Source of the DNA: Acidobacteriota bacterium | Lineage (GTDB): Bacteria > Acidobacteriota > UBA6911 | DNA length: 64,000 bases | NCBI GenBank assembly: GCA_963664705.1 | Contig: OY761556.1 | Coordinates: 896,001-960,000, forward strand | Reading direction: 5' to 3' | Shown: piece after piece, positions 1 through 64,000 of the stretch | Layout of the letters: each line of letters opens with the position of its first letter | Position numbering within the stretch: position 1 is the first letter of the stretch | The notes under the pieces: generated by a model | Database searches by the model: none | Told to the model about the DNA's origin: nothing | What the model saw: the letters and a program-made list of their open reading frames with translations, nothing else | Program-made: the position numbers and the translations under genes

Positions 1-8
1 GTAAGGCC

Positions 9-902
9 ATGAAAAAGCTCGGGCTGCCGGAAGGCGATGCCTTCGATATGCCCTCTTCAACCAAGAGATTTCCTGATGGCGCAGCATTCCGTATTGAATG
101 CCCGACCGTCAATTCCTCGGAAACGGTTGCCGCCCTTCTGGACACCGCCGACAAAACCGGCGTTACCATCAACCGTATCACTGAAACCTACGGGATGTTC
201 CGCCACACCGCAACGGAAATCAAAGAATACTGCAAGCTGTGCCACGATTATGGCTGCGAACTGCTGCTTTCCACCGGCCCCCGCGCAACATATGACACGG
301 GCGCAACGGTTCTCTCTTCGCAGGGTGTTCGCGTAGGCTATCGTCTCCGTGGTCAGGAACAGCTGATCCGCGCCATCGAAGACATCAAGCGCGGCTATGA
401 GCTCGGCTGCCGTGGCTTCCTGGTTTATGATGAAGGCATGCTGTGGGTTGCCAACGAAATGCGCAAAAACGGCGACCTCCCGAAGGACATCGTATTCAAG
501 TGCTCCGCTCACCTTGGCCATTGCAACCCGGCGTCCATGAAGCTCCTGAAGGACCTCGGCGCAGACAGCATCAACCCGATCCGCGATCTGCAGATCCCGA
601 TGCACTCTGCCATCCGCCAGGCCATCGGCGACACGCCACTTGACATCCACATGGACAACCCTCCGGGATCCGGCGGATTCATCCGCGTGTTTGAAGCCCC
701 CGAGATCGTCCGCGTAGCCGCTCCGCTGCACTGCAAAACCGGTAACTCCGTTATCGGCGGCCACGGCGAAATGACTGGCGCTTCCGAAGGAAAGAAAATG
801 GCCAACCAGGCCACCATCGTTGTTGAAATGATCACCCGGTACGCTCCAGAGCTCAAACAGTCCGGCAAGCGAGCCAAGGATATGTGTATTCCTGTTGTGT
901 AA
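9..902 (+). CDS. U32 peptidase-like TIM-barrel protein (probably 5'-truncated by the window edge)
   Basis: 297-aa ORF, frame open to the window edge. Motifs SxKRFPDG, GPRATYD, LVYDEG and HCNPAS resemble the short U32-like family; co-oriented with iolN. Confidence 0.6.
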   Translation: MKKLGLPEGDAFDMPSSTKRFPDGAAFRIECPTVNSSETVAALLDTADKTGVTINRITETYGMFRHTATEIKEYCKLCHDYGCELLLSTGPRATYDTGATVLSSQGVRVGYRLRGQEQLIRAIEDIKRGYELGCRGFLVYDEGMLWVANEMRKNGDLPKDIVFKCSAHLGHCNPASMKLLKDLGADSINPIRDLQIPMHSAIRQAIGDTPLDIHMDNPPGSGGFIRVFEAPEIVRVAAPLHCKTGNSVIGGHGEMTGASEGKKMANQATIVVEMITRYAPELKQSGKRAKDMCIPVV

Positions 903-951
903 GACTGAACCTTGTTCCGCGGACGTCAGTTCCGCAGATTAGGAGGATGTC

Positions 952-1935
952 ATGGGTAGTAAATGGGGAGAATGGGGTAAGTGGGAATTGCCGTCGAAAG
1001 GCGGCCACATGGAGACCCCCGGAGTATATCTCCAGACCATGAACATGACGCAGATCAACGACCGTCTCAAGACAAACGATCTGATCATTGTCCCGATCGG
1101 AAGCACGGAATGTCATGGGGCGGCTCAGCCTATCGGCGAAGACACCTTCCTCGTCACGCGCATGGCCGAACAGGTCGCCGCGAAGATGGGGTGCACGATC
1201 GCAATGCCGGTCTGGTACGGATCTCATCCGTTCAACCATCTTGGCATGCCGGGCACGGTTGTCGTTCCCGAGGACGCATTTCTGGCAAACCTGCGAGCCA
1301 TTATTGCCGGCTTGTGGAATATGGGCTTCAGAAAGCAGATTTTTCTGAACGGCCATGGCCAGGAGGAAGTCATTCCACTCGCACTCCATCAGTGGGCGAA
1401 GAAGTACCAGGTTCCATCAGTTCTGGTTTCGCTGCACTGGGAGACAGTCATTCATGACCATCTCAGAACCAAAGAGTTCGGCGGACCTTTCGAGACGCAG
1501 TTCTCACATGCGGACGAAGCGGAAGCTTCTTACTCGCTGGCGCTTTTCCCTGAGTTCTGCGACATGAAGCTGGCTGTGGACAACAAACCCTCTGGATTCA
1601 TTCCCAAGGGGCACGTGGACGGTGGCGGCGAAGTGTATCATCGACCCATCCGCGGCCACGAGCATGTTGGCCTGAGTGGTACGGAAGTGAATGTTTATCC
1701 GGAAGGCGTTATCGGACATCCGACGCTTGCCAGTGCGGATAAGGCCTATGCAGGTCTTAACGAGCTGTTGGATTATATGTGCAAGCTGATCACCGATATC
1801 ATGACCGCCTTCCCGGCCGGTAAATTGCCTCCGGCTGAAAAGACTACTCAGCGCGATCCGAAGGAAATTGAAGCGCTCCTGAAGGGCCCGCTGAATGGTG
1901 GAAAGCATCTCTATACGATCGCTTATCCCCCATAG
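952..1935 (+). CDS. iolN: 3-dehydro-scyllo-inosose hydrolase (creatininase family)
   Basis: PIGSTECHG, GEDTFLVTRMAE, NGHGQE, HADEAEAS and FPAGKLPP closely resemble Thermotoga IolN; AGGAGG RBS upstream. Confidence 0.85.
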   Translation: MGSKWGEWGKWELPSKGGHMETPGVYLQTMNMTQINDRLKTNDLIIVPIGSTECHGAAQPIGEDTFLVTRMAEQVAAKMGCTIAMPVWYGSHPFNHLGMPGTVVVPEDAFLANLRAIIAGLWNMGFRKQIFLNGHGQEEVIPLALHQWAKKYQVPSVLVSLHWETVIHDHLRTKEFGGPFETQFSHADEAEASYSLALFPEFCDMKLAVDNKPSGFIPKGHVDGGGEVYHRPIRGHEHVGLSGTEVNVYPEGVIGHPTLASADKAYAGLNELLDYMCKLITDIMTAFPAGKLPPAEKTTQRDPKEIEALLKGPLNGGKHLYTIAYPP

Positions 1936-1956
1936 GCTTTTGCGCAGTTGTTGTAA

Positions 1957-2043
1957 AGGGGGCGCCGTTTGCCCCCTGCTTTTCTGATAAGGATGGCCTG
2001 GGGGTTGCGGCGATTTTTCCGGCAGCCCCCAGGGAGTTTTTTT
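1957..2043 (+). terminator. two GC-rich hairpins, the second followed by a T-tract (intrinsic terminator)
   Basis: AGGGGGC/GCCCCCT at 1957-1977; CCTGGGGGTTGC/GCAGCCCCCAGG at 1997-2033 followed by GAGTTTTTTT. Confidence 0.7.
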
Positions 2044-2107
2044 AGCAGCGTGTCATCATAAAAAGCAGAGCGTCTTTAGGATACCAAGATCTCAAAGGAG
2101 GTTTGAT

Positions 2108-2899
2108 TTGTCCCAGTCTGTACGCTCCGTTGAAAGAGCTCTGGATATTCTGCTCTGCTTTACACGCGAAGAACCTACTCGTTCTCTGACCCAGATTGCC
2201 GAGTCGGTCCACATGTCCAAAACCACTGTGCACCGGCTCCTGACCACGCTCGAGAACAAGCGCTTTATTACCAGAGACAAAGTTACAGGTCTATACCGGC
2301 TCGGCTTCTGCTTTATCGAAATGGCCTCGCTGGTTCTTCAGGATGTCGAGCTGCATCGTTGGGCTCAGCCATACCTGAAGCGCCTTTCTTCTGATTTTGG
2401 AGAAACGGTGGATCTCTCTATCCTGGAGGGATCCCATGTGATCTACCTCGAGGTCATTGAGAGTCCCCAAAGGGTCAAATTGGCTGCAGCGGTCGGACAG
2501 CGGCTGCCGGCTTTTTTTACAGCATCCGGAAAAGCCCTGCTCGCCTTTCTTCCCGGGGAACAAGTTCGAAAAATCATCAACGAAAACCTGGCCGAATCCT
2601 CTAATCACGCATCAATGGCCTTAGAGGACGTGATGGCGGATTTGAAAGCTACTTCAGAACGTGGCTATGCCATTTCTGAGCAGGAATACGAAGAGGCTAT
2701 CAACGCCGTCGCTGCCCCGATTTTTGACGCCGACAAGCATCCCATTGCGTCGATAGCGATTGTCGGCCCATCCTATCGGCTTACCAAGGAACGTCTGCCT
2801 TTACTCGGAGAAGCGCTTTGCAATATGACTCGCGCAATTTCGAGCGAAGTAGGGATGGTTGCCCTCTCCGCAATCGTCAACAAGACTCGCCCCCGATGA
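2108..2899 (+). CDS. IclR family transcriptional regulator
   Basis: N-terminal HTH (SVERALDIL...SKTTVHRLL); C-terminal TASGKALLA and AVAAPIF; TTG start after AAGGAGG. Confidence 0.92.
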   Translation: MSQSVRSVERALDILLCFTREEPTRSLTQIAESVHMSKTTVHRLLTTLENKRFITRDKVTGLYRLGFCFIEMASLVLQDVELHRWAQPYLKRLSSDFGETVDLSILEGSHVIYLEVIESPQRVKLAAAVGQRLPAFFTASGKALLAFLPGEQVRKIINENLAESSNHASMALEDVMADLKATSERGYAISEQEYEEAINAVAAPIFDADKHPIASIAIVGPSYRLTKERLPLLGEALCNMTRAISSEVGMVALSAIVNKTRPR

Positions 2900-2962
2900 A
2901 CTGAGCGCGCCGCCGCTTCCCCCTTATGATTGCCAAGGCTGGAGTGGCCCGGTACTCAGATG

Positions 2963-4591
2963 TCAATCCATTCCATAAGTGATTTTTGTTTCTGAACCGC
3001 GGATAGCAATGTTCGCGAACTGGGCCCTGAGCCGATAAATCCTGCTTCCGTGGATCTGCGCTTCTGGAACATACATCTCGTTGATCAGACTCTGGAATAT
3101 AGGATATTTATCGATCGTCGCGACCTTCTGCACGTCCGCAATCAGCAGCGGTTTGGTCGCGCGAATAAACTCTGCCGTCCGGAACTGGTTTGCCGGATCG
3201 CCTGCGTGTGGAGGATAGTCGTCGGCTATATCATAATCCATCCATCCGGTTACCGTCTGTCTTTGGGCAAGGAATAGGAGCTGCGGCTTCGACCCCCAGA
3301 TGAATATCTTATCTCCAGGCGAAGATGTCGACCTGATGTAGGCGGCGATTTCCCGGTTGCTCTTTTCTTCGTGCCCCATCTCCCAGAGTTTTATCTGGTG
3401 CAGTTTGGGGAACGGAAGCGCCAGCCAGTTTATGAGGGTTCGTGAGTGGAACCAGACGACTGAGATCAGAAATGCGGTGCCGCAAATCTTAAGAGGCCTT
3501 CGCAGGCTTTGTTGGTTTCTGTGCTGCCACAGGTAGTTCAATCCCAGTCCCCCGAGGAGGGACAAAGGGGGCATCCATTGCAGAAAGTAGTTCGCATAAT
3601 AGCGTCTTCCAGCAACAACTCCAGCGAAAGCAGCGATGCTCCAGCAAATCAGGAACAGATAGGCCCTGGAGTTTTCGCCCCGTGACTTCCGGCTCATCCA
3701 CATCAGGATGACAAGCCATGCAAAGATAAGTCCGAAGGCGATCGTCACGCGAATTGATTTGCCGAAAAAGGAGGCGATGTTGATTCTGCCGACATACCGG
3801 AAAGCATAAAGAATGGCCTGATCCCACCATGCCATCAAAATTCCCGTGTGGAAGAGCCATCCTGTGAACAATGCCAGGCAGGAAAACACTCCGGAAACAA
3901 GGACGAAAGCAGAATAAAGAGTTTCCTTAACCGAGCGCTCATTGCCAAAAAAGAGAAATATGGCCAGCAGCGCCGCTTCAGGCGCCGACACCGGTTTTGT
4001 CAGAAATGCGCAACAGGCGAAAAATCCCGCTGCAAAAAAGGCCGGTCTGCGGCCGTGAATCAGGGCATGAAGGTAGAACAATACGGCAAGGGAGGTAAAA
4101 ACCACCATCAGGGTTTCGGTGTTCATTCCGATAATTCGTGGGATGTAGTATGTCGTGCTGGCGAAGGCATGAATGATGGCGGCCGCGGCTCCCGCGCCCC
4201 GGGAGAAAAACTTTGCTCCCAATAGATACAGCAGGATAGAGGTCATCCACACCAGCAGGAGGGCTCCGATGTGAATAGCCGTCATACTGGGTCCGAATAT
4301 CTTGAAGAGAAATGCGCAGAACCAGAAGATCGGCGGATTCTTGTCCAGCGCGATATCGAGATAAAGCCGGCCTCCCTGATGCAGGACATTCGCGCCATTG
4401 GCCCAGTGGGCCTCATCCACGAAAATGAAGTCGTACTGAAAATACGGAAGCCTTAGGAATGCCGAGATGAAGACACTAAGAACGACCAGTAGAAGGTATT
4501 TGTGCCTTTCGGCCCAACTCAACAACTGACGAGACACTTCTTCCAAAGCAAGCTCCACTGCATGGACTGGTTTCGATTTGCGCTCCTGCAA
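2963..4591 (-). CDS. ArnT/GT39-like (GT-C fold) membrane glycosyltransferase
   Basis: Polytopic; FVDEAHW, LYLDIALDKNPP, NTE and LTKP motifs; C-terminal soluble domain (GDKIFIWG). Start uncertain. Confidence 0.75.
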   Translation of the reverse strand: MQERKSKPVHAVELALEEVSRQLLSWAERHKYLLLVVLSVFISAFLRLPYFQYDFIFVDEAHWANGANVLHQGGRLYLDIALDKNPPIFWFCAFLFKIFGPSMTAIHIGALLLVWMTSILLYLLGAKFFSRGAGAAAAIIHAFASTTYYIPRIIGMNTETLMVVFTSLAVLFYLHALIHGRRPAFFAAGFFACCAFLTKPVSAPEAALLAIFLFFGNERSVKETLYSAFVLVSGVFSCLALFTGWLFHTGILMAWWDQAILYAFRYVGRINIASFFGKSIRVTIAFGLIFAWLVILMWMSRKSRGENSRAYLFLICWSIAAFAGVVAGRRYYANYFLQWMPPLSLLGGLGLNYLWQHRNQQSLRRPLKICGTAFLISVVWFHSRTLINWLALPFPKLHQIKLWEMGHEEKSNREIAAYIRSTSSPGDKIFIWGSKPQLLFLAQRQTVTGWMDYDIADDYPPHAGDPANQFRTAEFIRATKPLLIADVQKVATIDKYPIFQSLINEMYVPEAQIHGSRIYRLRAQFANIAIRGSETKITYGMD

Positions 4592-4650
4592 CCCGTTGAC
4601 TGAATCGTGATCATCCTACGATATTTTTAGTTGTAAAAGCGAGCGGCATT

Positions 4651-6027
4651 CTACCCTTGAACGGCAGTTTTTTTCGCGGCGATCTGCTCCTGCATTTCCA
4701 CGATGCCGGTTTCTTCCAGCTTATAACCGAGAAAGAAGGTGATGGCGGTTAAAGCATATCCAATGGATGGACCGAAGGACATTATGGAACTGATACCTTC
4801 AATGACACGCGGTGTGGGCTGTGTATTGGCCACAAATCCGATCATAATCAACCCCGCTGTCATGACAGCGCTGCGAATCAAAACGCCCATCTTGATCGGA
4901 AAGTTCATCAGCGCCATCGTAAAGGCCCTGAGGTTGATCCCGGTTTTCCATTCTCCAAAAACCACCGTGTCTGCAAATAACGCCGTATTCATCGACGTGG
5001 ATACCGACACACAGAGAACGGAAAGGCTGAAGGTCAGGGTGAATCCCCACAGATAATGGTTCAGGAATCTTGTAAGGGCAAACCCCACGGCCGCCAGTAC
5101 AAAGAACAGCCAATAGGAATGCCGTTTTCCCATTTTCAATCCAATCCATGTCGCCGCAAATGTTCCGGCAAGCCGCGAGATGCTGATGGACAGCAGGAAT
5201 ACCGAGAGAAACGCCGCATTGCCTGCCACATAAGTGAAATAGTAGATGGCCATAGCCGTAATAATGAAGAAGCTGGTGCTGCTGAAAGTCTGGGCCAGAA
5301 TAAGAACCATCAGAGGAGGATTCTTGAAAACCAGGCCCATGATTTCCTTCACCGTCAAGCCGGCATTGGGACCGGAGCCCTGGAGCGCCGTTTCGTCATA
5401 GGGGTCCTTTCCCGCAGTTTTCCAATAGATGAACCAATATCCCAGGATCATCAGGATTGCGTACACGGCTACCGTATAGGTAAATCCTGCTATTTTGTTT
5501 GTGCGTGCGGCAAAAAACGCGACCATCGGCATAGCCGATGCAGAAAAGAGAATCTGTCCGGCGGACATCCCCTGGGCGCGGCTGGTGGAAAGGATCGTTC
5601 TTTCATTCGGCAGCTGGCTGAGTCTGCCCAGCATTCCGCCCGTCGCGGAAACGACGACATTAAAAAAGAGATGGCTGGTGACAAATCCAAAGACAACAAA
5701 CAGCGCGGCCGTAGGCGTCCCGCCAATTTTGGTGAATTGAAGAATGAACAGCGGTGCAACGAGCGGTGGTCCGATCAGGAACCATGAACGGTATTTGCCT
5801 CCATATCGCAGCGTCACTTTTTGCAGGAGGACTCCACCGGCCAGGGCAAAAATGATGTCGATGATGCTGGTGAAGTGCAGGATCTGACCGGCCAGTGCGA
5901 TGGAAAATTGTGCGTAATCGGTCAGAAACGCGGCGAAGAAATATGCCTCCATGCTGATCATCGCATTGAAGAACATGTCTGGAATGCCGTAGGTGTAAAG
6001 CAGCGATTTGCTTAATCTCTCCGCCAT
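4651..6027 (-). CDS. MFS transporter, glycoside-pentoside-hexuronide (GPH) family
   Basis: About 12 TM helices; GKYRSW, ERTILSTSR, NPPL and ADTVVFGEWKTG motifs. Confidence 0.85.
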   Translation of the reverse strand: MAERLSKSLLYTYGIPDMFFNAMISMEAYFFAAFLTDYAQFSIALAGQILHFTSIIDIIFALAGGVLLQKVTLRYGGKYRSWFLIGPPLVAPLFILQFTKIGGTPTAALFVVFGFVTSHLFFNVVVSATGGMLGRLSQLPNERTILSTSRAQGMSAGQILFSASAMPMVAFFAARTNKIAGFTYTVAVYAILMILGYWFIYWKTAGKDPYDETALQGSGPNAGLTVKEIMGLVFKNPPLMVLILAQTFSSTSFFIITAMAIYYFTYVAGNAAFLSVFLLSISISRLAGTFAATWIGLKMGKRHSYWLFFVLAAVGFALTRFLNHYLWGFTLTFSLSVLCVSVSTSMNTALFADTVVFGEWKTGINLRAFTMALMNFPIKMGVLIRSAVMTAGLIMIGFVANTQPTPRVIEGISSIMSFGPSIGYALTAITFFLGYKLEETGIVEMQEQIAAKKTAVQG

Positions 6028-6080
6028 AAAACCGTTCTCCGAGGATGGATGTGCGTCCGGGAAACCGCGCCTGCCTTGAA

Positions 6081-7310
6081 TTACCGCGCGAACACGCCGT
6101 CAAAGAAAGCCCTCATTTCAGCGGCGTAGGGCACTCCATAGCGGACGAAAGTTTCTTTGGTCAGCGAATCCGGCTTCCAGTCAAAAAAAGCATGATTCGC
6201 CCCTTCCACCTGAACATAGTTCGCGGTCTGTCCGGCGGCCTTGAGCGCATCGGCATACATCTGGACCGCTTCATGGGTGATCAGCATGTCTTTGGTTCCA
6301 CGCAGCAGGTAGTGCGGGACCGCTCGTGTTTTTGCGTTGGGGATTCGATCGATGGGGGAAACCGCCCGCAGCCAGGATTCGTCCGGAAAACTGCCGGCGA
6401 AGCTCTTCAGAAGAGATCCGCTAAATACGCCATAGCTGGGAGCAGCGGCTTTGACCGCCTGTGTGATTTCCTTCCGAACCTGAGCCGCAGTTTTTCCTTT
6501 GGGCATGTAGCTCGGCATGAATTCAAATACCCCTGGCTTTTTCCCGAAACCGCCGTCTCCGATAAATTCGGTCATATCAATCGCTGCCGCGGAGAGATGC
6601 CCTCCGGCGCTGTCTCCCGTCACACCTATGCGCGCGGGATCACACCCGTACTCGCTGCAGTGTTCCTGGATGTGCGCGATGGCGCCATATACATCCTCAA
6701 TCAGATTCGCCAATGTGTTGGGCGTTTTATCGCCATCCAGCTTATCTACCCATCGATAGTCTATGCTGACCGCTACATATCGATGGTCCTTGATTAACTC
6801 TCTTGCCAGCCCGCGCATGATATCTTCCGTATTCGTGGACCAACCGCCCCCGTGAATAATGACGATGCAGGGCAGTTTTTTTGCGCCTTCGGGCGAGAAT
6901 ACATCGTACTTGAGTTTTTTGGCGCCCGGCTGCGCATACACCACATCCTGGATAACCTTGTAGCCGCGCGCCTTTTCTTTTTCTATGAAGGAAGCACCAA
7001 TGAATTTGTCCTGGTCCACGGTCACTTGGAATACCGGAGTCATGGATTCATAGAACATTTTTCCCCATTTGCCTGGAGTGGCGTAGTACCCGCTGTCAAA
7101 AGCATATCCTTCGGCCGGTGTGGCCGTTACGGTGAGAACGGAGCCGGCCGGCATCCTGCCATCTGCCGGCAGGGCGGGATCCATTCGAATACTTCCGTTT
7201 GCTGGGGTATCCAGCTTTATAGAAAAGGTTTTTTGCGAATCGGTTTCCTGTCCGGGGAATGCGGGAATGGAGAAGACCAGGAACAACACAAGGGCATAGG
7301 CCATTTTCAT
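6081..7310 (-). CDS. secreted alpha/beta hydrolase (HSL-like esterase) with an N-terminal InlB B-repeat-like domain
   Basis: Signal peptide; HGGGW, GDSAGG and GANHAF; VTATPAEGYAFD repeat-type module. Confidence 0.8.
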   Translation of the reverse strand: MKMAYALVLFLVFSIPAFPGQETDSQKTFSIKLDTPANGSIRMDPALPADGRMPAGSVLTVTATPAEGYAFDSGYYATPGKWGKMFYESMTPVFQVTVDQDKFIGASFIEKEKARGYKVIQDVVYAQPGAKKLKYDVFSPEGAKKLPCIVIIHGGGWSTNTEDIMRGLARELIKDHRYVAVSIDYRWVDKLDGDKTPNTLANLIEDVYGAIAHIQEHCSEYGCDPARIGVTGDSAGGHLSAAAIDMTEFIGDGGFGKKPGVFEFMPSYMPKGKTAAQVRKEITQAVKAAAPSYGVFSGSLLKSFAGSFPDESWLRAVSPIDRIPNAKTRAVPHYLLRGTKDMLITHEAVQMYADALKAAGQTANYVQVEGANHAFFDWKPDSLTKETFVRYGVPYAAEMRAFFDGVFAR

Positions 7311-7425
7311 AAATAGGTCCTGTTGGTGGCGGTTGTTGAAATTGTTCGTCCATCAAGATAGTGGATTTCTGAGCCGGAGTCATGTACAAGATATAAAAAG
7401 CAGTTTTTTTATTGCCGGGTGTTCC

Positions 7426-8853
7426 ATGGCGAATCGTCCTTTTTCGATGACGCGCCGGGATTTTCTAGGAGCGTCTGTAAAAATTGCGGCCGCAACCGCG
7501 GTTACCCCTCGGTGTCTCTTTCCCTCAACGCCGCCTGAATCCGTATCGATTGCTTTCCCAAAAGGTTTCTGCTGGGGAACCGCTGCCGGATCCTATCAGG
7601 TCGAAGGGGCCTGGCGTGAGGATGGCAAAGGTGAATCGATATGGGATCGATTTACCCATACTGCAGGTAAGGTTAAAACCGGAGATACTGGGGATGTCGC
7701 GTGCGATCAATACCGGAGGTATCGGGATGATGTGCAATTGATGCGGGACCTCGGTCTCAATAGCTATCGATTCTCCATTTCCTGGCCTCGTATACAGCCT
7801 GACGGCTGCGGCAGTAAAAATGACAGGGGTCTCGATTACTACAAACGTCTGATTGACAATCTCCTCGCTGCGCGCATTCGTCCGGTTCCCGCCCTGTATC
7901 ATTGGGATTTGCCTCAGGCGCTTGAAGACGCGGGCGGCTGGCCCAAGCGAGATACGGCGCAGCGTTTTGCCGATTATGCCGATATCGTGGTGCGCGAACT
8001 GGGAGATCGTCTGCAGAGCTACCTGATCTTCAACGAACCCTGGCTTTTCACCACCCTTGGTTACCTCGTGGGCACCCATGCGCCCGGGCGCTCGGATTTA
8101 TATGATTTCCTATATTCCATCCATACGGTCAGTCTTGCCCAGGGATTGGCCTTCCGCGCCATCAAAGCCGTGCAGCCCTCTGCCATGGTGGGCACTGCAT
8201 TGGGCATGTCCTGGGTGAATACACCGACGGATTGCGCGGCCGACAGGCAGGCGGCCGAGCGGACGCACCTGTCGTTCAATGTCTGGTTCCTGGAGGCGGC
8301 CTACAAGGGCCGCTACCCGGAAGCCATGGTCGGCGTAGCACCGGAAAATTTCGGTGTGCGGGCGGGAGACATGGAGAAGGTTATGGCCCCCCTCGATTTT
8401 GTGGCGCTTGTAAGCTATCCGCCGAGCCGAGTCTCCGCGACTTCCACGCATTCCGCCTCGAATTCCCAAAGCAAGTCGTCCGCAGCAGCGGTCGACAGCT
8501 ATGGTCTGCGCGAAATGATCATGCGCATCACAAAAGACTATAACCGGCCCATCATTGAGGTCACGCAAAGGGGGCACGATTTCGGAGAGACTCCCGATGC
8601 GCAGTGCAGAGTACAGGACAAGATCCGTATCGGCTTTCTCCGCAACCGACTGCTGGATATTTCCTATGCAATCCAGGATGGCGCCGATGTCCGCGGTTAC
8701 TATATTTCAAATCTCACCGACGGCTTTGAATGGGCCGATGGCTATGCAAAACGTTGCGGGCTTGCCCATGTAGACTTTGCCACGCAACGGCGCGTTTTAA
8801 AGGAATCCGGGCGCTGGTATGCAAACCTGGCGCGAACCAACAGCCTGTTGTGA
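7426..8853 (+). CDS. Tat-exported glycoside hydrolase family 1 protein with a degenerate nucleophile motif
   Basis: TRRDFL Tat motif; FCWGTAAGSYQVEG, YRFSISWPRI, LYHWDLP and FNEP are present; the expected TENG reads TQRG. Confidence 0.85.
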   Translation: MANRPFSMTRRDFLGASVKIAAATAVTPRCLFPSTPPESVSIAFPKGFCWGTAAGSYQVEGAWREDGKGESIWDRFTHTAGKVKTGDTGDVACDQYRRYRDDVQLMRDLGLNSYRFSISWPRIQPDGCGSKNDRGLDYYKRLIDNLLAARIRPVPALYHWDLPQALEDAGGWPKRDTAQRFADYADIVVRELGDRLQSYLIFNEPWLFTTLGYLVGTHAPGRSDLYDFLYSIHTVSLAQGLAFRAIKAVQPSAMVGTALGMSWVNTPTDCAADRQAAERTHLSFNVWFLEAAYKGRYPEAMVGVAPENFGVRAGDMEKVMAPLDFVALVSYPPSRVSATSTHSASNSQSKSSAAAVDSYGLREMIMRITKDYNRPIIEVTQRGHDFGETPDAQCRVQDKIRIGFLRNRLLDISYAIQDGADVRGYYISNLTDGFEWADGYAKRCGLAHVDFATQRRVLKESGRWYANLARTNSLL

Positions 8854-8861
8854 ATACGAGC

Positions 8862-9761
8862 CTAGAGACTTAATCCAAGAAGCCGGCAAATATTGCCGTT
8901 GAAAATCTGCGCGGCGTCTTCTGTCGAAAAATGGGCATCGCTCAGCAGTTGTGAAATGAAGGCAATTTCATCCGCATGCCTGAACCACGGCCAGTCGGTT
9001 CCGAAAAGTATCTTCTGCGGACCGTGACGCTCAAGAAGAAATAGGAATTCCTTCCTGTCAAGCGTCCGGGACGCATTGGACGTATCCAGATACAAGTTGT
9101 CTCTCGGGCTCAGGTATTCCTCGATTTCGGCAAACGGGGCTGCAAGTCCACCCATATGCGCCCCGACAAAAGTGATTTCCGGGAAAGCGGCCGCCAGGCT
9201 GCTTAAGCGCCTGGGCGTGGTGATGTATTCCGGAGGAGTTCCGAAAAAAACATCTGCTTTATAGAAGGTATCCAGAAGCACAAAGAAACAAGGCTTTCCG
9301 GACATGTTATGTTTGCGTATCTTTTCGAACAGCCGGATCGTGATCTCAGAATCCAGCCTGAAGCCTTGGGAGAAAGAGGAAAGTTTTAGGGCCCGGATAC
9401 CTGCGCTGCAGAGCCATTCCAATTCCTTCTCAATTTCCGGCCATGCCGGATGAATTGTGCCTGCCGTGAAGAGACTTTGTTCCCCTTCTATGGCAGAGAC
9501 GAACGTCTTGTTGGCCTCATGGACTCCATTGACCGGGGCAATGGGCAAGAGTAGACATGCGTATACGCCAGCCAGGGTGAATTCTTCCTTTAGTTTGGAT
9601 TTGTCCGTGCGCTCAGAAGCCCCCTCCATGTTTAGGCCGAGCGCCGGAGCAAGACCCTCTCTTCGTGAGACGCTGGAAATTATGGATGGTGTATATAGAT
9701 GCGTATGCGCGTCGAAAATCCCAGAAGAGTCGCAGGTCTGGTTTCTTTCCATTTTTGCCAC
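8862..9761 (-). CDS. amidohydrolase family 2 (TIM-barrel metal-dependent hydrolase)
   Basis: DAHTH, AHMGG, LYLDTS and ILFGTDWP motifs. Confidence 0.85.
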   Translation of the reverse strand: MAKMERNQTCDSSGIFDAHTHLYTPSIISSVSRREGLAPALGLNMEGASERTDKSKLKEEFTLAGVYACLLLPIAPVNGVHEANKTFVSAIEGEQSLFTAGTIHPAWPEIEKELEWLCSAGIRALKLSSFSQGFRLDSEITIRLFEKIRKHNMSGKPCFFVLLDTFYKADVFFGTPPEYITTPRRLSSLAAAFPEITFVGAHMGGLAAPFAEIEEYLSPRDNLYLDTSNASRTLDRKEFLFLLERHGPQKILFGTDWPWFRHADEIAFISQLLSDAHFSTEDAAQIFNGNICRLLGLSL

Positions 9762-9977
9762 TCTAAGGGATGATGTCGTGTTTTGCCAGCAATACCTTCA
9801 TGGTCGCATAGAAATGGCGATACCTCCGCTGCCCCGAAGATTGACTTTGCTGATCATTCAGGATACTTTCGGGCCATTTGCACCGAGGCGGCGGTTTTCA
9901 TCCTGTTGTGTCCATGATGGAGAAGGAAGCACTCGGATCATAATCATTTTTGAAAGGGATTTGTTTCGAAGAGCGGT

Positions 9978-11669
9978 TTGTTCAGAACCTTCGTGCGTCC
10001 GCTTATGGTTATACAATCGTCCCGGTGGCGTAAAAGCGCCTGCATTTTGTCTGCGCTCGCGTTTTTTCTGCTTTGCATCAATGCGGCATTGCTTTCCTGG
10101 CTCGGCGGCTACGACGTCCGTTTGGGGAATATGCACATCTCCGCCCACGGATTGTTCAAGCCTCTGCTGATGCTGAATGGAAGCTTTATCCTGATGCTAA
10201 TGGCTTGGGGGAGACTCGGGCGCAGCCTTTGTCCGCGGGATGATGTGCCCTCTATGTCCCTCCGGGATTGGGCGTGGATAGGAAGTGCCATTGTGGCGCT
10301 TGTATCCTCGCTTTACCTGTCTTCCGCGCTAATCAATATAAATCATCCGGACTGGACACACCGCCATATCAGTTCGGGGATTCACTCGCTTAGTGATGCC
10401 TGGCAACTATTCATCGGCAAACAGGCCGATGGATTTTGCCGCCCGCTAACCTTTGTCTCTCTCTGGGTAGACTATCGGATGTTTGGGTCATGGTATCCGG
10501 GGTATCACATCCAGAGCATTGTATTGCACATTCTGAATTCCCTGTTGGTTGTGACTCTTGCCGGAACCATGAGATTTGGGCGAATTCCATCCATGTGGGC
10601 GGGACTGCTTTTTGCCGCGACGTCCGTCGGATTTGAGCCTGTTCTGTGGCCTGCGGCCAGGTTTGATTTATTGGCCGCAGCGTTCACTCTTGCCGCATTT
10701 ATCTTTGCTATCAGGTATTTTCGTGATCCGGCCTTATGGACATGGGAACTGGTGCTGTCCAATGGGTTTTATGCGGCTGGGATTTTGAGCAAAGAAAGCA
10801 GCTATGCGCTCCCTTTCCTAGTGTTGGCGGTTGTGGGCTTCTATCCTGTTTGGTCTTTGCTGCGGCCGAGGTTTTTCAAGTGGCTGGCGTATTTTGCCTG
10901 TTCCACGGTTATTAGTGCGCTTGCCGTGTGTGCCCGGATAGCAATTTATGGAAATCTGGGCGGGTATTCAGGCACGACAAATTGGGCGTCCCCTCATTTT
11001 GTGCCCGGATTCAGGACGATTGGGTCTCTGTTGAGAGTTCTGCCCCTTTCGATTTTGGGTGTCAACACAACTGCTTTTGCGCCGCGCTGGGCGACCATCG
11101 GGCTGATCCTCTTTATCATCTTTCTTGTTGTCGCCGCCCTCATTTGTCGCGGCAATTTTCAGCTTCAAGAGTATTTGCTGGCGGGTTGGACCCTGATTGC
11201 TGCAATCCCGGTTATGAATATTGTCTCCTGGATCGGCTCTTCCATGCAACACAGTCGATACCTATACCTGCCCGCGGTTTTCGCCGCGCTGATGATGGCA
11301 TCTGTTCTCAATCGGGGGCGGTTCTCCAGCCTCTTGCTGACGGGATACCTTCTGCTGAGTGCAGCTGGAGTACTGACCAATATTCAGGGCTATAAGAGGG
11401 CGCTTGCCAGAACCGAAATTATCGCTGAATCGGTGCGTATGGAATGGCTAAGGAATCCAGAAGCGCGCAGGATCTGCATTGTGGGCCTTCCAGAACATGT
11501 CGATGGCGTTTTTTATTTTGGGTCGGAATTGATCGAGAGAGTAAAGGGTAAAGTCCCGCGGGCAGAGATCGTGCGAGTAGAATCCAATCAGGTTGGGACT
11601 GAACCAAAATCCACATCCATTTACAGGTGGAGCCCGGCGAAGCATGACTTGGTTCGTATCGGGTCATAG
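9978..11669 (+). CDS. polytopic membrane protein, GT-C/TMTC-like glycosyltransferase
   Basis: GFCRPL (YRPL-like), YHIQSIVLHILN, EPVLWPAARFDLL, LSKES and RYLYLP motifs. Start uncertain (9978 TTG or 10005 ATG). Confidence 0.65.
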   Translation: MFRTFVRPLMVIQSSRWRKSACILSALAFFLLCINAALLSWLGGYDVRLGNMHISAHGLFKPLLMLNGSFILMLMAWGRLGRSLCPRDDVPSMSLRDWAWIGSAIVALVSSLYLSSALININHPDWTHRHISSGIHSLSDAWQLFIGKQADGFCRPLTFVSLWVDYRMFGSWYPGYHIQSIVLHILNSLLVVTLAGTMRFGRIPSMWAGLLFAATSVGFEPVLWPAARFDLLAAAFTLAAFIFAIRYFRDPALWTWELVLSNGFYAAGILSKESSYALPFLVLAVVGFYPVWSLLRPRFFKWLAYFACSTVISALAVCARIAIYGNLGGYSGTTNWASPHFVPGFRTIGSLLRVLPLSILGVNTTAFAPRWATIGLILFIIFLVVAALICRGNFQLQEYLLAGWTLIAAIPVMNIVSWIGSSMQHSRYLYLPAVFAALMMASVLNRGRFSSLLLTGYLLLSAAGVLTNIQGYKRALARTEIIAESVRMEWLRNPEARRICIVGLPEHVDGVFYFGSELIERVKGKVPRAEIVRVESNQVGTEPKSTSIYRWSPAKHDLVRIGS

Positions 11670-11711
11670 CCGGATGCGCCTGCGCTCCCAATAGGTGCCC
11701 CGGTCTTGGTC

Positions 11712-11753
11712 TGGAATCTGAAATCTGGAATCTGGAATCTGAAATCTGGAATC
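11712..11753. repeat. heptamer tandem repeat (TGRAATC)6
   Basis: TGGAATC TGAAATC TGGAATC TGGAATC TGAAATC TGGAATC between convergent genes. Confidence 0.9.
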
Positions 11754-11775
11754 CTGCGAATAATCCGCGGCATCA

Positions 11776-11797
11776 GGCGAGACGCCGGCGTTCCCAG
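11776..11797. repeat. REP-like element, family A (GGCGAGACGCCGGCGTTCCCAG)
   Basis: Similar copies at 19779-19825, 40731-40755 and 43398-43415. Confidence 0.7.
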
Positions 11798-11806
11798 TAA
11801 GACTTA

Positions 11807-12343
11807 TTAAAGCACCAGCGCATAACAGAAAACGTCAAGCGGGGTTGCGGCATTCAGGTTGGGGAACTCCGAATGACGGTGCAGAATTCCTTCTCGAAGG
11901 AATCCGTTCTTTTGCAGCACGCCGCAGGAAGCCAGGTTTTTCGTGTGGCAAAGGGCATACAGCCGCACCAACCCAAGATGCCGCGCGATCTCGACTACTG
12001 AACCCAGGGCCTCTGTTGCGAATCCTTTTCCCCAGGCATCTTTGGCCAGTACGTAGCCGGTTGATGCGCGATAGGATGTTTCGAAGCCGAATCCGGTGCT
12101 GCCAAGAACGGAGCCGGTTTCCCGGGATACTATGATATAGGGGCCGGCAGGCCATCTTTCCCATTCCGCGGAGCTGAATGCCAGGAACATCTCCGCGTCC
12201 CTGATAGAATGATGCTTTGGCCAGCTCAGATAGCGGGTCACATCTTCATCGCTGGAGTAGCGATGGAAAATGGCCTCCGCATCTTCAGGACGTGGTTTCC
12301 GCAAAACCAGCCTCCGGGTTTCAACATATTCAGGGGCTCTCAT
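11807..12343 (-). CDS. GNAT N-acetyltransferase (RimJ/RimL family)
   Basis: ETRRLVLRKP, WGKGFATEA and NLASCGVLQKNGF motifs. Confidence 0.88.
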   Translation of the reverse strand: MRAPEYVETRRLVLRKPRPEDAEAIFHRYSSDEDVTRYLSWPKHHSIRDAEMFLAFSSAEWERWPAGPYIIVSRETGSVLGSTGFGFETSYRASTGYVLAKDAWGKGFATEALGSVVEIARHLGLVRLYALCHTKNLASCGVLQKNGFLREGILHRHSEFPNLNAATPLDVFCYALVL

Positions 12344-12419
12344 AGCAGCCCTTCTATCGCAGGCTGCTTCTTTTTGTCAAACTGAAAGCTGTTCCGCCCA
12401 TCATTGGTTCATTTGCACA

Positions 12420-12470
12420 ATTCGCGAAACTCGTGGCATACCTCTCTGATCTGCCAGGAATTTCGCGAAT
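12420..12470. repeat. palindromic doublet, family B (GCCACGRATTTCRCGAA-like)
   Basis: ATTCGCGAAACTCGTGGCA ... TGCCAGGAATTTCGCGAAT inverted pair with 2 mismatches; relatives at 39643 and 63378. Confidence 0.6.
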
Positions 12471-12500
12471 ATTGCGCTTCATCGCCTAATGGCAAACAAA

Positions 12501-13697
12501 CTAGTTTCTGAGCAGGAAGACATCCCAAGCCCATTTATTGATACTCGAATTTGCCTTGGTTTGCACCTTAGCCCGATACCGGAGTTGATTCCCGTACTCA
12601 TCCACTTTTTTGGATAACTTGTAGTCCAGGCTGATGCTCACTATCCCGGATGCATCCAGGCTGAATAATTCATCCGGTTCCGATACTCCGTTGTGATTTC
12701 TGTCGCGCCACAACTGGAGTTCTGTATAGATCGGGTCCTCGCTATCAATGACGCCATTGCCGTTGCCTCCCTTTTCGATTGTGTCATAGACAGCCAGGGC
12801 CAGGAATCCGTTTGGTTCCGATCCCTGCGGCGGATCCGGCTGGGGTGTGTAATTGCCAAATAGTTCAGTGCCATCGTCGACCATGCCGTTATGGTTTCGA
12901 TCCAGGCAAAGCCAGGCATCGTCCGTGTTTACTTTGGTCCATGAAAGCTGTTCCCTGGTTCCGTCAGAGTCGAGATCAAAGAGGACTCCATCATCTCTGG
13001 ATGTGAGCTCCAGGACTCCCTTTCCCATGCCGATCAATATCGGGGAATTAATGCAACGAGGCTCGAGAAAATCCATCGACCCGTTGCAGTTTGCATCATA
13101 TCCCGGATAGCAGACAGGAGGAGCGCCGGGATAAATAAACGGGACGTAATCGTTGCAGTCATCGCCTCCGGCACTTATCGCCCGATGCCCATCTTGATCC
13201 ATATCGCTTGACGGGCAGCCGTTGCAGGTGTGAGTGATGCCGATATAGCGCAGCGGCCCGGTGGCTCCGGTGCAATAGACTGCCGACACATACGACATGA
13301 TGGAACACCACTGCATAATAACGCCGGTTCCATTATCCGCCGCCGCAGAATAGTAGTTTCTGCTGGTCATGACGGGAGAATAAAAGTCTGGCCAGCAATC
13401 CCTGTGATACCAGGGCGCTCCTATCCAGTCTTTCATGCAGCTCGCCGCGCAGGCAGATCGCCCATAGGCAGTCAGCCAGGCACTTTGGAGTTGCCCATCA
13501 GGCCACAAAATCGTGTGCTGCGTTGTTTTGCGGATTACATCGATACAAAATTCCCCGGGTGAAGCGCCACCACAAGGGTTATACAGTTCTACATTGTGGA
13601 CTGTCGAGACCGGCACGCAATTCGTGCAGTCCTGACCATTCAATGGCGTAACACATGCCGCCAAGACCAAAAGGGATACAAGAAGTTTCGCGTTCAT
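12501..13697 (-). CDS. secreted Cys-rich protein with a MopE-like metal-binding motif and a C-terminal FrpC self-processing-module-like Ca-binding domain
   Basis: Signal peptide (possible lipobox LAAC); many Cys; DMDQDG..DDCND..IYPGA..C..DANCNG; then SPILI..FDLDSDG..W..LDRNHNG.VDDG.ELFG..GF.AL..W.D.NHNG.SE..EL. Confidence 0.75.
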   Translation of the reverse strand: MNAKLLVSLLVLAACVTPLNGQDCTNCVPVSTVHNVELYNPCGGASPGEFCIDVIRKTTQHTILWPDGQLQSAWLTAYGRSACAASCMKDWIGAPWYHRDCWPDFYSPVMTSRNYYSAAADNGTGVIMQWCSIMSYVSAVYCTGATGPLRYIGITHTCNGCPSSDMDQDGHRAISAGGDDCNDYVPFIYPGAPPVCYPGYDANCNGSMDFLEPRCINSPILIGMGKGVLELTSRDDGVLFDLDSDGTREQLSWTKVNTDDAWLCLDRNHNGMVDDGTELFGNYTPQPDPPQGSEPNGFLALAVYDTIEKGGNGNGVIDSEDPIYTELQLWRDRNHNGVSEPDELFSLDASGIVSISLDYKLSKKVDEYGNQLRYRAKVQTKANSSINKWAWDVFLLRN

Positions 13698-14503
13698 TAG
13701 CGACCTCCCTGTGTCTTGTCGAGCAATGAAAGCGCCCGCGTGTTTTGCGCGTCATACTGCTCCTGCAAAATAGATAGGATTGCGGCTCTTGAGGCATGCT
13801 CGTCGTTGGCCGATATGACAGGAAATTGCTTCACCGCTTCAATCTGGTGCATGGCCTTTTCCCTGGCGGTGGAAACTCCCCACAACACCGCGTCCCGGGA
13901 TTTCTCCCCGGATTTACGGAGAGAATCCAGCTGGATTCCCGGCACGATGGTGCCGGCCAATGACATGAATGCATCTTCGGCGGAGAGGGGCAATTTTCCT
14001 AATTTCTGCAGCAGAGCGTTCATGCTGGCATCATCCTGGGTTGAACGTCGACTCCGGAGTATCTCCTTTACACGAGAGCTCTCGAGAATTTGTCCCAGCC
14101 GATGACATTGCATCACTTCCAGTTGTGTCTGATCTCCTTTGCCGCTGCCATCATCAAAAATTGCCGCAGAAATCTCGACCTTTCGGTCTGCGGCATGTTC
14201 GTGGGATATTGTCAGGTTAAAGGATTGTCCTGGAGCGAGGCCGGAAGGCTCGGCATTGAGCCAGTCCTGATAATAGTGCGCATCCGCCTTGAAGGACAGC
14301 GCGACAGCCGTGATCACGTCTGTCGATTTGTTTTTAAAGGATAGCGTCCACATTGGACCGCTCTCATCAATGGATGCCAATTCGATAGCCTGGGTCCGAT
14401 CTGTTGTCCGCCATGAGGACAAATCATCTTTGGCTCCTGCCAGCAAATCTAGCGAGCAGAGGATCAGACAGGCTGTGACACAAAACGAAAACCTGGTGAG
14501 CAT
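13697..14503 (-). CDS. hypothetical secreted protein, translationally coupled to the downstream Cys-rich protein
   Basis: Signal peptide; AAGGAG RBS; stop overlaps the next start (TAATG at 13697). Confidence 0.7.
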   Translation of the reverse strand: MLTRFSFCVTACLILCSLDLLAGAKDDLSSWRTTDRTQAIELASIDESGPMWTLSFKNKSTDVITAVALSFKADAHYYQDWLNAEPSGLAPGQSFNLTISHEHAADRKVEISAAIFDDGSGKGDQTQLEVMQCHRLGQILESSRVKEILRSRRSTQDDASMNALLQKLGKLPLSAEDAFMSLAGTIVPGIQLDSLRKSGEKSRDAVLWGVSTAREKAMHQIEAVKQFPVISANDEHASRAAILSILQEQYDAQNTRALSLLDKTQGGR

Positions 14504-14702
14504 ATTTCGTCTCCTTCCGAGTTGATGGATTAAAACCTGAGGGATGCGCCAGTTCCGGCGATTACTGGGTCCTGCGCGGATATTGTTTCTGCCGGCAGAG
14601 ACTTATTTCAGGAAATCTGAAGTGCGGCCGCCCAATCAATAGATCGATGGTTGCCGTTGCCAACTGAATCCGCAAACGGTCATAATGAACTTGAGGTGGA
14701 CA

Positions 14703-15461
14703 ATGCAGATCGTCATGCGTACGGCATTTGCCGACAACTACATATTCTTGCTCCCTGAGGATGAAGGATCCGGCGTTGCCGTCGTTGATCCAGGGCTTGC
14801 AGAACCTGTCGAAGCGTACCTGCAAAGCACAGGCCGGTGTCTCACGGCGATCCTCAATACGCACCATCATCATGACCACACCGGTGGCAACCGGAAATTG
14901 CTCGAGGCCTACCCCGATATTGCCGTTTATGGCGGGGCAGGAGATCGAGGCCGCATTCCCGGGCAAACGCATTTTGTTCGGGAGGGAGACCGCATCTCTC
15001 TTTCAGGAATGGAGGCAATGGTCCTGGATGTACCTGGACACACGCGTGCTCATATCGCCTATTACGTCGCCGGGATTGATGGGGAAGGAGACCTGTTTTC
15101 CGGCGATACGGTTTTTGGCGGGACGATAGGAAATCTCTTCGAAGGCACTCCGGATACGATGTTTGAATCCATACGAAAAATCAGGAGCCTGCCGCGAAAG
15201 ACTCGAATCTGGGCCGCCCATGAATACACGCTTCAGTTTGTTCGAGAGGCCGCGCGGCTGGATCCCAACAATGCCTGCCTTGTATCGCGGTTGAAAAGGC
15301 TCGAGGAGGAAGCTCGCGTCGGGAAACCCTCGATCCCGCTGACGCTGCAGGAGGAATGCTGCACCAATCCATTTTTCCGCTGGGATGATCCTGCCCTGGC
15401 AAAATCTCTTTCCAAAACGCCGGGGCTGGAGACATTCCGGCATCTGTGTGAGATCACCTAA
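14703..15461 (+). CDS. gloB: hydroxyacylglutathione hydrolase (glyoxalase II)
   Basis: DNYIF, THHHHDHTGG, PGHT, FSGDT, AHEYT and TNPF motifs. Confidence 0.9.
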   Translation: MQIVMRTAFADNYIFLLPEDEGSGVAVVDPGLAEPVEAYLQSTGRCLTAILNTHHHHDHTGGNRKLLEAYPDIAVYGGAGDRGRIPGQTHFVREGDRISLSGMEAMVLDVPGHTRAHIAYYVAGIDGEGDLFSGDTVFGGTIGNLFEGTPDTMFESIRKIRSLPRKTRIWAAHEYTLQFVREAARLDPNNACLVSRLKRLEEEARVGKPSIPLTLQEECCTNPFFRWDDPALAKSLSKTPGLETFRHLCEIT

Positions 15462-15610
15462 AACCAAAAAGGACGAGTTTCCGGCTTTGCGGCGGAGGGA
15501 TGGCTTTTCCGGCTCGCCCCCCCTTCCAAAGACTATCGTGGCAAATATCGCAAATTCGAAGCGCATGTCATTATGGTACTTCCGAACATGCAGGTTATCG
15601 GTGCTTACGC

Positions 15611-15904
15611 TCACCGAAAGGTCCGCCGCGTAATGTCCTGAGTCGCATCAGGCATCGTTTGACGCCCTGTCGGCTTTCCATTCAGTAGACGCACTTCGGC
15701 ATATAAAAATCCTACCGGAGGCCAACCTGCAGATACAAAATTCATGACGGTCTCCGAGGGGGCGACCGAGCCAAATGGTACCGGCTGGGCCGACAGGTTT
15801 ATGGAAGGCATGACGAGGTGACAGGCCCAGGCAATCCATTGTGCATATATGCTTCCAAGCAGAACTGCACAGAGGCAAAGCACCACAATGCGCTCCTTCT
15901 TCAT
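15611..15904 (-). CDS. small putative secreted protein or gene remnant
   Basis: AAGGGAGA RBS 7 nt before the ATG; signal-peptide-like MKKERIVVLCLCAVLLGSIYA; no recognisable family. Confidence 0.35.
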   Translation of the reverse strand: MKKERIVVLCLCAVLLGSIYAQWIAWACHLVMPSINLSAQPVPFGSVAPSETVMNFVSAGWPPVGFLYAEVRLLNGKPTGRQTMPDATQDITRRTFR

Positions 15905-15953
15905 CTGCCAATCTCCCTTTTTTTGCAGCCTGACGTCCATCCATTGGAGTCAA

Positions 15954-15987
15954 TTGCAAAATGCGATATATATATTGCAATATGCAA
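15954..15987. promoter_or_regulatory. 34-bp imperfect AT-rich palindrome (putative operator)
   Basis: TTGCAAAATGCGATATATATATTGCAATATGCAA in the divergent intergenic region. Confidence 0.5.
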
Positions 15988-16322
15988 TAACTGTCAACGG
16001 GAATCGGTTTGGGGGAAGCGAGAAAGCGCGAGGTGATTTAGATAAGTTGTTATTATGCAACTAAATACGGTTATAATTGTAAAAGTCGATTTTCGAGGGA
16101 TCGGAGAAGGTGGGCAGGGGCAGCAATGGATACTGTTCTTGGATCTTCGAGGGACGGGGATGCGAAAGAAGGAGCTTGGCCGCATGCGGATTCGGATACT
16201 GTCCACACAAAAATCCGGAGTGACGCCATAATTGATTTTTTTGCCCGGTACCCTTTGCCTATACTGTGGACGCGGTATTTCTGGAATGCTGCCCATAACA
16301 AAGCTGCTTCAGGAGAAGATGG

Positions 16323-17855
16323 ATGAGCGTATCGAACAACATCATGGTGGAGACAGATTGCGGGAAACTCGAGGGCGTGTACGAGAGAGGCCTCTATACA
16401 TTCAAAGGTGTGCCCTATGCGGCACCGCCTGTGGGAGAGCTGCGCTGGCTTCCTCCGCAGCCACCTGTGGCTTGGAAGGGAATCAGGCCAGCAACGGCCT
16501 ATGGTGCGATTTCGCCCCAGGATGCATCGATTCTGCCGGTCCTGCCGTCCGTACCGGAGGAGCAGAGCGAAGACTGTCTTTTTCTGAATGTGTATTCGCC
16601 TGGCTTGGACCGTGGCCGGCGTCCGGTCATGGTTTGGATTCATGGCGGCGCATTTTCGATCGGCTCCGGTTCGACAGACATGTACACGACCGGCACCCTT
16701 GCCTCCAATAGCGACGTTGTATTGGTCACCATCAATTACCGCCTCGGTGTGCTGGGATTTCTTAACCTGAATGAGGTCACGAATGGCCGGATCCCATCTA
16801 CCGGGAACGAGGGATTGCTCGATCAGGTTGCCGCGCTGAAATGGGTGCAGCGAAACATTGCGGCCTTTGGAGGCGATCCGGACAATGTCACCGTATTTGG
16901 CGAGTCGGCCGGAGCCATGAGCATTGGATGCCTGCTGAATCTTCCTGCGGCGCAGGGCTTGTTCCAGCGGGCTATTCTCGAAAGCGCGGTTGGCGAAATG
17001 GCAAGGCCTTTGGATATGTCGGTTGAAATAACCGAACAGTTCCTCCGGCTTAGCGGTTTGAATCGAAATGATATTCCAGGCTTGCGATCCGCTTCCCCCG
17101 AAATACTGCTGCGTGCTCAACAGCAGACGGCACTGCAGATGGAGCAGGGAGCTGCGCCGGTGATCCCGGTCGCCGATGGCAAGGTAATGCCGATGATGCC
17201 GCTGGCTTCGCTGGAGGCTGGACGCGGAGCCAAGGTGCCGACGCTGGTCGGCTGCAACCTGGACGAAGACAAGTTCTTCTCTCTGATGAATCCGAAGCTT
17301 TTCAAAATAGATGAGGAAGGATTGCGGCAGCGCGCTGAAAAATATGTGAAATCGGAGGATGTGTCCCGGCTGCTGGATGTCTATCAGGCTGCCAGGGCAA
17401 AACGTGGAGAACCGATCGCATCCTTTGATTTGTTCTCGGCAATCAACACCGATGTCATGTTCAGGAGGACAGCCATTCGCGTTGCCGAGGCGCAGTGCAG
17501 ATTTGCTCCGGGCGGATATAACTATCTGTTTACCTGGAAATCGCCGGCTTCAGGCGGGAAGCTGGGAGCCTGCCACGTTCTCGAGGTCGCGTTTATCTTC
17601 GGAAACTATAATGCAACGTTTAATGGAAAAGGGCCGCAGGCGGATCAACTCTCCGGGCAAATGCAGGATGCCTGGACCAGTTTTGCGCGAACCGGGAAGC
17701 CGAGCTGCGCGCAGCTTGGCGAATGGCCTCAATATGGCGAAGAACGGGCAACGATGGTGCTTGATTCGAATTGCCGCGTGGAGAAAGCCGTTATGGAAGA
17801 GGAACGGCGGGTTTGGGAGACGCTGCACGAGCTGCAGTTCGCAAATATGCCCTGA
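16323..17855 (+). CDS. type-B carboxylesterase (pNB esterase-like)
   Basis: FKGVPYA, EDCLFLNV, WIHGGAF, FGESAG and GACHVLE motifs. Confidence 0.92.
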   Translation: MSVSNNIMVETDCGKLEGVYERGLYTFKGVPYAAPPVGELRWLPPQPPVAWKGIRPATAYGAISPQDASILPVLPSVPEEQSEDCLFLNVYSPGLDRGRRPVMVWIHGGAFSIGSGSTDMYTTGTLASNSDVVLVTINYRLGVLGFLNLNEVTNGRIPSTGNEGLLDQVAALKWVQRNIAAFGGDPDNVTVFGESAGAMSIGCLLNLPAAQGLFQRAILESAVGEMARPLDMSVEITEQFLRLSGLNRNDIPGLRSASPEILLRAQQQTALQMEQGAAPVIPVADGKVMPMMPLASLEAGRGAKVPTLVGCNLDEDKFFSLMNPKLFKIDEEGLRQRAEKYVKSEDVSRLLDVYQAARAKRGEPIASFDLFSAINTDVMFRRTAIRVAEAQCRFAPGGYNYLFTWKSPASGGKLGACHVLEVAFIFGNYNATFNGKGPQADQLSGQMQDAWTSFARTGKPSCAQLGEWPQYGEERATMVLDSNCRVEKAVMEEERRVWETLHELQFANMP

Positions 17856-17860
17856 TGGAA

Positions 17861-17900
17861 AACGGGCTCCCTGGTTCTGCCGAATGCCGGGGAGCCCGTT
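17861..17900. terminator. hairpin between convergent genes (probable bidirectional terminator)
   Basis: AACGGGCTCCCTGG ... CCGGGGAGCCCGTT. Confidence 0.65.
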
Positions 17901-17905
17901 GATGG

Positions 17906-18367
17906 CTACTTGTCTTCGATCTTTTGCCGCCTGCCAGCCCGAAATATTATGAGCAGTCCTATAAAAATCAGTATGGATGGCCACAAAAAGTTCCATCCCA
18001 TATTCCAGAACCACCAGTAGTACTGGTGAAAGAAGGGGATGTGTCGCAGAAGAAAGCTGAGTCCAAGAACGATCAGAATTACGCCAACAATCAATCCTCC
18101 GGTTTGACCTGTCCTGCCCGGGATTGGAGGGGGAGGAGGAACCGGGTCCACTCCGGATTGGTAATTGGGGGCGGCGGATTCCGGCGGCCGCTCCGGAATG
18201 ATGATCATGCCAATGATATATGCTATAAGCGATCCTCCGCCCACAAAGAGCAGGAGAACCGCAATGAGACGAACCAGCACCGGATCGACTTCGAGATACT
18301 CGGCGATGCCGCCGCAAACGCCCGCGATCACCTTGTTCTTTCTGCTTCTGTAGAGTCTCGTCATCAT
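17906..18367 (-). CDS. pspC: PspC domain membrane protein
   Basis: RLYRSRKNKVIAGVCGGIAEYL..DPVLVRL; Pro-rich linker; C-terminal LiaF/DUF5668-like TM segment. Confidence 0.85.
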   Translation of the reverse strand: MMTRLYRSRKNKVIAGVCGGIAEYLEVDPVLVRLIAVLLLFVGGGSLIAYIIGMIIIPERPPESAAPNYQSGVDPVPPPPPIPGRTGQTGGLIVGVILIVLGLSFLLRHIPFFHQYYWWFWNMGWNFLWPSILIFIGLLIIFRAGRRQKIEDK

Positions 18368-18590
18368 TGCCTCCTTGGCAGTCTATTCCCTATAACGAAA
18401 TAAGCATCCAAAGAGTTCAATCTCTCGTTTGAATGCAGCCGATTCCATGGCGGATGGAGTCGGGGGGCGCGCGCCTGATATAATGCCATAGTTCTTCTCT
18501 GCTTGTTCGGGTGAGTCTGGAGATAAATTGGATAGGGTCCCAGGCCTCAGGAGCCATGTATCGCGGACCTGTCCAAAGAAAGGCCTGAAA

Positions 18591-19292
18591 ATGAAGCTAA
18601 TGTTATTTGTGGCGATGGCGGTTCTTTGTGGTTCTTTTGCCGGTTGGGCCCAAACATCTTCGGAACCGGAAACCTTGAGACCCTTGGTTCGCGGCTTTTC
18701 GGCGGGACCAAATTCGGCGCCTTCCGATCGGCCATTTCATTTCGAGTTGAATCTTCCGAAGAGTTTTGAAAATGAAAATATTCCTTTTGCAGCAAACAGG
18801 GTCCCGGCATTGGAGACAGACGCATTGGAGACGCAAGCCACTGCCTCACGCCCGAAAACGTTTAACTATACCAAAGGCTATGCCACAAGACGAAAGATTC
18901 ACAAATATGCCAGCATCGCAACTTTGCCGCTGGCTGTCTCGGAAGCCATCGTTGGCCAGAAATTGATAGATAGCAGAAGTGATAGTTCCTTGCGCTCTGC
19001 GCATTCTGCCTTGGCTGCCGGGATTGGCGTGCTCTTTGGAGTCGAGAGCGTTACGGGTGTCTGGAATTTATGGGATGCCAGGAAACTCTCAAAAGGCAGA
19101 AGCCGGCGTCTGGTCCATGGCATTTTGATGCTGGCGGCAGATGCGGGATTTGTGGCAACCGCTGCCCTGGCTCCACACCATGAGGATGATGGGGGCATTC
19201 GAAGCGGGGATGCATCCGCGCATAGAGCGGTGGCCTATGCTTCATTCGGTGTTGCGACGACCAGTTATTTATATATGCTCTTTACAAAGTAA
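18591..19292 (+). CDS. hypothetical membrane protein with four His-bearing TM helices (cytochrome b561-like?)
   Basis: Signal peptide, then KIHKY, SAHSA, LVHGI and SAHRA, each at the start of a hydrophobic helix. Confidence 0.6.
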   Translation: MKLMLFVAMAVLCGSFAGWAQTSSEPETLRPLVRGFSAGPNSAPSDRPFHFELNLPKSFENENIPFAANRVPALETDALETQATASRPKTFNYTKGYATRRKIHKYASIATLPLAVSEAIVGQKLIDSRSDSSLRSAHSALAAGIGVLFGVESVTGVWNLWDARKLSKGRSRRLVHGILMLAADAGFVATAALAPHHEDDGGIRSGDASAHRAVAYASFGVATTSYLYMLFTK

Positions 19293-19302
19293 CCGGGGAT
19301 TT

Positions 19303-19773
19303 ATGAATTATTCCGAAATGAACAGCCCGATCGGGCTGCTGACAATTGCCGCAGATGATGAAGGGCTGTGCTCGATAGAATTTGGCAAAGGAAAAGATGT
19401 TTCTCCATCGGCGTCATGGGGAAATACCGGATTGGTTCGTGAGGCAATCCAGCAGTTACAGTCCTATTTTCAAAGAAAGCTGATCCGGTTTGATATCCCG
19501 CTAAAACCAAAGGGGACCCTTTTTCAGCTGCAGGTCTGGCAGGAGCTTCAAAATATTCCATATGGAACCGTGATCTCTTATGCGGAGCTGGCGCGACGGG
19601 TTGGCAATTTGAAGGCGTCCCGTGCGGTCGGCGCCGCTAATGGCGCCAATCCGATTCCCATTATGATTCCGTGCCACCGTGTGATTGGAAGCAATGGCAA
19701 GATGACCGGTTATGCAGGGGGATTGTCCATCAAAGAAGAACTGCTTCAACTGGAAAGGGCGCGACTCTTTTAG
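19303..19773 (+). CDS. ogt: methylated-DNA--protein-cysteine methyltransferase
   Basis: SPIG, GTLFQLQVW, IPYG, RAVG and active-site PCHRV. Confidence 0.93.
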   Translation: MNYSEMNSPIGLLTIAADDEGLCSIEFGKGKDVSPSASWGNTGLVREAIQQLQSYFQRKLIRFDIPLKPKGTLFQLQVWQELQNIPYGTVISYAELARRVGNLKASRAVGAANGANPIPIMIPCHRVIGSNGKMTGYAGGLSIKEELLQLERARLF

Positions 19774-19778
19774 CCTGC

Positions 19779-19825
19779 CGGGAACGCCGTCGTCTCGCTT
19801 ATGGTTCGAGACGACGGCGTTCCCG
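19779..19825. repeat. REP-like inverted doublet, family A (may also terminate transcription)
   Basis: Perfect 19-bp inverted repeat CGGGAACGCCGTCGTCTCG / CGAGACGACGGCGTTCCCG between convergent ogt and cydB. Confidence 0.8.
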
Positions 19826-19848
19826 ATTTTTGCAGGATCGCCGCGAAT

Positions 19849-20874
19849 CTAGTAAGACTCGTCCTCGGCCAGAGCGTCGGCGCCGATCGGACCCGAAAAC
19901 TTAAAGTACACCCACGTTTGATAGATCAACACGATCGGAACCATTACCAATGCCACTCCAAGCATAATGGCCAAGGTCAGAGGGCTCGACTGCGTATTGA
20001 AAGCGGTTCGGGAAAATGCGGGATCGATGTTGGAGGGAAGCAGTGCCGGATAAAGCCCTGCAACTCCAAACAGCGTGCACCCGACAATGGTTGCGCAGGA
20101 TGAAAACCAGGATTTCCACCAGGCTCCCTTTCCCAGGAAAACTCGTGAAAGAAACAGCCCTGCTACCGACAGGAGCGGAAGAATCAGGAGTACCGGTTTG
20201 GCCAGAACATTTTGCCAGAGCGGCGTTGCGAACCAGGTATAAATGAGAAACAGTACCGCTACGACCAGAAGCACGGCCCACAGTCCTCGTGCCGCCTTGG
20301 AGGCACGAGCCTGCAGTTCACCTTCAGATTTCGTCAGCAGCCAAATCGTTCCATGAACGGCGAACAAAAGAACAAAGAGAACTCCGCCCAGCAACCCGTA
20401 AGGATTGAGCAATGTAAACAGATTGCCGTGAAAGATCCCCTCTTTGTCGATGGGTATACCGGAGAAGATATTGGCGAACGCTACGCCCAGCAGGAGCGCC
20501 GGCAGGAAGCTTCCTATAAATTGGCAGGCATCCCACGTTTTTCTCCACCAGGCTGCTTCTTCCTTTCCGCGAAATTCGTAGGAAATGCCGCGGAGAATCA
20601 ATGCAAACAACAGCAGCATCAGCGGTGTGTACAGCGCTGAGAACATGACCGCATAGGTTCCTGGAAATGCGGCAAAGGTAACGCCGCCAGCCGTGATCAG
20701 CCAAACTTCATTCCCATCCCAGAAGGGTCCCATGGCATTCAGCGTGATTCGTTTTTCTTGCTCACTCTTGGCGATAAACGGCCGGATAATGCCCAGGCCC
20801 AGATCAAATCCGTCCAGCATGAAATAAACCGCCCAGAGCACTCCCCAAAGAATAAACCATATGGTCGGCATCAT
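19849..20874 (-). CDS. cydB: cytochrome bd ubiquinol oxidase subunit II
   Basis: LDGFDLG, PFWDGNEVWL, FAAFP and RGISYEFR motifs. Confidence 0.95.
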   Translation of the reverse strand: MMPTIWFILWGVLWAVYFMLDGFDLGLGIIRPFIAKSEQEKRITLNAMGPFWDGNEVWLITAGGVTFAAFPGTYAVMFSALYTPLMLLLFALILRGISYEFRGKEEAAWWRKTWDACQFIGSFLPALLLGVAFANIFSGIPIDKEGIFHGNLFTLLNPYGLLGGVLFVLLFAVHGTIWLLTKSEGELQARASKAARGLWAVLLVVAVLFLIYTWFATPLWQNVLAKPVLLILPLLSVAGLFLSRVFLGKGAWWKSWFSSCATIVGCTLFGVAGLYPALLPSNIDPAFSRTAFNTQSSPLTLAIMLGVALVMVPIVLIYQTWVYFKFSGPIGADALAEDESY

Positions 20875-20877
20875 TGA

Positions 20878-22221
20878 TCACCTCCCCGCCTGCGCCAGGG
20901 CCGAAGCGGATTTTGCATTCGCCGGTTGTGGGCCTTTGCGCGCGAACTTGAATAGTAGGTAGAAGTCTGCAATTCCGAGCAGAGTGTAGACCAGGAAGAA
21001 GGCAGCGGTACTGATCGCTACTTGAGAAACGGCAATGGGTGAAACCGCGTCCCTGGTTTTCATCATGCCATAGATAATCCACGGCTGTCGCCCGACCTCC
21101 GTGAGCGTCCAGCCAAACTGGATAGCCAGGTAGGGCAGAGGAATGCCCCAGACCAGCAGTTTCAGAAGCCCCGGGGATTCCATTATCTTTTCCCGCTTGA
21201 ACCAGGCCCAAATGCAGACGGCAATGAAGAGGACGCCGAGCCCCACCATGATTCTAAAGGAGAGGAATGAGATAAGAACTGGAGGGCGTTCATCCGCGGG
21301 AAAAGCCTTTAAGCCTTTGACTTCGGCATTTCCATCATAGAACGCAAGAAACGAGAGGAGCCGGGGGATCGACCAGGTTTGAATGCTATTTCGTTCATTC
21401 GCCGAGTCGGGCCATTGAACGAGATTCATTGGAACCGCGCGTCCGGTTTCCCAGTGCGATTCCATTGCCGCAAACTTCGCCGGTTGATATTCACCCAGCA
21501 TCTCCGCATTCATGTGTCCCTGTACCGCTTCGAAAAGGGAAAAGATGAGAGTGAAGAGCAGCGCTACACGGAAAGACTTCTGGAAAAAGGCGACTTCATG
21601 TTTCCTTAACAGATGCCAGGCAGAAATGCCGATCACAAAGAAGCCGCCAAGGATGTACGCGCCCCCGACCGTATGCACGAAAGTGAGAACGGCATAGCGC
21701 TGAGTCATGATCTCAAACAAATTGGACAGTTCAGCGCGCCCATTCCGGATCACATAACCTACCGGGTGCTGCATCCAGGAGTTTGCGGTCAGAATCCAAT
21801 AGGCCGAAACATTGGACGCCGCGGCCACAATCCATATGCACGCGGCATGGGCTTTCGGCGAGAGCTTCTTCCAGCCAAAGAACCAGACGGCAATGAAGGT
21901 GGACTCGAGGAAAAATGCCAGAGTGGCCTCGATGGCCAGCAGGGAGCCGAAAATATCCCCCACATAAGCGGAATAGCGTGACCAGTTTGTTCCGAACTGA
22001 AATTCGAGAGTAATCCCCGTTACAATACCGATGGCGAAATTGATCAGAAAAAGCTTTCCCCAGAATTTTGCTGCTCGTTTGTAATCCTCATCGCGCCGGG
22101 TCACATAGAGAGTCTCCATGATCGCGACCAGGATGGAAAGCCCGAGAGTCAGCGGCACAAATAGAAAGTGAAAATATGTGGCCACTGCAAACTGCAGGCG
22201 TGAAAGACTAAGCACGTCCAC
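20878..22221 (-). CDS. cydA: cytochrome bd ubiquinol oxidase subunit I (short Q-loop)
   Basis: SRLQFA..HFLF, EFQFGTNW, NSWMQHP, QPAKFAAME, FRIMVG and EVGRQPW; GTG start. Confidence 0.95.
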   Translation of the reverse strand: MDVLSLSRLQFAVATYFHFLFVPLTLGLSILVAIMETLYVTRRDEDYKRAAKFWGKLFLINFAIGIVTGITLEFQFGTNWSRYSAYVGDIFGSLLAIEATLAFFLESTFIAVWFFGWKKLSPKAHAACIWIVAAASNVSAYWILTANSWMQHPVGYVIRNGRAELSNLFEIMTQRYAVLTFVHTVGGAYILGGFFVIGISAWHLLRKHEVAFFQKSFRVALLFTLIFSLFEAVQGHMNAEMLGEYQPAKFAAMESHWETGRAVPMNLVQWPDSANERNSIQTWSIPRLLSFLAFYDGNAEVKGLKAFPADERPPVLISFLSFRIMVGLGVLFIAVCIWAWFKREKIMESPGLLKLLVWGIPLPYLAIQFGWTLTEVGRQPWIIYGMMKTRDAVSPIAVSQVAISTAAFFLVYTLLGIADFYLLFKFARKGPQPANAKSASALAQAGR

Positions 22222-22699
22222 GGCCGTCTCCTTTCTTCTTTTTTTCAGATGGACCGGCTTGTTTGTTCAAGCTGTTTGGCCGGTGGGAAAGACCAGAAGC
22301 TTTGGCGAGATAGTCAAAACGAATGGCTCCGAGGGAAGCGGCGGTCTGGTCGGTTACCGCAGCCCACGAGGCCCGTACCGGGCAGCCGCTCGTGAGCGGA
22401 CATGCCTGCGGATTGTCCACGCAGGGGTTGAGGGCAAGTTCCCCCTCCATAGCCCGTATAACATCGAGAAGACTGATCTGCGAAGAGGGACGGGATAGCG
22501 TTATCCCGCCGCCGGCTCCGCGAATCGTACGCAGGATACCTGCACTGCCCAGGCGCCGGATAATCCGTCGCACAAATGCGCGCGGCAACAGGCGCTTCCG
22601 GGCGACCTCCTCGGCGGTAATCTGCGCGCCTTTTCCCAGCATCGAAAGATGGAGAATTATGCGCGCTGCATAATCGGTGTCACGTCTTATTGAAAGCAT
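22208..22699 (-). CDS. Rrf2 family transcriptional regulator (three Cys, putative Fe-S)
   Basis: TDYAARI, RGAGGG, ISLLDVIRAMEG and C-x6-C-x5-C; overlaps the cydA start. Confidence 0.9.
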   Translation of the reverse strand: MLSIRRDTDYAARIILHLSMLGKGAQITAEEVARKRLLPRAFVRRIIRRLGSAGILRTIRGAGGGITLSRPSSQISLLDVIRAMEGELALNPCVDNPQACPLTSGCPVRASWAAVTDQTAASLGAIRFDYLAKASGLSHRPNSLNKQAGPSEKKKKGDGRGRA

Positions 22700-22712
22700 G
22701 GTTTTTTTAAAG

Positions 22713-22755
22713 GATACGAAAATGGTATTGTTACCATAATGGTATTCTTTGTCAA
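22713..22755 (-). promoter_or_regulatory. promoter of rrf2-cydAB with tandem palindromic operator units
   Basis: Minus strand reads TTGACA-AAG-AATACCATTATGGTAAC-AATACCATTTTCGTATC. Confidence 0.65.
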
Positions 22756-22757
22756 CG

Positions 22758-22811
22758 AAAAAATGGACTGCCCCTTCAAGGCGCTGAACCGGTGGCGCCG
22801 AGGGGCAGTCC
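22758..22811 (-). terminator. intrinsic terminator of the PQQ-like gene
   Basis: GGACTGCCCCT/AGGGGCAGTCC stem followed by a T-tract on the minus strand. Confidence 0.7.
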
Positions 22812-22817
22812 TCGAAC

Positions 22818-24137
22818 TTACTGACCGATGCAGTACAGGTGTTTCAATGTTCGAACAAACATCCTGCCCTGGGAAATCGCAGGCGAAGCCATGACCGCCT
22901 CCCCGAGGGAATTCTTGGCCAGCAGCTCAAACTTTGGCCCTGCATTGATCACGTACACCTCTCCGTCTTCGCTCATGACGTAGAGCTTGCCGTCGATGCC
23001 GACCGGTGACGCGGAAAAATTGGCTCCGGTTTCTATTCTCGTTTTGCCGTACAGTTCTTTTCCCGTTTTGACGTCGTAGCAGGCAATGAAGCCCTGGTCG
23101 AGCACGACAAAGACAAAATCCCCGTAGGCTATCGGCGAGGGGATGTAAGGCGCAGCGGTGAGTTGCCGCCAGGCGATATCCTTTGAACTGGTCTCGCCTT
23201 GTTTGAGCGTAATGTCACCGTTGGCGCCCGGCCGGAATGCGGTCAAGGGACGGACTTCTTCCATAATAAAGCCGGACGATACGAGAATCAGCCCGTTGGA
23301 AAATGTCGGCGTGGGCGTGGTTATGGATGTTGCGGGCCCGCGGCATTCCCACAGGAGTTTTCCCGTAGCCGGATCATAGCTGCGAACGGCACGGGTGGCA
23401 TTGACGATCAGTTCCGGTCTTGCGCCTTTGTCATACAAAAACGGCGTACTCCAGGAGGAAGCTTCATCGCGATCGGTCTTCCAGATGGTGTTGCCGGTCT
23501 TTTTATCCAATGCAATGATGAAGGAGCCGCCGGGTTCCTGATCGCAGGTCTGGATCACGTAGTCCTTGAATAGCACGGGCGAGCTTCCCATGCCCCAGTT
23601 ATTTCTCATGGTGAATTTGCCGAGATCCTTGCTCCAGATCAGCTTGCCGTTGAAGTCATAGCAGTACATGCCCTGGTCGCCGAAAAATGCGATGACATAG
23701 GTGCCATCCGTGACAGGGGTTTGGGAGGCATAGCTGTTTTTGGTATGGCGTGCGTTGACCGGTTTTGTGCGAACCGCAGTCTGCTCCCAGAGAAGTTTGC
23801 CGGTGTTGCGATCATAGCAGAGTACCTTCCATGAAATTTCGGCTGCATCCGGTTTACGTTCACTGCGTGGAAATCCCTTCTCCCAGTAATCTTCTTTTGG
23901 ATCACTGCTGATGGCCGTGGTGACAAAGATGCGGTTTCCCCACACAATGGGAGACGAGTGGCCCAGGCCCGAAACTTCCACTTTCCATTTCACGTTTTTC
24001 GATATATCCCAGGTTGCCGGGAATCCTTTATCTCCGGATATTCCGAGTCCGCCTGCTCCACGCCAGCCCGGCCAGTTTTCTGCATGTGCCAGTGAAAACG
24101 ATGCAATCAGCAAGAAATAGGCAAGTATTCTGCGCAT
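22818..24137 (-). CDS. PQQ-like beta-propeller repeat protein (BamB-like), secreted
   Basis: Signal peptide; NWPGWRG, GHSSPIV and repeated D..TGK.LW blades. Confidence 0.88.
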   Translation of the reverse strand: MRRILAYFLLIASFSLAHAENWPGWRGAGGLGISGDKGFPATWDISKNVKWKVEVSGLGHSSPIVWGNRIFVTTAISSDPKEDYWEKGFPRSERKPDAAEISWKVLCYDRNTGKLLWEQTAVRTKPVNARHTKNSYASQTPVTDGTYVIAFFGDQGMYCYDFNGKLIWSKDLGKFTMRNNWGMGSSPVLFKDYVIQTCDQEPGGSFIIALDKKTGNTIWKTDRDEASSWSTPFLYDKGARPELIVNATRAVRSYDPATGKLLWECRGPATSITTPTPTFSNGLILVSSGFIMEEVRPLTAFRPGANGDITLKQGETSSKDIAWRQLTAAPYIPSPIAYGDFVFVVLDQGFIACYDVKTGKELYGKTRIETGANFSASPVGIDGKLYVMSEDGEVYVINAGPKFELLAKNSLGEAVMASPAISQGRMFVRTLKHLYCIGQ

Positions 24138-24196
24138 TCTTTATCTCTCCTTCGTTCCAAGCCTCTCATAAAAAAGTAGGACGGGAGACAGCCCTG

Positions 24197-24775
24197 TCAG
24201 CCCGCCGGCTGTATCTCAATAGACCAAGTCTGATCACCCCAGGATATGAACAGAGTTGCCCCGGCCGCCGCAGGCTCAAAGTGGTATATCAGGATTTCCG
24301 TTTTTTTGCCTTGGACCTGCTTCAGCGGAATGCGAGCCACCTCCTGGTCCTTGATGGACATGGAATAGTCCGCAAAATGCGGATAAGGGCGATTGGCTCT
24401 GTCGGATGCGGCCTTAGGAAAAGGTTCGTTGCGCGGCTGTCCGATATCACTATTGATGATCAGGGCATAGTCTCCTTTTTCGGGACAATACATGTAAAGA
24501 GAATAATTGCCGGCTGGTATCTTTTTTCCGCCTATCGACAGGTCTGCTTCCGTGCTCAGGATCGTCATGGGGCCGGCACCGGCACGCCAGATGCGGTCTG
24601 CCGGAAGCTGCCTCATAAGGCTGGCCAGCGGCCGGCCTTTCAGATTGGGTCGGCCATATTCAATCGAAACCGTCTTGCCGTTGACTGACGTTCTGGCCCT
24701 ATCCCAAATATCCTGTCCAAAAACTCCGATAGCAGATCCGAAAATCAGCATCCATGCAACGATGAATTTAGGCAT
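24197..24775 (-). CDS. DUF2911 domain protein
   Basis: Signal peptide; IEYGRP..KGR, WRAGA and IPAGNYSL motifs. Confidence 0.8.
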   Translation of the reverse strand: MPKFIVAWMLIFGSAIGVFGQDIWDRARTSVNGKTVSIEYGRPNLKGRPLASLMRQLPADRIWRAGAGPMTILSTEADLSIGGKKIPAGNYSLYMYCPEKGDYALIINSDIGQPRNEPFPKAASDRANRPYPHFADYSMSIKDQEVARIPLKQVQGKKTEILIYHFEPAAAGATLFISWGDQTWSIEIQPAG

Positions 24776-24990
24776 CGAAATCTCCTTGGCATATTCTTGA
24801 TTCCGCGGCAATTATACCTCTGTTTTATCCTGATCCCGGCCACATGTTAATATGGTGTAAATTCTGTCGCGTCAAACAGCTATGTGGAAGTATGCTGTAA
24901 AAAGAATGAACGAATTTGGCCATAATATTATCAATGATTGCGTGAGAGTTAGTCGAAGTTTTGGCCCATCCATGAATCAGGAAGATATGT

Positions 24991-27900
24991 ATGCGACCTC
25001 GAATCAGTAGTGTCCGCCTCAAAGTTTTTTTCCCCATCGTAGCCTTGGTTCTGTTGACGACCGAACTGGCCGGCATTTCCTTCCCCGCGCGGAGGGAGTC
25101 AAAGGGGACTGATGTTTCACGGTCGCTACAGCGGATGGTGATACCAGGGACTCAGGATCTACAGTTGATTGTGGAATTATCCGATCCGTCGGTTCTGGAC
25201 CGGTTGCAGGGGACGGAGACTTCCGGATCCACGCGAAGTGCTCTGTCCCTGAGTTTGCGTGGACGCCGCGTGGATTTCTCCACGGCTCAGGCGCGGACGC
25301 ATCGCCAGACAATCGAGCGTGGACAGGAGTCCATGAAGGCGCGGATTGCCGCTATCCCCAACGTCCAGGTGCAGGGAACCACCAGTACCATCATGAACAG
25401 CATAATTATACGCGTGCCCGCTGTTCAATATGACGCGGTTCGAAAGCTGCCCGGCGTAAAAAAGGTCTACTTTTCCTTGCCGCGGAAGCCATTGCTTGAC
25501 ACTGCCGCCACCTTGCAAAATGCGCAAACCATGTGGACGCTTGCCGGCGGCAAAAGCAGCACTGGACAGGGCGTCAAAATAGGGATCCTTGACAGCGGTA
25601 TCGATATCTCGAACCCAATGTTCAGCGGTACCGGGATGACAGCTCCGGCCGGATTTCCCAAGTATTCCCCTTCCTCAAGCGCAGCCTTTACAAATGCGAA
25701 AGTGATTGTTGCCAGAAGCTATTATCAACAGTATCTGGGTTCGTCCGGTGTGTTTACAGCTGAGGATGAACTGGGACACGGCACTTTTGTCGCTGCGTGC
25801 GCGGCGGGCGTACAGGTTGCCGCTCCTCGAGCCACCATTTCCGGCATGGCTCCGGGTGCCTACCTGGGTGTTTATAAGATTCTCTCGACCGGCTCCACTT
25901 CAACGGCAGCCGAGGTGGCCGCCCTGGATGATGCCGTGAGCGACGGCATGGATGTCGTCAATATGAGCATCGGCGCGCTGGACAACCTGCCTCCGGATGA
26001 AATAGCGGAATACGCCGCGATCACAAAAGCCATCCAGGCCGGCGTGGTCATGACTGTATCTGCCGGGAACGACGGGTCCTCGACCCATACGATCAGCAGT
26101 CCCGCAACGATTGCGGATGTCATCGCTGTCGGTTCGGTTTCAAATTCACGCGACTTCCTGGCCGTTGTCCGCACCAATTCTCCCAGCCTCAGCACGATTG
26201 CCTATGCCGCTTCGGCCGATGGCATCCAGGTCTCTACCGACCAGGCGCTGAAAAAAATAGTGGATGTAGCTTCCCTCGATGGAGACGGATTGGGCTGCTC
26301 CACCTTCCCCTCCGCCAGTCTTTCCAACTCCATCGCATTGATTGAGCGGGGCGTCTGCCTCTTTTCCGACAAAGTAGGGAATGCGGCCCAAGCCGGTGCC
26401 GTGGGAGTCGTCGTTTATAACAATGCCGCTAACGGAACCATTTCGATGAGCGGCCTGGGGACGGCCACAATTCCTGCGGTCATGATTTCCAATTCGGACG
26501 GCCTTGCGCTTAAGCAGTATGTGGATGCAAACGCCAGTACGGCAACGGCGGGAATTGGCAGCGCCACCAATCTGAGTGCGGTCGATGTTCCGGCGCGCAT
26601 CATTTCTTCCTTCAGCTCCGTCGGCCCAGGGCCGGATTTCAGCATTAAGCCTGACCTGGTAGCCGTTGGTGAATATGTTTACTCGGCAACCGAAAAGACG
26701 AGAACCTCCGGTGAAATGTACGACTCTTCGGGATTCACGACAGAAAACGGGACAAGCTTCTCCTCTCCGATGGTTGCCGGGGCCGCGGCGGGGGTGATAC
26801 AAAAATATCCCTCACTCGGAGTTCTGGCGATCAAATCTCTCCTGACAACCACCGCCAGCAGGAATTTGACTGCCGATGGAACCAACCCTCCCAGCGTGCT
26901 TCAAGCGGGAAGCGGGCTCCTCGATATGGGAGCTGCTATTCAGGGGACTGCGGTCTTTTATCCGACAAACCTGAATTTTGGAGTGCACTCCTATAGCGGA
27001 ACCCTGTCGCTGCCTCTCAAGTTGACGGTGCAGAACATTTCGTCCGGCTCTGATCAGTTTGCGTTTGGTTTTGAACCCCTTGTTTCGGGACCCGCAATCA
27101 GTTTCAGTTCCCCCGGTACCGGCTCCGTGGCATCGGGAGCCAGTGCGGACGTAACCGTAACCTTGCAGTCCACGGCGCCTGCGACCGGCGGTTTTCAGGG
27201 ATTTGTCACGATCAAAAGTGCATCTACATCTTTTGTGTATAGAATCCCGTATTGGGCGGGGCTGTATGTGCCGGATGCCACGCGCATTCTGGAAGTATCG
27301 CAGAGCGGATCCGGAGCCTACACAACCCTGGCCGATGCCGTGGCCGCTGCGCAGCCCGGCAATGTGATCCAGATCAGCGACAATTCCACCTATTCCATTG
27401 AAAGCCCGGGATTGTCCATTATCACAAACAGCCAGGGTCTTCCTTTGCACGGGCTGGTCATTCGAGCTGCCTCCGGAAAGACTCCGATCATTCAGGCGCC
27501 GAATCTTTCCACCGGCATCCAGATAGTCGGATTGAAAAATGTTCTTCTGCAGGGACTGCAGGTGTCCGGAGGGTATACCGGAATTGAGCTGGTGCAGCCC
27601 TCCACCAGCATCCCGATGTCGGCAACCATTGACCAGTGTACGGTCCTCAATGCATCGGGTAATTCAGCTGCGGCCAATATCTTCATCGATGGCGGCGGGA
27701 TCGTGGATATTACCAAGTCCACGATAAGCGGTTCTTCCGGGTATGGCATTGCCGCGGGTTTATATGCGGATAACACGCAGCTGACGATTACCGGCTCCAC
27801 CGTGCAAAACAACAGCTATGATGGGCTCGATGCCTATGTCTCCGATGTCTACATCGCCAATTCAACCCTTAGGGCCAATGGCGGGACCGGAGCCTTCCTC

Positions 27901-29994
27901 TCCGATTGCACCGGAACCATCTCGGGAAGTACTTTTTCGCAAAATCGGGACACCTCGAGCCTGTATGGTGACGGGATCCAGATTCAGGATGGGAATGTTA
28001 CCCTGCAGGGCAATCTGTTTGACTCCAATGATGAAGCCGGGATCGCACTGGTTTCCGCCAATGCAACGGGCGGCTCAAAGGCCAGAATTACCGGCAATGT
28101 CATGCAGTCGAATGGCTATTATGGCATCTATTCAGACCCGGCGCTTTCAGTGACGGCGGATGGCAATTTGATCAAGGACAATGCCGGAGGCGTGGATCTG
28201 TATTCGACCGCCGATGCGCTCCTTACTAACAACATCATCGTGCGATCCACAAGCGGCTTCCTCGGCGATGGAGTTCTGGTCGAAGGAAGCAGCACGGCCA
28301 GGCTCATCAACAATACCGTTTATGGCAACAAACTGTATGGAGTTCATCAGTTGCTCGGAACCACTTCCGTGGCAAATTCCATCATCAGTGCGAATAGCGC
28401 CGGGAATATTCAAGGAGTCAATTCAGGCTCCATTCAATCCTCGATTACGGCGGCGGATCCCAAATTTGTAAGCGCGAGTTCGGACAACTTTTCGCTGTCC
28501 GCGGGATCACCCGCCATCGATGCCGGCAGCAATACGGTAGCCGGCTTACCCTTCCTTGATTTTCTTGGCCAGGTGCGTATTGCCTCCGCCAGCACTTTCC
28601 CGGGGCAGGGGACGGTTGATGCCGGCGCCGTGGAATCCAGTTCAGCCTACCCGCTGATCTATCCTCTTCTCGTCAGCGGCAATAACACGACTCTTGGCTC
28701 GTCATTCACAACGGGCATTGCATTTCTCAATCCCACCAGTACGAGTCAGGATTTTGCTTTTGCCGGATTTGATCCGACGGGAGGCAAACTTGCCGGTACG
28801 CAAAATCCCTATACCCGCTCCCTGGATCCTGAAGCCCAGATTCCAATCCTGGATTGGCAGATGTTCGGATACAGTTCTGCCGACACGGCGCGTGGAGGAG
28901 TCTTGGGTGCCACGGATGTTCCGACTGCCGGTTTTTTGGTGTATATGGATTCCGAGGCCAAGAAATTTGCGACGGGAGTGAATGCGGCAACGCGTCTTTC
29001 CAGCGATATGGTCTTCATGCGGCACCAGACAGGATCGGGCAAAACGAGCAGCTATGTCCTCTTTAATCCGGGCGTGACCACTGCCAATATCACTGCAAAA
29101 CTGCATGGCAGCGATGGGACTACTGTTTCCACGCAAGCCGTCTCTGTCGCGGCCAAGGGGCAGACCATCGTTCAATTCAATTCAACAACATCCACCGGCT
29201 ACGTGACCATTGCTTCCGACCGGCCAATATCCGGCCTGGAACTGGTAGGTAGCGCAAATATCATGGCGGCTCTGGGCGGATTTTCTCCTGGAACCCAGGC
29301 TCGTCTATTCTTCCCGCATTTTGCAGTGGGGGGGCACTATTCGACCACTGTGGGGATCATCAATACCAATGCTTCCCTGACGGTCAATTTGAATTTGAGT
29401 GCCTATGATCCGCTTGGCAACCTGATCGGCAGCGTTGATGGACTGTCACTGCTGCCAGGAGAACAAATGCTGAAAACGGTAACGGAGTTGTTCGGAATTT
29501 CGGATGCGAGTGCACTCCAGACCGGGTATCTGGTGGCCCAGAGCGATCAAGCGGGGATCATGGGCTTCACCAACTATATCTATGGCGACGGGATTGCCGC
29601 CTCGGATGCAATGATTCCGGCGGATTCGGTTCCAAGCCGGAGATTGCTTTTCTCGCAAATAGCCAATGGGGTGCCCGCCGGGAATGGCGTGCCTTATCAG
29701 ACCGGGATCGCATTGCTGAATCCGTACGGAACCAGCGTCAGTTTTACGATGACTGTTTACGATGGCGCAGGCGCCATCCGATACCAGGGGACGCAAACGA
29801 TCGGTCCGCACGAGAAGATGTCCCGGATTCTGGTTTACCCGGATGCAGGGGTCGGCTTCTTTACGGGAGACCTCGTATTGGGGAACGGCCATGTTGAAGT
29901 GACATCGGATTACGGACTGCTGGGGCTGGAGGTTTTCTTCACCGAAGATCTTTCTCAGATGGTAAGCGTTCCAGCGCAGACTATAGAAGAGTAG
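24991..29994 (+). CDS. large secreted S8 (Vpr-like) serine protease with I9 prodomain, PA domain, Ig-like domain, right-handed beta-helix and C-terminal beta-sandwich repeats
   Basis: Catalytic triad ILDSGID / GHGTFVA / GTSFSSP; PA motif IALIERG.C.F..K; Asn/Gly-rich PbH1 repeats; SPAIDAG..DAGAVE. Confidence 0.9.
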   Translation: MRPRISSVRLKVFFPIVALVLLTTELAGISFPARRESKGTDVSRSLQRMVIPGTQDLQLIVELSDPSVLDRLQGTETSGSTRSALSLSLRGRRVDFSTAQARTHRQTIERGQESMKARIAAIPNVQVQGTTSTIMNSIIIRVPAVQYDAVRKLPGVKKVYFSLPRKPLLDTAATLQNAQTMWTLAGGKSSTGQGVKIGILDSGIDISNPMFSGTGMTAPAGFPKYSPSSSAAFTNAKVIVARSYYQQYLGSSGVFTAEDELGHGTFVAACAAGVQVAAPRATISGMAPGAYLGVYKILSTGSTSTAAEVAALDDAVSDGMDVVNMSIGALDNLPPDEIAEYAAITKAIQAGVVMTVSAGNDGSSTHTISSPATIADVIAVGSVSNSRDFLAVVRTNSPSLSTIAYAASADGIQVSTDQALKKIVDVASLDGDGLGCSTFPSASLSNSIALIERGVCLFSDKVGNAAQAGAVGVVVYNNAANGTISMSGLGTATIPAVMISNSDGLALKQYVDANASTATAGIGSATNLSAVDVPARIISSFSSVGPGPDFSIKPDLVAVGEYVYSATEKTRTSGEMYDSSGFTTENGTSFSSPMVAGAAAGVIQKYPSLGVLAIKSLLTTTASRNLTADGTNPPSVLQAGSGLLDMGAAIQGTAVFYPTNLNFGVHSYSGTLSLPLKLTVQNISSGSDQFAFGFEPLVSGPAISFSSPGTGSVASGASADVTVTLQSTAPATGGFQGFVTIKSASTSFVYRIPYWAGLYVPDATRILEVSQSGSGAYTTLADAVAAAQPGNVIQISDNSTYSIESPGLSIITNSQGLPLHGLVIRAASGKTPIIQAPNLSTGIQIVGLKNVLLQGLQVSGGYTGIELVQPSTSIPMSATIDQCTVLNASGNSAAANIFIDGGGIVDITKSTISGSSGYGIAAGLYADNTQLTITGSTVQNNSYDGLDAYVSDVYIANSTLRANGGTGAFLSDCTGTISGSTFSQNRDTSSLYGDGIQIQDGNVTLQGNLFDSNDEAGIALVSANATGGSKARITGNVMQSNGYYGIYSDPALSVTADGNLIKDNAGGVDLYSTADALLTNNIIVRSTSGFLGDGVLVEGSSTARLINNTVYGNKLYGVHQLLGTTSVANSIISANSAGNIQGVNSGSIQSSITAADPKFVSASSDNFSLSAGSPAIDAGSNTVAGLPFLDFLGQVRIASASTFPGQGTVDAGAVESSSAYPLIYPLLVSGNNTTLGSSFTTGIAFLNPTSTSQDFAFAGFDPTGGKLAGTQNPYTRSLDPEAQIPILDWQMFGYSSADTARGGVLGATDVPTAGFLVYMDSEAKKFATGVNAATRLSSDMVFMRHQTGSGKTSSYVLFNPGVTTANITAKLHGSDGTTVSTQAVSVAAKGQTIVQFNSTTSTGYVTIASDRPISGLELVGSANIMAALGGFSPGTQARLFFPHFAVGGHYSTTVGIINTNASLTVNLNLSAYDPLGNLIGSVDGLSLLPGEQMLKTVTELFGISDASALQTGYLVAQSDQAGIMGFTNYIYGDGIAASDAMIPADSVPSRRLLFSQIANGVPAGNGVPYQTGIALLNPYGTSVSFTMTVYDGAGAIRYQGTQTIGPHEKMSRILVYPDAGVGFFTGDLVLGNGHVEVTSDYGLLGLEVFFTEDLSQMVSVPAQTIEE

Positions 29995-30014
29995 AACATG
30001 AAATAGCTTTCGAT

Positions 30015-30263
30015 AACCGCGAAAACATCGAAGACCGCAAAGAAAATATTTTTGTAGGCCTTGCGCTTATCGTTCTCGCCAGATCATAGGCTGGATTCCA
30101 TCCTTGATGCCTGGGACCTTCCAGCTTGAGATAGGCAAGCAACTGGGCTCGGTGGACCGGATGGATCACATCGACAGTTTTGTTTTCTATCCATCACACT
30201 ACCTAATTGCTGGTCGACAAAATGAGCCCAAAAATCCTTGCGGTCTCCGAGGTCTTCGCGGTT
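30015..30263 (-). mobile_element. MITE-like unit: 29-bp inverted repeats enclosing a GxxExxY remnant
   Basis: AACCGCGAAAACATCGAAGACCGCAAAGA (30015-30043) versus the reverse complement of 30235-30263, AACCGCGAAGACCTCGGAGACCGCAAGGA: 25/29 identical. Confidence 0.55.
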
Positions 30264-30266
30264 CAA
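30080..30266 (-). pseudogene. GxxExxY (PD-(D/E)xK-like) protein remnant
   Basis: Fragments IENKTVDVIHPVHRAQLLAYLKL and, in another frame, VPGIKDGIQPMI match the GxxExxY C-terminus; the core is deleted and there is an in-frame stop. Confidence 0.7.
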
Positions 30267-30289
30267 ATACAAAAATTTACCAACGCCAT

Positions 30290-33088
30290 TTATATCGCTT
30301 CAATCTGCACGGCACAAACCTTGAATTCCGGAATCTTGGCAACCGGGTCCAATGCCGCAATGGTCAGATTGTTGACGTTCTGCGCTCCCGGATAATGGAA
30401 ATTGCCGAAGACAAGTCCCTCGCAAACGCGATCCGTTACAAGCGCGCGCACGATCATTTCCCCGCGGCGTGATTTGACGCGCACCATCGACTGTTCATTC
30501 AATCCGATCCTGGCGGCATCCTCCGGGCTGATCTCGATAGCCGATTCGGGATAAAGCTCCTGCAGTGCCTGCGCTCTGCGGGTCATTTCAGCTCCATGCC
30601 AGTGATATAAAACGCGCCCCGTGGTCAGGAGCAGCGGATATTCGCTATCCGGCGTTTCCTGCGGCGGGATATGTTCGGTCGGATGGAACTTGCCTTTCCC
30701 GCGCGTAAATTGCCCTATGTGAAGAATCGGAGTGCCGGGGTGGTCCGATGTTGGCACCGGCCAATGCAATTGCTCTCCTCTTTCGAGACGCTCGTATTGG
30801 ATTCCACGGTAAATGGGCGTCAAGTCGGAAATCTCCTCGCTGATTTCCCTCGGGTTTGAATACTGCCAGGATGCGTGCACTCCGATCGGTTGCCGTTGTT
30901 CGCGCTCGAGGACCTGGCGGGCAAGATCCATGACGATCACCCAGTCCGGATGTGATTCGCCCAAGGGCGAAATGGCTTGGCGAATCAGCTGAACTCTCCG
31001 CTCGGTGTTGGTAAAAGTTCCTTCCTTCTCCGCCCATGTGGTTCCGGGCAAAAGAACGTCGGCCAGCGCCGCAGTTTCGGAGGGAAAGATCTCCTGCAGC
31101 ACGACGAACTCGCAGGCGGCCAGACACCGATGCGAGTGTCCGAGGTCGGGGTCTGTCATTGCCGGGTTCTCGCCGACGATGTAAAGACCTCGCACTTTCC
31201 CGGTTCCTGCCTGGTCGATCATTTCCGTATTTGTCAGACCGGGCTTGGGGCAGAGAGCAAATGTGGGCTGTTGATCCGTATCCCAACTGGACAATTCCAG
31301 CTGCCAGGCCGTGTTGATTTTTTCGCGTGCCGATGCATCGGTGACCAGTTGATAGCCCGGCAGGAAATTAGGCAGGGCTCCGACATCGCATGCGCCCTGG
31401 ACATTGTTTTGTCCCCTGAGCGGATTAACGCCTCCGCCGGGAATGCCCATGTTTCCCAGAAGCATTTGCAGATTTCCGAGCGCCAGGACATTCAGGACTC
31501 CAGTGGTATGTTGCGTGATCCCCATGGACCAGATGACGGCGGCCGGCCGATGGTGTCCGAGTATTTCGGCTGCCTTTTCCAAATCCGCCACCGATACGCC
31601 CGTGATCTCAGATGCTCTTTCCGGCGGGTATGACTCAACCACGGAGAGAAACTCTTCGAAATTTTCGCAGCGTTGATCGATAAACGATTGATCCTGCCAT
31701 CCCTTTTTCAGAATGATGTGCATGATGCCGTTGATCAGGGCAACATCAGTGCCCGGTTGCTGCTTTAGATGAAGCGCAGCAAATTCGGTAATATCGATTT
31801 GCCGCGGATCGGCGACAATCATCGGCACGCCGCGTCGCAGGACTGCCTGTCTCAACATGGTTCCAAAGACTGGATGCTGTTCCGTGGTATTGGAACCGAT
31901 GATGAAAAACGCCTGGGCCTCGCGGGCCACGTCCTTCATGGTATTGCTCATGGCTCCGGAACCAAACGAGAGCGCAAGGCCCGCGACAGTTGAGGCGTGG
32001 CAAAGCCTGGCGCAATGGTCGACATTATTGGTTCCGATGACCTGTCGCGCAAATTTCTGCAGAAGGTAATTTTCCTCGTTTGTGCATTTGGCCGAGGTCA
32101 ACACGGCAATGGAATCCGGTCCGGATTCCGCCTTTATTTCGGCAAATTTTCTCGATACCAATTCGAGGGCGGTTTCCCAATCTACCGGGACCAGTTCGTC
32201 TCTTCCTCCCGAAGGACGCGGACGGCCTTCGAGCAGATATCGTCGAACCTGCGGTCGCATCAAGCGCTCCGGATGGTTTACAAAATCGAAACCGTATCGG
32301 CCTTTGACGCAGAGCTGCCGTCCATTTACCGGAAATTCGTCGCGGACGGTTACCCGGATAATCCGCTCATTGCGCACATTCAGATCAAGCTGGCAGCCAA
32401 CGCCGCAATAACTGCAGGTCGTTCTTACGACACGATCCGGCTTTCCCATCCCGACGGACATTCGATCGTCGAGCGCATGGGTCGGGCAGAAGGCGACGCA
32501 GGTGCCGCAGGATTCGCACCGGGCTTCGAGAAGCGTAGAATCTGATCCTGCAACGATTCGGGCGCGGTGTCCCCGTTCTCCAACTCCCCACACAAAGCGG
32601 CCCTGGAGTTCGGCGCACGCGCGAACGCAGCGCGTGCAAAGGATGCATTTGTTCATATCCACCCAGAGAACCGGATTGGGGTCCGCATTGATTGGATATC
32701 GAAGTCGCGCCGATTCCCCTGCACGCCGACGAATGCCATATTTGGCCAGCCACCGCTCAAATTCGGTCGTTTTGCGGTCGCCGGCGGAATACCCTGAATC
32801 CGCATAGTCTTCCAGCAGCAGCTCCAAAATGGACTTTCGAATTTCAATCAGGCGGGGCGTCTCCGTCTGAACTTCCAGTCCTTCCTGAACCTGCAGCGTA
32901 CAGGAGGTGGCAAGATTTCCCCGGGGCTGGACTTCCACCAGGCACAAGCGGCAGGAGCCGACAGGTTTTAGTCCCGTATGGTGGCAGAGTGTCGGAATCT
33001 CGATACCATTGAGGCGAGCCGCCTCGAGGACGGTCATCCCTTCGTTCGCACTGAGAACCTGTCCGTTGACTGTTATCTGAATCGTCAT
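30290..33088 (-). CDS. fdhF: formate dehydrogenase alpha subunit (Mo/W-bisPGD, Cys-type, cytoplasmic)
   Basis: N-terminal 2Fe-2S (IPTLC..CRLC..SC); 2x[4Fe-4S] (CILCTRC, CESCGTC); CSYCGVGC; HCARLCHAST; LRGQNNVQG; LTTGR. Confidence 0.93.
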   Translation of the reverse strand: MTIQITVNGQVLSANEGMTVLEAARLNGIEIPTLCHHTGLKPVGSCRLCLVEVQPRGNLATSCTLQVQEGLEVQTETPRLIEIRKSILELLLEDYADSGYSAGDRKTTEFERWLAKYGIRRRAGESARLRYPINADPNPVLWVDMNKCILCTRCVRACAELQGRFVWGVGERGHRARIVAGSDSTLLEARCESCGTCVAFCPTHALDDRMSVGMGKPDRVVRTTCSYCGVGCQLDLNVRNERIIRVTVRDEFPVNGRQLCVKGRYGFDFVNHPERLMRPQVRRYLLEGRPRPSGGRDELVPVDWETALELVSRKFAEIKAESGPDSIAVLTSAKCTNEENYLLQKFARQVIGTNNVDHCARLCHASTVAGLALSFGSGAMSNTMKDVAREAQAFFIIGSNTTEQHPVFGTMLRQAVLRRGVPMIVADPRQIDITEFAALHLKQQPGTDVALINGIMHIILKKGWQDQSFIDQRCENFEEFLSVVESYPPERASEITGVSVADLEKAAEILGHHRPAAVIWSMGITQHTTGVLNVLALGNLQMLLGNMGIPGGGVNPLRGQNNVQGACDVGALPNFLPGYQLVTDASAREKINTAWQLELSSWDTDQQPTFALCPKPGLTNTEMIDQAGTGKVRGLYIVGENPAMTDPDLGHSHRCLAACEFVVLQEIFPSETAALADVLLPGTTWAEKEGTFTNTERRVQLIRQAISPLGESHPDWVIVMDLARQVLEREQRQPIGVHASWQYSNPREISEEISDLTPIYRGIQYERLERGEQLHWPVPTSDHPGTPILHIGQFTRGKGKFHPTEHIPPQETPDSEYPLLLTTGRVLYHWHGAEMTRRAQALQELYPESAIEISPEDAARIGLNEQSMVRVKSRRGEMIVRALVTDRVCEGLVFGNFHYPGAQNVNNLTIAALDPVAKIPEFKVCAVQIEAI

Positions 33089-33090
33089 CT

Positions 33091-34815
33091 CTACGCGCCT
33101 CGTTTCTTTGGAGCGAAATAATCCGGGAAGTGCTGCAAAGCCGATTGTACCGGCTTATTGACCGACATTCCCAAGCCGCATAACGACGCTTCCTGCATCA
33201 TGGCTGCCAAAGTACGCAAACGCGCGAGATCTGCATTGCCGGCGTCGCCGGATTGCATCCGATCAAGGATCTTGCGGCATTCGTAAGTCCCGATGCGGCA
33301 GGGAGTGCATTTGCCGCAGGATTCAAGCTCAAAGAAGCGTACCAGTTCGCGGACGATTCTGAGCGGCGAAACGGTCTGGTCGCAGATCAGCATCCCTCCA
33401 CTGCCGAGCGAAACTCCCCGGGCTCCGGAATCATAGTCCATCGGAACATCGAGGAGCGAGGGCGGCACGATGGTGCCTGCGGCTCCGCCTGTGAGGGCAA
33501 AGTGAAAGGTGGATCCGGTTCGCATCCCACCGCCAAACGAATCGATGATTTCTCTCAGGCTCAACCCCAGCGGGGCTTCAAAGAGACCTGGACGATTGAC
33601 CTCTCCCAGGAGGGTATATAGCTTGGTGCCCGGGCTATTTGGATTTCCAAGGCTGCAGTACCAGTCGGATCCGCGGGCTAGAATCTTGGGGACAGAAGCT
33701 AAAGTCTCCACATTGCTGATCACGGTCGGCTGACCGCTGTAGCCGCGTTCCACAGGGAAGGGCGGTCGAACCCGCGGCTCCCCCCGGCTGCCTTCCAGCG
33801 ATTCAAGCAGGGCGGATTCCTCTCCGCAGATGTATGCCCCGGCGCCCTGATGAATATGGACATGAAAGGAAAATCCGGTCCCGCCGATGTTAGTGCCCAG
33901 CCATCCCCGATCTTCCGCATTGGCGATGGCACCCAGAACGCGCTCAACCTGCGTGCGATATTCACCCCGGATATAGATGTACCCGGCTTCGGCGCCGACC
34001 GCACGGGCGACAATCGCCATGCCTTCGAGCACGAGCTGCGGGCACAGTTCAAGAATTACGCGATCCTTGAAACTGAGCGGTTCGGATTCGTCCGCGTTGC
34101 ACACGACATATTTCGGTTTGCGCGGCTGATCGGCGACAAATCTCCACTTCCTGCCCGCGGGAAACCCGGCTCCGCCCCGTCCGCGAAGCTTGGATCGATC
34201 CATTTCATCGATGATTGCTTCGGATGACATGCGCAGTGCTTTCTGAAGAGCAGGGAATTCACATCTGGAAAAGGAGGATTCAAGCGCATCCCCGGCTTTG
34301 CTCGGATCGGGAAGAATGGCGCGCACTTCTCCCGGGCGCGGTTTGCGATAATCTGAAACCTCACCGCACCAGCCTATTTCGTAGCGATCCATGTGCTCGA
34401 GACTGATTGGTCCCACCTGGCTGTCACGTACCAGGGCCGCAGGCGCACGATCGCAAAGCCCCAGGCAGCTTGTTCTGGTGATGGTCCAGCTCGCACCGAG
34501 TTGAGCCTGCATCTGAAGGATCAGGTCTCCCGCACCCCGCATCATGCAGTAAGGGCCATCACATATCCTGATTGTCTTTTCCGGAGGAGCCGGTGTTGTC
34601 AGCATGGAATAAAATGTGGCAATCCCGTGAACTTTGGAAGCCGGGAGTCGCAATTCGCGCGCCACCTCATCGATCAGATGAGGCGTCAGACGCCCATGTT
34701 CGGCCTGAAGGGTTCTCAGGATCTTGACTACCTCCGACCGAGAACCGCCGAGGTCCCGAATGAGTTCCACTACCCCAGGATCAGGGGATTTATGAACAAG
34801 CGTTTTGGAATGCAC
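33091..34815 (-). CDS. NuoE-NuoF fusion (NAD(H)/FMN-binding diaphorase subunit of the FDH)
   Basis: ATFYS and CDGPYC..CLGLC (2Fe-2S); LRGRGGAGFP, NADESEP, GAGAYICGEES and ESCGKCTPCR; GTG start after GGAGG. Confidence 0.9.
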   Translation of the reverse strand: MHSKTLVHKSPDPGVVELIRDLGGSRSEVVKILRTLQAEHGRLTPHLIDEVARELRLPASKVHGIATFYSMLTTPAPPEKTIRICDGPYCMMRGAGDLILQMQAQLGASWTITRTSCLGLCDRAPAALVRDSQVGPISLEHMDRYEIGWCGEVSDYRKPRPGEVRAILPDPSKAGDALESSFSRCEFPALQKALRMSSEAIIDEMDRSKLRGRGGAGFPAGRKWRFVADQPRKPKYVVCNADESEPLSFKDRVILELCPQLVLEGMAIVARAVGAEAGYIYIRGEYRTQVERVLGAIANAEDRGWLGTNIGGTGFSFHVHIHQGAGAYICGEESALLESLEGSRGEPRVRPPFPVERGYSGQPTVISNVETLASVPKILARGSDWYCSLGNPNSPGTKLYTLLGEVNRPGLFEAPLGLSLREIIDSFGGGMRTGSTFHFALTGGAAGTIVPPSLLDVPMDYDSGARGVSLGSGGMLICDQTVSPLRIVRELVRFFELESCGKCTPCRIGTYECRKILDRMQSGDAGNADLARLRTLAAMMQEASLCGLGMSVNKPVQSALQHFPDYFAPKKRGA

Positions 34816-34989
34816 GGATACCTCCCGTTGAAGAGCAAACCGCAAACTTGCAGCACGGATCCAATGGGTGGACAGTCAGGTTTTGGCTTCACTCGAATTC
34901 TGATGATATCCATACTGCCTATCTTAATAGTCTAACAAAGCAGATCGGAATGTCACAAGCAGGAGTGGCGTGAAATATATGAATGGGGA

Positions 34990-35016
34990 GAATAGTTTAT
35001 ATAAGATAAACTATTC
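34990..35016. promoter_or_regulatory. perfect 11-bp inverted repeat upstream of the FDH operon (putative operator)
   Basis: GAATAGTTTAT-ATAAG-ATAAACTATTC. Confidence 0.65.
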
Positions 35017-35120
35017 GCAGTATTAGCTTTGTCGGCGGCTCACCACTCGAAATTTGTTCCAGGCCTCCGCAGTGGCCCCGGCTGCGGGCGTTCAGCGTTT
35101 CCGGGCAATAGGAAATCCGT

Positions 35121-35657
35121 CTATTCCACGAGGAGAGCCCCGTAACGGTTTACCTCATTTCCGTAATCCTGCAGAACCTCGATCGGGTAGCCGAACTTGC
35201 GCGCGGTTCCGAAAACATCAACGCCATAGGATTCAAGCGTGGGTCTTGCCTTCGACGGGTTGCTGCATTGCGCCTTTACGCTTTTGCATTCACTGCATAA
35301 ATTGCAGGGAGCGGGGTTAAAGACGAAGGCCTTATAGAAGCCCGCCAGAAAAACCGCCCGTTCAAAATCAAGCGCTTTGCCGATGAGTTCGCGTCCCCAG
35401 GCATGTCGCAGTTGCGCGTCGCTGAACTGTTTGGAAAAGCGGAAGAATAGTCCCCTGCTATATTCTGAGAACAAGCTGCGGCAGTCGCTGATCGGAGGAT
35501 TTTCCGGGGGGCAACACGCCTTTCGTCCGTACGAGGCACAGCCGAAAACGCATTTCAGTCTGACCCAATGCGCGGTGATGATTTCACTGGGATCAATCCA
35601 TTTGTAATCATGAAACCCGTGAGTTTCTGCGAGTTCTTCAATCCTGGGTATGGACAA
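35121..35657 (-). CDS. DUF2284 predicted metal-binding protein
   Basis: WVRLKC.FGC..YG...CCPP, PCNLCSEC..C and RPTLESYGVDV; TTG start after AAAGGAGG. Confidence 0.82.
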   Translation of the reverse strand: MSIPRIEELAETHGFHDYKWIDPSEIITAHWVRLKCVFGCASYGRKACCPPENPPISDCRSLFSEYSRGLFFRFSKQFSDAQLRHAWGRELIGKALDFERAVFLAGFYKAFVFNPAPCNLCSECKSVKAQCSNPSKARPTLESYGVDVFGTARKFGYPIEVLQDYGNEVNRYGALLVE

Positions 35658-35777
35658 TACGCCTCCTTTGCCGACAGAAGCGGCATTGAATCCGATATCG
35701 GTAATCGATTCACGGCCCGTGGGTACGAGCCATCTCAAGTCTGGAACCTATGGTATATCGCCTTTCCTGCAGAATCT

Positions 35778-37778
35778 TCAGAAATCCGGGCTCATCCTAT
35801 TTCGCATTATCCTCGGCCCATAATGCGGAATATCCGCCCCCAGTTCGTATGCGCCGAGATCCGGGGCTTTGCCGGTATATCCATCCGTGATGTTTGGAAG
35901 GACGGTTCCGCCGTCCACCGCCGCGGAGCCTTCGCGCAGCCGAAGATCCACTTCGTCGGTTCTCACAACGCGCGTGGGATGCGTGAAATCGGGAGCCGCC
36001 GCCTTCCGGAAAACGCTGAAATCAAGTTCACGGCTTTGCCTATCCTGACCCGTGGCTTTGGCATATTCTGCCAGAGTTCGATACCGGCGGACTTCCAATG
36101 GAGTGCTATATTCCGCCGGAGTGCCGAATGCCGGTGAACTCCATTGATAGGCAAATTCCGAATCCCTGTTCGGGAGGAACCCGTTGAAGTTGGAGGTGCT
36201 GTAATTCGTATAGGTGTCGATGGCAAATACCAATGGTTTCATCCCCTGCCCGAGAATCAGATTGTTTCTGAAATGCATGTTTGAAGCAGGCGATAATTGG
36301 GCAATCTCTCCGATATACGTATTTTGATATACCAGGACACCCGAGGGACTGTTATGGATTTTTAGCGGGCCATAGGCGCCGTTGTACACAACATTTCGGA
36401 TGAAATACGCCGGTCCCCCGAAAATGGGCTGAGGGCTCATCGCGCCTGTCGCGGCATTAAAGCAGCGGTTACGGAAGATGCGGATGTTATACATCGCTCC
36501 ATCGGCTTCAAAACAGTTGTCGTGCATATTGGTGACATCGTTGTTGTAGATGTCGATCGAGACAGGCATGCGGTCCCGCGGCGTATGCGGATAATTGTCC
36601 GGCATTCCATAAGTCGCATGGTCGAGGCCATCGTGAAAATTGGCGACATAGTTGAAGGCCATCACATGGCCGGAACCATAGACGCTGACCGCATAGTAGG
36701 ACTTGATGCGATGCAATTCCTCAAATTGCGGGTGATCTTTCCATGGCGCAATATTCAGCCAGCCAAACACAATAGTCGGATCGAAACGGCCGATCATTAC
36801 GTTGTCCGCAATATAGAAATTCTTTGTGCCGGAATAGTCGCTGTGAACGGCAACGCCGACGTCTGTGAATCGGCAGTGCTTGACGCTCAGCCCTTTGGAG
36901 CCGGCAATCCCTTTTTGCCCGGCTTCTATAGCCATGTCGGTGCTGCGAAACGTGATCCCTTCAAAATAGAGATAGTCGGCTCCCATGACATTGAACAGGA
37001 CATGATTGCCATCTCCATCCAATATAACCTCCCCATCTCCCGCAGCCTTGATGGCGATCGGCCGGTCGGCTGTTCCGCTCTGGTTGAGGAAGTAGGTTCC
37101 GTTCCATGGCGTGCCGCAGCACAGTTTGGTCGAGGACATGATTTCGTGGCTGTAGTCCGTTCGGTCATCTTTATACACTCCGGCGTGCATCAGAATCGTA
37201 TCGCCTGGACGGACTCTGGCTGGTGATGCGCGGCTCCAGTCCCCCCCTTGAGCCGAAGTGTAATAAGCCGCAAGAAGACCCGTGAACGCAGGTTCCGCCC
37301 TGGTGCCCTGGTATCCATCCGGATAGACATGATAGACGCGCCCGGTCTTGTAGGGCTGCGGCTCCGGACGGGTATGGACTGTGACAAACTTCCGGGAAAT
37401 TCCTCGAACTCCATCCGGGTCCTTCAGCACAAAGCGGCATTCGTAGGTTGTGTCCGGATCCAGATCGAAGATGCTTCCGGCGAACAGATTGGGAGCCGTG
37501 TAATCCAGAATATCCACATATCGGGTGCGCTCGCCATTAATCCGCAAAAGCGGCAATCCATTGTGCCAGGCAGTTTCTCCCTTTTTGCGATAGAAGCTCT
37601 GCACTTCAGCGTTGCGGTTTTCATCCCCCTGGATATACCACTCGAATCCAAGCGAAATCAGCGTTGGAGGTTCCACAACAAATTCCCCTGTCGTCGTGCC
37701 GTTGAGGCTGGTAGCCGGGGCGTTTGTGCAAAAGAGCGTAGCGGGAAGAAGAAACAGAACAAGGCAAATTCGGTTCAT
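35778..37778 (-). CDS. secreted right-handed beta-helix (pectin lyase-like) protein with an N-terminal FN3-like domain
   Basis: Signal peptide; GSIFDLDPDTTYE, PGDTI, GTADRPI, DNCFEADG, SAAVDGG and APDLGAYE motifs. Confidence 0.75.
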   Translation of the reverse strand: MNRICLVLFLLPATLFCTNAPATSLNGTTTGEFVVEPPTLISLGFEWYIQGDENRNAEVQSFYRKKGETAWHNGLPLLRINGERTRYVDILDYTAPNLFAGSIFDLDPDTTYECRFVLKDPDGVRGISRKFVTVHTRPEPQPYKTGRVYHVYPDGYQGTRAEPAFTGLLAAYYTSAQGGDWSRASPARVRPGDTILMHAGVYKDDRTDYSHEIMSSTKLCCGTPWNGTYFLNQSGTADRPIAIKAAGDGEVILDGDGNHVLFNVMGADYLYFEGITFRSTDMAIEAGQKGIAGSKGLSVKHCRFTDVGVAVHSDYSGTKNFYIADNVMIGRFDPTIVFGWLNIAPWKDHPQFEELHRIKSYYAVSVYGSGHVMAFNYVANFHDGLDHATYGMPDNYPHTPRDRMPVSIDIYNNDVTNMHDNCFEADGAMYNIRIFRNRCFNAATGAMSPQPIFGGPAYFIRNVVYNGAYGPLKIHNSPSGVLVYQNTYIGEIAQLSPASNMHFRNNLILGQGMKPLVFAIDTYTNYSTSNFNGFLPNRDSEFAYQWSSPAFGTPAEYSTPLEVRRYRTLAEYAKATGQDRQSRELDFSVFRKAAAPDFTHPTRVVRTDEVDLRLREGSAAVDGGTVLPNITDGYTGKAPDLGAYELGADIPHYGPRIMRNRMSPDF

Positions 37779-38017
37779 TGGCGTTTCCTTTGCAATCCGG
37801 ATAGGGCTCCATCATTTCAGCGCACGGTCTCACTTTCAACATGAAATTATTCCCTCGATGTCTGCCCAACGGGGAATCGTCCCATAAGTGGGAAACCTTT
37901 TTGTCTACATCGAGAGTTACTGTAAGCTAGCAGCCCTGGTGAAAGTACAGAAGGTCCTATGTCTATCACCGCAGCTGTTAAGCTCCTTTGCATGCCACAA
38001 TTCACGGAGGAATACGG

Positions 38018-39628
38018 ATGTCCCAAGCGACACAGACAGAATACGGTTTTACGAGAAAGCAGATAAACCTGGGACTCGTTGCAATCTTTGCAGTGTATGG
38101 AACGATGGCCTATTTCGTTCAGACGCTTAATATCGCGCGGCCGAAAATTGCCGCTGATCTGAATGGCATGGCTCTCTACTCGCTGGCGGTTTCCATACCC
38201 AGCCTTGTCAGCGCCTTTGTCACACTTGTTTTCGGCAAGTTATCCGATATTTACGGGCGCCGTATCATGCTGATGGTCTCAGTCATTTTCTGCACGATTG
38301 GAACGATCCTGGGTGCGATCAGCCCCAATTTTATTTTTCTGATCGTCGCCGGAGTTGTCAGTGCCCTTGGGACCGGATCGATGATGCCGTTGACATTTGC
38401 GGTCGTGGGCGACCTCTTTCCTCCCGAGAAACGGGGAAAGTGGATCGGCATGCTGAACATCCCCACGGGTGTCTTCTCGCTGATCGGCCCGACGCTGGGT
38501 GGCTGGTTTGTAGATAATCTGAGTTGGAGATATCTGTACTGGATTGCACTCCCGCTGCTGGTCGTCTGCCTGTTGACCGTTCCCGTGGGAGTGCCTTCAA
38601 TCATCAATCGCGGGGCGAAACGCAAGATCGATATCCTGGGATGCATTCTTGTCGCCATCGCTTCTTCAACGCTGATTATCGGTTTTTCCTTTGCGGGAGA
38701 TAAATACCCGTGGGGTTCGCCTCAGGTCATCGGATTGCTGGTGGTTTCCCTGCTATTCTGGGTCCTTTTCCTGCGTACGGAAAATCGTGTGGACGAGCCG
38801 ATCCTGGATCCGCTCGTTCTGCGCAACCGGTCGTTTTTGACGGTTGCTCTCGCCACTCTGTTTTCCTTTTTCGGTCAGATGGGAATCATGATGTATTTCC
38901 CCATGTTCCTCCAGGGTGTCCAGAGCATCAGCGCAATGAGGAGTGGACAGATTATCACGCCCTACAGCGTGTTGATGTCTTTCATCGGAGTCCCGGTCGG
39001 ATTTCTCCTGGGACGCACAGGGAAATTCAAATGGATGTACATCCTGGGTTTCGGCATCCTGACTGCGGATATGTTTGCCATACTCCTCTTTACCGAACAG
39101 ACGCCTGTTTTCTGGAGCATTGTTGTCGTCACCATTGCCGGCATCGGCCTGGGTGCAATCCCGACGGTGAATACCATGGTGGTACAGAATTCTGTCCCCA
39201 AAAGGCTGCTGGGCGTTGCGATGGGTGCAATTTTCTTTGCTATTCTAATGGGGGTGGCGATTGCACCGGCTTTGCTGGGCTCTGCCATGAATGCTTCCTA
39301 TGCCAGAAATCTCAAAGGTACATTGCCGCCCGGATTGCACAGCGTTGCTGATAGGGAAACGATTGATTCGCTGGGCAATCCGCGGGTATTGCTGTCGCAA
39401 TCCGCGATGGATGCGCTGAAAGCAAAATTTGATCAGGGCGGAAGTGAAATGCAGGCTCTCTTTCCAGGCACTGTAAGCGCTATTCGCACCGCGATGCATG
39501 CCGGCGTGCGAAGTGTTTTTCTGGTCAGCGCGATTACGATGCTCCTGGCTTTCCTGATTATTTGTACGATTCCTGCAAAAACGACGAGCGAAGAGCCCGA
39601 GGAAACGCAGGAGAAAGTCCAAAACTGA
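38018..39628 (+). CDS. MFS drug:H+ antiporter (DHA2/14-TMS type)
   Basis: GKLSDIYGRR, GDLFPPEKRG, GPTLGG and WRYLYW motifs; GGAGG RBS. Confidence 0.88.
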   Translation: MSQATQTEYGFTRKQINLGLVAIFAVYGTMAYFVQTLNIARPKIAADLNGMALYSLAVSIPSLVSAFVTLVFGKLSDIYGRRIMLMVSVIFCTIGTILGAISPNFIFLIVAGVVSALGTGSMMPLTFAVVGDLFPPEKRGKWIGMLNIPTGVFSLIGPTLGGWFVDNLSWRYLYWIALPLLVVCLLTVPVGVPSIINRGAKRKIDILGCILVAIASSTLIIGFSFAGDKYPWGSPQVIGLLVVSLLFWVLFLRTENRVDEPILDPLVLRNRSFLTVALATLFSFFGQMGIMMYFPMFLQGVQSISAMRSGQIITPYSVLMSFIGVPVGFLLGRTGKFKWMYILGFGILTADMFAILLFTEQTPVFWSIVVVTIAGIGLGAIPTVNTMVVQNSVPKRLLGVAMGAIFFAILMGVAIAPALLGSAMNASYARNLKGTLPPGLHSVADRETIDSLGNPRVLLSQSAMDALKAKFDQGGSEMQALFPGTVSAIRTAMHAGVRSVFLVSAITMLLAFLIICTIPAKTTSEEPEETQEKVQN

Positions 39629-39642
39629 TCTTCGATTATTGG

Positions 39643-39689
39643 GATTCGTGGGATTCGTGGCCTCGGTTTTGCCCCGAATCCCATGGATC
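39643..39689. repeat. palindromic doublet, family B, between convergent genes
   Basis: GATTCGTGGGATTCGTGGC ... GCCCCGAATCCCATGGATC, with 9-nt periodicity. Confidence 0.6.
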
Positions 39690-40542
39690 ATTTTTGTGGC
39701 TGCTCTTTTCGCTCATTCAGATACAGCGCAGCAAACATCAGCAGGCACCCCGCCAATAATCGGATCCAGTCGGTCCTTTCCCGAAGAATAATCAGGCTGG
39801 CGAGAACTCCCACCGGGATCTTCATGTTGTTCATAATGGCAAGCACGCCGGCATTTACTTTCCTGGATCCCATATTCCACAAAAAAAAGCTGAGTCCCGA
39901 TGCAATGATGCCGAGATAGAGCAGCGCAAGCCATTGGTTCGCTTGTATCCGCAGTTGGGGGTAGTCCGTAGTGGCCAGAGAGGCGATCCCCGTGATCAGT
40001 GCGGCGCCGCAATACAAAAATGCAAAAACATGGCTGTCCTGCAATCCGGGGCGTGCCGCCATCCAGCGCCGATAGGCAATCTGACCGAAGGCAAAAGCCG
40101 CATTGGAGATCTGTACCAGAATAAGACCCCGGAGATTTGCGGCCAGAGCCTGGTTGGGAAACTGCAGGACCGCACCTCCCGCAACCGCAAGCAGCGCCGT
40201 CAGCAGGGTATATCCACGGATTTTCCTTTCATAAAGACCATGGGTGAGCGATACGAAAATGGGCGTGGTGGTCGTCAGCAGCGCAATTACATGTGCCGGC
40301 AGGTCCCGAAAGGCTGCGATATAGGCAATGTACATGATTCCAAATTGGACACTGCCGATGAGCATTAATTGAAATCGGTCGGCAAATCTGATTCCGCCGC
40401 GACGAATCAGAGGCAGAAACAGCACAAAGGACGCCAGCAGTCTGGCAAATGAAACAAAACTGGAATCAAGGGATGTCAGGGATCCTTTGATGATAACGAA
40501 CGAGAATCCCCAGATCAGCGAAACTATAATCAGGTTCAGCAT
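39688..40542 (-). CDS. yigM: EamA/DMT transporter, YigM/BioP (biotin transporter)-like
   Basis: IWGFSF, GSVQFGIMY, LVQISNAAFAFG, LGIIASG and NAGVLAIMNNMKIP resemble E. coli YigM. Confidence 0.7.
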   Translation of the reverse strand: MLNLIIVSLIWGFSFVIIKGSLTSLDSSFVSFARLLASFVLFLPLIRRGGIRFADRFQLMLIGSVQFGIMYIAYIAAFRDLPAHVIALLTTTTPIFVSLTHGLYERKIRGYTLLTALLAVAGGAVLQFPNQALAANLRGLILVQISNAAFAFGQIAYRRWMAARPGLQDSHVFAFLYCGAALITGIASLATTDYPQLRIQANQWLALLYLGIIASGLSFFLWNMGSRKVNAGVLAIMNNMKIPVGVLASLIILRERTDWIRLLAGCLLMFAALYLNERKEQPQK

Positions 40543-40543
40543 T

Positions 40544-40640
40544 CTGCCGCCCTTTCAGGGCTTGTTACTGGTCTAATCCAATCCGGGGGTTCGCTTCGCT
40601 TCACCCCCCGGCTACGCTCTGACCGCCCCGCTGGGGCTGA
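40544..40640. repeat. composite three-hairpin REP-like element
   Basis: GCCCTTTCAGGGC; CCGGGGG-TTCGCTTCGCTTCA-CCCCCCGG; GCCCCGCTGGGGC. Confidence 0.65.
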
Positions 40641-40730
40641 GATACATAGCGCTTCCGGCCTTCTCTAGCAAATAATGGGCAGCATTAACCGGGACGGCGG
40701 CATCATCCTTGTCGACACAGTTACGCCCTT

Positions 40731-40755
40731 GCCGGCGAGACGCTGTCGCTCCCAG
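40731..40755. repeat. REP-like element, family A
   Basis: GCCGGCGAGACGCTGTCGCTCCCAG. Confidence 0.65.
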
Positions 40756-40756
40756 C

Positions 40757-40799
40757 AAAAAAATGAGGAGGGGTTCGCATCAACGAACCCCTCCTCATT
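40757..40799 (-). terminator. intrinsic terminator
   Basis: AATGAGGAGGGGTTCG/CGAACCCCTCCTCATT perfect stem with a T-tract on the minus strand. Confidence 0.85.
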
Positions 40800-40833
40800 G
40801 TGCCCAGGATTTTGGCAGCGGGCAAGATGGAAG

Positions 40834-42105
40834 CTATTTGTAGATGTAGACTTCCAACACGAGATCCTTGTTATACAAAGTGGAGCCGGGAACCGAGGTG
40901 TTATCGGTTGTATCGATGATCCGCACAATCCTGATCTTTGCGTAATTGCCGATATCGGTTCGAACCGCAAACGTGTATCCCGTATAGAGGTTTGATCCGC
41001 TTACGTCCAGGTTTGAGGAGGAGTACGACAGGGCTTTCAGGCCGGGCAGCGTGATGTCATCAAACCCCACATCGTCGCGGCTTCCAATGAATGCCAGGGC
41101 GGCGCCATTGTCGGGTTGCAGATACCGGTTGGTCCGATCGGTACTGCTGTATCGATATTCCAGATCCCACGGGTAAGCTTCAGTCCCGTCATCCTTTCTG
41201 AAATAGTCGACCGCAAAATTGTCCAAGTCCACCGGCATGCGCGGATTCCCATCCGTGGAAGCCTGAATGACGACCATGTAGGTATTTCTGCGCAGCGCTT
41301 CTCTGTCCACGGCCACCAGCGTCGAAAACTGCGCATTCCCATCTCCGGTGCGTGTCTGCAATAATCCGAGCAGGCCAATCGGCCCATCGCAGATAATCTC
41401 AGCCATTCCCTTGAAAGACTTCAGGCCGGGGAAAAGATCTGTATTATCCAGGAAACCGGACCATTCCTGCTTGCCGGCCCCCAGGGTAATTGTTTTGGTG
41501 GAGCCATACTTGACGCCGTTTTCGGAATAGAGCGTGATGCTGACATTATTCGTCGATGGAGTTGCGGCAGGCGATGATTTCAGCCAGTTGACAAAGGCCA
41601 GCCCGGAGTAGATCCCGTGGGCGTCGTCCATCTGCACTGGGATGTCGGCCACCGCGGTGGGTGTCGGGACGGTAACGGTAACCGTATCTGCCGGGCCTGA
41701 ACTGGTGGAGGCTACATAAAAAACCGAAATGCCAAGTACGAAATCCTCCGAATACCTGGAATTCAAAGTTTCTTCATCGTAAACGACGGCGTATCCTGTT
41801 GTCACCTGGCTGCTGGCGCCCAGAGTCTCCACCCGGAGTGTCTGCCTGGCGCCGATGCTCAGCATGAAATCCGACCCGGTACCCTGGCTGGTTTGTAAGG
41901 TCCATTTCGTTCCGTCATTCTTATAAAAGCTCAGACGCATTTTGGTGATGTCCTGAGCGGAACTAATGTTCGTAAGGTCAAATTTGGTGACCCACCCGGG
42001 ACCGTCGGCAACCTGCGGTATGATTTTGTCTCCGCGGGAAAAGCCTGTCTGAACAGCGCCGGCAAGCAATGCAACGAATAGGGCGAACTTTACGAAGCTT
42101 TTCAC
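40834..42105 (-). CDS. hypothetical secreted beta-sandwich protein (PQVADG-type domain)
   Basis: GTG start after GGAGG; signal peptide; IIPQVADGPGWVT and YSGLAFVN resemble the C-terminal modules of the S8 protease. Confidence 0.75.
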   Translation of the reverse strand: MKSFVKFALFVALLAGAVQTGFSRGDKIIPQVADGPGWVTKFDLTNISSAQDITKMRLSFYKNDGTKWTLQTSQGTGSDFMLSIGARQTLRVETLGASSQVTTGYAVVYDEETLNSRYSEDFVLGISVFYVASTSSGPADTVTVTVPTPTAVADIPVQMDDAHGIYSGLAFVNWLKSSPAATPSTNNVSITLYSENGVKYGSTKTITLGAGKQEWSGFLDNTDLFPGLKSFKGMAEIICDGPIGLLGLLQTRTGDGNAQFSTLVAVDREALRRNTYMVVIQASTDGNPRMPVDLDNFAVDYFRKDDGTEAYPWDLEYRYSSTDRTNRYLQPDNGAALAFIGSRDDVGFDDITLPGLKALSYSSSNLDVSGSNLYTGYTFAVRTDIGNYAKIRIVRIIDTTDNTSVPGSTLYNKDLVLEVYIYK

Positions 42106-42245
42106 GTTAACCTCCGTGACGACTCTTAAAACACCTGCGCAGTTTTCACATAAGGGCATGTCTTTCTCTCACGATAGACACACCTGCACTCGACAAAACA
42201 AAATCAGGTTAGCGGATGATCTGAGACCGGACTGCCGTAGAGCCG

Positions 42246-43091
42246 TTACAATCGTTTGGATGCGTGTTCTATGTCTTTGCAAATCTTCTCTATGGCTTTG
42301 GCCTGCGATTCAAAAGACGGCGCTCTGAGGCTGTCCGCAGAGACCGTGGACGAAGAAGGCAGTGAATAGAGATTCACCAGCTGGCGATCCAGTTCCACGG
42401 CCATGGCACGCAGCCTGGCAATGGTTTCCGGATCGAGGGCATCCGCATCGGAGCCGGTATTGATTGCTTTTTTGGAGGAAAGATCAATAACAGCGATAGT
42501 CTGGTTCTGGCGGATTTCTTTGGCGAAGCTCCGGATCGCCTGCGATTTTGCGATTATTTCATTCCTGTCGACCGTTTTGCCCGACCGCGCATCGGCCAGC
42601 ATGGTTTCCAGCTCATCAATGGTTCTCAGCATCTCCCGGGCGAGGATCAGCGGATCCCGAAGCGCTATCTTCAGCATCGCCGGGGTCATCTTGGGTTCGT
42701 AATTTCTTGTGAACCGCGAGAAATAGGTCGGGTAGATGTGGTACATCGAATACAGATAATCGTAGTAGTTTTGCCAGTAGTAGTAGTCCGAAGTCGATCG
42801 GAAGCAAGTTCCCGTGAGGTTGGGGACTACCCTCGACGGTGTGCTGGAGAAGGCGCGCGTTCCCAGATCAACTCCAGATGGGGAATAGCCCGAGTATGAG
42901 CTTGGAGAGGAATACGAGGAAGTGGATGAAACGCTCGAGTACGTGGGAGCGGAGGACGGTGAAGATGCGGCCGTTGTCATGCCTCTCCCGGAGTCCGAAG
43001 AACTGGCTGGAACATCCCGCTGTGCCCAAATCGGCGACACGATCGAAAAGGCTATCAAAACAACGATCACGCCTAAGATCTGTCTCCTCAT
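42246..43091 (-). CDS. hypothetical secreted protein (Ser-rich linker, Tyr-rich segment, helical C-terminus)
   Basis: AAGGGGG RBS; signal peptide MRRQILGVIVVLIAFSIVSPIWA. Confidence 0.7.
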   Translation of the reverse strand: MRRQILGVIVVLIAFSIVSPIWAQRDVPASSSDSGRGMTTAASSPSSAPTYSSVSSTSSYSSPSSYSGYSPSGVDLGTRAFSSTPSRVVPNLTGTCFRSTSDYYYWQNYYDYLYSMYHIYPTYFSRFTRNYEPKMTPAMLKIALRDPLILAREMLRTIDELETMLADARSGKTVDRNEIIAKSQAIRSFAKEIRQNQTIAVIDLSSKKAINTGSDADALDPETIARLRAMAVELDRQLVNLYSLPSSSTVSADSLRAPSFESQAKAIEKICKDIEHASKRL

Positions 43092-43428
43092 GATTTCCCC
43101 CTTCTTTAACCAGATTTCCACTAATTTTAACATAGTAGACGAGGACAGCATGCCGTTTGTCTCATATTTTGTTAAAAATTTTTTTAAGTTTATAGCCCTT
43201 GAACCGGCTTTCTATCCCCAATTGCTCCAATATGTAAACGGCGAGTTCTCCAATCGCCTGATTATGTAATAACCATCGGCATTGAGAACAGCGAATCCGC
43301 ATATTATTTGCAAAAAAGGCGCGCTCGAAAACCGTGGAATGCGGCAGCCTGTTGTCGCCTTTGAAAACCATAAAGGTCGAAGGGCTTCGCCCTCGGAGCG
43401 AGACGCCGGTAGTACTTCCTGGAAGAGA

Positions 43429-44139
43429 TTACCTGGATTTGGGCCGGAGGATGGCCCTCTCCCCCTGGTAGCTCAGCACGACTCCTTCGGCCGTAATGCT
43501 TTCAAGGAGGTAGCGTCCGTCCACGTATTCTCCCTCCTGATATTTGTGGTCATTGATGAAGGCCATGCGTTCGGATTTGGTTTCTGAATACATGTGAATC
43601 GTCATGGTCATTTTTGCCATGGCTTCGCGCAGCGATAGCGGAGCTGCGGTTGCGGATGGCTCTTCCGTTGCGGGAGCCGGATTCGAGGGGCTTGCCAGCG
43701 GCCTGGCGGATGGTTTCTGTATCGGCTCGGCGGTTTCCGGCACCGGTCTGGGCCTGGGCGTGAAATCAGAGCCTGCGCCGGGTCTTCTTGAAGATGAAAT
43801 GGCATTTTCCTCGCGGGATTCTGCTTGCGTTTCGCTTGAAACCGGGGGATCGGATGGCACAGCCGCCCTGGGTGGCGCCTCTCTTGTCGCGAGGGAGGAT
43901 GACTGGGTTGCTTCTTCCATATGCTGGGCCGGAGAGCCGTTCTTCGTGCCCGTCTGTCTCCACAAAAGAACAGCCGTCAGGCAGAGCATGGCGATGGAGA
44001 TCAGGCAAACTCCCGCAATAACCCACGGACGTCTGGAGGGCGTTTCAGGCTCCGTGTCATGAACGCTCATCAGCGTCGGTACCTGCGAAATGGATCTCTC
44101 CCGCTCGGCTTTTTTAAGGGCATCCAGTATATAGGACAT
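43429..44139 (-). CDS. exeB: general secretion pathway protein B (ExeB/GspB)
   Basis: MSYILDALKKAERER; single TM; Pro-rich linker; IHMYS...RMAFIN...EG C-terminal domain. Confidence 0.85.
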   Translation of the reverse strand: MSYILDALKKAERERSISQVPTLMSVHDTEPETPSRRPWVIAGVCLISIAMLCLTAVLLWRQTGTKNGSPAQHMEEATQSSSLATREAPPRAAVPSDPPVSSETQAESREENAISSSRRPGAGSDFTPRPRPVPETAEPIQKPSARPLASPSNPAPATEEPSATAAPLSLREAMAKMTMTIHMYSETKSERMAFINDHKYQEGEYVDGRYLLESITAEGVVLSYQGERAILRPKSR

Positions 44140-44157
44140 GCTATAGATCTCCCTTTT

Positions 44158-45834
44158 CTAGCGAATGTCCCTGGACAGCGTGGGCGAATCCGGGCCGCTG
44201 AAGGCGGTTGCGATGCGAACCAGCGTTTCACTACCGATAAAACCATCCTGGATCAGCAATCGATCTTTCTGAAAACGCAGGACGCGCTGTTTCAGCTCCT
44301 CGTCATAGGCATCTTTCGAGGCGGGGCTAGGCTCTCTCTTTTCCAATGCGTCCATGGCTCGACGGATCCAGAGGACGTTGGCTCCACTGGCACCGGTTGA
44401 CAACTGGTAGGGAGGAGGAAACGGGGGCTTCCATAGAAGGATGAACGAGCCATCCCAGATCTTATCGACATCGGAAAGCGGAAAGGGCCGTTCCCGCCCC
44501 GCAATGGATAGCGTTGCCGTTTTGTCATCCAGTCCAACAAGGGCCACATGTTTACGGCCACCCGTTGGCAATGGGATTTCAAGAATCGCCGGCAAATTAT
44601 ACCTGCGCAGCTTCGGCCAGTTTCCTGTCTGGAAAATGCACTCGAGACCGTGAGCCTTGGCGATCGTGCACCCCAGCTCTCCCGGATTGGATGCAACCTT
44701 CACTCCCCACCGGGCGTAAATATCTGCAAAAGCAGAGGATGAGGCTGGCAGGAGGTCGATCAACCTGGCTGAGGACGTAATGGCCGGGAGCTTGTTGCCG
44801 GCGGGTGTTTCGGGTGCGGCGGGGACCGGGCTTGTTTCAACAGGAGGACTGACCTTAGTTTCCGGCTTGACCACCCCAGCCGCGGCCGCATGGACAGATG
44901 GCAGCGCAGCTTTCGGCGCAGAAGAGGATTTGGCTGTTTTGAAATAGACGGCACCGACGCCCATCGCCGCAACCAGGAGCATCAGTGCCGGAATCCATGC
45001 AAGCCGGTATTTGCGATACCATGGGACAACGCCGCGCGTTTCGCGGCTCGCCCGGCGGACGATGGCTGCGCTGACTTGCTGCCTGTTTTGCGCATAAGCT
45101 CCCAAAAGGGCACGGTCGCAAAGGATATTGACCAGTCGCGGTACTCCGCCAGAGAGTCGATAGATGCTGCTGATCGCGAATTTTGTGAATAGAGGGTCTC
45201 TCCTGCCGGCAATCAGCAATCTGTGATGGATGTAGGCAACCGTTTCATGCCGGGAAAGCGGAAGCAGATGATAGCGGGCTGTGATCCGCTGCGCAATCTG
45301 CCTCAGATCTTTCCGCTTCAGAACTGTGAGCAGTTCAGGCTGGCCGATCAGGATGATCTGGAGGAGCTTTTCCTGCGATGTTTCAAGGTTGGTCAACAGG
45401 CGGATCTGCTCTAAAACATCCCCCTTGAGGTTTTGCGCTTCATCGATGATCAGCACCGTCTTCCTGTGCTTCTCGTGCGATTCGAGCAGATGCTGATTCA
45501 GCGCGTCTATCAGTGCCTTGATGCTGACGGTTTCGGCCGGATATTGGATTCGGAGTTCATCGCACACCGTGGCGAGCAGTTCAGTGGCGGTCAATCGGGG
45601 ATTCAGGATCAATGCGACATCGGTTTCGGGCGGCAGCTGTCTTACCAGGCATCGGGACAGAGTGGTTTTGCCGCACCCGACTTCTCCGGTCAGCTGCACG
45701 AATCCTCCGGGTTGCTGGACTCCGTAAAACAGATGGGCCAGGCCCTCTCGGTGTCGTTCGCTCATATACAGATACCGCGGGTCCGGTGTCAGAGAGAACG
45801 GAGGTTCGCTGAGTTTGAAATATTCGGTGTACAT
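44158..45834 (-). CDS. exeA: ExeA/GspA AAA ATPase with a C-terminal peptidoglycan-binding domain
   Basis: PFSLTPDPRYLY, GEVGCGKT, IIDEAQ, LIGQPEL, GVPRLVN; C-terminal RFQKDRLL.QDG.IG. Confidence 0.9.
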   Translation of the reverse strand: MYTEYFKLSEPPFSLTPDPRYLYMSERHREGLAHLFYGVQQPGGFVQLTGEVGCGKTTLSRCLVRQLPPETDVALILNPRLTATELLATVCDELRIQYPAETVSIKALIDALNQHLLESHEKHRKTVLIIDEAQNLKGDVLEQIRLLTNLETSQEKLLQIILIGQPELLTVLKRKDLRQIAQRITARYHLLPLSRHETVAYIHHRLLIAGRRDPLFTKFAISSIYRLSGGVPRLVNILCDRALLGAYAQNRQQVSAAIVRRASRETRGVVPWYRKYRLAWIPALMLLVAAMGVGAVYFKTAKSSSAPKAALPSVHAAAAGVVKPETKVSPPVETSPVPAAPETPAGNKLPAITSSARLIDLLPASSSAFADIYARWGVKVASNPGELGCTIAKAHGLECIFQTGNWPKLRRYNLPAILEIPLPTGGRKHVALVGLDDKTATLSIAGRERPFPLSDVDKIWDGSFILLWKPPFPPPYQLSTGASGANVLWIRRAMDALEKREPSPASKDAYDEELKQRVLRFQKDRLLIQDGFIGSETLVRIATAFSGPDSPTLSRDIR

Positions 45835-46061
45835 GCAGGCGCTCTTATCCCGGCTGATATAGCCGCCATGCTTTGGACTTCTTTTAACTGACTGAAAAAA
45901 CTGATCGAAATCTCACGCGCAGTATTTCTGATGATCCGGCTCGGCTTCTGGGCGAATCAGCCTGCCAAGTGTAGCATATGTGCACATTCCCCCAAATCCT
46001 TCAATGGAGGCATCTTGAATCCCGGGGCATGGGAGGGCGTATTCTGTGTTACCATGATTCC

Positions 46062-46595
46062 ATGATGCTCTTGACTGTTCTGTTATTGCTATTGCAGGGC
46101 GCACAGGCCACGGCTATCCAGGATATCCCTTCGGCACCCGGCGTTTATTATCGGCAGCCTGCCCAATCCTGGATCAACATTCCTAAAGCCCCGATCCTGA
46201 GTTCAAAACTGATGGGTACCGGCCTCTTTGTGGAGACCGGCGGCTACACCAATCTTGGCACGGATGTCGTGTGCGAAGGGGATAAGGCAAAGACGCGCAT
46301 ATCCGATCCGATGCCGACCCTTTTTGTAAAGGGCATTGGTCCCGCCGAGGATGTGCAGATTGTTCGTCTCACGAAGAAGAAGGCCGGCCGCGCGTTTTAC
46401 AAGTCCTCGGCGAACTCGACCATCGAAAACAAGATCGGCGCCCGGAAATCCGATCTCCGGATGGTAACAGTGACCAGGATTGAAGAGGGCGTCATTGCCG
46501 TCACCCCCGATTCAAAATTGGATGCGGGGGAGTATCTGCTGGTAATCGGAGAACCCGATAACAGTTACGACTTTGGAATTGACGCAAAAAGATAA
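46062..46595 (+). CDS. hypothetical secreted protein
   Basis: Short signal peptide; C-terminal VTP..L.AGEYL..YDFGID. Confidence 0.65.
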   Translation: MMLLTVLLLLLQGAQATAIQDIPSAPGVYYRQPAQSWINIPKAPILSSKLMGTGLFVETGGYTNLGTDVVCEGDKAKTRISDPMPTLFVKGIGPAEDVQIVRLTKKKAGRAFYKSSANSTIENKIGARKSDLRMVTVTRIEEGVIAVTPDSKLDAGEYLLVIGEPDNSYDFGIDAKR

Positions 46596-46610
46596 CCCCG
46601 TAATTTCAGC

Positions 46611-47396
46611 TTACTGGGATAAGACAATCAATTCGCTGTTCTCGATGCGGATGTCCCGGATATAGTCGGGTAATTTGAATTTCTCTTTGTTTCCCGGCGA
46701 GGTGAAAAGCCGGTCCGCGGCAGCGTGCAGCGTGCTTGAGAACAGAGGCAGGGACCCGAATTTCCCACCCGTTGGATCCAGCCGCAAATAGCCATCCTCG
46801 GCCAGAAGGTGGCCTTCAAGTTCCATGGACATGTTCATGCCGTGCATGTCAAAGACTACATAGGCAAGGACCAGATCATCCTTCAACTCCAGCTTGATAT
46901 CACGAACGGTGGATTGCGCCTGCGACAGGGACGAGCTGTCCATAGAATGGATATTGGTGGCCGCCTTGGCCAGATCCGGGATTGATTGTGAATCAATGCC
47001 TCCGGCCCGGACGTCCTTTTTCAATGCGAGATTCGTTTGAATCCATGCATTCAGCTCCGGTTGATCCAACTCCAGTCTGCCGGCAACACCATGACGGGCT
47101 CCGGAAACAAAACGCTGGACCTTCTCCGCGGCCAGATGGGAAGCGTCCGGTGGAACGGCGATGACCGGAGGGGCAGAGGTCCGCAAAATTAGAAACAGCA
47201 CCAGGAGCAGACCCGCCAGCGTGACCCAACGGAATATTTTGTAAAAGCGCCATAGGCCGCCTGCGATCTGACCAATCATTCCCGGCCTTCTTTCCAGATA
47301 AACAGGCGGTGTTGTGCGAAGCTTGGCATAGACAAGGCCGCAGCGCAAACACTCGGACCCCCCACTTTGCTGGTAGCCACACTTTGGACAGTTCAT
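46611..47396 (-). CDS. membrane-anchored protein with an N-terminal zinc ribbon
   Basis: CPKC..CLRC; one TM; periplasmic domain (ELNAWI, IRDIRIEN). Confidence 0.7.
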   Translation of the reverse strand: MNCPKCGYQQSGGSECLRCGLVYAKLRTTPPVYLERRPGMIGQIAGGLWRFYKIFRWVTLAGLLLVLFLILRTSAPPVIAVPPDASHLAAEKVQRFVSGARHGVAGRLELDQPELNAWIQTNLALKKDVRAGGIDSQSIPDLAKAATNIHSMDSSSLSQAQSTVRDIKLELKDDLVLAYVVFDMHGMNMSMELEGHLLAEDGYLRLDPTGGKFGSLPLFSSTLHAAADRLFTSPGNKEKFKLPDYIRDIRIENSELIVLSQ

Positions 47397-47573
47397 GGGT
47401 TAGCAATCGGCTGCCCGATAGGAATACTGCAGGATAAATCATGAGCCCATTCCGTATCTTCTTCATTTCTGTAATCGCGATCACTTTTTCGGCGGGCCGA
47501 AAAAGCCGTTCCTGCCCATTGGCGCTTTTTCGCTTGCTCCGCCATTCAGAAATTATATATTTAGGCTTTTTTA

Positions 47574-48332
47574 ATGGAGCGAGCATTGGATTACCGCAGT
47601 CGTGATATCAGCATACAAAACAAAAATCTATTGGAGTTCATTCAGCAACTGGCCGCCGGGGAATTCCTGATCCCGACCTTTCAGCGCCTTTTTGTTTGGG
47701 ACCCCGAGAACATCTCCAGCCTCTGGGACAGCATTTTTCACTACTATCCCATCGGAACCATACTCTGCTGGAAAACGCGTACGCGCCTGCATGTGCATCG
47801 GCAGGTGGGCGGATTTTTTATCCCGGAGAACGGGGACACGGACAACAGGCTTCAGTCGTATATTCTGGACGGCCAGCAGCGGGCCACATCGCTGCTGGTA
47901 TCCTTTTATGGCGGAGTCGGCAAAGTGAAGGAGCATTTTGCGTTCGACTATACGCTCTACTTTGATTTGACCACAGCCACCTTCTTTTTTGAAAAGGACT
48001 ATTATCGCCACCGATGGGAAGCCGAGCCGGATTTTCTTGTGAAGCTCCGGGAGATCCCGGATCTGCCACCGGATCATTGCGACCGGTTGTCATTGGTTCG
48101 CGGGTATTCCGATGCGATTGAAAGCCACCTCGAACAGCTGAAATATGTTTTTACCGATTACAACATACCGTTGATCAATCTCGGGGGGTACGATATCGCC
48201 GGCGTCTGCGCAATTTTCGAACGGATCAACCAGACTGGAGTGCGGCTTAAGAACATGGATATTTTGATTGCGAGAGGATTCAAAAATTACGCCACGGTTG
48301 TCGAGGAGGATTTCCCCATCACCTCCGAATAG
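47574..48332 (+). CDS. DUF262 (GmrS/ParB-Srx-like) domain protein, stand-alone
   Basis: PTFQRLFVW, LDGQQRATSL and IFERINQTG motifs. Confidence 0.85.
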   Translation: MERALDYRSRDISIQNKNLLEFIQQLAAGEFLIPTFQRLFVWDPENISSLWDSIFHYYPIGTILCWKTRTRLHVHRQVGGFFIPENGDTDNRLQSYILDGQQRATSLLVSFYGGVGKVKEHFAFDYTLYFDLTTATFFFEKDYYRHRWEAEPDFLVKLREIPDLPPDHCDRLSLVRGYSDAIESHLEQLKYVFTDYNIPLINLGGYDIAGVCAIFERINQTGVRLKNMDILIARGFKNYATVVEEDFPITSE

Positions 48333-48359
48333 CGAATTTACTATCGTGCAGTTTGTTAG

Positions 48360-49361
48360 TTATGCGTTTACGAATTTATTAAGTGATTCAAACTGTTCCT
48401 GCGTTCCGATCACCACCAGGACGTCATCCCGGTGAATCTGCGAGCTCGCTTTGGGCTGCAGATCAAAGGAGCCGTCGTTCTTCTTGATTGCCAGGATGAG
48501 CGCTCCGGAGTTGCCCCGAATATCCGCGTCACCCACCGTTTTGTTTACCAGTTGAGAGCTGGCCGGAATTGGCATTTCGAACAAACTGAAGTCGACCTGG
48601 CCTCCGTGCGTCACGAGATCCAGGAAGTCGCTGGCAACCGGATGGATGGCCAAAGCCGCCATCCTTATGCCGGAGATGAAATAAGGCGATATCACCCGGT
48701 TGGCGCCTGCCATGATCAGCTTTTTTTCCGTGTCCTTGATTCCCGCCCTGGCCACAATGTTCAGATTCGGATTCAGGACGCGGGCGGACAGCGTAACGTA
48801 AACATTGGCGACGTCGGAATCGGAGCAGGCAATAAGCCCGGTAGCCGTTTTGATGCCGGCTTCCAGCAATACGCTGTCAACCGTGGCATCTCCTATAATG
48901 CTGGGGACATTTTTGGCGCGCAGTTCGTCCAGCGTCTCCTTCTTGCTGTCGATTACAACAAACGGGACCTTGGAAGATTCAAAGACCTGTGCCACCTGGT
49001 GACCAACTCTGCCGAAGCCGCAGATGATATAGTGCTGCTTCAACTGGCTGATGATCTTGTCCATCCTTTTCCTCTTTCTGTATCCGGACATTTCCCCTTC
49101 AACAATAGTCTCCACCGCCTGGCCGGCAAGATAGATCGCGCTGCCCACTCCGCCGATGATGATAAATATCGTGAATACCCTGCCGCCGGATGAAAGGGGA
49201 TGGACCTCCTGGAATCCAACCGTGAACAGGGTTGTGATAACCATGTAGGTGGCGTCAAGAAACGAATAATGCTCCATGGATTCGTATCCGATGATGCCAA
49301 TGATCAGTACCGAAGCCAATATGATGGTTGCCGGGAGCAGCCTTCGAAATGGATGGTCCAT
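48360..49361 (-). CDS. potassium channel protein (2TM pore + TrkA-N/TrkA-C RCK)
   Basis: TTLFTVGFQE pore; ICGFGRVG, GDAT and AGANRVISP motifs. Confidence 0.9.
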   Translation of the reverse strand: MDHPFRRLLPATIILASVLIIGIIGYESMEHYSFLDATYMVITTLFTVGFQEVHPLSSGGRVFTIFIIIGGVGSAIYLAGQAVETIVEGEMSGYRKRKRMDKIISQLKQHYIICGFGRVGHQVAQVFESSKVPFVVIDSKKETLDELRAKNVPSIIGDATVDSVLLEAGIKTATGLIACSDSDVANVYVTLSARVLNPNLNIVARAGIKDTEKKLIMAGANRVISPYFISGIRMAALAIHPVASDFLDLVTHGGQVDFSLFEMPIPASSQLVNKTVGDADIRGNSGALILAIKKNDGSFDLQPKASSQIHRDDVLVVIGTQEQFESLNKFVNA

Positions 49362-49551
49362 ACAGATCCGGGTTTATCCCTCACCGCTGAATTGTTGTAA
49401 GGCCAGATGAAGCCACATGATACCATGATGTTTCCACGAAGTGCCAAACGATCAGTTTTCTAATCGGCTGGGAGTGGTTTCGCGGGACCTGCCGGCTTGA
49501 TATATACGGAAGCCGCTCGAAACACTTATTTCAAGTTTCAGGGGTTAAACT

Positions 49552-50673
49552 TTGGCTCAGATTGAAATTGTCCCAGTGACCAGTGCCGGTGAAATGCGGC
49601 AGTTCATTCGCTTCCCATGGCGCATCTATCGCAACGATCCTTATTGGGTGCCCCCGTTGCTGCTCGACATGAAAAATCTCCTGGACAGGAAGAAGCACCC
49701 GTTTTTTGGCCATTCGTCTGCGGAATTTTTTCTCGCCCGCCGCCAGGGGGAGCCGGTTGGGCGTATTGCAGCTATCCTCAACAACAATCACAACTCGGTT
49801 CACAAGGAACGCACCGGTTTTTTTGGATTTTTCGAATCCATTAATGATGCCGGGGTGGCAACGGCGCTTCTGGAGCGTGCCGGACAATGGGTGCGCGAGC
49901 GCGGAATGGATCGAATGCGCGGACCGATGAACTATTCGACCAATGAGACGGTCGGCCTGCTCATAGAGGGGTTTGATTCACTCCCTTGCATCATGATGCC
50001 GCATAATCCGGCCTATTACGGCGACCTGATCGAGAAATCCGGATTTTCCAAAACAATGGACTTGTATGCATGGTGGCTGTTGACGGAGAAAGGTCTGAGC
50101 CCGAAGATCACCCGTGTAGGGGAAAGAGTTCTGAAAGATCAGGGAATCCGTGTGCGTTGCATCAATATGAAGGATTATTGGGGGGACGTTGCCATCATCA
50201 AACGGATTTATAACGATGCGTGGAGCGACAACTGGGGATTTGTGCCGATGACGGATGAGGAATTCCATCATATGGCCAAAGATCTCAAGATGGTTGTGGA
50301 CCCTCGCGTCGTTCTGATCGCGGAAAAGAACGAAGAACCGGTCGCCTTCTCCCTTGCGCTCCCTGATGTGAATCAGGCTTTGAAAAAGATCAATGGAAGA
50401 CTGTTTCCCTTCGGACTGCCGCGGCTTTTATACCTTACGAGGCACATACAGCAGGTTCGCGTCCTGGCACTGGGGATTTCCAAGAAGGTACAGAATTGCA
50501 ATGGGCTCGGGGCTGCGCTGTATTACGAGTCTTTCCGACGTGGCGTGGAGGCAGGATATCGCAGTTGCGAGTTTTCCTGGACACTCGAGATCAACGACCT
50601 GATCAACCGGAGTATGCAGCTGTTCGGGGCAGAGATCTATAAACGGTACAGGATTTTCGAAAAGCCACTGTAG
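49552..50673 (+). CDS. YghO-like GNAT acyltransferase, bacterial ceramide synthase (bCerS)-like
   Basis: FIRFPWRIY..DPYWVPPL, GRIAA, GFFGFFE, RGPMN, GLLIEGF, MMPHNPAYY, NDAWSDNWGFVP, LPDVN, SWTLE.N and YKRYRIF; TTG start. Confidence 0.75.
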   Translation: MAQIEIVPVTSAGEMRQFIRFPWRIYRNDPYWVPPLLLDMKNLLDRKKHPFFGHSSAEFFLARRQGEPVGRIAAILNNNHNSVHKERTGFFGFFESINDAGVATALLERAGQWVRERGMDRMRGPMNYSTNETVGLLIEGFDSLPCIMMPHNPAYYGDLIEKSGFSKTMDLYAWWLLTEKGLSPKITRVGERVLKDQGIRVRCINMKDYWGDVAIIKRIYNDAWSDNWGFVPMTDEEFHHMAKDLKMVVDPRVVLIAEKNEEPVAFSLALPDVNQALKKINGRLFPFGLPRLLYLTRHIQQVRVLALGISKKVQNCNGLGAALYYESFRRGVEAGYRSCEFSWTLEINDLINRSMQLFGAEIYKRYRIFEKPL

Positions 50674-50696
50674 CGGCGGCGATCCTTGCTCCCGCG

Positions 50697-52238
50697 TTAA
50701 ACTGACGCCTGCTTGCCGCCGAGCTTTGCCAATTCTTCCGCCAGCGCCTGAACAGCGTACCGGATTTCCTCTTCGGTATGGGTTGCGCTGATAAAAAAGC
50801 GCAATCGTGCCGCATCTTCCTCCACGGCGGGATGGACAATAGGCTGAACGTTTATCTTGCGTTCAATCAAGGCCTGGCTTAGCTGCATGCATCGGATGGA
50901 ATTGCCGATGATCGCCGGAATTACCGCAACTCCAACGGCGTGGCCGGTATTGATTCCATGGCTGCGAGCCAGGTCAAGGAAAAGCTTGGATCGGTCTCGA
51001 AGCTGTTCGACCACTTTGGGAAGGCGCTGCATCAGTTCAAGGGCTTTGAGTGCCGCGGCCGCGTTGGGTGGTGCCATCCCTACGGAATACAGGAATCCGG
51101 GTGCCGTAAACTTGAGATAACGGACCAACGGGCTGTTTCCGGCAATGTAGCCTCCACAGCTTGCGAACGATTTGGAAAGAGTACCCATCCAGAGATCGAC
51201 CTCAACCGGGTCCACCCCGGGGAAGTGATGTGCGACGCCTCGCCCTGATGGCCCAAGGACTCCGAGCGAATGCGCCTCGTCGATCAGGAGGTTGCACTGG
51301 AATTTCTTCTTTATTTCAATAAGCCGCGGCAGGTCGCAGATATCTCCATCCATGGAAAAGAGGCCTTCAGAACAGATGAGCGTACGCCGGTATTGGGCGC
51401 GAATCTGTCCCAGGATATGCTCCAGATCCGCTGTGTCCGCATGCTTGAATGGCAGTCGTTTGGCTCCGGAAAGGTAGATGCCCTGGAGAATACTGTCGTG
51501 GCAGAGAGAATCGTGCAGGACCAGGTCGTTCTTATCGTACAGGTGTCCAATGGTGGTTACATTGGTGGCATGCCCGCTTACAAAGACAACCGCATCCTCG
51601 ACGCCAATATGTTGGGCAATTCCTTTTTCAAGATCCCGATGAATTTGTCGTTCGCCGGAAACCGGGCGGCTGGCGGAAACGGAAGTGCCGTATCGGTCGA
51701 TGGCGTCTTTGGCGGCGGCACTCACCTCAGGATGACCGGATAGGCCGAGGTAGTTATAGCTCGAGAAATTCAGCATATCGATTCCATCGATAACGCTGTG
51801 GTTTCTGGCTGTGCCTTCATGAACATGAAAATATGGATTTCTCAATCCGGCCGCTTCAATCTCCAGCAGGCGTTCTCCGATGCTTTTTATCTCCGGGAAC
51901 TTTCTTGTATCCCAAAATTCCGGGTTGGCACCTCCCGGTTGCGGCACCGCTTCGCCTTGAGCTTCAGGCGATTCTTCGGGCAGGCTAAATCCGGACGGAA
52001 GCTTCTTGTGGATCAAATCCAGCAGATCGCGCACATTGCTGAGAGACGCCACTTCTTCATCTGCGATGCGGATCGAAAGGTTTTCCTCGAGCACGCCGAT
52101 CACTTCCATCATGGCTACAGAATCCAGACCCAGTTCAGAAATGGGCGTAGCCGGGCTCAACTGATCGAAGTCCCTCAAATTGACATCGTAAACCGCAGCC
52201 CTGAGCACATTTAGAAGATTTTGATCCGTGCTTTCCAT
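50697..52238 (-). CDS. ACP-fused alpha-oxoamine synthase (serine palmitoyltransferase-like)
   Basis: N-terminal ACP (LGLDSV); NFSSYNYLGL, FSMDGD, DEAHS and GTLSKS (PLP Lys). Confidence 0.85.
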   Translation of the reverse strand: MESTDQNLLNVLRAAVYDVNLRDFDQLSPATPISELGLDSVAMMEVIGVLEENLSIRIADEEVASLSNVRDLLDLIHKKLPSGFSLPEESPEAQGEAVPQPGGANPEFWDTRKFPEIKSIGERLLEIEAAGLRNPYFHVHEGTARNHSVIDGIDMLNFSSYNYLGLSGHPEVSAAAKDAIDRYGTSVSASRPVSGERQIHRDLEKGIAQHIGVEDAVVFVSGHATNVTTIGHLYDKNDLVLHDSLCHDSILQGIYLSGAKRLPFKHADTADLEHILGQIRAQYRRTLICSEGLFSMDGDICDLPRLIEIKKKFQCNLLIDEAHSLGVLGPSGRGVAHHFPGVDPVEVDLWMGTLSKSFASCGGYIAGNSPLVRYLKFTAPGFLYSVGMAPPNAAAALKALELMQRLPKVVEQLRDRSKLFLDLARSHGINTGHAVGVAVIPAIIGNSIRCMQLSQALIERKINVQPIVHPAVEEDAARLRFFISATHTEEEIRYAVQALAEELAKLGGKQASV

Positions 52239-52382
52239 GTTCTCACCTGATTAATGTAATACTGTTGAGGCTGTCCTCAGCCGAAGTCAGGCATCATACC
52301 ATAGGTGCTTCGACGTCTTACAGGAAGACATGCACTTGTTGAGTATGGAGGCGGTTTGGCGGTAGGGAAGGGAGGGTGCAGC

Positions 52383-54104
52383 TTAACCTAGAACAAGGCT
52401 TTCGGCACGCTGGGGCGTAGCGCATTGGTTCGAATTGCCCAGCAGGCCATCTTCGAACAGCGCCTTGGTCCTCCGCCGCTGCAGCTTTCCGCTGGAAGTC
52501 TTGGGAATGGATCCTCGCCCGACCAGGACAACCTTATCCACGGAAAGGCTAAAGGCAGAACGAACCTGGTCACTAACGGCGCGGGCCAATGCCACATTAT
52601 CCTGCATGGTGGTTTCTGCGATGATGATCAGCTTCTCGGTGGATTCCCCATCAACCGAGAATGCCACGACGCTTCCTTTTCGGATTCCGGATATCTCCTC
52701 GACCACCCACTCAATGGCCTGTGGCGGATAGTTGCGTCCATTGATGATAACCAGATCCTTCTGTCTGCCCGAAATATATAGATCCCCGTTCAGGATGAAT
52801 CCGAGATCCCCTGTGTGCAGCCATCCCCCTTTCAGGAGCTGGCTGGAGGCCTCCGGGTTTTGAAAGTAGCCGGGAGTGACGCTGGGGCCCTTGAACACAA
52901 TTTCGCCGACCTTCCCCTCGGGGAGCGATTTGCCCTTCTCATCCAGAATTCTGAGTTCGTGTTCTCTGAAGGTCCGTCCGCAGGAAACGAGTTCAAATCT
53001 CTTCTTGGGATCTCCGTCGTCATCACCATTCAATGGCACCGCAACGTTTTTTGACTCGTACAGATGCCGGTTGAGTACCAGCTTTCGTACGGGGCGGTGC
53101 AAATGATCAAACGCGATCGCAAGCGTCGCCTCGGCCATCCCGTAGCAAGGCATGATGGCGTGCGATTTGAGTCCCCAGGGTTCGAAGGTGGACAGGAATT
53201 TTTCCATTGTCCTGGGATTGATCGGTTCGGCGCCGCATCCCAATACACGCAGGCACGACAGATCCAGTTCCATCCTGGACTTTTTCGGTGCGCGCTTGGT
53301 CGCAAGATCGAATGCGAAGTTGGGGCCGAAGGTAATCGATGCCCGATATTTGTGTACTGTTTCCATCCAAACCGCGGGGTGTTTTACAAATGCAATCGTC
53401 GGAATGAATATCGCCGGTATCTGCGCCACGAGAGTCGAAATGACGAATCCGATCAAACCCATGTCGTGATACAACGGAAGCCAGGAAACCGCCCGGTCAA
53501 AATCCGGCTTTATCTCCAGGGTCTCGATAATTGCATGAGCATTTGCAATGAGGTTGCGGTGCGTTACCACAACGCCGCGCGGAGCCGAGGTGGATCCGGA
53601 GGTGAACTGAAGGAAACATGGATCGTCAGGCTTGATAGTGAATTCCTGCAGAACGATATCCGGGTCGGCATTTCTCAGCCGCTGAACATTCAACAGCTCT
53701 TTTAGTGCAGGCAGACGGGAGAGAAGAGGATCCAGGACAGGGATAAAATCCCCGGTGGTGATCAACGCATTCGCGCCGGAAACACGCAGGATACCGGTCG
53801 CCCGCTCGAGATAGTTGTCCATTCGGCCAAGCGCCAGCGGGGGATAAAGCGGAACGGGCATAAGCCCGGCAACGATGGTGCCCAGGAATGTGAGGACAAA
53901 GTCTTCCGGAGAGTTCAGCACAAGGGCAACACGGTCTCCCTTTGCCAGACCCATCGCCTGGAGAGAAGCTCCGATGCGCTTCGCTTCCTTAAAAACGTCG
54001 GCAAAAGACCAGTCCGTGGGATTCAGGTCGTTATCAAGGAACGTATAGCCTTTGTGCGTTATAGACGAAGCCGCATCGCGGGCATCGGTAAGCGTTCCTA
54101 ACAT
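52383..54104 (-). CDS. fatty acyl-AMP ligase (FAAL)
   Basis: FLQFTSGSTSAPRGV, SWLPLYHDMGLIG, PCYGMAEATL, TGDLGF, GRQKD and PKTSSGKLQR motifs. Confidence 0.9.
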   Translation of the reverse strand: MLGTLTDARDAASSITHKGYTFLDNDLNPTDWSFADVFKEAKRIGASLQAMGLAKGDRVALVLNSPEDFVLTFLGTIVAGLMPVPLYPPLALGRMDNYLERATGILRVSGANALITTGDFIPVLDPLLSRLPALKELLNVQRLRNADPDIVLQEFTIKPDDPCFLQFTSGSTSAPRGVVVTHRNLIANAHAIIETLEIKPDFDRAVSWLPLYHDMGLIGFVISTLVAQIPAIFIPTIAFVKHPAVWMETVHKYRASITFGPNFAFDLATKRAPKKSRMELDLSCLRVLGCGAEPINPRTMEKFLSTFEPWGLKSHAIMPCYGMAEATLAIAFDHLHRPVRKLVLNRHLYESKNVAVPLNGDDDGDPKKRFELVSCGRTFREHELRILDEKGKSLPEGKVGEIVFKGPSVTPGYFQNPEASSQLLKGGWLHTGDLGFILNGDLYISGRQKDLVIINGRNYPPQAIEWVVEEISGIRKGSVVAFSVDGESTEKLIIIAETTMQDNVALARAVSDQVRSAFSLSVDKVVLVGRGSIPKTSSGKLQRRRTKALFEDGLLGNSNQCATPQRAESLVLG

Positions 54105-54333
54105 AAACTCCCCATAAGACCGAAACGCGTCACGTTAACGCTTGATTTCCTAATTATTAGCCATGGGCAAATCGAAAATCCGGCCGCCTCGAGTGCCTGT
54201 GGGCTGCTATCAATAAACATATCCGGATGACGCATCGAACATAGCCTTTTTCTGTCAGACTTGCAATGAGTTTCCGTTATTCGGCCTTCCATTTGTTTGC
54301 ATATCCCAGGATTAGAATTTCGTAATGTAAGGG

Positions 54334-55326
54334 TCACAGCCACCCATGGTTCCGGTACCATTCGACGGTGCTCCGCATGCCGTCTTGCAGGTTGATTTGC
54401 GGACTAAACCCCAGGAGCTTGCGTGCCTTCGTTGTGTTGCATAGCCAGCAGGGGTGCAGGAGTTCCCTTACTTTCTGGCTGCTGACCGTTGAGGGTCGCT
54501 TGGTAATGCCCGCCCACAAATCCCCGGCAAAACCAGCCATCTTGGCAATAAGCGGCGGGAAAGCAATTCTGCGATATGTTTTGGCCAACTCCTGAGCGAT
54601 CGTGCGACCGACTTCATCCCAGGTATATATTTCCTCACGCGAAATAAAGAAGACCTCGCCCGAGGCGATGGATAGCTCTCCGGCAAGGATAAGGGCATCG
54701 GCCAAGTCGTCGACATGGATGAGGCTGAAACGCCGTGTGAAGCGGCCTGGAGTAAAGAGACAGCCCCGCTGAATCATGCGGAAGATCAAAAGTGTTTCAC
54801 GATCGCCGGGTCCATAAACAGCGGAAGGACGCAGAATCGCAACGTGAAAAGCTTTGGCAAAGCGCAGCACCTCTGCCTCGGCCGCCAGTTTACTTTCTCC
54901 GTACCAGGAAATCGGCTTGGGCGGATAGTCTTCGGTGAGGCCCGTTCCATCGGAGCTTGGACCGGCGGCGGCAAGGCTGCTCACGTGAACAAAGCGGCGA
55001 ATACCGGAACTTTCCGAAAGAGCTTCCAGGAGTTGTCGTGTGCCGATCTGGTTGGTTTGGAAAAAGGCATCGCGATTGGCGGCCTTGATGGCTCCGGCAA
55101 CATGATAAACAGTTTCGATCCCCGTTACAGCCTTGCGCATGCCTGCCGCATTTCCCAGATCTGCGAGTTGCAGCCGGATCGGCATTTTTGCGAGCGCGCG
55201 CGTGTCACTCGTGCTGCGCACGAGGCAGGTAACCGCATAGCCCTTTTCAATCAGTTTCCGGACGAGGTTGATTCCGACGAATCCTGTCGCACCTGTAACC
55301 AGCACTGCGGGTTTTATTTCAGTCAT
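54334..55326 (-). CDS. extended SDR / NAD-dependent epimerase-dehydratase (candidate ceramide or 3-keto reductase)
   Basis: VTGATGFVG, SSLAA, YGESK and RPSAVYGPGD motifs. Confidence 0.85.
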   Translation of the reverse strand: MTEIKPAVLVTGATGFVGINLVRKLIEKGYAVTCLVRSTSDTRALAKMPIRLQLADLGNAAGMRKAVTGIETVYHVAGAIKAANRDAFFQTNQIGTRQLLEALSESSGIRRFVHVSSLAAAGPSSDGTGLTEDYPPKPISWYGESKLAAEAEVLRFAKAFHVAILRPSAVYGPGDRETLLIFRMIQRGCLFTPGRFTRRFSLIHVDDLADALILAGELSIASGEVFFISREEIYTWDEVGRTIAQELAKTYRRIAFPPLIAKMAGFAGDLWAGITKRPSTVSSQKVRELLHPCWLCNTTKARKLLGFSPQINLQDGMRSTVEWYRNHGWL

Positions 55327-55438
55327 AGCGGTTTGTAGAATAGCGAATTCCGGGCTTCAGTTGCGAAAATAAAGGTGTACTTTAGCAGGTATCCGGAGCC
55401 TTCAGCAACCTTCCCTCCATACAGGCGCTCGGACCTGA

Positions 55439-57610
55439 CTAAAGAAGCAATACGGAGAGTAATAAAAGTGGAATCATGAGATAGGAAGTCATTGCCATGC
55501 CGACAAGAGGCGCAAAAAACAGGCTGGCCAGGATCGATCCAAGACAACCCCCGATAAGATCAGCGGCATAAAGGGGGGTAACTGCCGCACGTTGATCGGA
55601 TGCGTCGTGGAAGCCGGCGTAGGCGAAGATTGCGGCCACCAGGATTCCGGTCATGACCAGGAAGGCAAAGCACTGTGAAAGGGAGGCAATGGCTCCCGCC
55701 GCTATTTGCCTGCCCATTACTCCGCTAAGAATGACAAGGCTTCCCAACAGGAGGATGCCGAGAGTCTTGGGCGGATTGAGACTGAGCCTCTCAATGACAT
55801 AGCATCCCAACGCCAAACCGGCCATAAAGCCTGTAAGAAGAAGTCCCAGGTCTTGGAAGAGCACACCGCATTTGGTCTGGAAATATAAAATCAGCACGGT
55901 TTCCAAGGTCATTCCCGAAAAGGCGACAACTCCCATGAGCAGCGCGCGCCGGATTGGCCAGCGAGCCCAGGTCAGCAGCAATGCCGGGATGCTGATAGCC
56001 AGCAGCCAAAGTACTTTGCGGTCAAAACGGACTTCGGGAATGGAGGGATCCCAATACCGGGCGGATGGGAGCAGTTTGGAGAGCCAGATCATGGCGGTGT
56101 ACTGATAGCAAACAGGACGAATATCGGTGTTCATGGGTGCGCGGGAGGATTCAAGCGTTTTCGCGATTTCCTGAAAACGATCATTCGTGAATAGGTATCG
56201 CAGGTAAGGCGGCGATACAATTTTTGTCTTCAATTGCCTTTCGACAAATCTGGATGCCAGGAGCGCCGGATCCCTGGTAAGGGCTCCCATGGAACAGACA
56301 ACGACATTCGTGCTTCCGGGAATAAAAAGGACCTCTGAAAAAGCCGACCGGGCGGCACGGTAGATGCCTGTCATCCTTCGCGTCAATTGCGGACTCCAGA
56401 TGTTCTCGGACGATTGGAGGCTGAAGGCAATTACTCCATTCGGGTTCAGCTTTGCCCGGCACTGCCTGAAGAATTCGCTTGTGTAAAACCGATTGGCCTG
56501 TCCCGAGCTGGGTTCAGGCATGCCGATGAGAATCAAATCATAGGACAGGGCGGCTTCGAGAAACTGGCGGGGATCCGCGACAATGATCCGGACATTGCTT
56601 GCCTGCAGCGATTTTTGAATTTGCGGTGTCTGGTTGGGGGGCACCAAGTCCAACAGCGTTTGATTCAGCTCCACATAATCGACGACTTGGGGAGAGTGCA
56701 TCAAGACCTGGTAAACAGTGCCTTCAATGCCCCCGCCGAGGATAAGCACTCGCCGTGGATTGGAATGCTGGAGCGCCGCCAGATGAACAAATTCCTCCGG
56801 GCGTGTGGATTCCGTATCAAACAGCAGAGCATCATTCTCAAAAACGGAGACCTGCCCATCGAGAAACGTGACCGTGATTCTTGAATACGGGGAATCCTGG
56901 GCATCCACCAGCGTGGGATGGGTCCAGGCTGTCATTTGGCGGTCAAGCGTGGGAGCTTTCCATACCAGAAACATCAATCCGGCAACCAATGCCAGGGCAA
57001 GCGCCCGCATTTTTTCGAGGGAATGCCCGTCGAAATCCAGGAAGGAGCATCCGGCGGCGACCAATGCGCACAGGAGAGCAATAAGAAAATTCTGAAAACC
57101 GAAACGCAGCAGCAAGGTGGCGCTCAAACCGCCGGCAAGCCCGCCAATACTCTCAATGGCGTATGCCGTTGCCAGCGATCTTCCACTGTCAATCGCAACC
57201 CTGGCGCTCCAGCGGAAAAGAAGTCCGAGGAGCAAACCTACCGGAAGAATGGACGCACCGATTGCTGCAATCTGGGTGGGCAGGGGAAGATAGGCTCCAG
57301 GAAGATCGGTCAGCCGTAGCCGAATCGATCGGATAAAGGCGATGTCCAAAGGGAGAATGATGGCGAATAACAGGAAGAACAGGTTTATCAGAAAAATAGA
57401 CGGAGCGGATGACCGCGAGCGCCGGAGCAAGGTGCCGCATGCGGTTGAAAGCATCCATATCCCTAGTGCCAGTGTATAGACCAGTTCAATTCCATAAGAG
57501 GCCACGCTCAATTCGCGCAGCAGCACAACCTGCCCCAATATAGACAGGAATCCCACCCCCAGGAGATATCCAATGCTGGAGTCGGATCGACGCAATCCTT
57601 GCATAATCAT
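55439..57610 (-). CDS. polytopic membrane protein with an internal spermidine-synthase-like SAM-binding domain
   Basis: N- and C-terminal TM blocks (LGQVVLLRE, YAIESIGG, YAADLIGG) around DSPYSRI, EEFVH, VLILGGG, YVELN and NRFYTSEFF. Start uncertain. Confidence 0.8.
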   Translation of the reverse strand: MIMQGLRRSDSSIGYLLGVGFLSILGQVVLLRELSVASYGIELVYTLALGIWMLSTACGTLLRRSRSSAPSIFLINLFFLLFAIILPLDIAFIRSIRLRLTDLPGAYLPLPTQIAAIGASILPVGLLLGLLFRWSARVAIDSGRSLATAYAIESIGGLAGGLSATLLLRFGFQNFLIALLCALVAAGCSFLDFDGHSLEKMRALALALVAGLMFLVWKAPTLDRQMTAWTHPTLVDAQDSPYSRITVTFLDGQVSVFENDALLFDTESTRPEEFVHLAALQHSNPRRVLILGGGIEGTVYQVLMHSPQVVDYVELNQTLLDLVPPNQTPQIQKSLQASNVRIIVADPRQFLEAALSYDLILIGMPEPSSGQANRFYTSEFFRQCRAKLNPNGVIAFSLQSSENIWSPQLTRRMTGIYRAARSAFSEVLFIPGSTNVVVCSMGALTRDPALLASRFVERQLKTKIVSPPYLRYLFTNDRFQEIAKTLESSRAPMNTDIRPVCYQYTAMIWLSKLLPSARYWDPSIPEVRFDRKVLWLLAISIPALLLTWARWPIRRALLMGVVAFSGMTLETVLILYFQTKCGVLFQDLGLLLTGFMAGLALGCYVIERLSLNPPKTLGILLLGSLVILSGVMGRQIAAGAIASLSQCFAFLVMTGILVAAIFAYAGFHDASDQRAAVTPLYAADLIGGCLGSILASLFFAPLVGMAMTSYLMIPLLLLSVLLL

Positions 57611-57714
57611 GGGGTCAACTGGTTTCCTATGGTTGCGCCAAAAAGCCCAAATATGCGGCAAAATCGCGCCTTATGGGTCTGTTTTTCCATTTCCACTCAC
57701 TACTATTGAATCTA

Positions 57715-59274
57715 TTATTTTTCTCCCGGTCCGCCACCGGCGAATTGCGATTCGCTGAAGACGTCTGCCTGAAAGATCTGGAATTCGGCGCCCTGTTTCC
57801 AACAGCCGGATGTGATGCCTGCCTTTCTGCAGAGATTGTCGAGCATCTCTGTCCGGCTCCACTTATTTTCGGTTGCCACCTGCGGCAGGAAGACGGCGGA
57901 GCGTCCTGCCTTGGACAGCAGCACGCCATCGCGGCCTACGACGATTTCACTGACAGAGGCTATGGGCTGCATCGGCGTGAGCACAGAAATTTCAATCTCC
58001 AGGTTCTTGAGTTCACTCCATTCCACGGGAGTGAATCTGGGATCACTGAATGCCGATTGCAGCGACATCATGCCGACGGTTTTGCTCAGTTCGGTATTGC
58101 TGGCCATTAGCCCGATGCATCCCCGCAATTCTCCTTTTTTGCGCAGCGTTACGAAAGCTCCCTGCCGCACTTTCAACCTGGCGGGGAAATCAACGGTTGG
58201 CTGCGGGGCCTGGGGGGATAGGTGGTGAAGGATGGTTGCCCTCGAGAGAGACAGAAGCATCTTCTTTTCGGCGGGCTGAAGCGGCGTTGTGCCCGAAAGC
58301 CCGGGGATTTCGCGATCCAGTGCCTGGGCCGACGCTGCGCCCGAATCCAGTACAACAGCTCCGTACCCTACAATACGGGACCGATCTCCGCCGGGCGTAT
58401 CTCCTGAGTTCGCATAACTCGCCACAAAAGCGCGCCTGGCTCCAAGGCTTTTGGCCGCAGTTATTCCGGCAATAATGGCCGCTTCTCCACACGCCCTTGT
58501 TGCAAGATTGGGCACATCCAGTTCTTTCATCGTGGAGGCAAATCGGACCGTGTCGAGGGATGCGATGGCGTCCAGCGTCTGGTGGTCTGTTTTGGATGCA
58601 TTTTCATAGGATGGATAGTGGGACAGGTCGGAGCTGATCACGATCAATGCGCGACGATTCTTCAGTACTTTGCCCAACGCTTTTCCAAACCGGACGCACA
58701 TATCGTAATCGGGCGGATGAATGATGGCCGGCACAACAAGGGCTTTGGGGAAGAGTACCTGGATAAACGGAAGCTGTACCTCGATGGAATGCTCGGCAAT
58801 ATGGACCTGTCGGCTCTGAACGCAATCCTTGCATTCAGATAGCAGCGCGGCGGTGAGATTGGTGTCAACGGGAATTTCGCCCAGAGGCGTGCGCAGAGCG
58901 CCGTAATTGCCGAGGGAAACGCCCCTAAAATCCCCGGTTGTATGATTCACGCCAAGAATGACGATGGTGTCATAATTGACTCCCATCGCCTGTCGATAAC
59001 CATTCGCGCAAATTTGCCCGGAGTAAACATACCCGGCATGGGGGACAAGGATGGCGATAGGATTGCCGGCATTTCCCGTGGCGGAGCGCTTTAGGTATGC
59101 TTCGATGGCAGATCTCAGTTTTTCCGGGTCCGAGGGATAAAACTGGCCTGCAACTGCCGGAGGGCGGACATCGGTTTCCGCGGCGGATCCGATTTGGACT
59201 CCACAGAGAAGCAATACCATGGTTGCCGGAAGCATTTTCCAGCGGATATGCAAAACCGGAGAGATAAATCTCAT
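57715..59274 (-). CDS. amrB: AmmeMemoRadiSam system protein B (MEMO1)-protein A (AMMECR1) fusion with an N-terminal signal peptide
   Basis: RPPAVAGQFYP, PHAGYVYSG, EHSIEVQLPF, SSDLSHY and ACG; then GAFVTL..LRGCIG, DPRF and FLPQVA. Confidence 0.9.
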   Translation of the reverse strand: MRFISPVLHIRWKMLPATMVLLLCGVQIGSAAETDVRPPAVAGQFYPSDPEKLRSAIEAYLKRSATGNAGNPIAILVPHAGYVYSGQICANGYRQAMGVNYDTIVILGVNHTTGDFRGVSLGNYGALRTPLGEIPVDTNLTAALLSECKDCVQSRQVHIAEHSIEVQLPFIQVLFPKALVVPAIIHPPDYDMCVRFGKALGKVLKNRRALIVISSDLSHYPSYENASKTDHQTLDAIASLDTVRFASTMKELDVPNLATRACGEAAIIAGITAAKSLGARRAFVASYANSGDTPGGDRSRIVGYGAVVLDSGAASAQALDREIPGLSGTTPLQPAEKKMLLSLSRATILHHLSPQAPQPTVDFPARLKVRQGAFVTLRKKGELRGCIGLMASNTELSKTVGMMSLQSAFSDPRFTPVEWSELKNLEIEISVLTPMQPIASVSEIVVGRDGVLLSKAGRSAVFLPQVATENKWSRTEMLDNLCRKAGITSGCWKQGAEFQIFQADVFSESQFAGGGPGEK

Positions 59275-59316
59275 GCCTTGCTCCTTCGATGGTCTGCGTG
59301 TCCTGCTATTTGCCTG

Positions 59317-60510
59317 CTACGCCCAGACTCCCGCGATTTCTTTCCCGCAGTATTTGCAGGTGCCTCGGTTCATATGGATGCCTGCTATGAAGATGGAACT
59401 TCGTTCGATGACGACCTTCCCGCATCTCGGGCAGTAGGTTTGATTCCCGGGATGGTTGGGGACATTCCCGACATAGGCGTAATGAATCCCCTTTTCCATT
59501 GCATAGTTCCTGAAGCGCTCCAACGTTGCGATGGGAGTCGGCGGCAGGTTCAGCAGCTGGTAGTCGGGATGAAAGCGCGTGAAATGGATCGGAACATCCG
59601 GGCCGATTTCGCCCATGATCCAATCCACGAGTCCCTGCAGCATTTTTTTTGAGTCATTCAACGTCGGGACAACGAGATTTACGATCTCGAGATGAATGCC
59701 GCTTCTGGCAATCTGGCGGATGCTGTTGAGAACGGGCTGAAGCTCGGCGCTGCAGACTCTCCTGTAGAAATCCGGGCTGAAACCTTTCAGATCGATTTTG
59801 ATGGCATCCAGAACGCGGCACAGCTCAGACAGCGGTTCCGTGTTCATGAATCCGCAGCTGACCATGACGCATCGCAATTTCCTTTTCCTTGCAAGTTCGG
59901 CGGTGTCGGCCAGATATTCGATAAACACTGTAGGTTCATTGTAGGTAAAAGCAATTACCGGGGATTGTTTGGATTCCGCAGTACTGACCAGTTCGGCCGG
60001 CTGCACAAAAGGAACGCTGAAGTCCTCCGGTCGTGATTGAGAGATCTCCCAGTTCTGACAGAATTTGCAATGCAGGGGGCATCCGGAGGTGGCGAATGAG
60101 AACGCCTCCGATCCCGGAAGAAAATGGTAGAAGGGCTTTTTCTCAATGGGATCCACATGGATGGCAACGGGCCTTCCGTAGACCAGGCTGCGCAGCTCGC
60201 CGTCAACATTCATCCGCGCCCGGCATTTCCCCCGATCTCCGCTTTTCAATATGCAGCCCTGGGCGCACAGAAGACACTTGATGAAAGCAGGCTTGCCCGT
60301 ATGCGCCGCCGCCCGGAGGTATGTTTGCTGTCCGTGACAGACAGAACAGGCGGTTCCAGTTGAGGTCGAGGCCCAGTAGCGGGCTTTCGGAGCCATCCGT
60401 GCCAGGTCGGAAGTGCGGTCGAAGAACGACGGGTAGGCAAAAGCCAGACCTGCTCCAACAGTGGAGCCAAGGCCGGCCGCTGAAATGAGGAATTTGCGTC
60501 GGGAGATCAT
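59317..60510 (-). CDS. amrS: AmmeMemoRadiSam system radical SAM enzyme with a Tat signal
   Basis: SRRKFL plus hydrophobic stretch; DPIEKKPFYHFLPG, GCPLHCKFCQNWEISQ, FTYNEP, HFTRFHPDY, YVGNV and TYCPRCG. Confidence 0.92.
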   Translation of the reverse strand: MISRRKFLISAAGLGSTVGAGLAFAYPSFFDRTSDLARMAPKARYWASTSTGTACSVCHGQQTYLRAAAHTGKPAFIKCLLCAQGCILKSGDRGKCRARMNVDGELRSLVYGRPVAIHVDPIEKKPFYHFLPGSEAFSFATSGCPLHCKFCQNWEISQSRPEDFSVPFVQPAELVSTAESKQSPVIAFTYNEPTVFIEYLADTAELARKRKLRCVMVSCGFMNTEPLSELCRVLDAIKIDLKGFSPDFYRRVCSAELQPVLNSIRQIARSGIHLEIVNLVVPTLNDSKKMLQGLVDWIMGEIGPDVPIHFTRFHPDYQLLNLPPTPIATLERFRNYAMEKGIHYAYVGNVPNHPGNQTYCPRCGKVVIERSSIFIAGIHMNRGTCKYCGKEIAGVWA

Positions 60511-60527
60511 GCTGTCCTTCCGCTGCT

Positions 60528-60556
60528 ACGATAATCCCCAGATAACCATGTGTCAA
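60528..60556 (-). promoter_or_regulatory. sigma70-type promoter of the amrS operon
   Basis: Minus strand TTGACA-N17-TATCGT, with -10 box 17 nt upstream of the ATG. Confidence 0.6.
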
Positions 60557-60592
60557 TCAGCCGAACGTGGCCGAACGTGGCAGAAAAGCGGA

Positions 60593-60612
60593 GTATATCC
60601 ATATGGATATAC
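60593..60612. promoter_or_regulatory. perfect 20-bp palindrome between divergent promoters
   Basis: GTATATCCATATGGATATAC. Confidence 0.6.
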
Positions 60613-60760
60613 CTAGGGCTAGATAAGAACCATATTTTCCGGGGGAATTACCCCCTGTCATGGTAAAATCGGCGAGCTTTACTAATCTGGCTTGGCTATT
60701 GGCGGCTTTACAGGATCGAAAGTTATCTTTTTACGTGGGTATGGAGGAGGGATAAGGGCG

Positions 60761-61012
60761 ATGAGTGATGAAGATATCAAAGCGGAACTCGAGAGATTGC
60801 GGGCGGAAAATGAAGCTCTCAAACGGTCTTCTTCCAAAGGACTGTCTTTGAGAGTAAGCGAAAAGGGCGCTGTTTCGGTATATGGACTCGGACGGTTTCC
60901 TGTCACGCTCTATAAGGAACAATGGCTTCGACTTCTGGATATGTCGGAAGATATCCGGATGTTCATCAATCAGAATGAAGCGCAGCTTAAATCCAAGGCC
61001 GCGCAGTCTTAA
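60761..61012 (+). CDS. small conserved hypothetical protein
   Basis: Coiled-coil N-terminus, then VSEKGAVSVYGLGRFPVTLYKEQW; GGAGG upstream. Confidence 0.8.
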   Translation: MSDEDIKAELERLRAENEALKRSSSKGLSLRVSEKGAVSVYGLGRFPVTLYKEQWLRLLDMSEDIRMFINQNEAQLKSKAAQS

Positions 61013-61248
61013 TTTCCCGAAATCTCGCAGTACACCCTACACGATTCCGAAATTCTGCTGTATCGTTCCAATGAGGTGTATTCGGCAGATGCGAGCCGGG
61101 AGTCGGAATGCTTCTGCGCAACGGGGAGCATTCCGATTTCCGGCTCGACGGCCTTCTTCGGATCTCTCGCTTCAAGTTCCTTGACTTCTGACTCCTGAAA
61201 CAGTTCGTTCTGTGGTAACTTTTGGGGCAGCGTATGGAGGAGTATCCC

Positions 61249-61968
61249 ATGACGGACTATTCCATTCTTGAACGCGACCTCTGCGAAATTCTTAGCCTTT
61301 CGAAACGGCCTGTAGCTGTTACCTTTCGCAAAAACGCTCCTGCCGGAGTCGTCCGATTTGCCGGAGACGAACCCTCGGGGTGCAGTTTCTGGAAACTGGC
61401 GGCGGGAGGAATGACCTTTTATACGATTCCCGGCGACCATTGTCGTTGCGCTCTGGGACGATACACGCATGGATTTCCTCGGTTGCCCGGACACGATGGG
61501 GAATTGGAGAATGCGATTTCGATGCTGAGCAGTAGCGGCTATATAAAAATGGAAGAACTCCATTCCATGCCGCACCTCCGGGAGGCACCCCAGGCTGTCG
61601 TTTATTCTCCGCTGGGAAATGCTCCGGTGGATCCGGATTTGGTAATCATTGTTGCCCGTCCCATGCAAATCATGCTGCTGCAGGAATCGGCAATGCGTGC
61701 CGGCGTCGGGCTGCAGCTTTCGCTATTTGGCGGGCCGACGTGCATGTCACTTCCAGCCTCTCTGGGGCAGCATGGGATGATCACAAGTGCCGGTTGCCTG
61801 GGAAACCGTATGTACAATGAGCTCGGGGATGATGAGCTTTATGTCATCTTTCCGGGCAGCGTGCTGCAGAGAATTGCCGATGAGGTCCAGGGGATTGCCG
61901 AATCGACCGCAAGCAGAATGGAGTATTACAAAGGGCGTCGCAAATCTCTCGAGACTCCGCGGGAATAG
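61249..61968 (+). CDS. DUF169 domain protein
   Basis: PVAV, GCSFW, HCRCALG, PL....VDPD, PTC and SAGCLGNR..L.DDE motifs; GGAGGAG RBS. Confidence 0.82.
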   Translation: MTDYSILERDLCEILSLSKRPVAVTFRKNAPAGVVRFAGDEPSGCSFWKLAAGGMTFYTIPGDHCRCALGRYTHGFPRLPGHDGELENAISMLSSSGYIKMEELHSMPHLREAPQAVVYSPLGNAPVDPDLVIIVARPMQIMLLQESAMRAGVGLQLSLFGGPTCMSLPASLGQHGMITSAGCLGNRMYNELGDDELYVIFPGSVLQRIADEVQGIAESTASRMEYYKGRRKSLETPRE

Positions 61969-62052
61969 GTCTGATAATTCGTAAACCATACCTCTGATGA
62001 CTCCGGCTGCTGCCGGAGTTGGCGATGCTCCGTTCACAATTTCGAAGGAATC

Positions 62053-63369
62053 ATGGGCCCCACGCTTTCAGCAAATCAAAACAAAAACCCATACGAACCT
62101 GCATCCAATGGGGGAGCCCAATCAAAATTCAAGGTAGCCTTGCGGGCGCTGCGCTCCCGCAATTATCGGCTCTTTTTTATCGGCCAATTGATCTCCCTGA
62201 TCGGGACCTGGATGCAGATGGTGGCACAGCCCTGGCTGGTGTATCGTCTGACCGGATCATCCCTGTTGCTCGGCACCGTCGGCTTCGCCTCGCAAATTCC
62301 CGTCTTTCTTCTGGCGACTATTGGCGGGGCCGTGGCGGATCGATTTGACAGGCATAAAGTCGTGATTGCCACCCAGGCCGCCTCGATGATCCTGGCATTC
62401 ATCCTGGCATTTCTGACCCTGACCCATACTATCCAGGTCTGGCACATTATCGTCCTCTCCTCCTTGCTGGGGATTGTAAACGCCTTTGATATGCCGGGAC
62501 GTCAGGCATTCATCGTTCTGCTGGTGGAGAAGGAAGATCTGATGAATGCCATCGCCCTGAATTCCTCGATATTCAATGGCGCGCGGGTTCTGGGACCGGC
62601 CGTAGCCGGACTCCTGATTGCCGGTATCGGAGAAGGGTGGTGTTTTTTCGCCAACGCAGTCAGCTACATTGCGGTCATCATAGGATTGTTGATGATGAAA
62701 CTGAAGCCCATGCCTCCGGTGGAGCGAAAGGATGCGGGGATGCGCAGTTTGCTCGAAGGGTTTTCCTTTGTGCGTAAAATGCGTTCGATCCGGGCGGTGC
62801 TCCTGTTGCTGGGGCTGATCAGCATCGTCGGGATGCCCTACTCGGTCCTGATGCCGATTTTTGCGGATAAGATTCTTCATGGCGGGGCGAGGGGGCTGGG
62901 CATTCTGATGGGGGCAACCGGGATTGGTGCGCTGGTTGGCGCCATGTCGCTGGCTGTCCGGTCAGGGACAAAAGGTTTGGGGAAAGTAGTGGGCTATGCC
63001 AGCGCCGGATTCGGAGCGGCGCTTATTCTGTTTTCCGCCTCCCGGTCCTTCTGGCTGTCCGCCGCGTTCCTGGCACCCGTCGGCTACTCATTCATGGTGC
63101 AGATGGCTGCCAGCAGCACTCTGATTCAGACTATGGTGCCCGATCATCTGCGGGGCAGGGTCATGGCGGTTCATGTGATGATGTTTATGGGAATGGCGCC
63201 GTTCGGATCCTTCCTGGCGGGGGCGATCGCCACGAAGGTAGGGGCTCCGTTGACTATTGCGATAGGCGGCGGCATCTGCCTGGCCGGCGCTGTCCTCTTT
63301 CTCTCGCGCCTTCCGAGGCTCCAGCTCGTTTCCTCCGCTCCAATCCAGCCTGCCGTGGATGAGCCATAA
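62053..63369 (+). CDS. MFS transporter (MFS_3/DUF894 type)
   Basis: RNYRLFFIGQLISLIGTWMQ, GGAVADRFDR, NAIALNS and RGRVM motifs. Confidence 0.9.
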   Translation: MGPTLSANQNKNPYEPASNGGAQSKFKVALRALRSRNYRLFFIGQLISLIGTWMQMVAQPWLVYRLTGSSLLLGTVGFASQIPVFLLATIGGAVADRFDRHKVVIATQAASMILAFILAFLTLTHTIQVWHIIVLSSLLGIVNAFDMPGRQAFIVLLVEKEDLMNAIALNSSIFNGARVLGPAVAGLLIAGIGEGWCFFANAVSYIAVIIGLLMMKLKPMPPVERKDAGMRSLLEGFSFVRKMRSIRAVLLLLGLISIVGMPYSVLMPIFADKILHGGARGLGILMGATGIGALVGAMSLAVRSGTKGLGKVVGYASAGFGAALILFSASRSFWLSAAFLAPVGYSFMVQMAASSTLIQTMVPDHLRGRVMAVHVMMFMGMAPFGSFLAGAIATKVGAPLTIAIGGGICLAGAVLFLSRLPRLQLVSSAPIQPAVDEP

Positions 63370-63377
63370 AAAACAAA

Positions 63378-63418
63378 ACGCCACGGATTTCACAAATAGT
63401 TCGTGAAATCCGTGGCGT
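63378..63418. terminator. 16-bp perfect hairpin between convergent genes (family B palindrome, probable terminator)
   Basis: ACGCCACGGATTTCAC / GTGAAATCCGTGGCGT, with an A-tract on the left. Confidence 0.75.
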
Positions 63419-63442
63419 GCTATACCACATTTCAGGAAAGAA

Positions 63443-64000
63443 CTAGAAAACGCCAGTTACCTTTCCAGTCTCGACATTGACGTCCACTCTTCTGTATGCA
63501 GGATCCGATGCAGTTCCCGGCATCAAAGTGATGTCGCCGGCAACCGGGACCACGAAGCCCGCGCCTTTGTAAGTCATGATGTCGCGGATCGGAAGCGTCC
63601 AGCCCTTCGGTGCACCCTTCAGATTCGGGTTATGCGACAGGCTGAGGTGTGTCTTAACCATGCAGGTTCCAAGCTTCTGGAGCTCAGGATCGCTTTCCAT
63701 CTTCTTGAGCTTGGTCTGGGCGTCGGGCGTGTAGGAAACACCGTCGGCTCCGTAAATTTCCTTTGCGATGGTTTCAATTCTCTTTCCGAGCGGCATGTCA
63801 AGTTCATAGAGATACTTGAAGTCGTTCGGTTCGTTGCAGGCGTCGATAACGGCATCGGAGAGCTCCAATGCGCCGTCGCCGCCCTTCAGCCAGTGCTCGG
63901 AAACCGCACAACGTGCGCCGATGGCTTCGACGTTTCTCTTGATGCAATCGATCTCGGCCTTGGTATCGGTATAGAACGAGTTGATGCAGACGACCGGATT
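63443..64000 (-). CDS. fhs: formate--tetrahydrofolate ligase, C-terminal part (runs off the window)
   Basis: [42 protein letters not shown] and LMPG motifs. Confidence 0.92.

Follow-up and report, generated by a model that had tools for sequence, protein, structure and literature searches.

A cassette of four genes from an uncultured genus of Acidobacteriota probably encodes a ceramide pathway that would use serine, be fed by a fatty acyl-AMP ligase (FAAL) and have its usual serine palmitoyltransferase (Spt) displaced by an alpha-oxoamine synthase (AOS) fused to an acyl carrier protein (ACP). The genes and their motifs, the orthology of three of the enzymes, the clade of the AOS and the co-occurrence of the genes in related genomes form the observed basis of this reading. 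The cassette would join two routes known from separate publications, the ceramide pathway of bCerS and CerR and the SgaB route linked to polyketides, and, if this is true, the first ceramide step has been filled twice in bacteria, from different branches of the oxoamine synthases.

Organization and distribution of the cassette

The window, that is the whole stretch of 64,000 nucleotides analysed (contig OY761556.1), carries an extended SDR, a FAAL and an ACP-fused AOS that converge on a YghO-like GNAT (Table 1). This layout, already described in the initial annotation, is borne out, with four intact ORFs and a minus-strand run that faces the plus-strand GNAT. The gaps inside the run measure 229 and 144 bp, and 23 bp separate the convergent stops. 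The four genes have GC and GC3 values of 0.52-0.56, in line with the genome (0.53), so there is no sign of a recent transfer of the cassette, and a scan of it for promoters and terminators gave sites not above those of shuffled sequences (1 vs 4.5; 8 vs 7.3). The AmmeMemo, radical SAM and spermidine-synthase-like genes found upstream were ruled out as parts of the cassette, as they persist in two genomes that lack it (G001 and G025); in the former, the genes that flank the cassette are adjacent, leaving an empty site.

Table 1. Features of the cassette, in positions of the window
Feature	Positions	Strand	Description
GNAT (bCerS/YghO-family tandem GNAT)	49552-50673	+	373 aa, TTG start; predicted N-acyltransferase (bacterial ceramide synthase)
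ACP-AOS fused protein	50697-52238	-	513 aa; PF00550 + PF00155
AOS domain, ~residues 106-513	50697..51923	-	group of SgaB/RkpG and PKS off-loading domains; PLP lysine K356; serine palmitoyltransferase activity predicted
Acyl carrier domain (~residues 1-80) and flexible linker of ACP-AOS	51924..52238	-	PF00550 E 4e-9; Ser40 in GLDSV
FAAL (fatty acyl-AMP ligase)	52383-54104	-	573 aa; PF00501 + PF23024; predicted loader of fused ACP (AasR role)
Extended SDR	54334-55326	-	330 aa; PF01370; TGATGFVG, YGESK; predicted CerR-type 3-keto reductase

Of 29 genus mates, 20 carry both the bCerS gene and the AOS gene, and the other 9 have neither. The convergent arrangement of the two genes, conserved in 19 of the 20 genus mates fetched, together with the recurrence of the ACP fusion in most homologues among the 120 listed, indicates that it is not due to chance. 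The SDR is found in 18 of the 20 genus cassettes, the remaining two contigs ending inside the FAAL, and no orthologue-level match to it was obtained in the five cassette-less genus mates tested. Five of the 20 cassettes miss the FAAL and keep the rest of the genes, with an ACP motif that has drifted.

Relatives of the GNAT, the FAAL and the SDR

The reference set consisted of E. coli BL21 homologues in place of Caulobacter proteins such as the bCerS CC_1154, and all trees, built on few references and without Caulobacter sequences, came from quick or FastTree runs. In the E. coli BL21(DE3) cluster, AasR, AcpR and Spt have been assayed, and PMC9386255 identifies yghO and epi as counterparts, by homology, of ceramide genes from Caulobacter. 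The GNAT is the reciprocal best and sole match of E. coli YghO (36-37% identity over the full length of 380 columns, E 1e-78), occurs in single copy in a genome that holds no paralogue, and groups in the tree with other Acidobacteriota bCerS-like proteins. Its predicted model (pLDDT 92.7) has a tandem-GNAT fold, with 7Q3A, 5KF1 and 2WPW as the best Foldseek matches. The domain match to PF00583 is weak, the NCBIfam search assigned no family and the PDB sequence search returned no homologue. The likeness to YghO noted in the initial annotation is confirmed by the reciprocal search, and the GNAT, judged from that search and its modelled fold, is an orthologue of bCerS/YghO with a predicted catalysis.

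The FAAL and E. coli AasR are also reciprocal best matches (34-36%), though the tree does not resolve them as a clade. Its best PDB match is the E. coli FAAL 3PBK (E 6e-100), followed by other FAAL-type proteins, and its best NCBIfam model, PRK09192, gives 501.5 bits, under the cut-off of 600. The fused carrier is weakly like AcpR and has the Ser40 for phosphopantetheine; it is plausible that the acyl chain is selected by the FAAL. As for the SDR, its proposed CerR type holds through a reciprocal best match with the E. coli ECD_02852-type epimerase/CerR (28-31%; E 1e-30, the next E. coli protein giving 4e-23) and through a tree that places it with SDRs from spt-bcerS operons and away from five genome paralogues, with modest support for the CerR group (SH-aLRT 93-94). 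With these modest margins, the SDR is a CerR orthologue, for which a reductase role is predicted.

The branch of the ACP-fused AOS

The ACP-AOS carries a GTLSKS motif at residues 352-357, with Lys356, and a carrier motif GLDSV at residues 37-41, whose DSV is found in 100 of 119 homologues examined. The carrier domain is modelled as a helical bundle with high pLDDT, and the linker is of low confidence at residues 89-100. The TLSKS motif does not discriminate between Spt and Kbl, since the Kbl of this genome carries GTLSKA, and neither does a fold search with the model, which puts Sphingobacterium SPT first with Kbl, BioF and ALAS within a few orders of magnitude.

The initial annotation had counted this protein as the Spt of a Caulobacter/E. 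coli-type pathway, but such an orthology is contradicted by the data. The reciprocal search fails, Kbl being both the first match of E. coli Spt in this genome and the first match of the AOS in E. coli. The AOS stays below the cut-offs of the three NCBIfam Spt models for the Rhodobacteria and Bacteroidota types (NF047599, NF047600 and NF047603; 323.5/640, 249.5/500 and 196.4/670 bits), which are so narrow that the Rubrobacter and Aureispira spt-operon proteins fall short too, and of the Kbl models (NF005394, TIGR01822; 301.7/460). It misses the Spt cut-offs and scores highest on BioF, a profile shared by SgaB-like and RkpG-like proteins. Moreover, in a quick tree of 58 rows the AOS nests in a 32-row SgaB/RkpG group that includes a Pseudomonas SgaB-like protein (SH-aLRT 100), as sister (SH-aLRT 100) to the C-terminal AOS domains of KS-AT-KR-DH-AOS synthases, and an AU test, for which 25 of the 58 rows were left out, rejects a single clade of the AOS and the canonical Spts (p 5.7e-78). 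The core of the AOS is 57.9% identical to the Pseudomonas SgaB-like protein vs 28-35% to canonical Spts, and its nearest relatives are the PKS C-terminal AOS domains (P0120, P0128-P0130; 64-72%). It matches the SgaB-like protein at all 23 columns inspected, which were picked partly from what we take to be SPT active-site positions, and an RkpG-like protein at 21 of them. The same 23 residues are found in the printed PfSgaB (Fig. S6), with ~206 of 351 core residues identical in a count by eye. By these sequence comparisons, the AOS belongs to the polyketide-linked SgaB/RkpG group and is neither a canonical Spt nor a BioF/Kbl. PfSgaB produces 3-ketosphinganines from L-serine and acyl-CoAs, with alanine and glycine virtually excluded (available text of PMC12134224), and by analogy with this one assayed relative, at ~58% identity, the AOS is predicted to use serine as well.

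SgaB-type AOS genes were found in 2 of 301 genomes of a phylum survey vs 81 of 301 for bCerS. In six other Acidobacteriota, bCerS lies next to a canonical-type Spt, which makes a replacement of Spt by a SgaB-type AOS in this genus likely, in a direction that we infer. Since most bCerS loci of the phylum have no AOS nearby (none within 1.5 kb at 23 of 28 loci, and none in the stretch fetched at 7 of the 9 loci that were widened), the ancestral Spt partner is seen in a minority.

Proposed pathway, alternative readings and known systems

That four genes would hold all five functions for ceramide synthesis, as first proposed, stands for bCerS, CerR and probably AasR, through reciprocal orthologues and strict co-occurrence, and does not stand for an orthologous Spt. 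These orthologies and the co-occurrence, together with an AOS outside BioF/Kbl, support a ceramide pathway. It would start with a PPTase encoded elsewhere priming Ser40 of the fused ACP; two PF01648 transferases are encoded in the genome. The FAAL would adenylate a long-chain fatty acid and load it on the ACP, and the PLP-dependent AOS dimer would join the acyl chain to L-serine with loss of CO2, producing a 3-keto long-chain base. Finally, the tandem GNAT would attach the N-acyl chain and the SDR would reduce the 3-keto group, two steps whose order is disputed even in Caulobacter. In evolutionary terms, a carrier-fused AOS derived from a polyketide-synthase release domain would have taken over from the usual serine palmitoyltransferase.

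A housekeeping BioF or Kbl in an incidental neighbourhood would fit the names of the homologues, most of which are called 8-amino-7-oxononanoate synthase by JGI, as well as the top NCBIfam score (BioF, TIGR00858; 341.7 of 426 bits, below cut-off) and the best E. coli match (Kbl). However, neither bioB nor bioD was found above cut-off in this 98% complete genome, a separate Kbl, the genome's other AOS, passes its cut-off in the presence of Tdh, and the AOS strictly co-occurs with bCerS; the tree sets it apart from both enzymes, so that the grouping with BioF or Kbl named in the initial annotation as contrary evidence was not seen, and the probability of this reading is negligible. An AOS acting on alanine, glycine, cysteate or some other amino acid, and yielding 1-deoxyceramides, sulfonolipid-like or other N-acyl aminolipids, is unlikely, even if sequence is a poor guide to the specificity of AOSs, the nearest assayed relative is as distant as noted above, and 1-deoxy and unusual ceramides from anoxic waters and an Spt able to use alanine are reported in the available text of PMC11334938. 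The inspected columns all agree with a protein of the type of the serine-selective PfSgaB, the AOS has Ser190-Arg191 where Kbl has Val-Arg, and the sequence comparison places cysteate acyltransferases lower (28EH 177 vs Sphingobacterium SPT 239 bits).

The product could also stay a 3-keto (oxidised) ceramide, or be reduced by another enzyme, if the SDR were no CerR and tailored something else. Its low identity to E. coli CerR, the many extended-SDR paralogues in the genome and HpnA as best NCBIfam match (158 of 368 bits) would agree with this, but the reciprocal best match, the tree group and the restriction of the SDR to cassette-bearing genomes among those tested make it improbable. A lipid carrier or anchor for surface polysaccharides, or a secreted amino-lipid, an idea put forward for loci of the rkp/wcb type, could be considered in view of the close stand-alone AOS relatives, presumably RkpG/WcbT, that adjoin capsule-export genes in Sinorhizobium, Pseudomonas and Acidisoma, the Acidisoma capsule locus also holding a bCerS-like gene. 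On the other hand, no capsule, glycosyltransferase or export gene lies beside the cassette in the window, no PKS was found in or beside it, and bCerS and the SDR follow the spt-bcerS-cerR lineage of the phylum, all of which renders such a product unlikely.

Regarding the ceramide pathway, our preferred reading, all five functions of the Caulobacter crescentus and E. coli BL21(DE3) genes (AasR-AcpR-Spt, bCerS aca/YghO, CerR epi; PMC9386255, PMC11324152, PMC11087976) appear to be represented here, with a FAAL-type ligase, a tandem GNAT and an extended SDR as reciprocal best matches of the E. coli ones, a putative dedicated carrier and a bCerS apparently transcribed apart from the other genes. 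However, the condensing enzyme, to which the carrier is fused, shares 31% identity with E. coli Spt, and neither linked head-group genes nor a second lptF/lptG locus in the genome were found. The nearest relatives of the AOS, in KS-AT-KR-DH-AOS type I synthases and among RkpG/WcbT-type AOSs, are either domains of large synthases without an assigned product or neighbours of a PKS, whereas the cassette protein is an ACP-AOS didomain. The spt-bcerS-cerR operons of Acidobacteriota, Actinomycetota and Bacteroidota (G032, G304, G077, G096; Rubrobacter, Streptomyces, an Aureispira plasmid) have similarly linked bCerS (36-52%) and SDR (32-40%) genes, but the AOS they encode groups with the canonical Spts, with no adjacent FAAL or ACP in the stretches examined. 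The PfSgaAB(C) cluster of Pseudomonas fluorescens MYb115 holds an AOS of the same group, with the same inspected active-site residues, and SgaB is a proven SPT on L-serine; there, an iterative PKS supplies its chain, a classical SDR resembling KDSR is its proposed partner and the sphinganines formed are very long, and the available text (PMC12134224) describes no bCerS, whereas here the FAAL and fused ACP take the place of the PKS, and the cassette links bCerS with an extended SDR of CerR type. No ACP-fused or SgaB-type AOS with a bCerS was found in the literature searched, which covered few subscription journals and part of the SgaB supplement, whose homologue table may bear on this point.

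A more speculative scenario, which taken as a whole is possible rather than probable, would be a third ceramide route, where the release domain of an iterative PKS was cut off, fused to a carrier and fed by the FAAL with a non-palmitate chain, such as a branched acidobacterial fatty acid, to give a distinctive sphingoid base, while one sub-lineage lost the FAAL, let its carrier decay and switched to CoA donors. If so, the base could serve as a marker for these uncultured bacteria in soil and sediment samples, and the FAAL-less sub-lineage would offer a snapshot of the ACP-to-CoA change that parts proteobacterial from Bacteroidota Spts. Databases label such AOSs as biotin enzymes, and, if the ceramide reading is right, surveys that keep only clusters with a known Spt could miss these producers. 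The FAAL and the ACP-AOS make a compact two-protein module that would be simple to assay. Ceramide in place of LPS is not indicated, as this genome has lpxC, and so do most genus mates, whether they carry the cassette or not. LpxC is encoded in 26 of 30 genomes of this genus, which is a candidate source of environmental ceramides.

A cassette with counterparts of ceramide genes

The four-gene arrangement described in the initial annotation holds, with all four open reading frames intact: a minus-strand run of an extended SDR, a fatty acyl-AMP ligase (FAAL) and a carrier fused to an alpha-oxoamine synthase (ACP-AOS) converges on a plus-strand GNAT, with 23 bp between stops. The nearest named loci, 71-76% identical, come from uncultured Acidobacteriota. 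In the model of the fusion (mean pLDDT 89), a helical carrier is joined to the AOS domain by a linker of low confidence (89-100), the GNAT model has a tandem GNAT fold (pLDDT 92.7), and the SDR carries no N-terminal extension ahead of its nucleotide-binding motif.

Coordinates of the cassette and its neighbours in the window (G000:C1:896001-960000), and of related loci
Feature	Location	Coordinates	Strand
Tandem GNAT (bCerS-like)	window	49552-50673	+
ACP-AOS fusion, 513 aa	window	50697-52238	-
FAAL	window	52383-54104	-
Extended SDR	window	54334-55326	-
AmmeMemo (Memo + AMMECR1), radical SAM and fused membrane/spermidine-synthase-like genes	window	55439-60510	-
Stand-alone GmrSD N-terminal (DUF262-type) domain gene	window	47574-48332	+
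TrkA-type potassium channel gene	window	48360-49361	-
ATPase with Walker A motif and short membrane-anchored partner (by eye)	window	43429-45834	-
ACP and AOS in two frames	L042 (genus mate G017)	7019-8555	
Extended SDR followed by an 1805-aa frame that matches ketosynthase and AOS	L129 (phylum member G069)	7657-13904	
bCerS-like GNAT divergent from 2594-aa type I PKS, SgaB-type AOS (52%) and short SDR	L081 (genus mate G003, G003:C5:64000-84000)	23-11684	
bCerS-like gene, SDR, RkpG-like AOS and sterol-desaturase-family gene	L068 (Acidisoma sp. PAMC 29798 plasmid NZ_CP126995)	9780-25065	
One-chain FAAL-ACP-AOS protein	L006 (planctomycete)	5628-9482	
One-chain FAAL-ACP-AOS protein	L007 (planctomycete)	5694-9512	

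The yghO-aasR-epi-acpR-spt cluster of E. coli BL21(DE3), its old and new locus tags matched by inference from gene order, stood in for the Caulobacter proteins in reciprocal searches. The available text of PMC9386255 reports assays of AasR, AcpR and Spt, and regards yghO as homologous to the Caulobacter N-acyltransferase and epi to the reductase. Reciprocal matches to this cluster were recovered for three genes out of four. E. coli YghO matches the window GNAT alone in the genome (36%, E 1e-76), and yghO is in turn the sole E. coli match of that GNAT; AasR and the FAAL (333 bits vs 114 for the next; reverse E 6e-101 vs 6e-22), as well as CerR and the SDR (127 vs 67 bits; reverse E 1e-30 vs 4e-23), are mutual best matches. 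The AOS, however, is not reciprocal with Spt: E. coli Spt favours the genome's other AOS (216 vs 164 bits), and the window AOS scores higher in E. coli against Kbl (193 bits) than against Spt (171) or BioF (150).

It is quite likely that the four genes constitute a ceramide pathway, all of whose activities are predicted. Ser40 of the fused carrier would be primed (the genome has two PF01648 genes), the FAAL would load an acyl chain onto it, and the AOS would condense this chain with serine, decarboxylatively, at PLP-Lys356. The bCerS-type GNAT would then N-acylate and the CerR-type SDR would reduce the 3-keto group; the order of these two steps is disputed, the Caulobacter localisation data in the accessible part of PMC11087976 favouring acylation first. 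The cassette lacks linked genes for head groups or transport, and the genome encodes one PF00781 kinase away from it, one lptF/G locus and lpxC. Every single part of the pathway belongs to a known kind; the literature searched, which covers subscription journals thinly, yielded no account of a FAAL-fed, SgaB-type AOS with a fused ACP alongside bCerS and CerR.

Affiliation of the AOS

A housekeeping role for the AOS was considered and rejected, as the genome's other AOS scores above the Kbl cut-off and a Tdh is encoded too; neither bioB nor bioD was found above cut-off in this 98% complete genome. Grouping with BioF or Kbl, named at the outset as the outcome that would speak against a ceramide enzyme, was not seen in a quick maximum-likelihood tree (58 rows, SH-aLRT support), where the AOS stands apart from both. 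The AOS proteins of the genus cluster together (99) as sister (100) to the C-terminal domains of KS-AT-KR-DH-AOS synthases, within a 32-row group (100) that also holds Pseudomonas SgaB-like and Sinorhizobium RkpG-like proteins. The Sinorhizobium protein is one that we take to be RkpG from gene order, the name being absent from its record. Canonical Spts have a group of their own (98), and so have Kbl and BioF; a single clade of genus AOS and canonical Spts was rejected by an AU test (33 of the 58 rows, LG+G4; p-AU 5.7e-78).

Core identities run from 72% to the homologue P0120, through 57.9% to the SgaB-like and 51.4% to the RkpG-like protein, down to 28-35% to three Spts and 30-36% to Kbl and BioF. 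The window AOS equals the SgaB-like stand-in at all 23 columns compared, which were hand-picked partly from known SPT active-site positions. Against the printed PfSgaB sequence, a manual count by eye gave about 206 of 351 core residues identical, with the same 23 positions. PfSgaB is an assayed enzyme of this group and, in the available text of PMC12134224, converts L-serine and acyl-CoAs to 3-ketosphinganines, alanine and glycine being virtually excluded. Of the 150 best AOS matches in a set of 1.84 billion cluster representatives, 132 exceed 700 aa, and the top-ranked matches that were domain-scanned are KS-AT-KR-DH-AOS synthases or pieces thereof. The plasmid matches ranking highest are 48-55% identical; some are AOS genes that adjoin type I PKS genes or form part of them, and two of these belong to capsule loci.

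Distribution, missing FAALs and carrier drift

Of 29 other genomes of the genus, 20 have a bCerS match, and these are exactly the ones with a close AOS (E below 1e-190); seven of the nine genomes without both are 96-99% complete. In 19 of the 20, bCerS and AOS lie side by side and converge on a single contig; the exception is G021, with the two near the ends of separate contigs. The SDR lies upstream in 18 cassettes, and in the other two the contigs end inside the FAAL; five cassette-less genus genomes searched for the SDR gave 30-33% paralogues at most. In one genus mate (G001) the site is empty, the spermidine-synthase-like and GmrSD-like flanking genes adjoining. Since genus kin are not independent, this co-occurrence shows that the module is gained or lost in one piece and does not count as a series of separate events.

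Across the phylum, a bCerS-like gene is present in 81 of 301 genomes (unpublished G082 included) and an SgaB-type AOS (E below 1e-90) in two, the window's own and G069 (locus L129). Outside the genus, bCerS adjoins an AOS of 32-39% identity in six Acidobacteriota (G032, G066, G077, G096, G285, G304), and the five placed in the tree all fall with canonical Spts; at 23 of 28 phylum loci no AOS lies within 1.5 kb of bCerS. Trees place the window GNAT and SDR with the corresponding proteins of the phylum bCerS-AOS operons. The simplest history would be one in which the genus inherited bCerS and CerR and replaced its Spt, a direction that we infer.

Fifteen of the 20 cassettes have the FAAL, placed between SDR and ACP-AOS. 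It is missing from five (L055-L058 and L090, in G023, G015, G022, G004 and G021, respectively), with no orthologue found elsewhere in those genomes (completeness 71-97%), probably through one loss. The carrier motif is GLDSV in all 15 FAAL-bearing cassettes; the five FAAL-less carriers retain the serine, with DST, TSA, NSA, NSA and NST. Carrier identity is 49% between the two groups vs 63.5% within the FAAL group, and AOS identity 77% vs 81%. These sequence comparisons link carrier conservation to the FAAL, which would fit loading of the carrier by that enzyme, and suggest that the AOS may use a donor other than the FAAL-loaded carrier. FAAL-less cassettes would be candidates for a switch to acyl-CoA donors, which PfSgaB accepts in vitro according to the accessible text of PMC12134224. 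At L042 the separate ACP and AOS frames are probably an assembly frameshift, the near-identical G029 having them fused.

Related arrangements and flanking genes

The GNAT of L081, a second bCerS-like copy in that genus mate and 36% identical to the window GNAT, belongs to what appears from gene content to be an SgaABC-like cluster plus a ceramide synthase, a combination that the available part of PMC12134224 does not mention. The Acidisoma genes of L068 are part of a locus for making and exporting capsule, a hint that a ceramide-type lipid may anchor the capsule there. The planctomycete proteins (1272-1284 aa) have an AOS of this same group, and the 17 kb searched around them contain no bCerS.

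Beside the cassette, most genus mates have the AmmeMemo, radical SAM and spermidine-synthase-like genes co-oriented and upstream of the SDR, and these genes are present without the cassette too. On the other side, the GmrSD-like gene is kept at the cassette flank across the genus, and the TrkA-type gene also flanks the cassette. Farther out, the ATPase and its partner presumably resemble ExeA/ExeB of type II secretion.

Follow-up and report, generated by a model that had tools for sequence, protein, structure and literature searches.

Can radical SAM chemistry take place outside the bacterial cytoplasm? It is regarded as cytoplasmic because it depends on SAM, on a cluster that is sensitive to oxygen and on a powerful reductant. 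The question is raised by a locus in a 64,000-nucleotide stretch of DNA from an Acidobacteriota bacterium (assembly GCA_963664705.1, contig OY761556.1, positions 896,001–960,000; hereafter the window), in which a first-pass annotation had proposed a cell-envelope version of the AmmeMemoRadiSam system, a reading that our analysis largely supports. More specifically, we propose, with a probability of about 55%, that the products of three genes assemble into a single enzyme complex anchored at the outer face of the cytoplasmic membrane, within which a protein with an MFS fold hands SAM to a docked, Tat-exported AmrS. That the complex is located outside the cytoplasm is very probable; the odds that SAM is delivered by the MFS protein are about even.

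Three genes and their leaders

All three co-oriented open reading frames are found on the minus strand, at 55439–60510, with N-termini that match exactly those quoted previously. The first gene (59317–60510) encodes the radical SAM enzyme AmrS, a member of the leader-bearing clade described below (397 residues; TIGR04337, 366 bits for a cut-off of 220). The second (57715–59274), which lies 42 bp downstream and thereby links B and A to the enzyme, encodes a Memo (AmrB)–AMMECR1 (AmrA) fusion of 519 residues (TIGR04336, 252 bits, cut-off 26; TIGR04335, 168 bits, cut-off 99). The third (55439–57661) encodes a 14-helix membrane protein of 740 residues from the TTG at 57661 or 723 residues from the ATG at 57610, the ATG at 57610 or 57604 being the more likely start; its spermidine-synthase-like domain, recognized earlier, matches PF01564 (62 bits, cut-off 22.9). 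A sigma70-type promoter-like site, TTGACA-17-TATCGT (60528–60556, minus strand), ends 18 nt before the AmrS ATG. The claim of one promoter ahead of the genes stands as far as conservation goes, a TTGACA box followed by a TAT-type box 17–18 nt later being present at the same place in 5/5 nearest relatives displayed, but not on site counts alone, which do not exceed chance (5 such sites in the region versus 3.5 ± 2.0 in shuffles). A palindrome upstream of the cassette is not conserved in the nearest relatives displayed. Since the promoter boxes are conserved and the AmrS ATG, which precedes the RR motif, follows a purine-rich ribosome-binding-like site, translation very likely includes the RR leader.

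This leader (residues 1–25; 60436–60510, minus strand) is a predicted Tat signal with an AxA-type site at its end, and residues 3–8 (SRRKFL) fit the S/T-R-R-x-F-L consensus; among 4067 long ORFs in the host genome, 30 (0.7%) have the pattern [ST]RRx[FL][LIFVM] in their first 35 residues. A twin-arginine leader is found on AmrS in 77/80 loci, these being the best 80 of at least 590, ranked with a query that included the leader; the 60/60 count obtained from alignment A1 is circular, its rows having been picked by the motif, and the proper count is that over all 80 loci. The RRxF/L pattern is maintained across phyla. Individual scores are weak: with TIGR01409, a curated 29-position Tat-signal model, the leader reaches 10.9 bits, under the cut-off of 16.7, which is passed by only 1/11 AmrS leaders tested, a failure that lowers the Tat call and does not exclude it. 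Pfam TAT_signal matches 2/60 leaders, and the h-region is moderate, with a 12-residue hydropathy of 1.44 in the query and a median of 1.68. The host genome contains two TatC. Taken together, we predict that AmrS is exported by the Tat system. Export of an Fe-S protein by Tat alone does not account for the 13 AmrS representatives whose hydrophobic leader has no RR.

The fusion protein starts more likely at Met1, which has a GGAG 7 nt upstream, than at Met14, as quoted earlier, and the signal is present from either start. Its Sec-type leader (about 59179–59274, minus strand) has a hydrophobic counterpart in 73/73 cassette copies scored; 19/64 Memo fusions bear lipobox-like leaders by a loose pattern and 3 by a strict one. 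The catalytic residues are intact in both proteins: the AmrS CxxxCxxC motif (C144, C148 and C151) and two more four-cysteine sets are invariant in 60/60 aligned rows, as are residues H79, H111, H162, D216, H219, C262 and C386 of the Memo–AMMECR1 fusion in 64 rows.

AmrS also contains a CxxCH motif (C55, C58, H59; 60334–60348, minus strand), on which the first-pass annotation was silent. It lies in a short loop inserted before the enzyme core and modeled with low confidence (pLDDT 54–59). The motif is present in 78/80 loci, the exceptions being two Smithella loci, and is followed by a further histidine, a candidate distal ligand for haem, in 59/59 cases; it is found in none of the 15 canonical and 7 second-clade AmrS examined. 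The loop may bind haem c or a metal, a Cys2His2 site being compatible as well. Attachment of haem c normally requires an unfolded, Sec-exported chain, so haem c at this site conflicts with Tat export. As for machinery that matures c-type cytochromes, the host has three PF01578 genes.

A leader-bearing clade with a dedicated membrane gene

The membrane gene belongs to the cassette in 64/80 loci and is missing from six loci despite about 8 kb of downstream DNA. In a survey at the level of the class, it lies within 5 kb of 33/35 leader-type AmrS genes and of 0/70 canonical ones, so that the three genes co-occur specifically. No fourth conserved gene emerged among the 80 loci, and the query cassette contains no electron-wire gene. 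Unrelated genes are inserted between the Memo and membrane genes in four loci, three of them cation/proton antiporter-like and one homocysteine methyltransferase-like, as judged by eye. A link to the lipid cluster located downstream was rejected, as this cluster follows the cassette in only 4/80 loci, all close kin.

Because the ranking of the 80 loci had included the leader, we ran a search and built a tree with the AmrS core only, which are blind to the leader (18/150 hits were dropped as partial). With leaders labeled by simple in-house rules rather than by SignalP, a clade of 42 sequences (support 0.90) holds 33/34 leader- or anchor-bearing representatives, versus 1/91 outside. The clade spans many phyla, mostly anaerobic. 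Several of its AmrS members are fused to extracytosolic domains, namely FMN_bind with a flavinylation motif, NapH-like Fer4_5, DsbD_2, CBM_11 and a PorZ-type propeller; in the fusions P0006 and P0009, FMN_bind comes with a single hydrophobic segment at the N-terminus, and no membrane helix separates it from the enzyme core. Flavinylated and NapH-like proteins are extracytosolic electron-transfer parts according to the portion of PMC8238504 available, in whose main text neither Memo nor DUF362 appears. Elsewhere, the host genome encodes leaderless, unlinked AmrS, AmrB and AmrA, and this canonical AmrS has no twin-arginine leader.

The membrane protein and its predicted docking to AmrS

The first-pass annotation had described the third product as a multi-TM protein and missed that its helices form a complete MFS fold, made of helices 1–6 and 9–14, with the spermidine-synthase-fold domain (residues 219–528 counted from the ATG at 57610; 56027–56956, minus strand) inserted between helices 7 and 8. 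The AF2 model (pLDDT 90.6, pTM 0.90) aligns with VMAT2 over 332 residues (VIA Z 28.5, rmsd 3.4) and with 1uir over 278 residues (VIA Z 26.5, rmsd 2.9); MFS transporters make up most of the 50 matches listed, and the two MFS halves can be aligned to one another, though weakly (E 1.4e-5, 58% probability). MFS proteins have both termini inside. This orientation agrees with the positive-inside rule, the K+R content per loop being 0.6, 2.8, 2.9, 3.2, 3.7, 4.3 and 1.7 on the N-terminal side and 1.0, 2.1, 0.4, 1.0, 0.7 and 0.0 on the side of the SAM-fold domain. With seven helices ahead of it, the SAM-fold domain is predicted to lie outside by hydropathy, charge distribution and fold alike. The buried acids E33, E153 and D684 of the MFS core are invariant, and E570 is present in 44/45 sequences, which is suggestive of transport; that the transported molecule is SAM we only infer.

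The domain itself is not a working spermidine synthase, as both synthase aspartates are absent in 45/45 sequences: position 295, equivalent to D103, the GxG(D/E)G acid for decarboxylated SAM, is never Asp or Glu, and position 363, equivalent to the general base D173, is never Asp (G32, A11, N1, S1). Since these aspartates are lost but the adenosine-binding acids are kept, the domain likely binds SAM; its glycine loop is degenerate in a second clade. In the predicted complex, the SAM-fold domain caps the AmrS active site with a score of 0.89, versus 0.14 for the best of three controls; the mark applied is reached by 116/157 solved complexes and 2/215 mismatched pairs. At least 93% of the contacts agree between runs, and the partners have a pLDDT of at least 88; we found no solved AmrS or MFS–synthase fusion that could have served as a template. 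The contacts involve H118 and F374 of AmrS and Q253, N403 and R478 of the membrane protein, those with the lowest errors connecting H118 with N403 and R478, both invariant. Since most AmrS interface residues are conserved in canonical AmrS too, the docking score is perhaps not specific to the leader-bearing clade.

These features also bear on another reading, which retains the outside location and which we regard as rather unlikely: the membrane protein would be an active NHMT-like methyltransferase acting on the AmrS product, a partner protein or AmrS itself, whose His118 sits at the predicted interface, and the MFS core would feed SAM to the protein's own site or flip a lipid-linked substrate. 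The Ile at the GxG(D/E)G position and the Glu 19 residues later reproduce the NHMT signature I322/E340, as given in the accessible part of PMC10349129, and the query residues Ile295 and Thr298 match D103I and V106T, two changes that convert a spermidine synthase into a methyltransferase according to the available sections of PMC3725402; besides, H118 is conserved at 92% in the clade. However, putrescine methyltransferase positions SAM and the amine with an Asp (the D173 equivalent), in whose place all 45 sequences have Gly, Ala, Asn or Ser, Thr298 occurs in only 14/45 sequences and position 295 is variable, the glycine loop is lost in the second clade, and canonical systems function without the membrane gene.

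A putative envelope complex and its relation to known systems

The preferred reading, SAM hand-over to exported AmrS, can be laid out as follows. The sequences show one conserved cassette in which AmrS, Memo and AMMECR1 retain their catalytic and metal residues. AmrS would acquire its Fe-S cluster(s) before export, in the cytoplasm, and leave folded by Tat; the Memo–AMMECR1 fusion would exit through Sec and, in some lineages, be a lipoprotein. The membrane protein, its termini inside, would hold its SAM-fold domain outside, over the SAM/cluster face of AmrS. Its MFS core would export SAM, the spent adenosine product probably being returned, and the outer domain would bind SAM rather than decarboxylated SAM, with no aminopropyl transfer. 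Electrons would pass from a membrane wire encoded elsewhere, of the kind that relatives fuse to AmrS, through the CxxCH loop to the cluster. An envelope molecule would then be modified by the joint action of the 5'-deoxyadenosyl radical, the cysteine of AMMECR1 and the metal site of Memo. The most likely candidate is a membrane lipid or a lipid-linked compound at the membrane surface; that the substrate is a lipid remains doubtful. The fullest version, a self-supplying periplasmic machine in which the MFS exporter passes SAM via its own outward domain to Tat-exported AmrS and electrons enter through a haem-c loop, is a tentative one.

An improbable arrangement is a membrane-tethered complex that faces the cytoplasm, in which the leaders would be relics or serve as anchors that are not cleaved, and the SAM-fold domain would lie inside. 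The weak Tat scores, the moderate h-region and the RR-less hydrophobic leaders would fit such an arrangement, and SAM and low-potential reductant sit in the cytoplasm, but it accounts poorly for an RRxF/L pattern kept across phyla, lipobox-like leaders on Memo fusions, an N-in MFS fold with seven helices before the domain, and clade fusions to flavinylation-motif and carbohydrate-binding domains. Still less credible is a radical step that AmrS performs before leaving the cytoplasm, either on itself or on a partner, the complex then being exported for a non-radical job such as redox relay or sensing: this would remove the need for a reductant outside and resemble the HXS radical SAM enzymes, which, as proposed in the available part of PMC13128918, mature a periplasmic effector before it leaves the cytoplasm, but those enzymes have no signal peptide there, whereas here the enzyme itself bears a leader, and an outward SAM-fold domain over the active site and fused electron wires fit only catalysis outside.

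If true, the self-supplying version would represent the first radical SAM catalysis, and the first dedicated SAM export for such catalysis, beyond the bacterial cytoplasm. A widespread clade that looks rebuilt for the envelope, with a putative SAM supply and a putative entry point for electrons of its own, would bring this chemistry into a compartment new to it and suggest a novel envelope modification. Memo and AMMECR1 both have human homologues tied to disease, and the leader-bearing branch offers a handle on the function of the Memo/AMMECR1/radical SAM trio. Many hosts contain leader-bearing and leaderless versions together, and separate knockouts are therefore possible. A location outside the cytoplasm speaks against RNA as the substrate of the leader-bearing branch. 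Burroughs et al. 2019 (JBC 294:10211) reportedly connect Memo with the modification of nucleotide bases and isoprenoids. That study, the principal comparative work on Memo contexts, is cited in the parts available of PMC7159879 and PMC7694686. It may mention exported versions and fell outside our search, which found no published description of a leader-bearing, membrane-linked system.

Among known systems, canonical AmmeMemoRadiSam (TIGR04335 for A, TIGR04336 for B, TIGR04337 for the radical SAM enzyme) resembles the cassette in that all three cut-offs are passed and catalytic residues are intact; the cassette differs by export-type leaders on both soluble proteins, the B–A fusion, the CxxCH insert and the dedicated MFS-fold partner. 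The fungal N-terminal histidine methyltransferase NHMT (AN4663), which acts on secreted proteins, shares with the membrane protein seven helices followed by a spermidine-synthase-fold domain, an Ile replacing the acid that binds decarboxylated SAM, and a SAM-binding Glu (PMC10349129, same part); in the cassette, the MFS fold is completed by another seven helices and a bacterial gene goes together with AmrS, the likeness being one of motifs rather than of direct sequence comparison. Spermidine synthase and membrane polyamine aminopropyltransferase share the fold (Z 26.5 to 1uir) and the adenosine-binding acids, but the membrane protein scores below the cut-offs of TIGR00417 and PRK03612 (104.8/472 and 74.7/249.55). 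It also stays below that of NF037959, fused MFS/spermidine synthase (19.1 bits, cut-off 40), which 25/45 orthologues match at E ≤ 0.001: the architecture is shared and the subfamily another one. Finally, the nearest solved fold to AmrS is pyruvate formate-lyase activating enzyme (3cb8; Foldseek E 1e-14, TM 0.79 by target), with 16% identity and a PFLA score of 53.5 for a cut-off of 231.75. A correspondence between the DPIEKKP motif and the peptide-binding motif of this activase was not supported, as the alignment fell short of the motif. Unlike AmrS, the activase is cytoplasmic and has neither a leader nor extra Cys domains.

Gene order and conservation of the cassette

The cassette comprises amrS (59317–60510; TIGR04337, 366 bits versus a curated cut-off of 220), a Memo–AMMECR1 (AmrB–AmrA) fusion (57715–59274; 252 and 168 bits for two models with curated cut-offs of 26 and 99) and a polytopic membrane protein (55439–57661; PF01564 match, 62 bits). 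The curated cut-offs are exceeded by all three AmmeMemoRadiSam models; in the family-model search no aminopropyltransferase model scored over its cut-off on the membrane protein. All three genes lie on the minus strand, with intergenic gaps of 42 and 53 bp, behind a sigma70-like site ending 18 nt ahead of the AmrS ATG; the first-pass annotation had already placed one promoter in front of them. Such sites are no more numerous in the region than expected by chance; the same boxes occupy the same position in the five nearest relatives displayed (5/5) and, because they keep their place there, the AmrS start is placed ahead of the twin arginines. The divergent intergenic region also holds a perfect 20-bp palindrome (60593–60612), present once in the genome and not conserved in relatives; it lies some 35 bp ahead of the −35 box, with a 10-bp direct repeat in between. 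The small divergent ORF (60692–61012), without a match in Pfam or NCBIfam, stays beside the cassette in four near relatives.

Downstream are genes for an NAD-dependent epimerase/reductase (54334–55326, minus strand, directly adjacent), a fatty acyl-AMP ligase (52383–54104, minus), an ACP fused to a serine palmitoyltransferase-like enzyme (50697–52238, minus) and a convergent GNAT protein (49552–50673, plus), a set reminiscent of bacterial clusters for sphingolipids/ceramides or aminolipids. We found no terminator-like site in the 112 bp that separate them from the cassette; the cluster lies 3′ of it in 4/80 loci, all near kin.

A contig scan confirmed at least 590 relatives, and the counts below refer to the best 80, which were selected by a ranking whose query included the leader and come chiefly, by record titles, from Acidobacteriota, Desulfobacterota/Syntrophales, Ignavibacteria and candidate phyla. 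The association suspected from the single locus recurs: AmrS with the RR motif, a Memo gene directly behind amrS and the membrane gene occur in 77, 73 and 64 of the 80 loci, respectively. The RR motif missing from three loci is explained by two contig-end cuts and one frameshift; its background in the host is 30/4067 long ORFs. Memo lies directly 3′ of amrS in 73/80 loci, and the Sec-like signal first noticed on the fusion is borne out by a hydrophobic leader on 73/73 scored copies (12-residue hydropathy 1.96–3.54; one frameshifted fusion, L044, omitted), a lipobox being matched in 19/64 by a loose pattern and in 3/64 by a strict one. Of the 16 loci devoid of the membrane gene, 10 have less than 3.2 kb of DNA left and six really lack it within 8 kb. 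No fourth conserved gene emerged among the 80 loci.

Because the ranking query had contained the leader, a search was run with the catalytic core only (150 hits, 18 of them partial), and a tree was built from the query and the remaining 132. Of the 34 leader- or anchor-bearing proteins, 33 group in a single clade of 42 members (support 0.90) and one lies among the 91 outside it; several unlabelled members of the clade have a leader of the RK type or are fused to membrane segments. Across 116 genomes from the class of the host (rows under 259 bits, the 17 weakest or partial ones, excluded; kin not independent), the membrane gene is no more than 5 kb from amrS in 33/35 cases for this clade, 3/7 for a second leader-bearing clade and 0/70 for canonical AmrS. 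Among 22 loci read directly, the second clade has the RR leader (7/7) and lacks CxxCH (0/7), while the 15 canonical ones have neither; the host itself also carries leaderless versions of AmrS, AmrB and AmrA, spread over four further sites. Loci L085–L087 (G069, G070, G073) belong to the second clade, the membrane gene of L085 and L086 being convergent to, instead of co-oriented with, amrS and the Memo fusion. By eye, L082:2115–7998 (G000:C1, about 170100–176000) shows a divergent leaderless AmrS-like gene embedded in an uptake operon of the ABC metal/cobalamin type; two uncharacterised genes come next, then a gene for a methyltransferase-like protein whose N-terminus resembles a signal.

Predicted export of AmrS and its possible electron supply

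The Tat assignment of the first-pass annotation stands as regards the RR motif and weakens as regards profile matches: the query leader scores 10.9 bits on TIGR01409, under the cut-off of 16.7 (1/11 leaders passes), and Pfam TAT_signal matches 2/60. Also counting against Tat, 13 representatives have a hydrophobic leader without RR, which would require cluster assembly outside or another export route. The host encodes two TatC and three cytochrome c assembly genes. CxxCH is present in 78/80 loci (the two exceptions are Smithella). It sits in a loop that is dispensable in some lineages and is modelled with low confidence; this loop could carry haem c or a Cys2His2 metal. Attaching haem c is difficult to reconcile with Tat export of a folded protein. 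Two clade-specific cysteines, C219 and C231 (about 59818–59856), could form a disulfide, compatible with an outside location.

Of 20 long core-only hits scanned, several join AmrS to extracytosolic modules: FMN_bind carrying a flavinylation motif (5), NapH-like Fer4_5 (3), DsbD_2 (3), CBM_11 (1) and a propeller (1); in proteins P0006 and P0009 the stretch between flavin domain and enzyme core contains no membrane helix. These fusions independently support an outside location and suggest a source of electrons, flavinylated and NapH-like modules being described in PMC8238504 as extracytosolic electron-transfer systems; its main text has no mention of Memo. In three hits (P0013, P0022, P0026) AmrS is fused to a chain resembling NosR, made up of FMN_bind and NapH-like Fer4_5 and, in P0026, also DsbD_2, which puts an electron wire and a radical SAM enzyme into one polypeptide. 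P0017 and P0027 are leader-bearing AmrS–Memo–AMMECR1 triple fusions, and P0096 contains an intein with a LAGLIDADG domain.

The membrane protein and its predicted complex with AmrS

The hydropathy average of 45 orthologues indicates 14 helices, split seven and seven by a SAM-fold domain of 310 residues. The model (pLDDT 90.6, pTM 0.90) superposes on MFS transporters, with VMAT2 at Z 28.5 (332 residues, rmsd 3.4), as well as on aminopropyltransferase 1uir, at Z 26.5 (278 residues, rmsd 2.9). The multi-TM, spermidine-synthase-like description holds for the fold; both synthase aspartates are absent (0/45 each). MFS proteins have both termini in the cytoplasm, and the domain is therefore predicted to lie outside; basic residues number 0.6–4.3 per loop on the N-terminal side versus 0.0–2.1 on the domain's side. 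The invariant buried acids E33, E153 and D684, with the nearly invariant E570, are as expected for a putative cation carrier.

The ribose- and adenine-binding acids are retained (E314 41/45, D346 45/45). In spermidine synthase, D103I abolishes synthase activity and confers SAM-dependent methyl transfer (PMC3725402), and the same Ile is reported for NHMT, a fungal methyltransferase with seven helices that acts on secreted proteins (PMC10349129). Given these losses, retentions and precedents, the domain likely binds SAM. The membrane protein might by analogy be an NHMT-like methyltransferase, a reading to which we give perhaps one chance in four: the shared Ile speaks for it, while the missing D173 equivalent and the decay of the glycine loop in the second clade leave methylation in doubt.

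Mature AmrS and the domain were modelled as a complex with a score of 0.89 in three runs (contact agreement ≥93%, partner pLDDT ≥88), the best of three controls reaching 0.14; the docking mark is attained by 116/157 solved complexes and 2/215 mismatched pairs, figures that are only rough for the alignments used here. The AmrS side involves residues 115–121, 152–158 (just past the cluster cysteines), Y190 (which lines up with the GGE motif for SAM binding in PFL activase) and 314–329; these contacts are mostly common to canonical AmrS, only H118 and F374 being clade-specific. The domain side, which includes the invariant N403 and R478, is somewhat more conserved than the remaining domain (0.68 vs 0.59, p 0.018, kin not independent). 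The model supports a putative binding of AmrS to the domain and, if right, would require AmrS and the outward domain to share one side of the membrane, tying together two independent location predictions. That the complex is instead tethered and faces the cytoplasm, as the poor Tat matches might allow, is improbable in view of these predictions and the fusions.

Proposed mechanism and comparison with known systems

Our preferred reading, with a probability of about 0.55, is a complex facing the envelope whose MFS core would deliver SAM to the docked radical SAM enzyme. Memo contexts have reportedly been proposed to point to isoprenoid or base modification; from this and the location, our guess for the substrate is a membrane lipid.

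The cassette itself is a real observation. The AmmeMemoRadiSam family is already known; the literature searched, which did not cover Burroughs 2019, yielded no description of an exported, transporter-docked form. For HXS, where the radical step is proposed to take place inside ahead of export (PMC13128918), the parallel would have AmrS work in the cytoplasm and leave afterwards, which we consider very improbable beside the predicted docking on an outward domain and the electron-transfer modules fused to AmrS in other hits.

Follow-up and report, generated by a model that had tools for sequence, protein, structure and literature searches.

The window, that is, the whole stretch of 64,000 nucleotides from an Acidobacteriota bacterium analysed here, carries on its reverse strand a triad of genes: amrS, which encodes the radical SAM enzyme of the AmmeMemoRadiSam system, a gene for a Memo-AMMECR1 (AmrB-AmrA) fusion and one for a polytopic membrane protein (Table 1). 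The ORF of the first of these scores 366.2 bits in profile searches against TIGR04337, for which the cut-off is 220, and its product also matches PF04055, which places it in the AmrS family. The gene after it matches both TIGR04336 and TIGR04335 above cut-off, i.e., the Memo and AMMECR1 companions of AmrS are present, and a hydrophobic stretch spans residues 14–32 of its product. The N-terminus of AmrS itself, MISRRKFL, combines a twin-arginine motif with a hydrophobic stretch and reads as a predicted Tat signal; the Tat motif recurs in 113 of the 120 best homologues, the 7 misses being proteins with truncated starts.

Between ARYW and the N-terminal CxxC cluster of this protein, the original prediction had placed a CSVCH motif and a later His, and both are confirmed there, at C55–H59 and His70. 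The spacing from RY[W/Y] to the CxxC cluster is 33 residues in this AmrS as against ~10 in insert-less relatives. The four Cys of the cluster (C79/C82/C86/C96) are invariant in the insert-bearing, other Tat and cytoplasmic AmrS groups alike, and in the C-terminal ribbon the residue following CxxC is usually Gly, not His. The host genome also encodes a signal-less AmrS paralogue (L002), which lacks the insert.

Table 1. Features of the amrS locus, with their positions in the window and the evidence for each
Feature	Position	Strand	Evidence
amrS: radical SAM enzyme of the AmmeMemoRadiSam system (397 aa; exported subfamily, haem-c-type insert)	59317..60510	-	TIGR04337, PF04055
Tat signal peptide (predicted), ~residues 1-25, cleavage site inferred	60436..60510	-	S-R-R-K-F-L
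Insert, ~residues 47-75, in hairpin between ARYW and N-terminal Cys cluster	60286..60372	-	absent from 60 middle-tier and 20 low-tier AmrS
CxxCH (CSVCH, C55/C58/H59): predicted attachment site for covalent haem c, with its proximal ligand	60334..60348	-	invariant in 119/119 covering homologues
His70 (AAAH): predicted distal haem ligand	60301..60303	-	loop His in 168/168 distinct inserts
N-terminal four-Cys site C79/C82/C86/C96, predicted metal site	60223..60276	-	common to all AmrS
Radical SAM CxxxCxxC (C144/C148/C151)	60058..60081	-	invariant
C-terminal CxxC...CxxC ribbon C360/C363/C385/C388, predicted Zn-ribbon type	59347..59433	-	kept in all groups
amrB-amrA: Memo-AMMECR1 fusion, signal-peptide-like N-terminus	57715..59274	-	TIGR04336 252 bits, TIGR04335 168 bits
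Polytopic membrane protein, spermidine-synthase-like domain, 740 aa, third triad gene	55439..57661	-	PF01564; NF002956 below cut-off

The core of the enzyme, its radical SAM motif, both four-Cys sites and the partner genes are those of the AmrS family (TIGR04337, with AmrB TIGR04336 and AmrA TIGR04335). Compared to an ordinary AmrS, what has been added here is the Tat signal, the CxxCH-His insert, the signal-bearing AmrB-AmrA fusion and the membrane spermidine-synthase-like third gene, along with barrel changes of the exported group, e.g., K238 replacing Asn and V277 replacing Thr. Judged from its sequence, the exported AmrS with a haem-c-type insert is a new form of a known but uncharacterised family, in which the insert is real and conserved. 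Further invariant core changes (P145, C219, M222 and H273) are the window's clade's own and are kept by its insert-less members; H273 is common to that clade and its sister lineage. Membership in the radical SAM superfamily is indicated by the invariant CxxxCxxC and by the modelled partial barrel, which is like that of the PFL-activating enzyme: Foldseek gives E 1e-14 against this enzyme (PDB 3c8f, 3cb8), and the barrel is closest to 3c8f (Z 23.9, rmsd 2.2, 225 aligned). The PFL-activating enzyme, which is cytoplasmic and fed by flavodoxin, differs in having neither an N-terminal Cys domain nor a haem motif, at 16–18% identity. Inteins interrupt the radical SAM CxxxCxxC of AmrS in P0287–P0289, P0179 and P0215.

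Among the loci listed, the order amrS, Memo-AMMECR1 fusion, membrane protein is the same in L006–L008 and in most of L136–L155; in L147 the third gene was not seen. Downstream of the triad in the window (49552–55326) lie a NAD-dependent epimerase-like gene, a fatty acyl-AMP ligase, an ACP/serine-palmitoyltransferase-like fusion and a facing GNAT gene, an order that is repeated in L006 and not in the other loci examined. Divergent from amrS, on the forward strand (60761–61012), is an 83-aa ORF with an N-terminal coiled-coil-like stretch and no family above cut-off. In L217, an exported amrS-amrBA pair is followed (8846–11184) by two more genes for radical SAM proteins, of which one is AmrS-like and the other includes ferredoxin domains. 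Neither a lyase nor a redox gene was seen beside the window's amrS, and no conserved cytochrome or redox partner was seen beside the clade loci L136–L155 in the output listed.

Conservation and descent of the insert

The original prediction was staked on the presence of the motif in close orthologues, and there it is found: 119 of the 120 best homologues (66–85% identity, query included) have CxxCH, and the sole miss is N-terminally truncated. Across these proteins C55, C58 and H59 are invariant, whereas the surrounding loop residues vary. When the inserts of all sets are pooled (168 distinct inserts, drawn from 175 sequences), a later His lies ~9–16 residues downstream in every one of the 168, making available a sixth ligand, the ligation of which is predicted; the same inserts hold no further Cys, a Met in 6 cases, and extra His amounting to 1.1% of loop residues. 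In host ORFs outside multihaem proteins, only 65 of 1568 CxxC sites are followed by His, and this rarity, taken with the conservation of CxxCH, indicates that the motif is not a product of chance.

The search of the host's own phylum covered 301 genomes, of which 189 matched, and returned 290 matches, 110 of which were examined; the unpublished genome G023 is counted only in this tally. In the top tier the insert occurs in 29 of 29 loci, 28 with a Tat motif and the other truncated, while in the middle tier it is absent from all 60 AmrS (one of the 61 loci was misread by the script), with a strict Tat match in 40 of the 61. The comparison of Tat-bearing with cytoplasmic AmrS, which had been put forward as a check, came out in favour of the motif: CxxCH is kept in the insert-bearing AmrS, and the insert is present in none of the 20 signal-less AmrS of the low tier. 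Among the 128 of 150 representative rows listed, an N-terminal insert is seen in P0121, P0162 and P0165 and in no other, and each of the three has RR. A scan of the genome collection yielded 3 loci. In a second phylum, 10 of 401 genomes hold a clade member, 7 with the insert and 3 without it.

In trees built on the AmrS core with the insert left out, carriers form one clade (FastTree), and IQ-TREE, run on 35 of the 169 rows with midpoint rooting only and the signal-less AmrS on the far side, supports the window's clade at 100/100 and the grouping of that clade with its sister lineage at 97/95. The insert thus marks one clade within the exported AmrS group in these reconstructions. Three insert-less clade members are nested among the carriers, and since a carriers-only grouping is rejected (AU p=4e-6), they are best seen as losses; P0129 is a probable further loss, in FastTree only. 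Our reading of this pattern is that the insert was gained once, after export had arisen. The idea that it was lost where maturation is missing found no support: two of the three genomes concerned, G475 and G381, encode ResB/CcsA, and only G611 is without CcmE/ResB matches, yet it keeps two PF01578 matches. No substitute redox gene was seen beside the three loss members in the loci listed.

A probable haem c site and its predicted maturation

The flanks of the motif were compared with those of known kinds of CxxC site. A classifier that ignored the position of the His was trained with the 304 motifs of 32 multihaem ORFs in the host as positives and 895 further CxxC sites as negatives. It reached a cross-validated AUC of 0.91 and called 97% of the 131 insert motifs haem-like, as against 29% for the N-terminal cluster and 0–6% for the other three CxxC (radical SAM and C-terminal) of the same proteins; once the positions mainly flagging ferredoxins were removed, the AUC was 0.83 and the corresponding values 94%, 45% and 0–3%. 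All of this is supporting rather than decisive, given that the motifs are related to one another and that unverified ORFs are among the negatives. An AlphaFold2 model places a short helix over the CxxC, with the insert at pLDDT ~70 against >95 in the core. The model of the N-terminal 75-residue domain (pLDDT 78) found no fold match above Z 2.5, an outcome that shows neither a new fold nor the absence of a haem fold, the loop perhaps being too small to score. A sequence search of solved structures gave no match, and an ESM Atlas search with residues 47–78 gave no usable one.

What reads as the strongest clue to a haem c on the AmrS insert comes from the genes upstream of amrS in the sister lineage. 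Here, as read from the longer homologues P0287–P0289, the insert has the variant form CxxCH-x(10-11)-C-H-x-x-H. A metagenome scan with this insert region yielded 80 loci of 270 confirmed stretches, one cluster member being named Anaerolineaceae; CxxCH is seen in 73 of the 76 parsed loci, and 72 of these 73 have the third Cys-His. The genes immediately upstream of amrS, in the same orientation, are resB and ccsA, i.e., the System II haem lyase: by profile, both are present in 26 of the 30 loci whose upstream DNA extends to 3 kb (kin loci, which reduce to 24 at 90%, 13 at 80% and 2 at 70% identity), ccsA is present in 45 of the 51 loci with 1 kb, and at least a piece of the pair in 63 of the 80. 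Every ORF tested matches its family (11/11 PF05140 and 9/9 PF01578, 20/20 together), the WxWDPKE signature is kept in CcsA, and the gap between ccsA and amrS is <100 bp in 19 of 26 loci. No other cytochrome candidate was found in the 26 lyase-linked loci, where the sole other CxxCH ORFs encode a thioredoxin-like WCGPCH protein and a CPNCH protein with no evident signal. In two of the lyase-linked loci, L165 and L168, a ccmF gene is also found nearby, which makes the resB-ccsA pair look additional. The 4 of 30 loci that lack the pair keep CxxCH, and, with profiles built from the sister lineage, no lyase gene was detected beside the window's amrS or in the 20 clade loci L136–L155. In L224 the insert has the third Cys and no later His, which hints at a Cys as the distal haem ligand in the sister lineage.

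A parallel might be struck with Wolinella, for which dedicated System II lyases, CcsA1 for CX15CH and NrfI for CXXCK, are described as being encoded, as in the sister lineage, beside their clients (PMC6976685, PMC3601427). The client in the present case differs in that it is a radical SAM enzyme and has a single CxxCH of the canonical kind; in the window's clade, both the third Cys and an adjacent lyase are lacking. The spacing from the first to the third Cys amounts to CX15CH in 66 of 73 sister-lineage inserts, an overlap that may be due to chance.

The host itself encodes ccmE, ccmF, ccmC and ccmA/B-like genes along with two tatC, and no match to ResB was found in its genome; a 269-aa PF01578 match, which lies beside a hemA-like gene and for which no ResB partner was found, was not counted as System II. 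Over 80 of the 84 candidate own-phylum genomes, CcmE occurs in 27 of 28 other insert-bearing genomes (17 of the 28 from one family) versus 23 of 52 insert-less ones; the sole carrier lacking it is a genome that is 86% complete and has a further PF01578 match. Counted by family, CcmE is found in 8 of 8 carriers versus 15 of 31 others (Fisher p=0.012, the families being kin). A CcmE or ResB match is also present in 50 of the 52 insert-less genomes, so co-occurrence at the level of genomes is a weak test. A link specific to System I was dropped, as the carriers of the second phylum have ResB (7/7) and no CcmE match. In one carrier genome (G302:C15:87870-90015), resB and ccsA are matched as fragments interrupted by in-frame stops, which reflects either assembly error or decay.

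The original prediction had carried the caveat that c-type haems are normally attached to Sec-exported, unfolded chains. Both bacterial lyase systems are described as acting on short CxxCH peptides (PMC3601427; PMC8112865), with System I haemylating peptides of 12 residues (PMC3601427) and CcsBA requiring only the thiols and the His (PMC8112865), which makes an exposed CxxCH loop on a folded, exported AmrS a plausible client of a haem lyase. The caveat is softened by this activity at the level of peptides and by a Tat precedent: the split-Soret dihaem cytochrome c, a c-type cytochrome, appears among the predicted Tat substrates (PMC3623810, Table 1; PMC4429474). It is otherwise an unrelated protein, with two haems and no radical SAM domain. 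The title of a 2003 paper by Abreu reportedly names a second iron centre in it. Outside the window, the host genome encodes another protein with a Tat motif, in which a CxxCH lies close to the C-terminus (G000:C1:4677272-4678234, reverse strand); its N-terminus is presumably hydrogenase small subunit-like.

Taken together, the conservation of the four needed residues, the haem-like flanks, the restriction of the insert to Tat-bearing AmrS and the lyase pair upstream in the sister lineage argue, if indirectly, that the CSVCH loop is probably a covalent haem c site.

Electron supply, competing readings and meaning

Several insert-less exported AmrS bear redox modules of other kinds. N-terminal FMN-binding and NapH-type Fer4_5 domains are fused to AmrS in P0131, P0139, P0143, P0295–P0301 and P0304; in P0122 and P0127 an FMN-binding domain is joined to it with no predicted helix between them; and P0124 and P0133 have an N-terminal DsbD_2. 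Flavinylated modules of the NapH-like kind have been described as extracytosolic conduits of electrons that work with varied enzymes (PMC8238504). The FMN-binding/NapH-type fusions suggest that exported AmrS repeatedly need a supply of electrons, a need that in this clade would be met by haem.

Other architectures were also encountered. In P0322, P0305 and P0308 a membrane spermidine-synthase-like protein, a NapH-type Fer4_5 segment and AmrS form single chains, and in P0322 an internal twin-arginine motif directly precedes the AmrS enzyme, resembling the dual Sec/Tat membrane proteins that have been described (PMC5449189). In P0130, P0132, P0134, P0144, P0291, P0293, P0131 and P0139, AmrS follows a Sec-type signal or the last membrane helix with no RR; if such enzymes lie outside, their Fe-S cluster would need to be assembled after export.

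The reading preferred here, to which we assign a probability of roughly 0.55, is that a covalent haem site is carried by a folded, Tat-exported radical SAM enzyme and that the haem serves as a one-electron entry outside the cytoplasm. The latter role, electron input to a radical SAM enzyme, had been part of the original prediction and is slightly favoured by the present analysis: it fits the fusions seen in the relatives, and it sits less well with the loss of the insert in favour of no visible substitute and with most Tat AmrS having no visible haem insert or flavin/NapH-type module. Radical SAM chemistry is taken to require SAM from the cytoplasm together with flavodoxin or ferredoxin. Haems with bis-His ligation are usually weaker reductants than the clusters of radical SAM enzymes, so that transfer from haem to cluster may be uphill. 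The fuller picture, in which AmrS is itself a c-type cytochrome, haemylated after folded export and wired to periplasmic cytochromes, with flavinylated or NapH-type modules taking this place in sister lineages, stands at even odds.

The course of events under the preferred reading can be laid out as follows. The Tat motif, the radical SAM motif and the conserved CxxCH and His are read directly from the sequence. AmrS would fold and load its Fe-S cluster in the cytoplasm, with the loop of ~25 residues exposed and still haem-free, and after export the haem would be attached to the loop by the host's Ccm (by ResB/CcsA in other lineages), with C55 and C58 forming the thioethers and H59 and H70 as the predicted axial ligands. 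In what is the weakest step, periplasmic cytochromes would reduce the loop haem, from which an electron would pass to the [4Fe-4S]-SAM centre, perhaps via the adjacent four-Cys site. The substrate would be handled jointly with the Memo-AMMECR1 fusion, likewise exported, and with the spermidine-synthase-like protein of the membrane.

A covalent haem c might instead be present in a role other than electron entry, e.g., as a redox or gas sensor, as a scavenger of oxygen near the cluster or as an acceptor of surplus electrons. Every line of evidence for haem c applies equally to such an accessory haem, which also accommodates the absence of the insert from most Tat AmrS and its disappearance with nothing visible in its stead; a bis-His haem would, moreover, be better at accepting electrons than at reducing a radical SAM cluster. 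However, two conserved His would give a closed, six-coordinate haem, usually of the electron-transfer type rather than a gas sensor, and other exported AmrS bear electron-transfer modules fused at the same N-terminal position. On this balance an accessory role is rather unlikely.

As for the metal, the original prediction had named haem or zinc, and of these the haem has gained from the conservation, the flanks, the Tat restriction and the sister-lineage lyases, leaving zinc the weaker alternative. The two Cys and two His at C55, C58, H59 and H70 are a complete Zn ligand set that could form a structural knuckle around Zn or another non-haem metal, AmrS has two other four-Cys sites, and the third Cys-His of 72 of the 73 sister-lineage inserts could be read as part of a Cys-rich metal site. 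Against this, adjacent Cys and His both on one Zn would be unusual; CxxC is usually followed by Gly in the AmrS ribbons but by His in all inserts; the flanks score as haem-like; and Zn needs no export, yet no signal-less AmrS examined had the insert. A zinc site would also leave the upstream resB-ccsA unexplained and is hard to reconcile with lyase genes that travel with a gene bearing the target motif of a lyase. A non-haem metal is therefore quite improbable.

That the loop holds no cofactor at all, being a disulfide or a decaying relic, or that the twin-arginine segment anchors AmrS on the cytoplasmic side, beyond the reach of a lyase, is very improbable: the insert has been lost repeatedly, no extracytoplasmic radical SAM enzyme was met with in the literature searched and the supply of SAM there is unexplained, but a disulfide needs neither the invariant His59 nor the conserved later His, the partner gene products have export-type N-termini, and P0122 and P0127 link AmrS to an FMN-binding domain without a predicted helix between the two. 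That the tethered haem is a substrate or product of the radical chemistry, supplied by ResB/CcsA, is barely credible, for although the lyase pair is tightly linked to amrS in the sister lineage, and HemW, ChuW/HutW and AhbD/NirJ do combine the radical SAM fold with haem (cytoplasmic enzymes for which haem is cargo or substrate and not CxxCH-bound), the insert-bearing, insert-less and loss variants have the same clade-wide core residues and partner genes, so that the reaction seems independent of the loop.

Our search of the literature found no account of an exported or cytochrome-type radical SAM enzyme or AmrS, most subscription journals and bioRxiv supplements being outside its reach, and family curators may have remarked on AmrS signal peptides. 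If the preferred reading of a haem-bearing, exported AmrS is true, radical SAM chemistry would extend to the cell envelope, with one way of powering it there, and nature would offer a further example of a haem being attached to a protein that had folded before its export. Natural controls are at hand in the insert-less clade members and in the lineage that brings its own lyase, and the uncharacterised AmmeMemoRadiSam system, which includes the homologues of human MEMO1 and AMMECR1, would gain a coloured, assayable handle.
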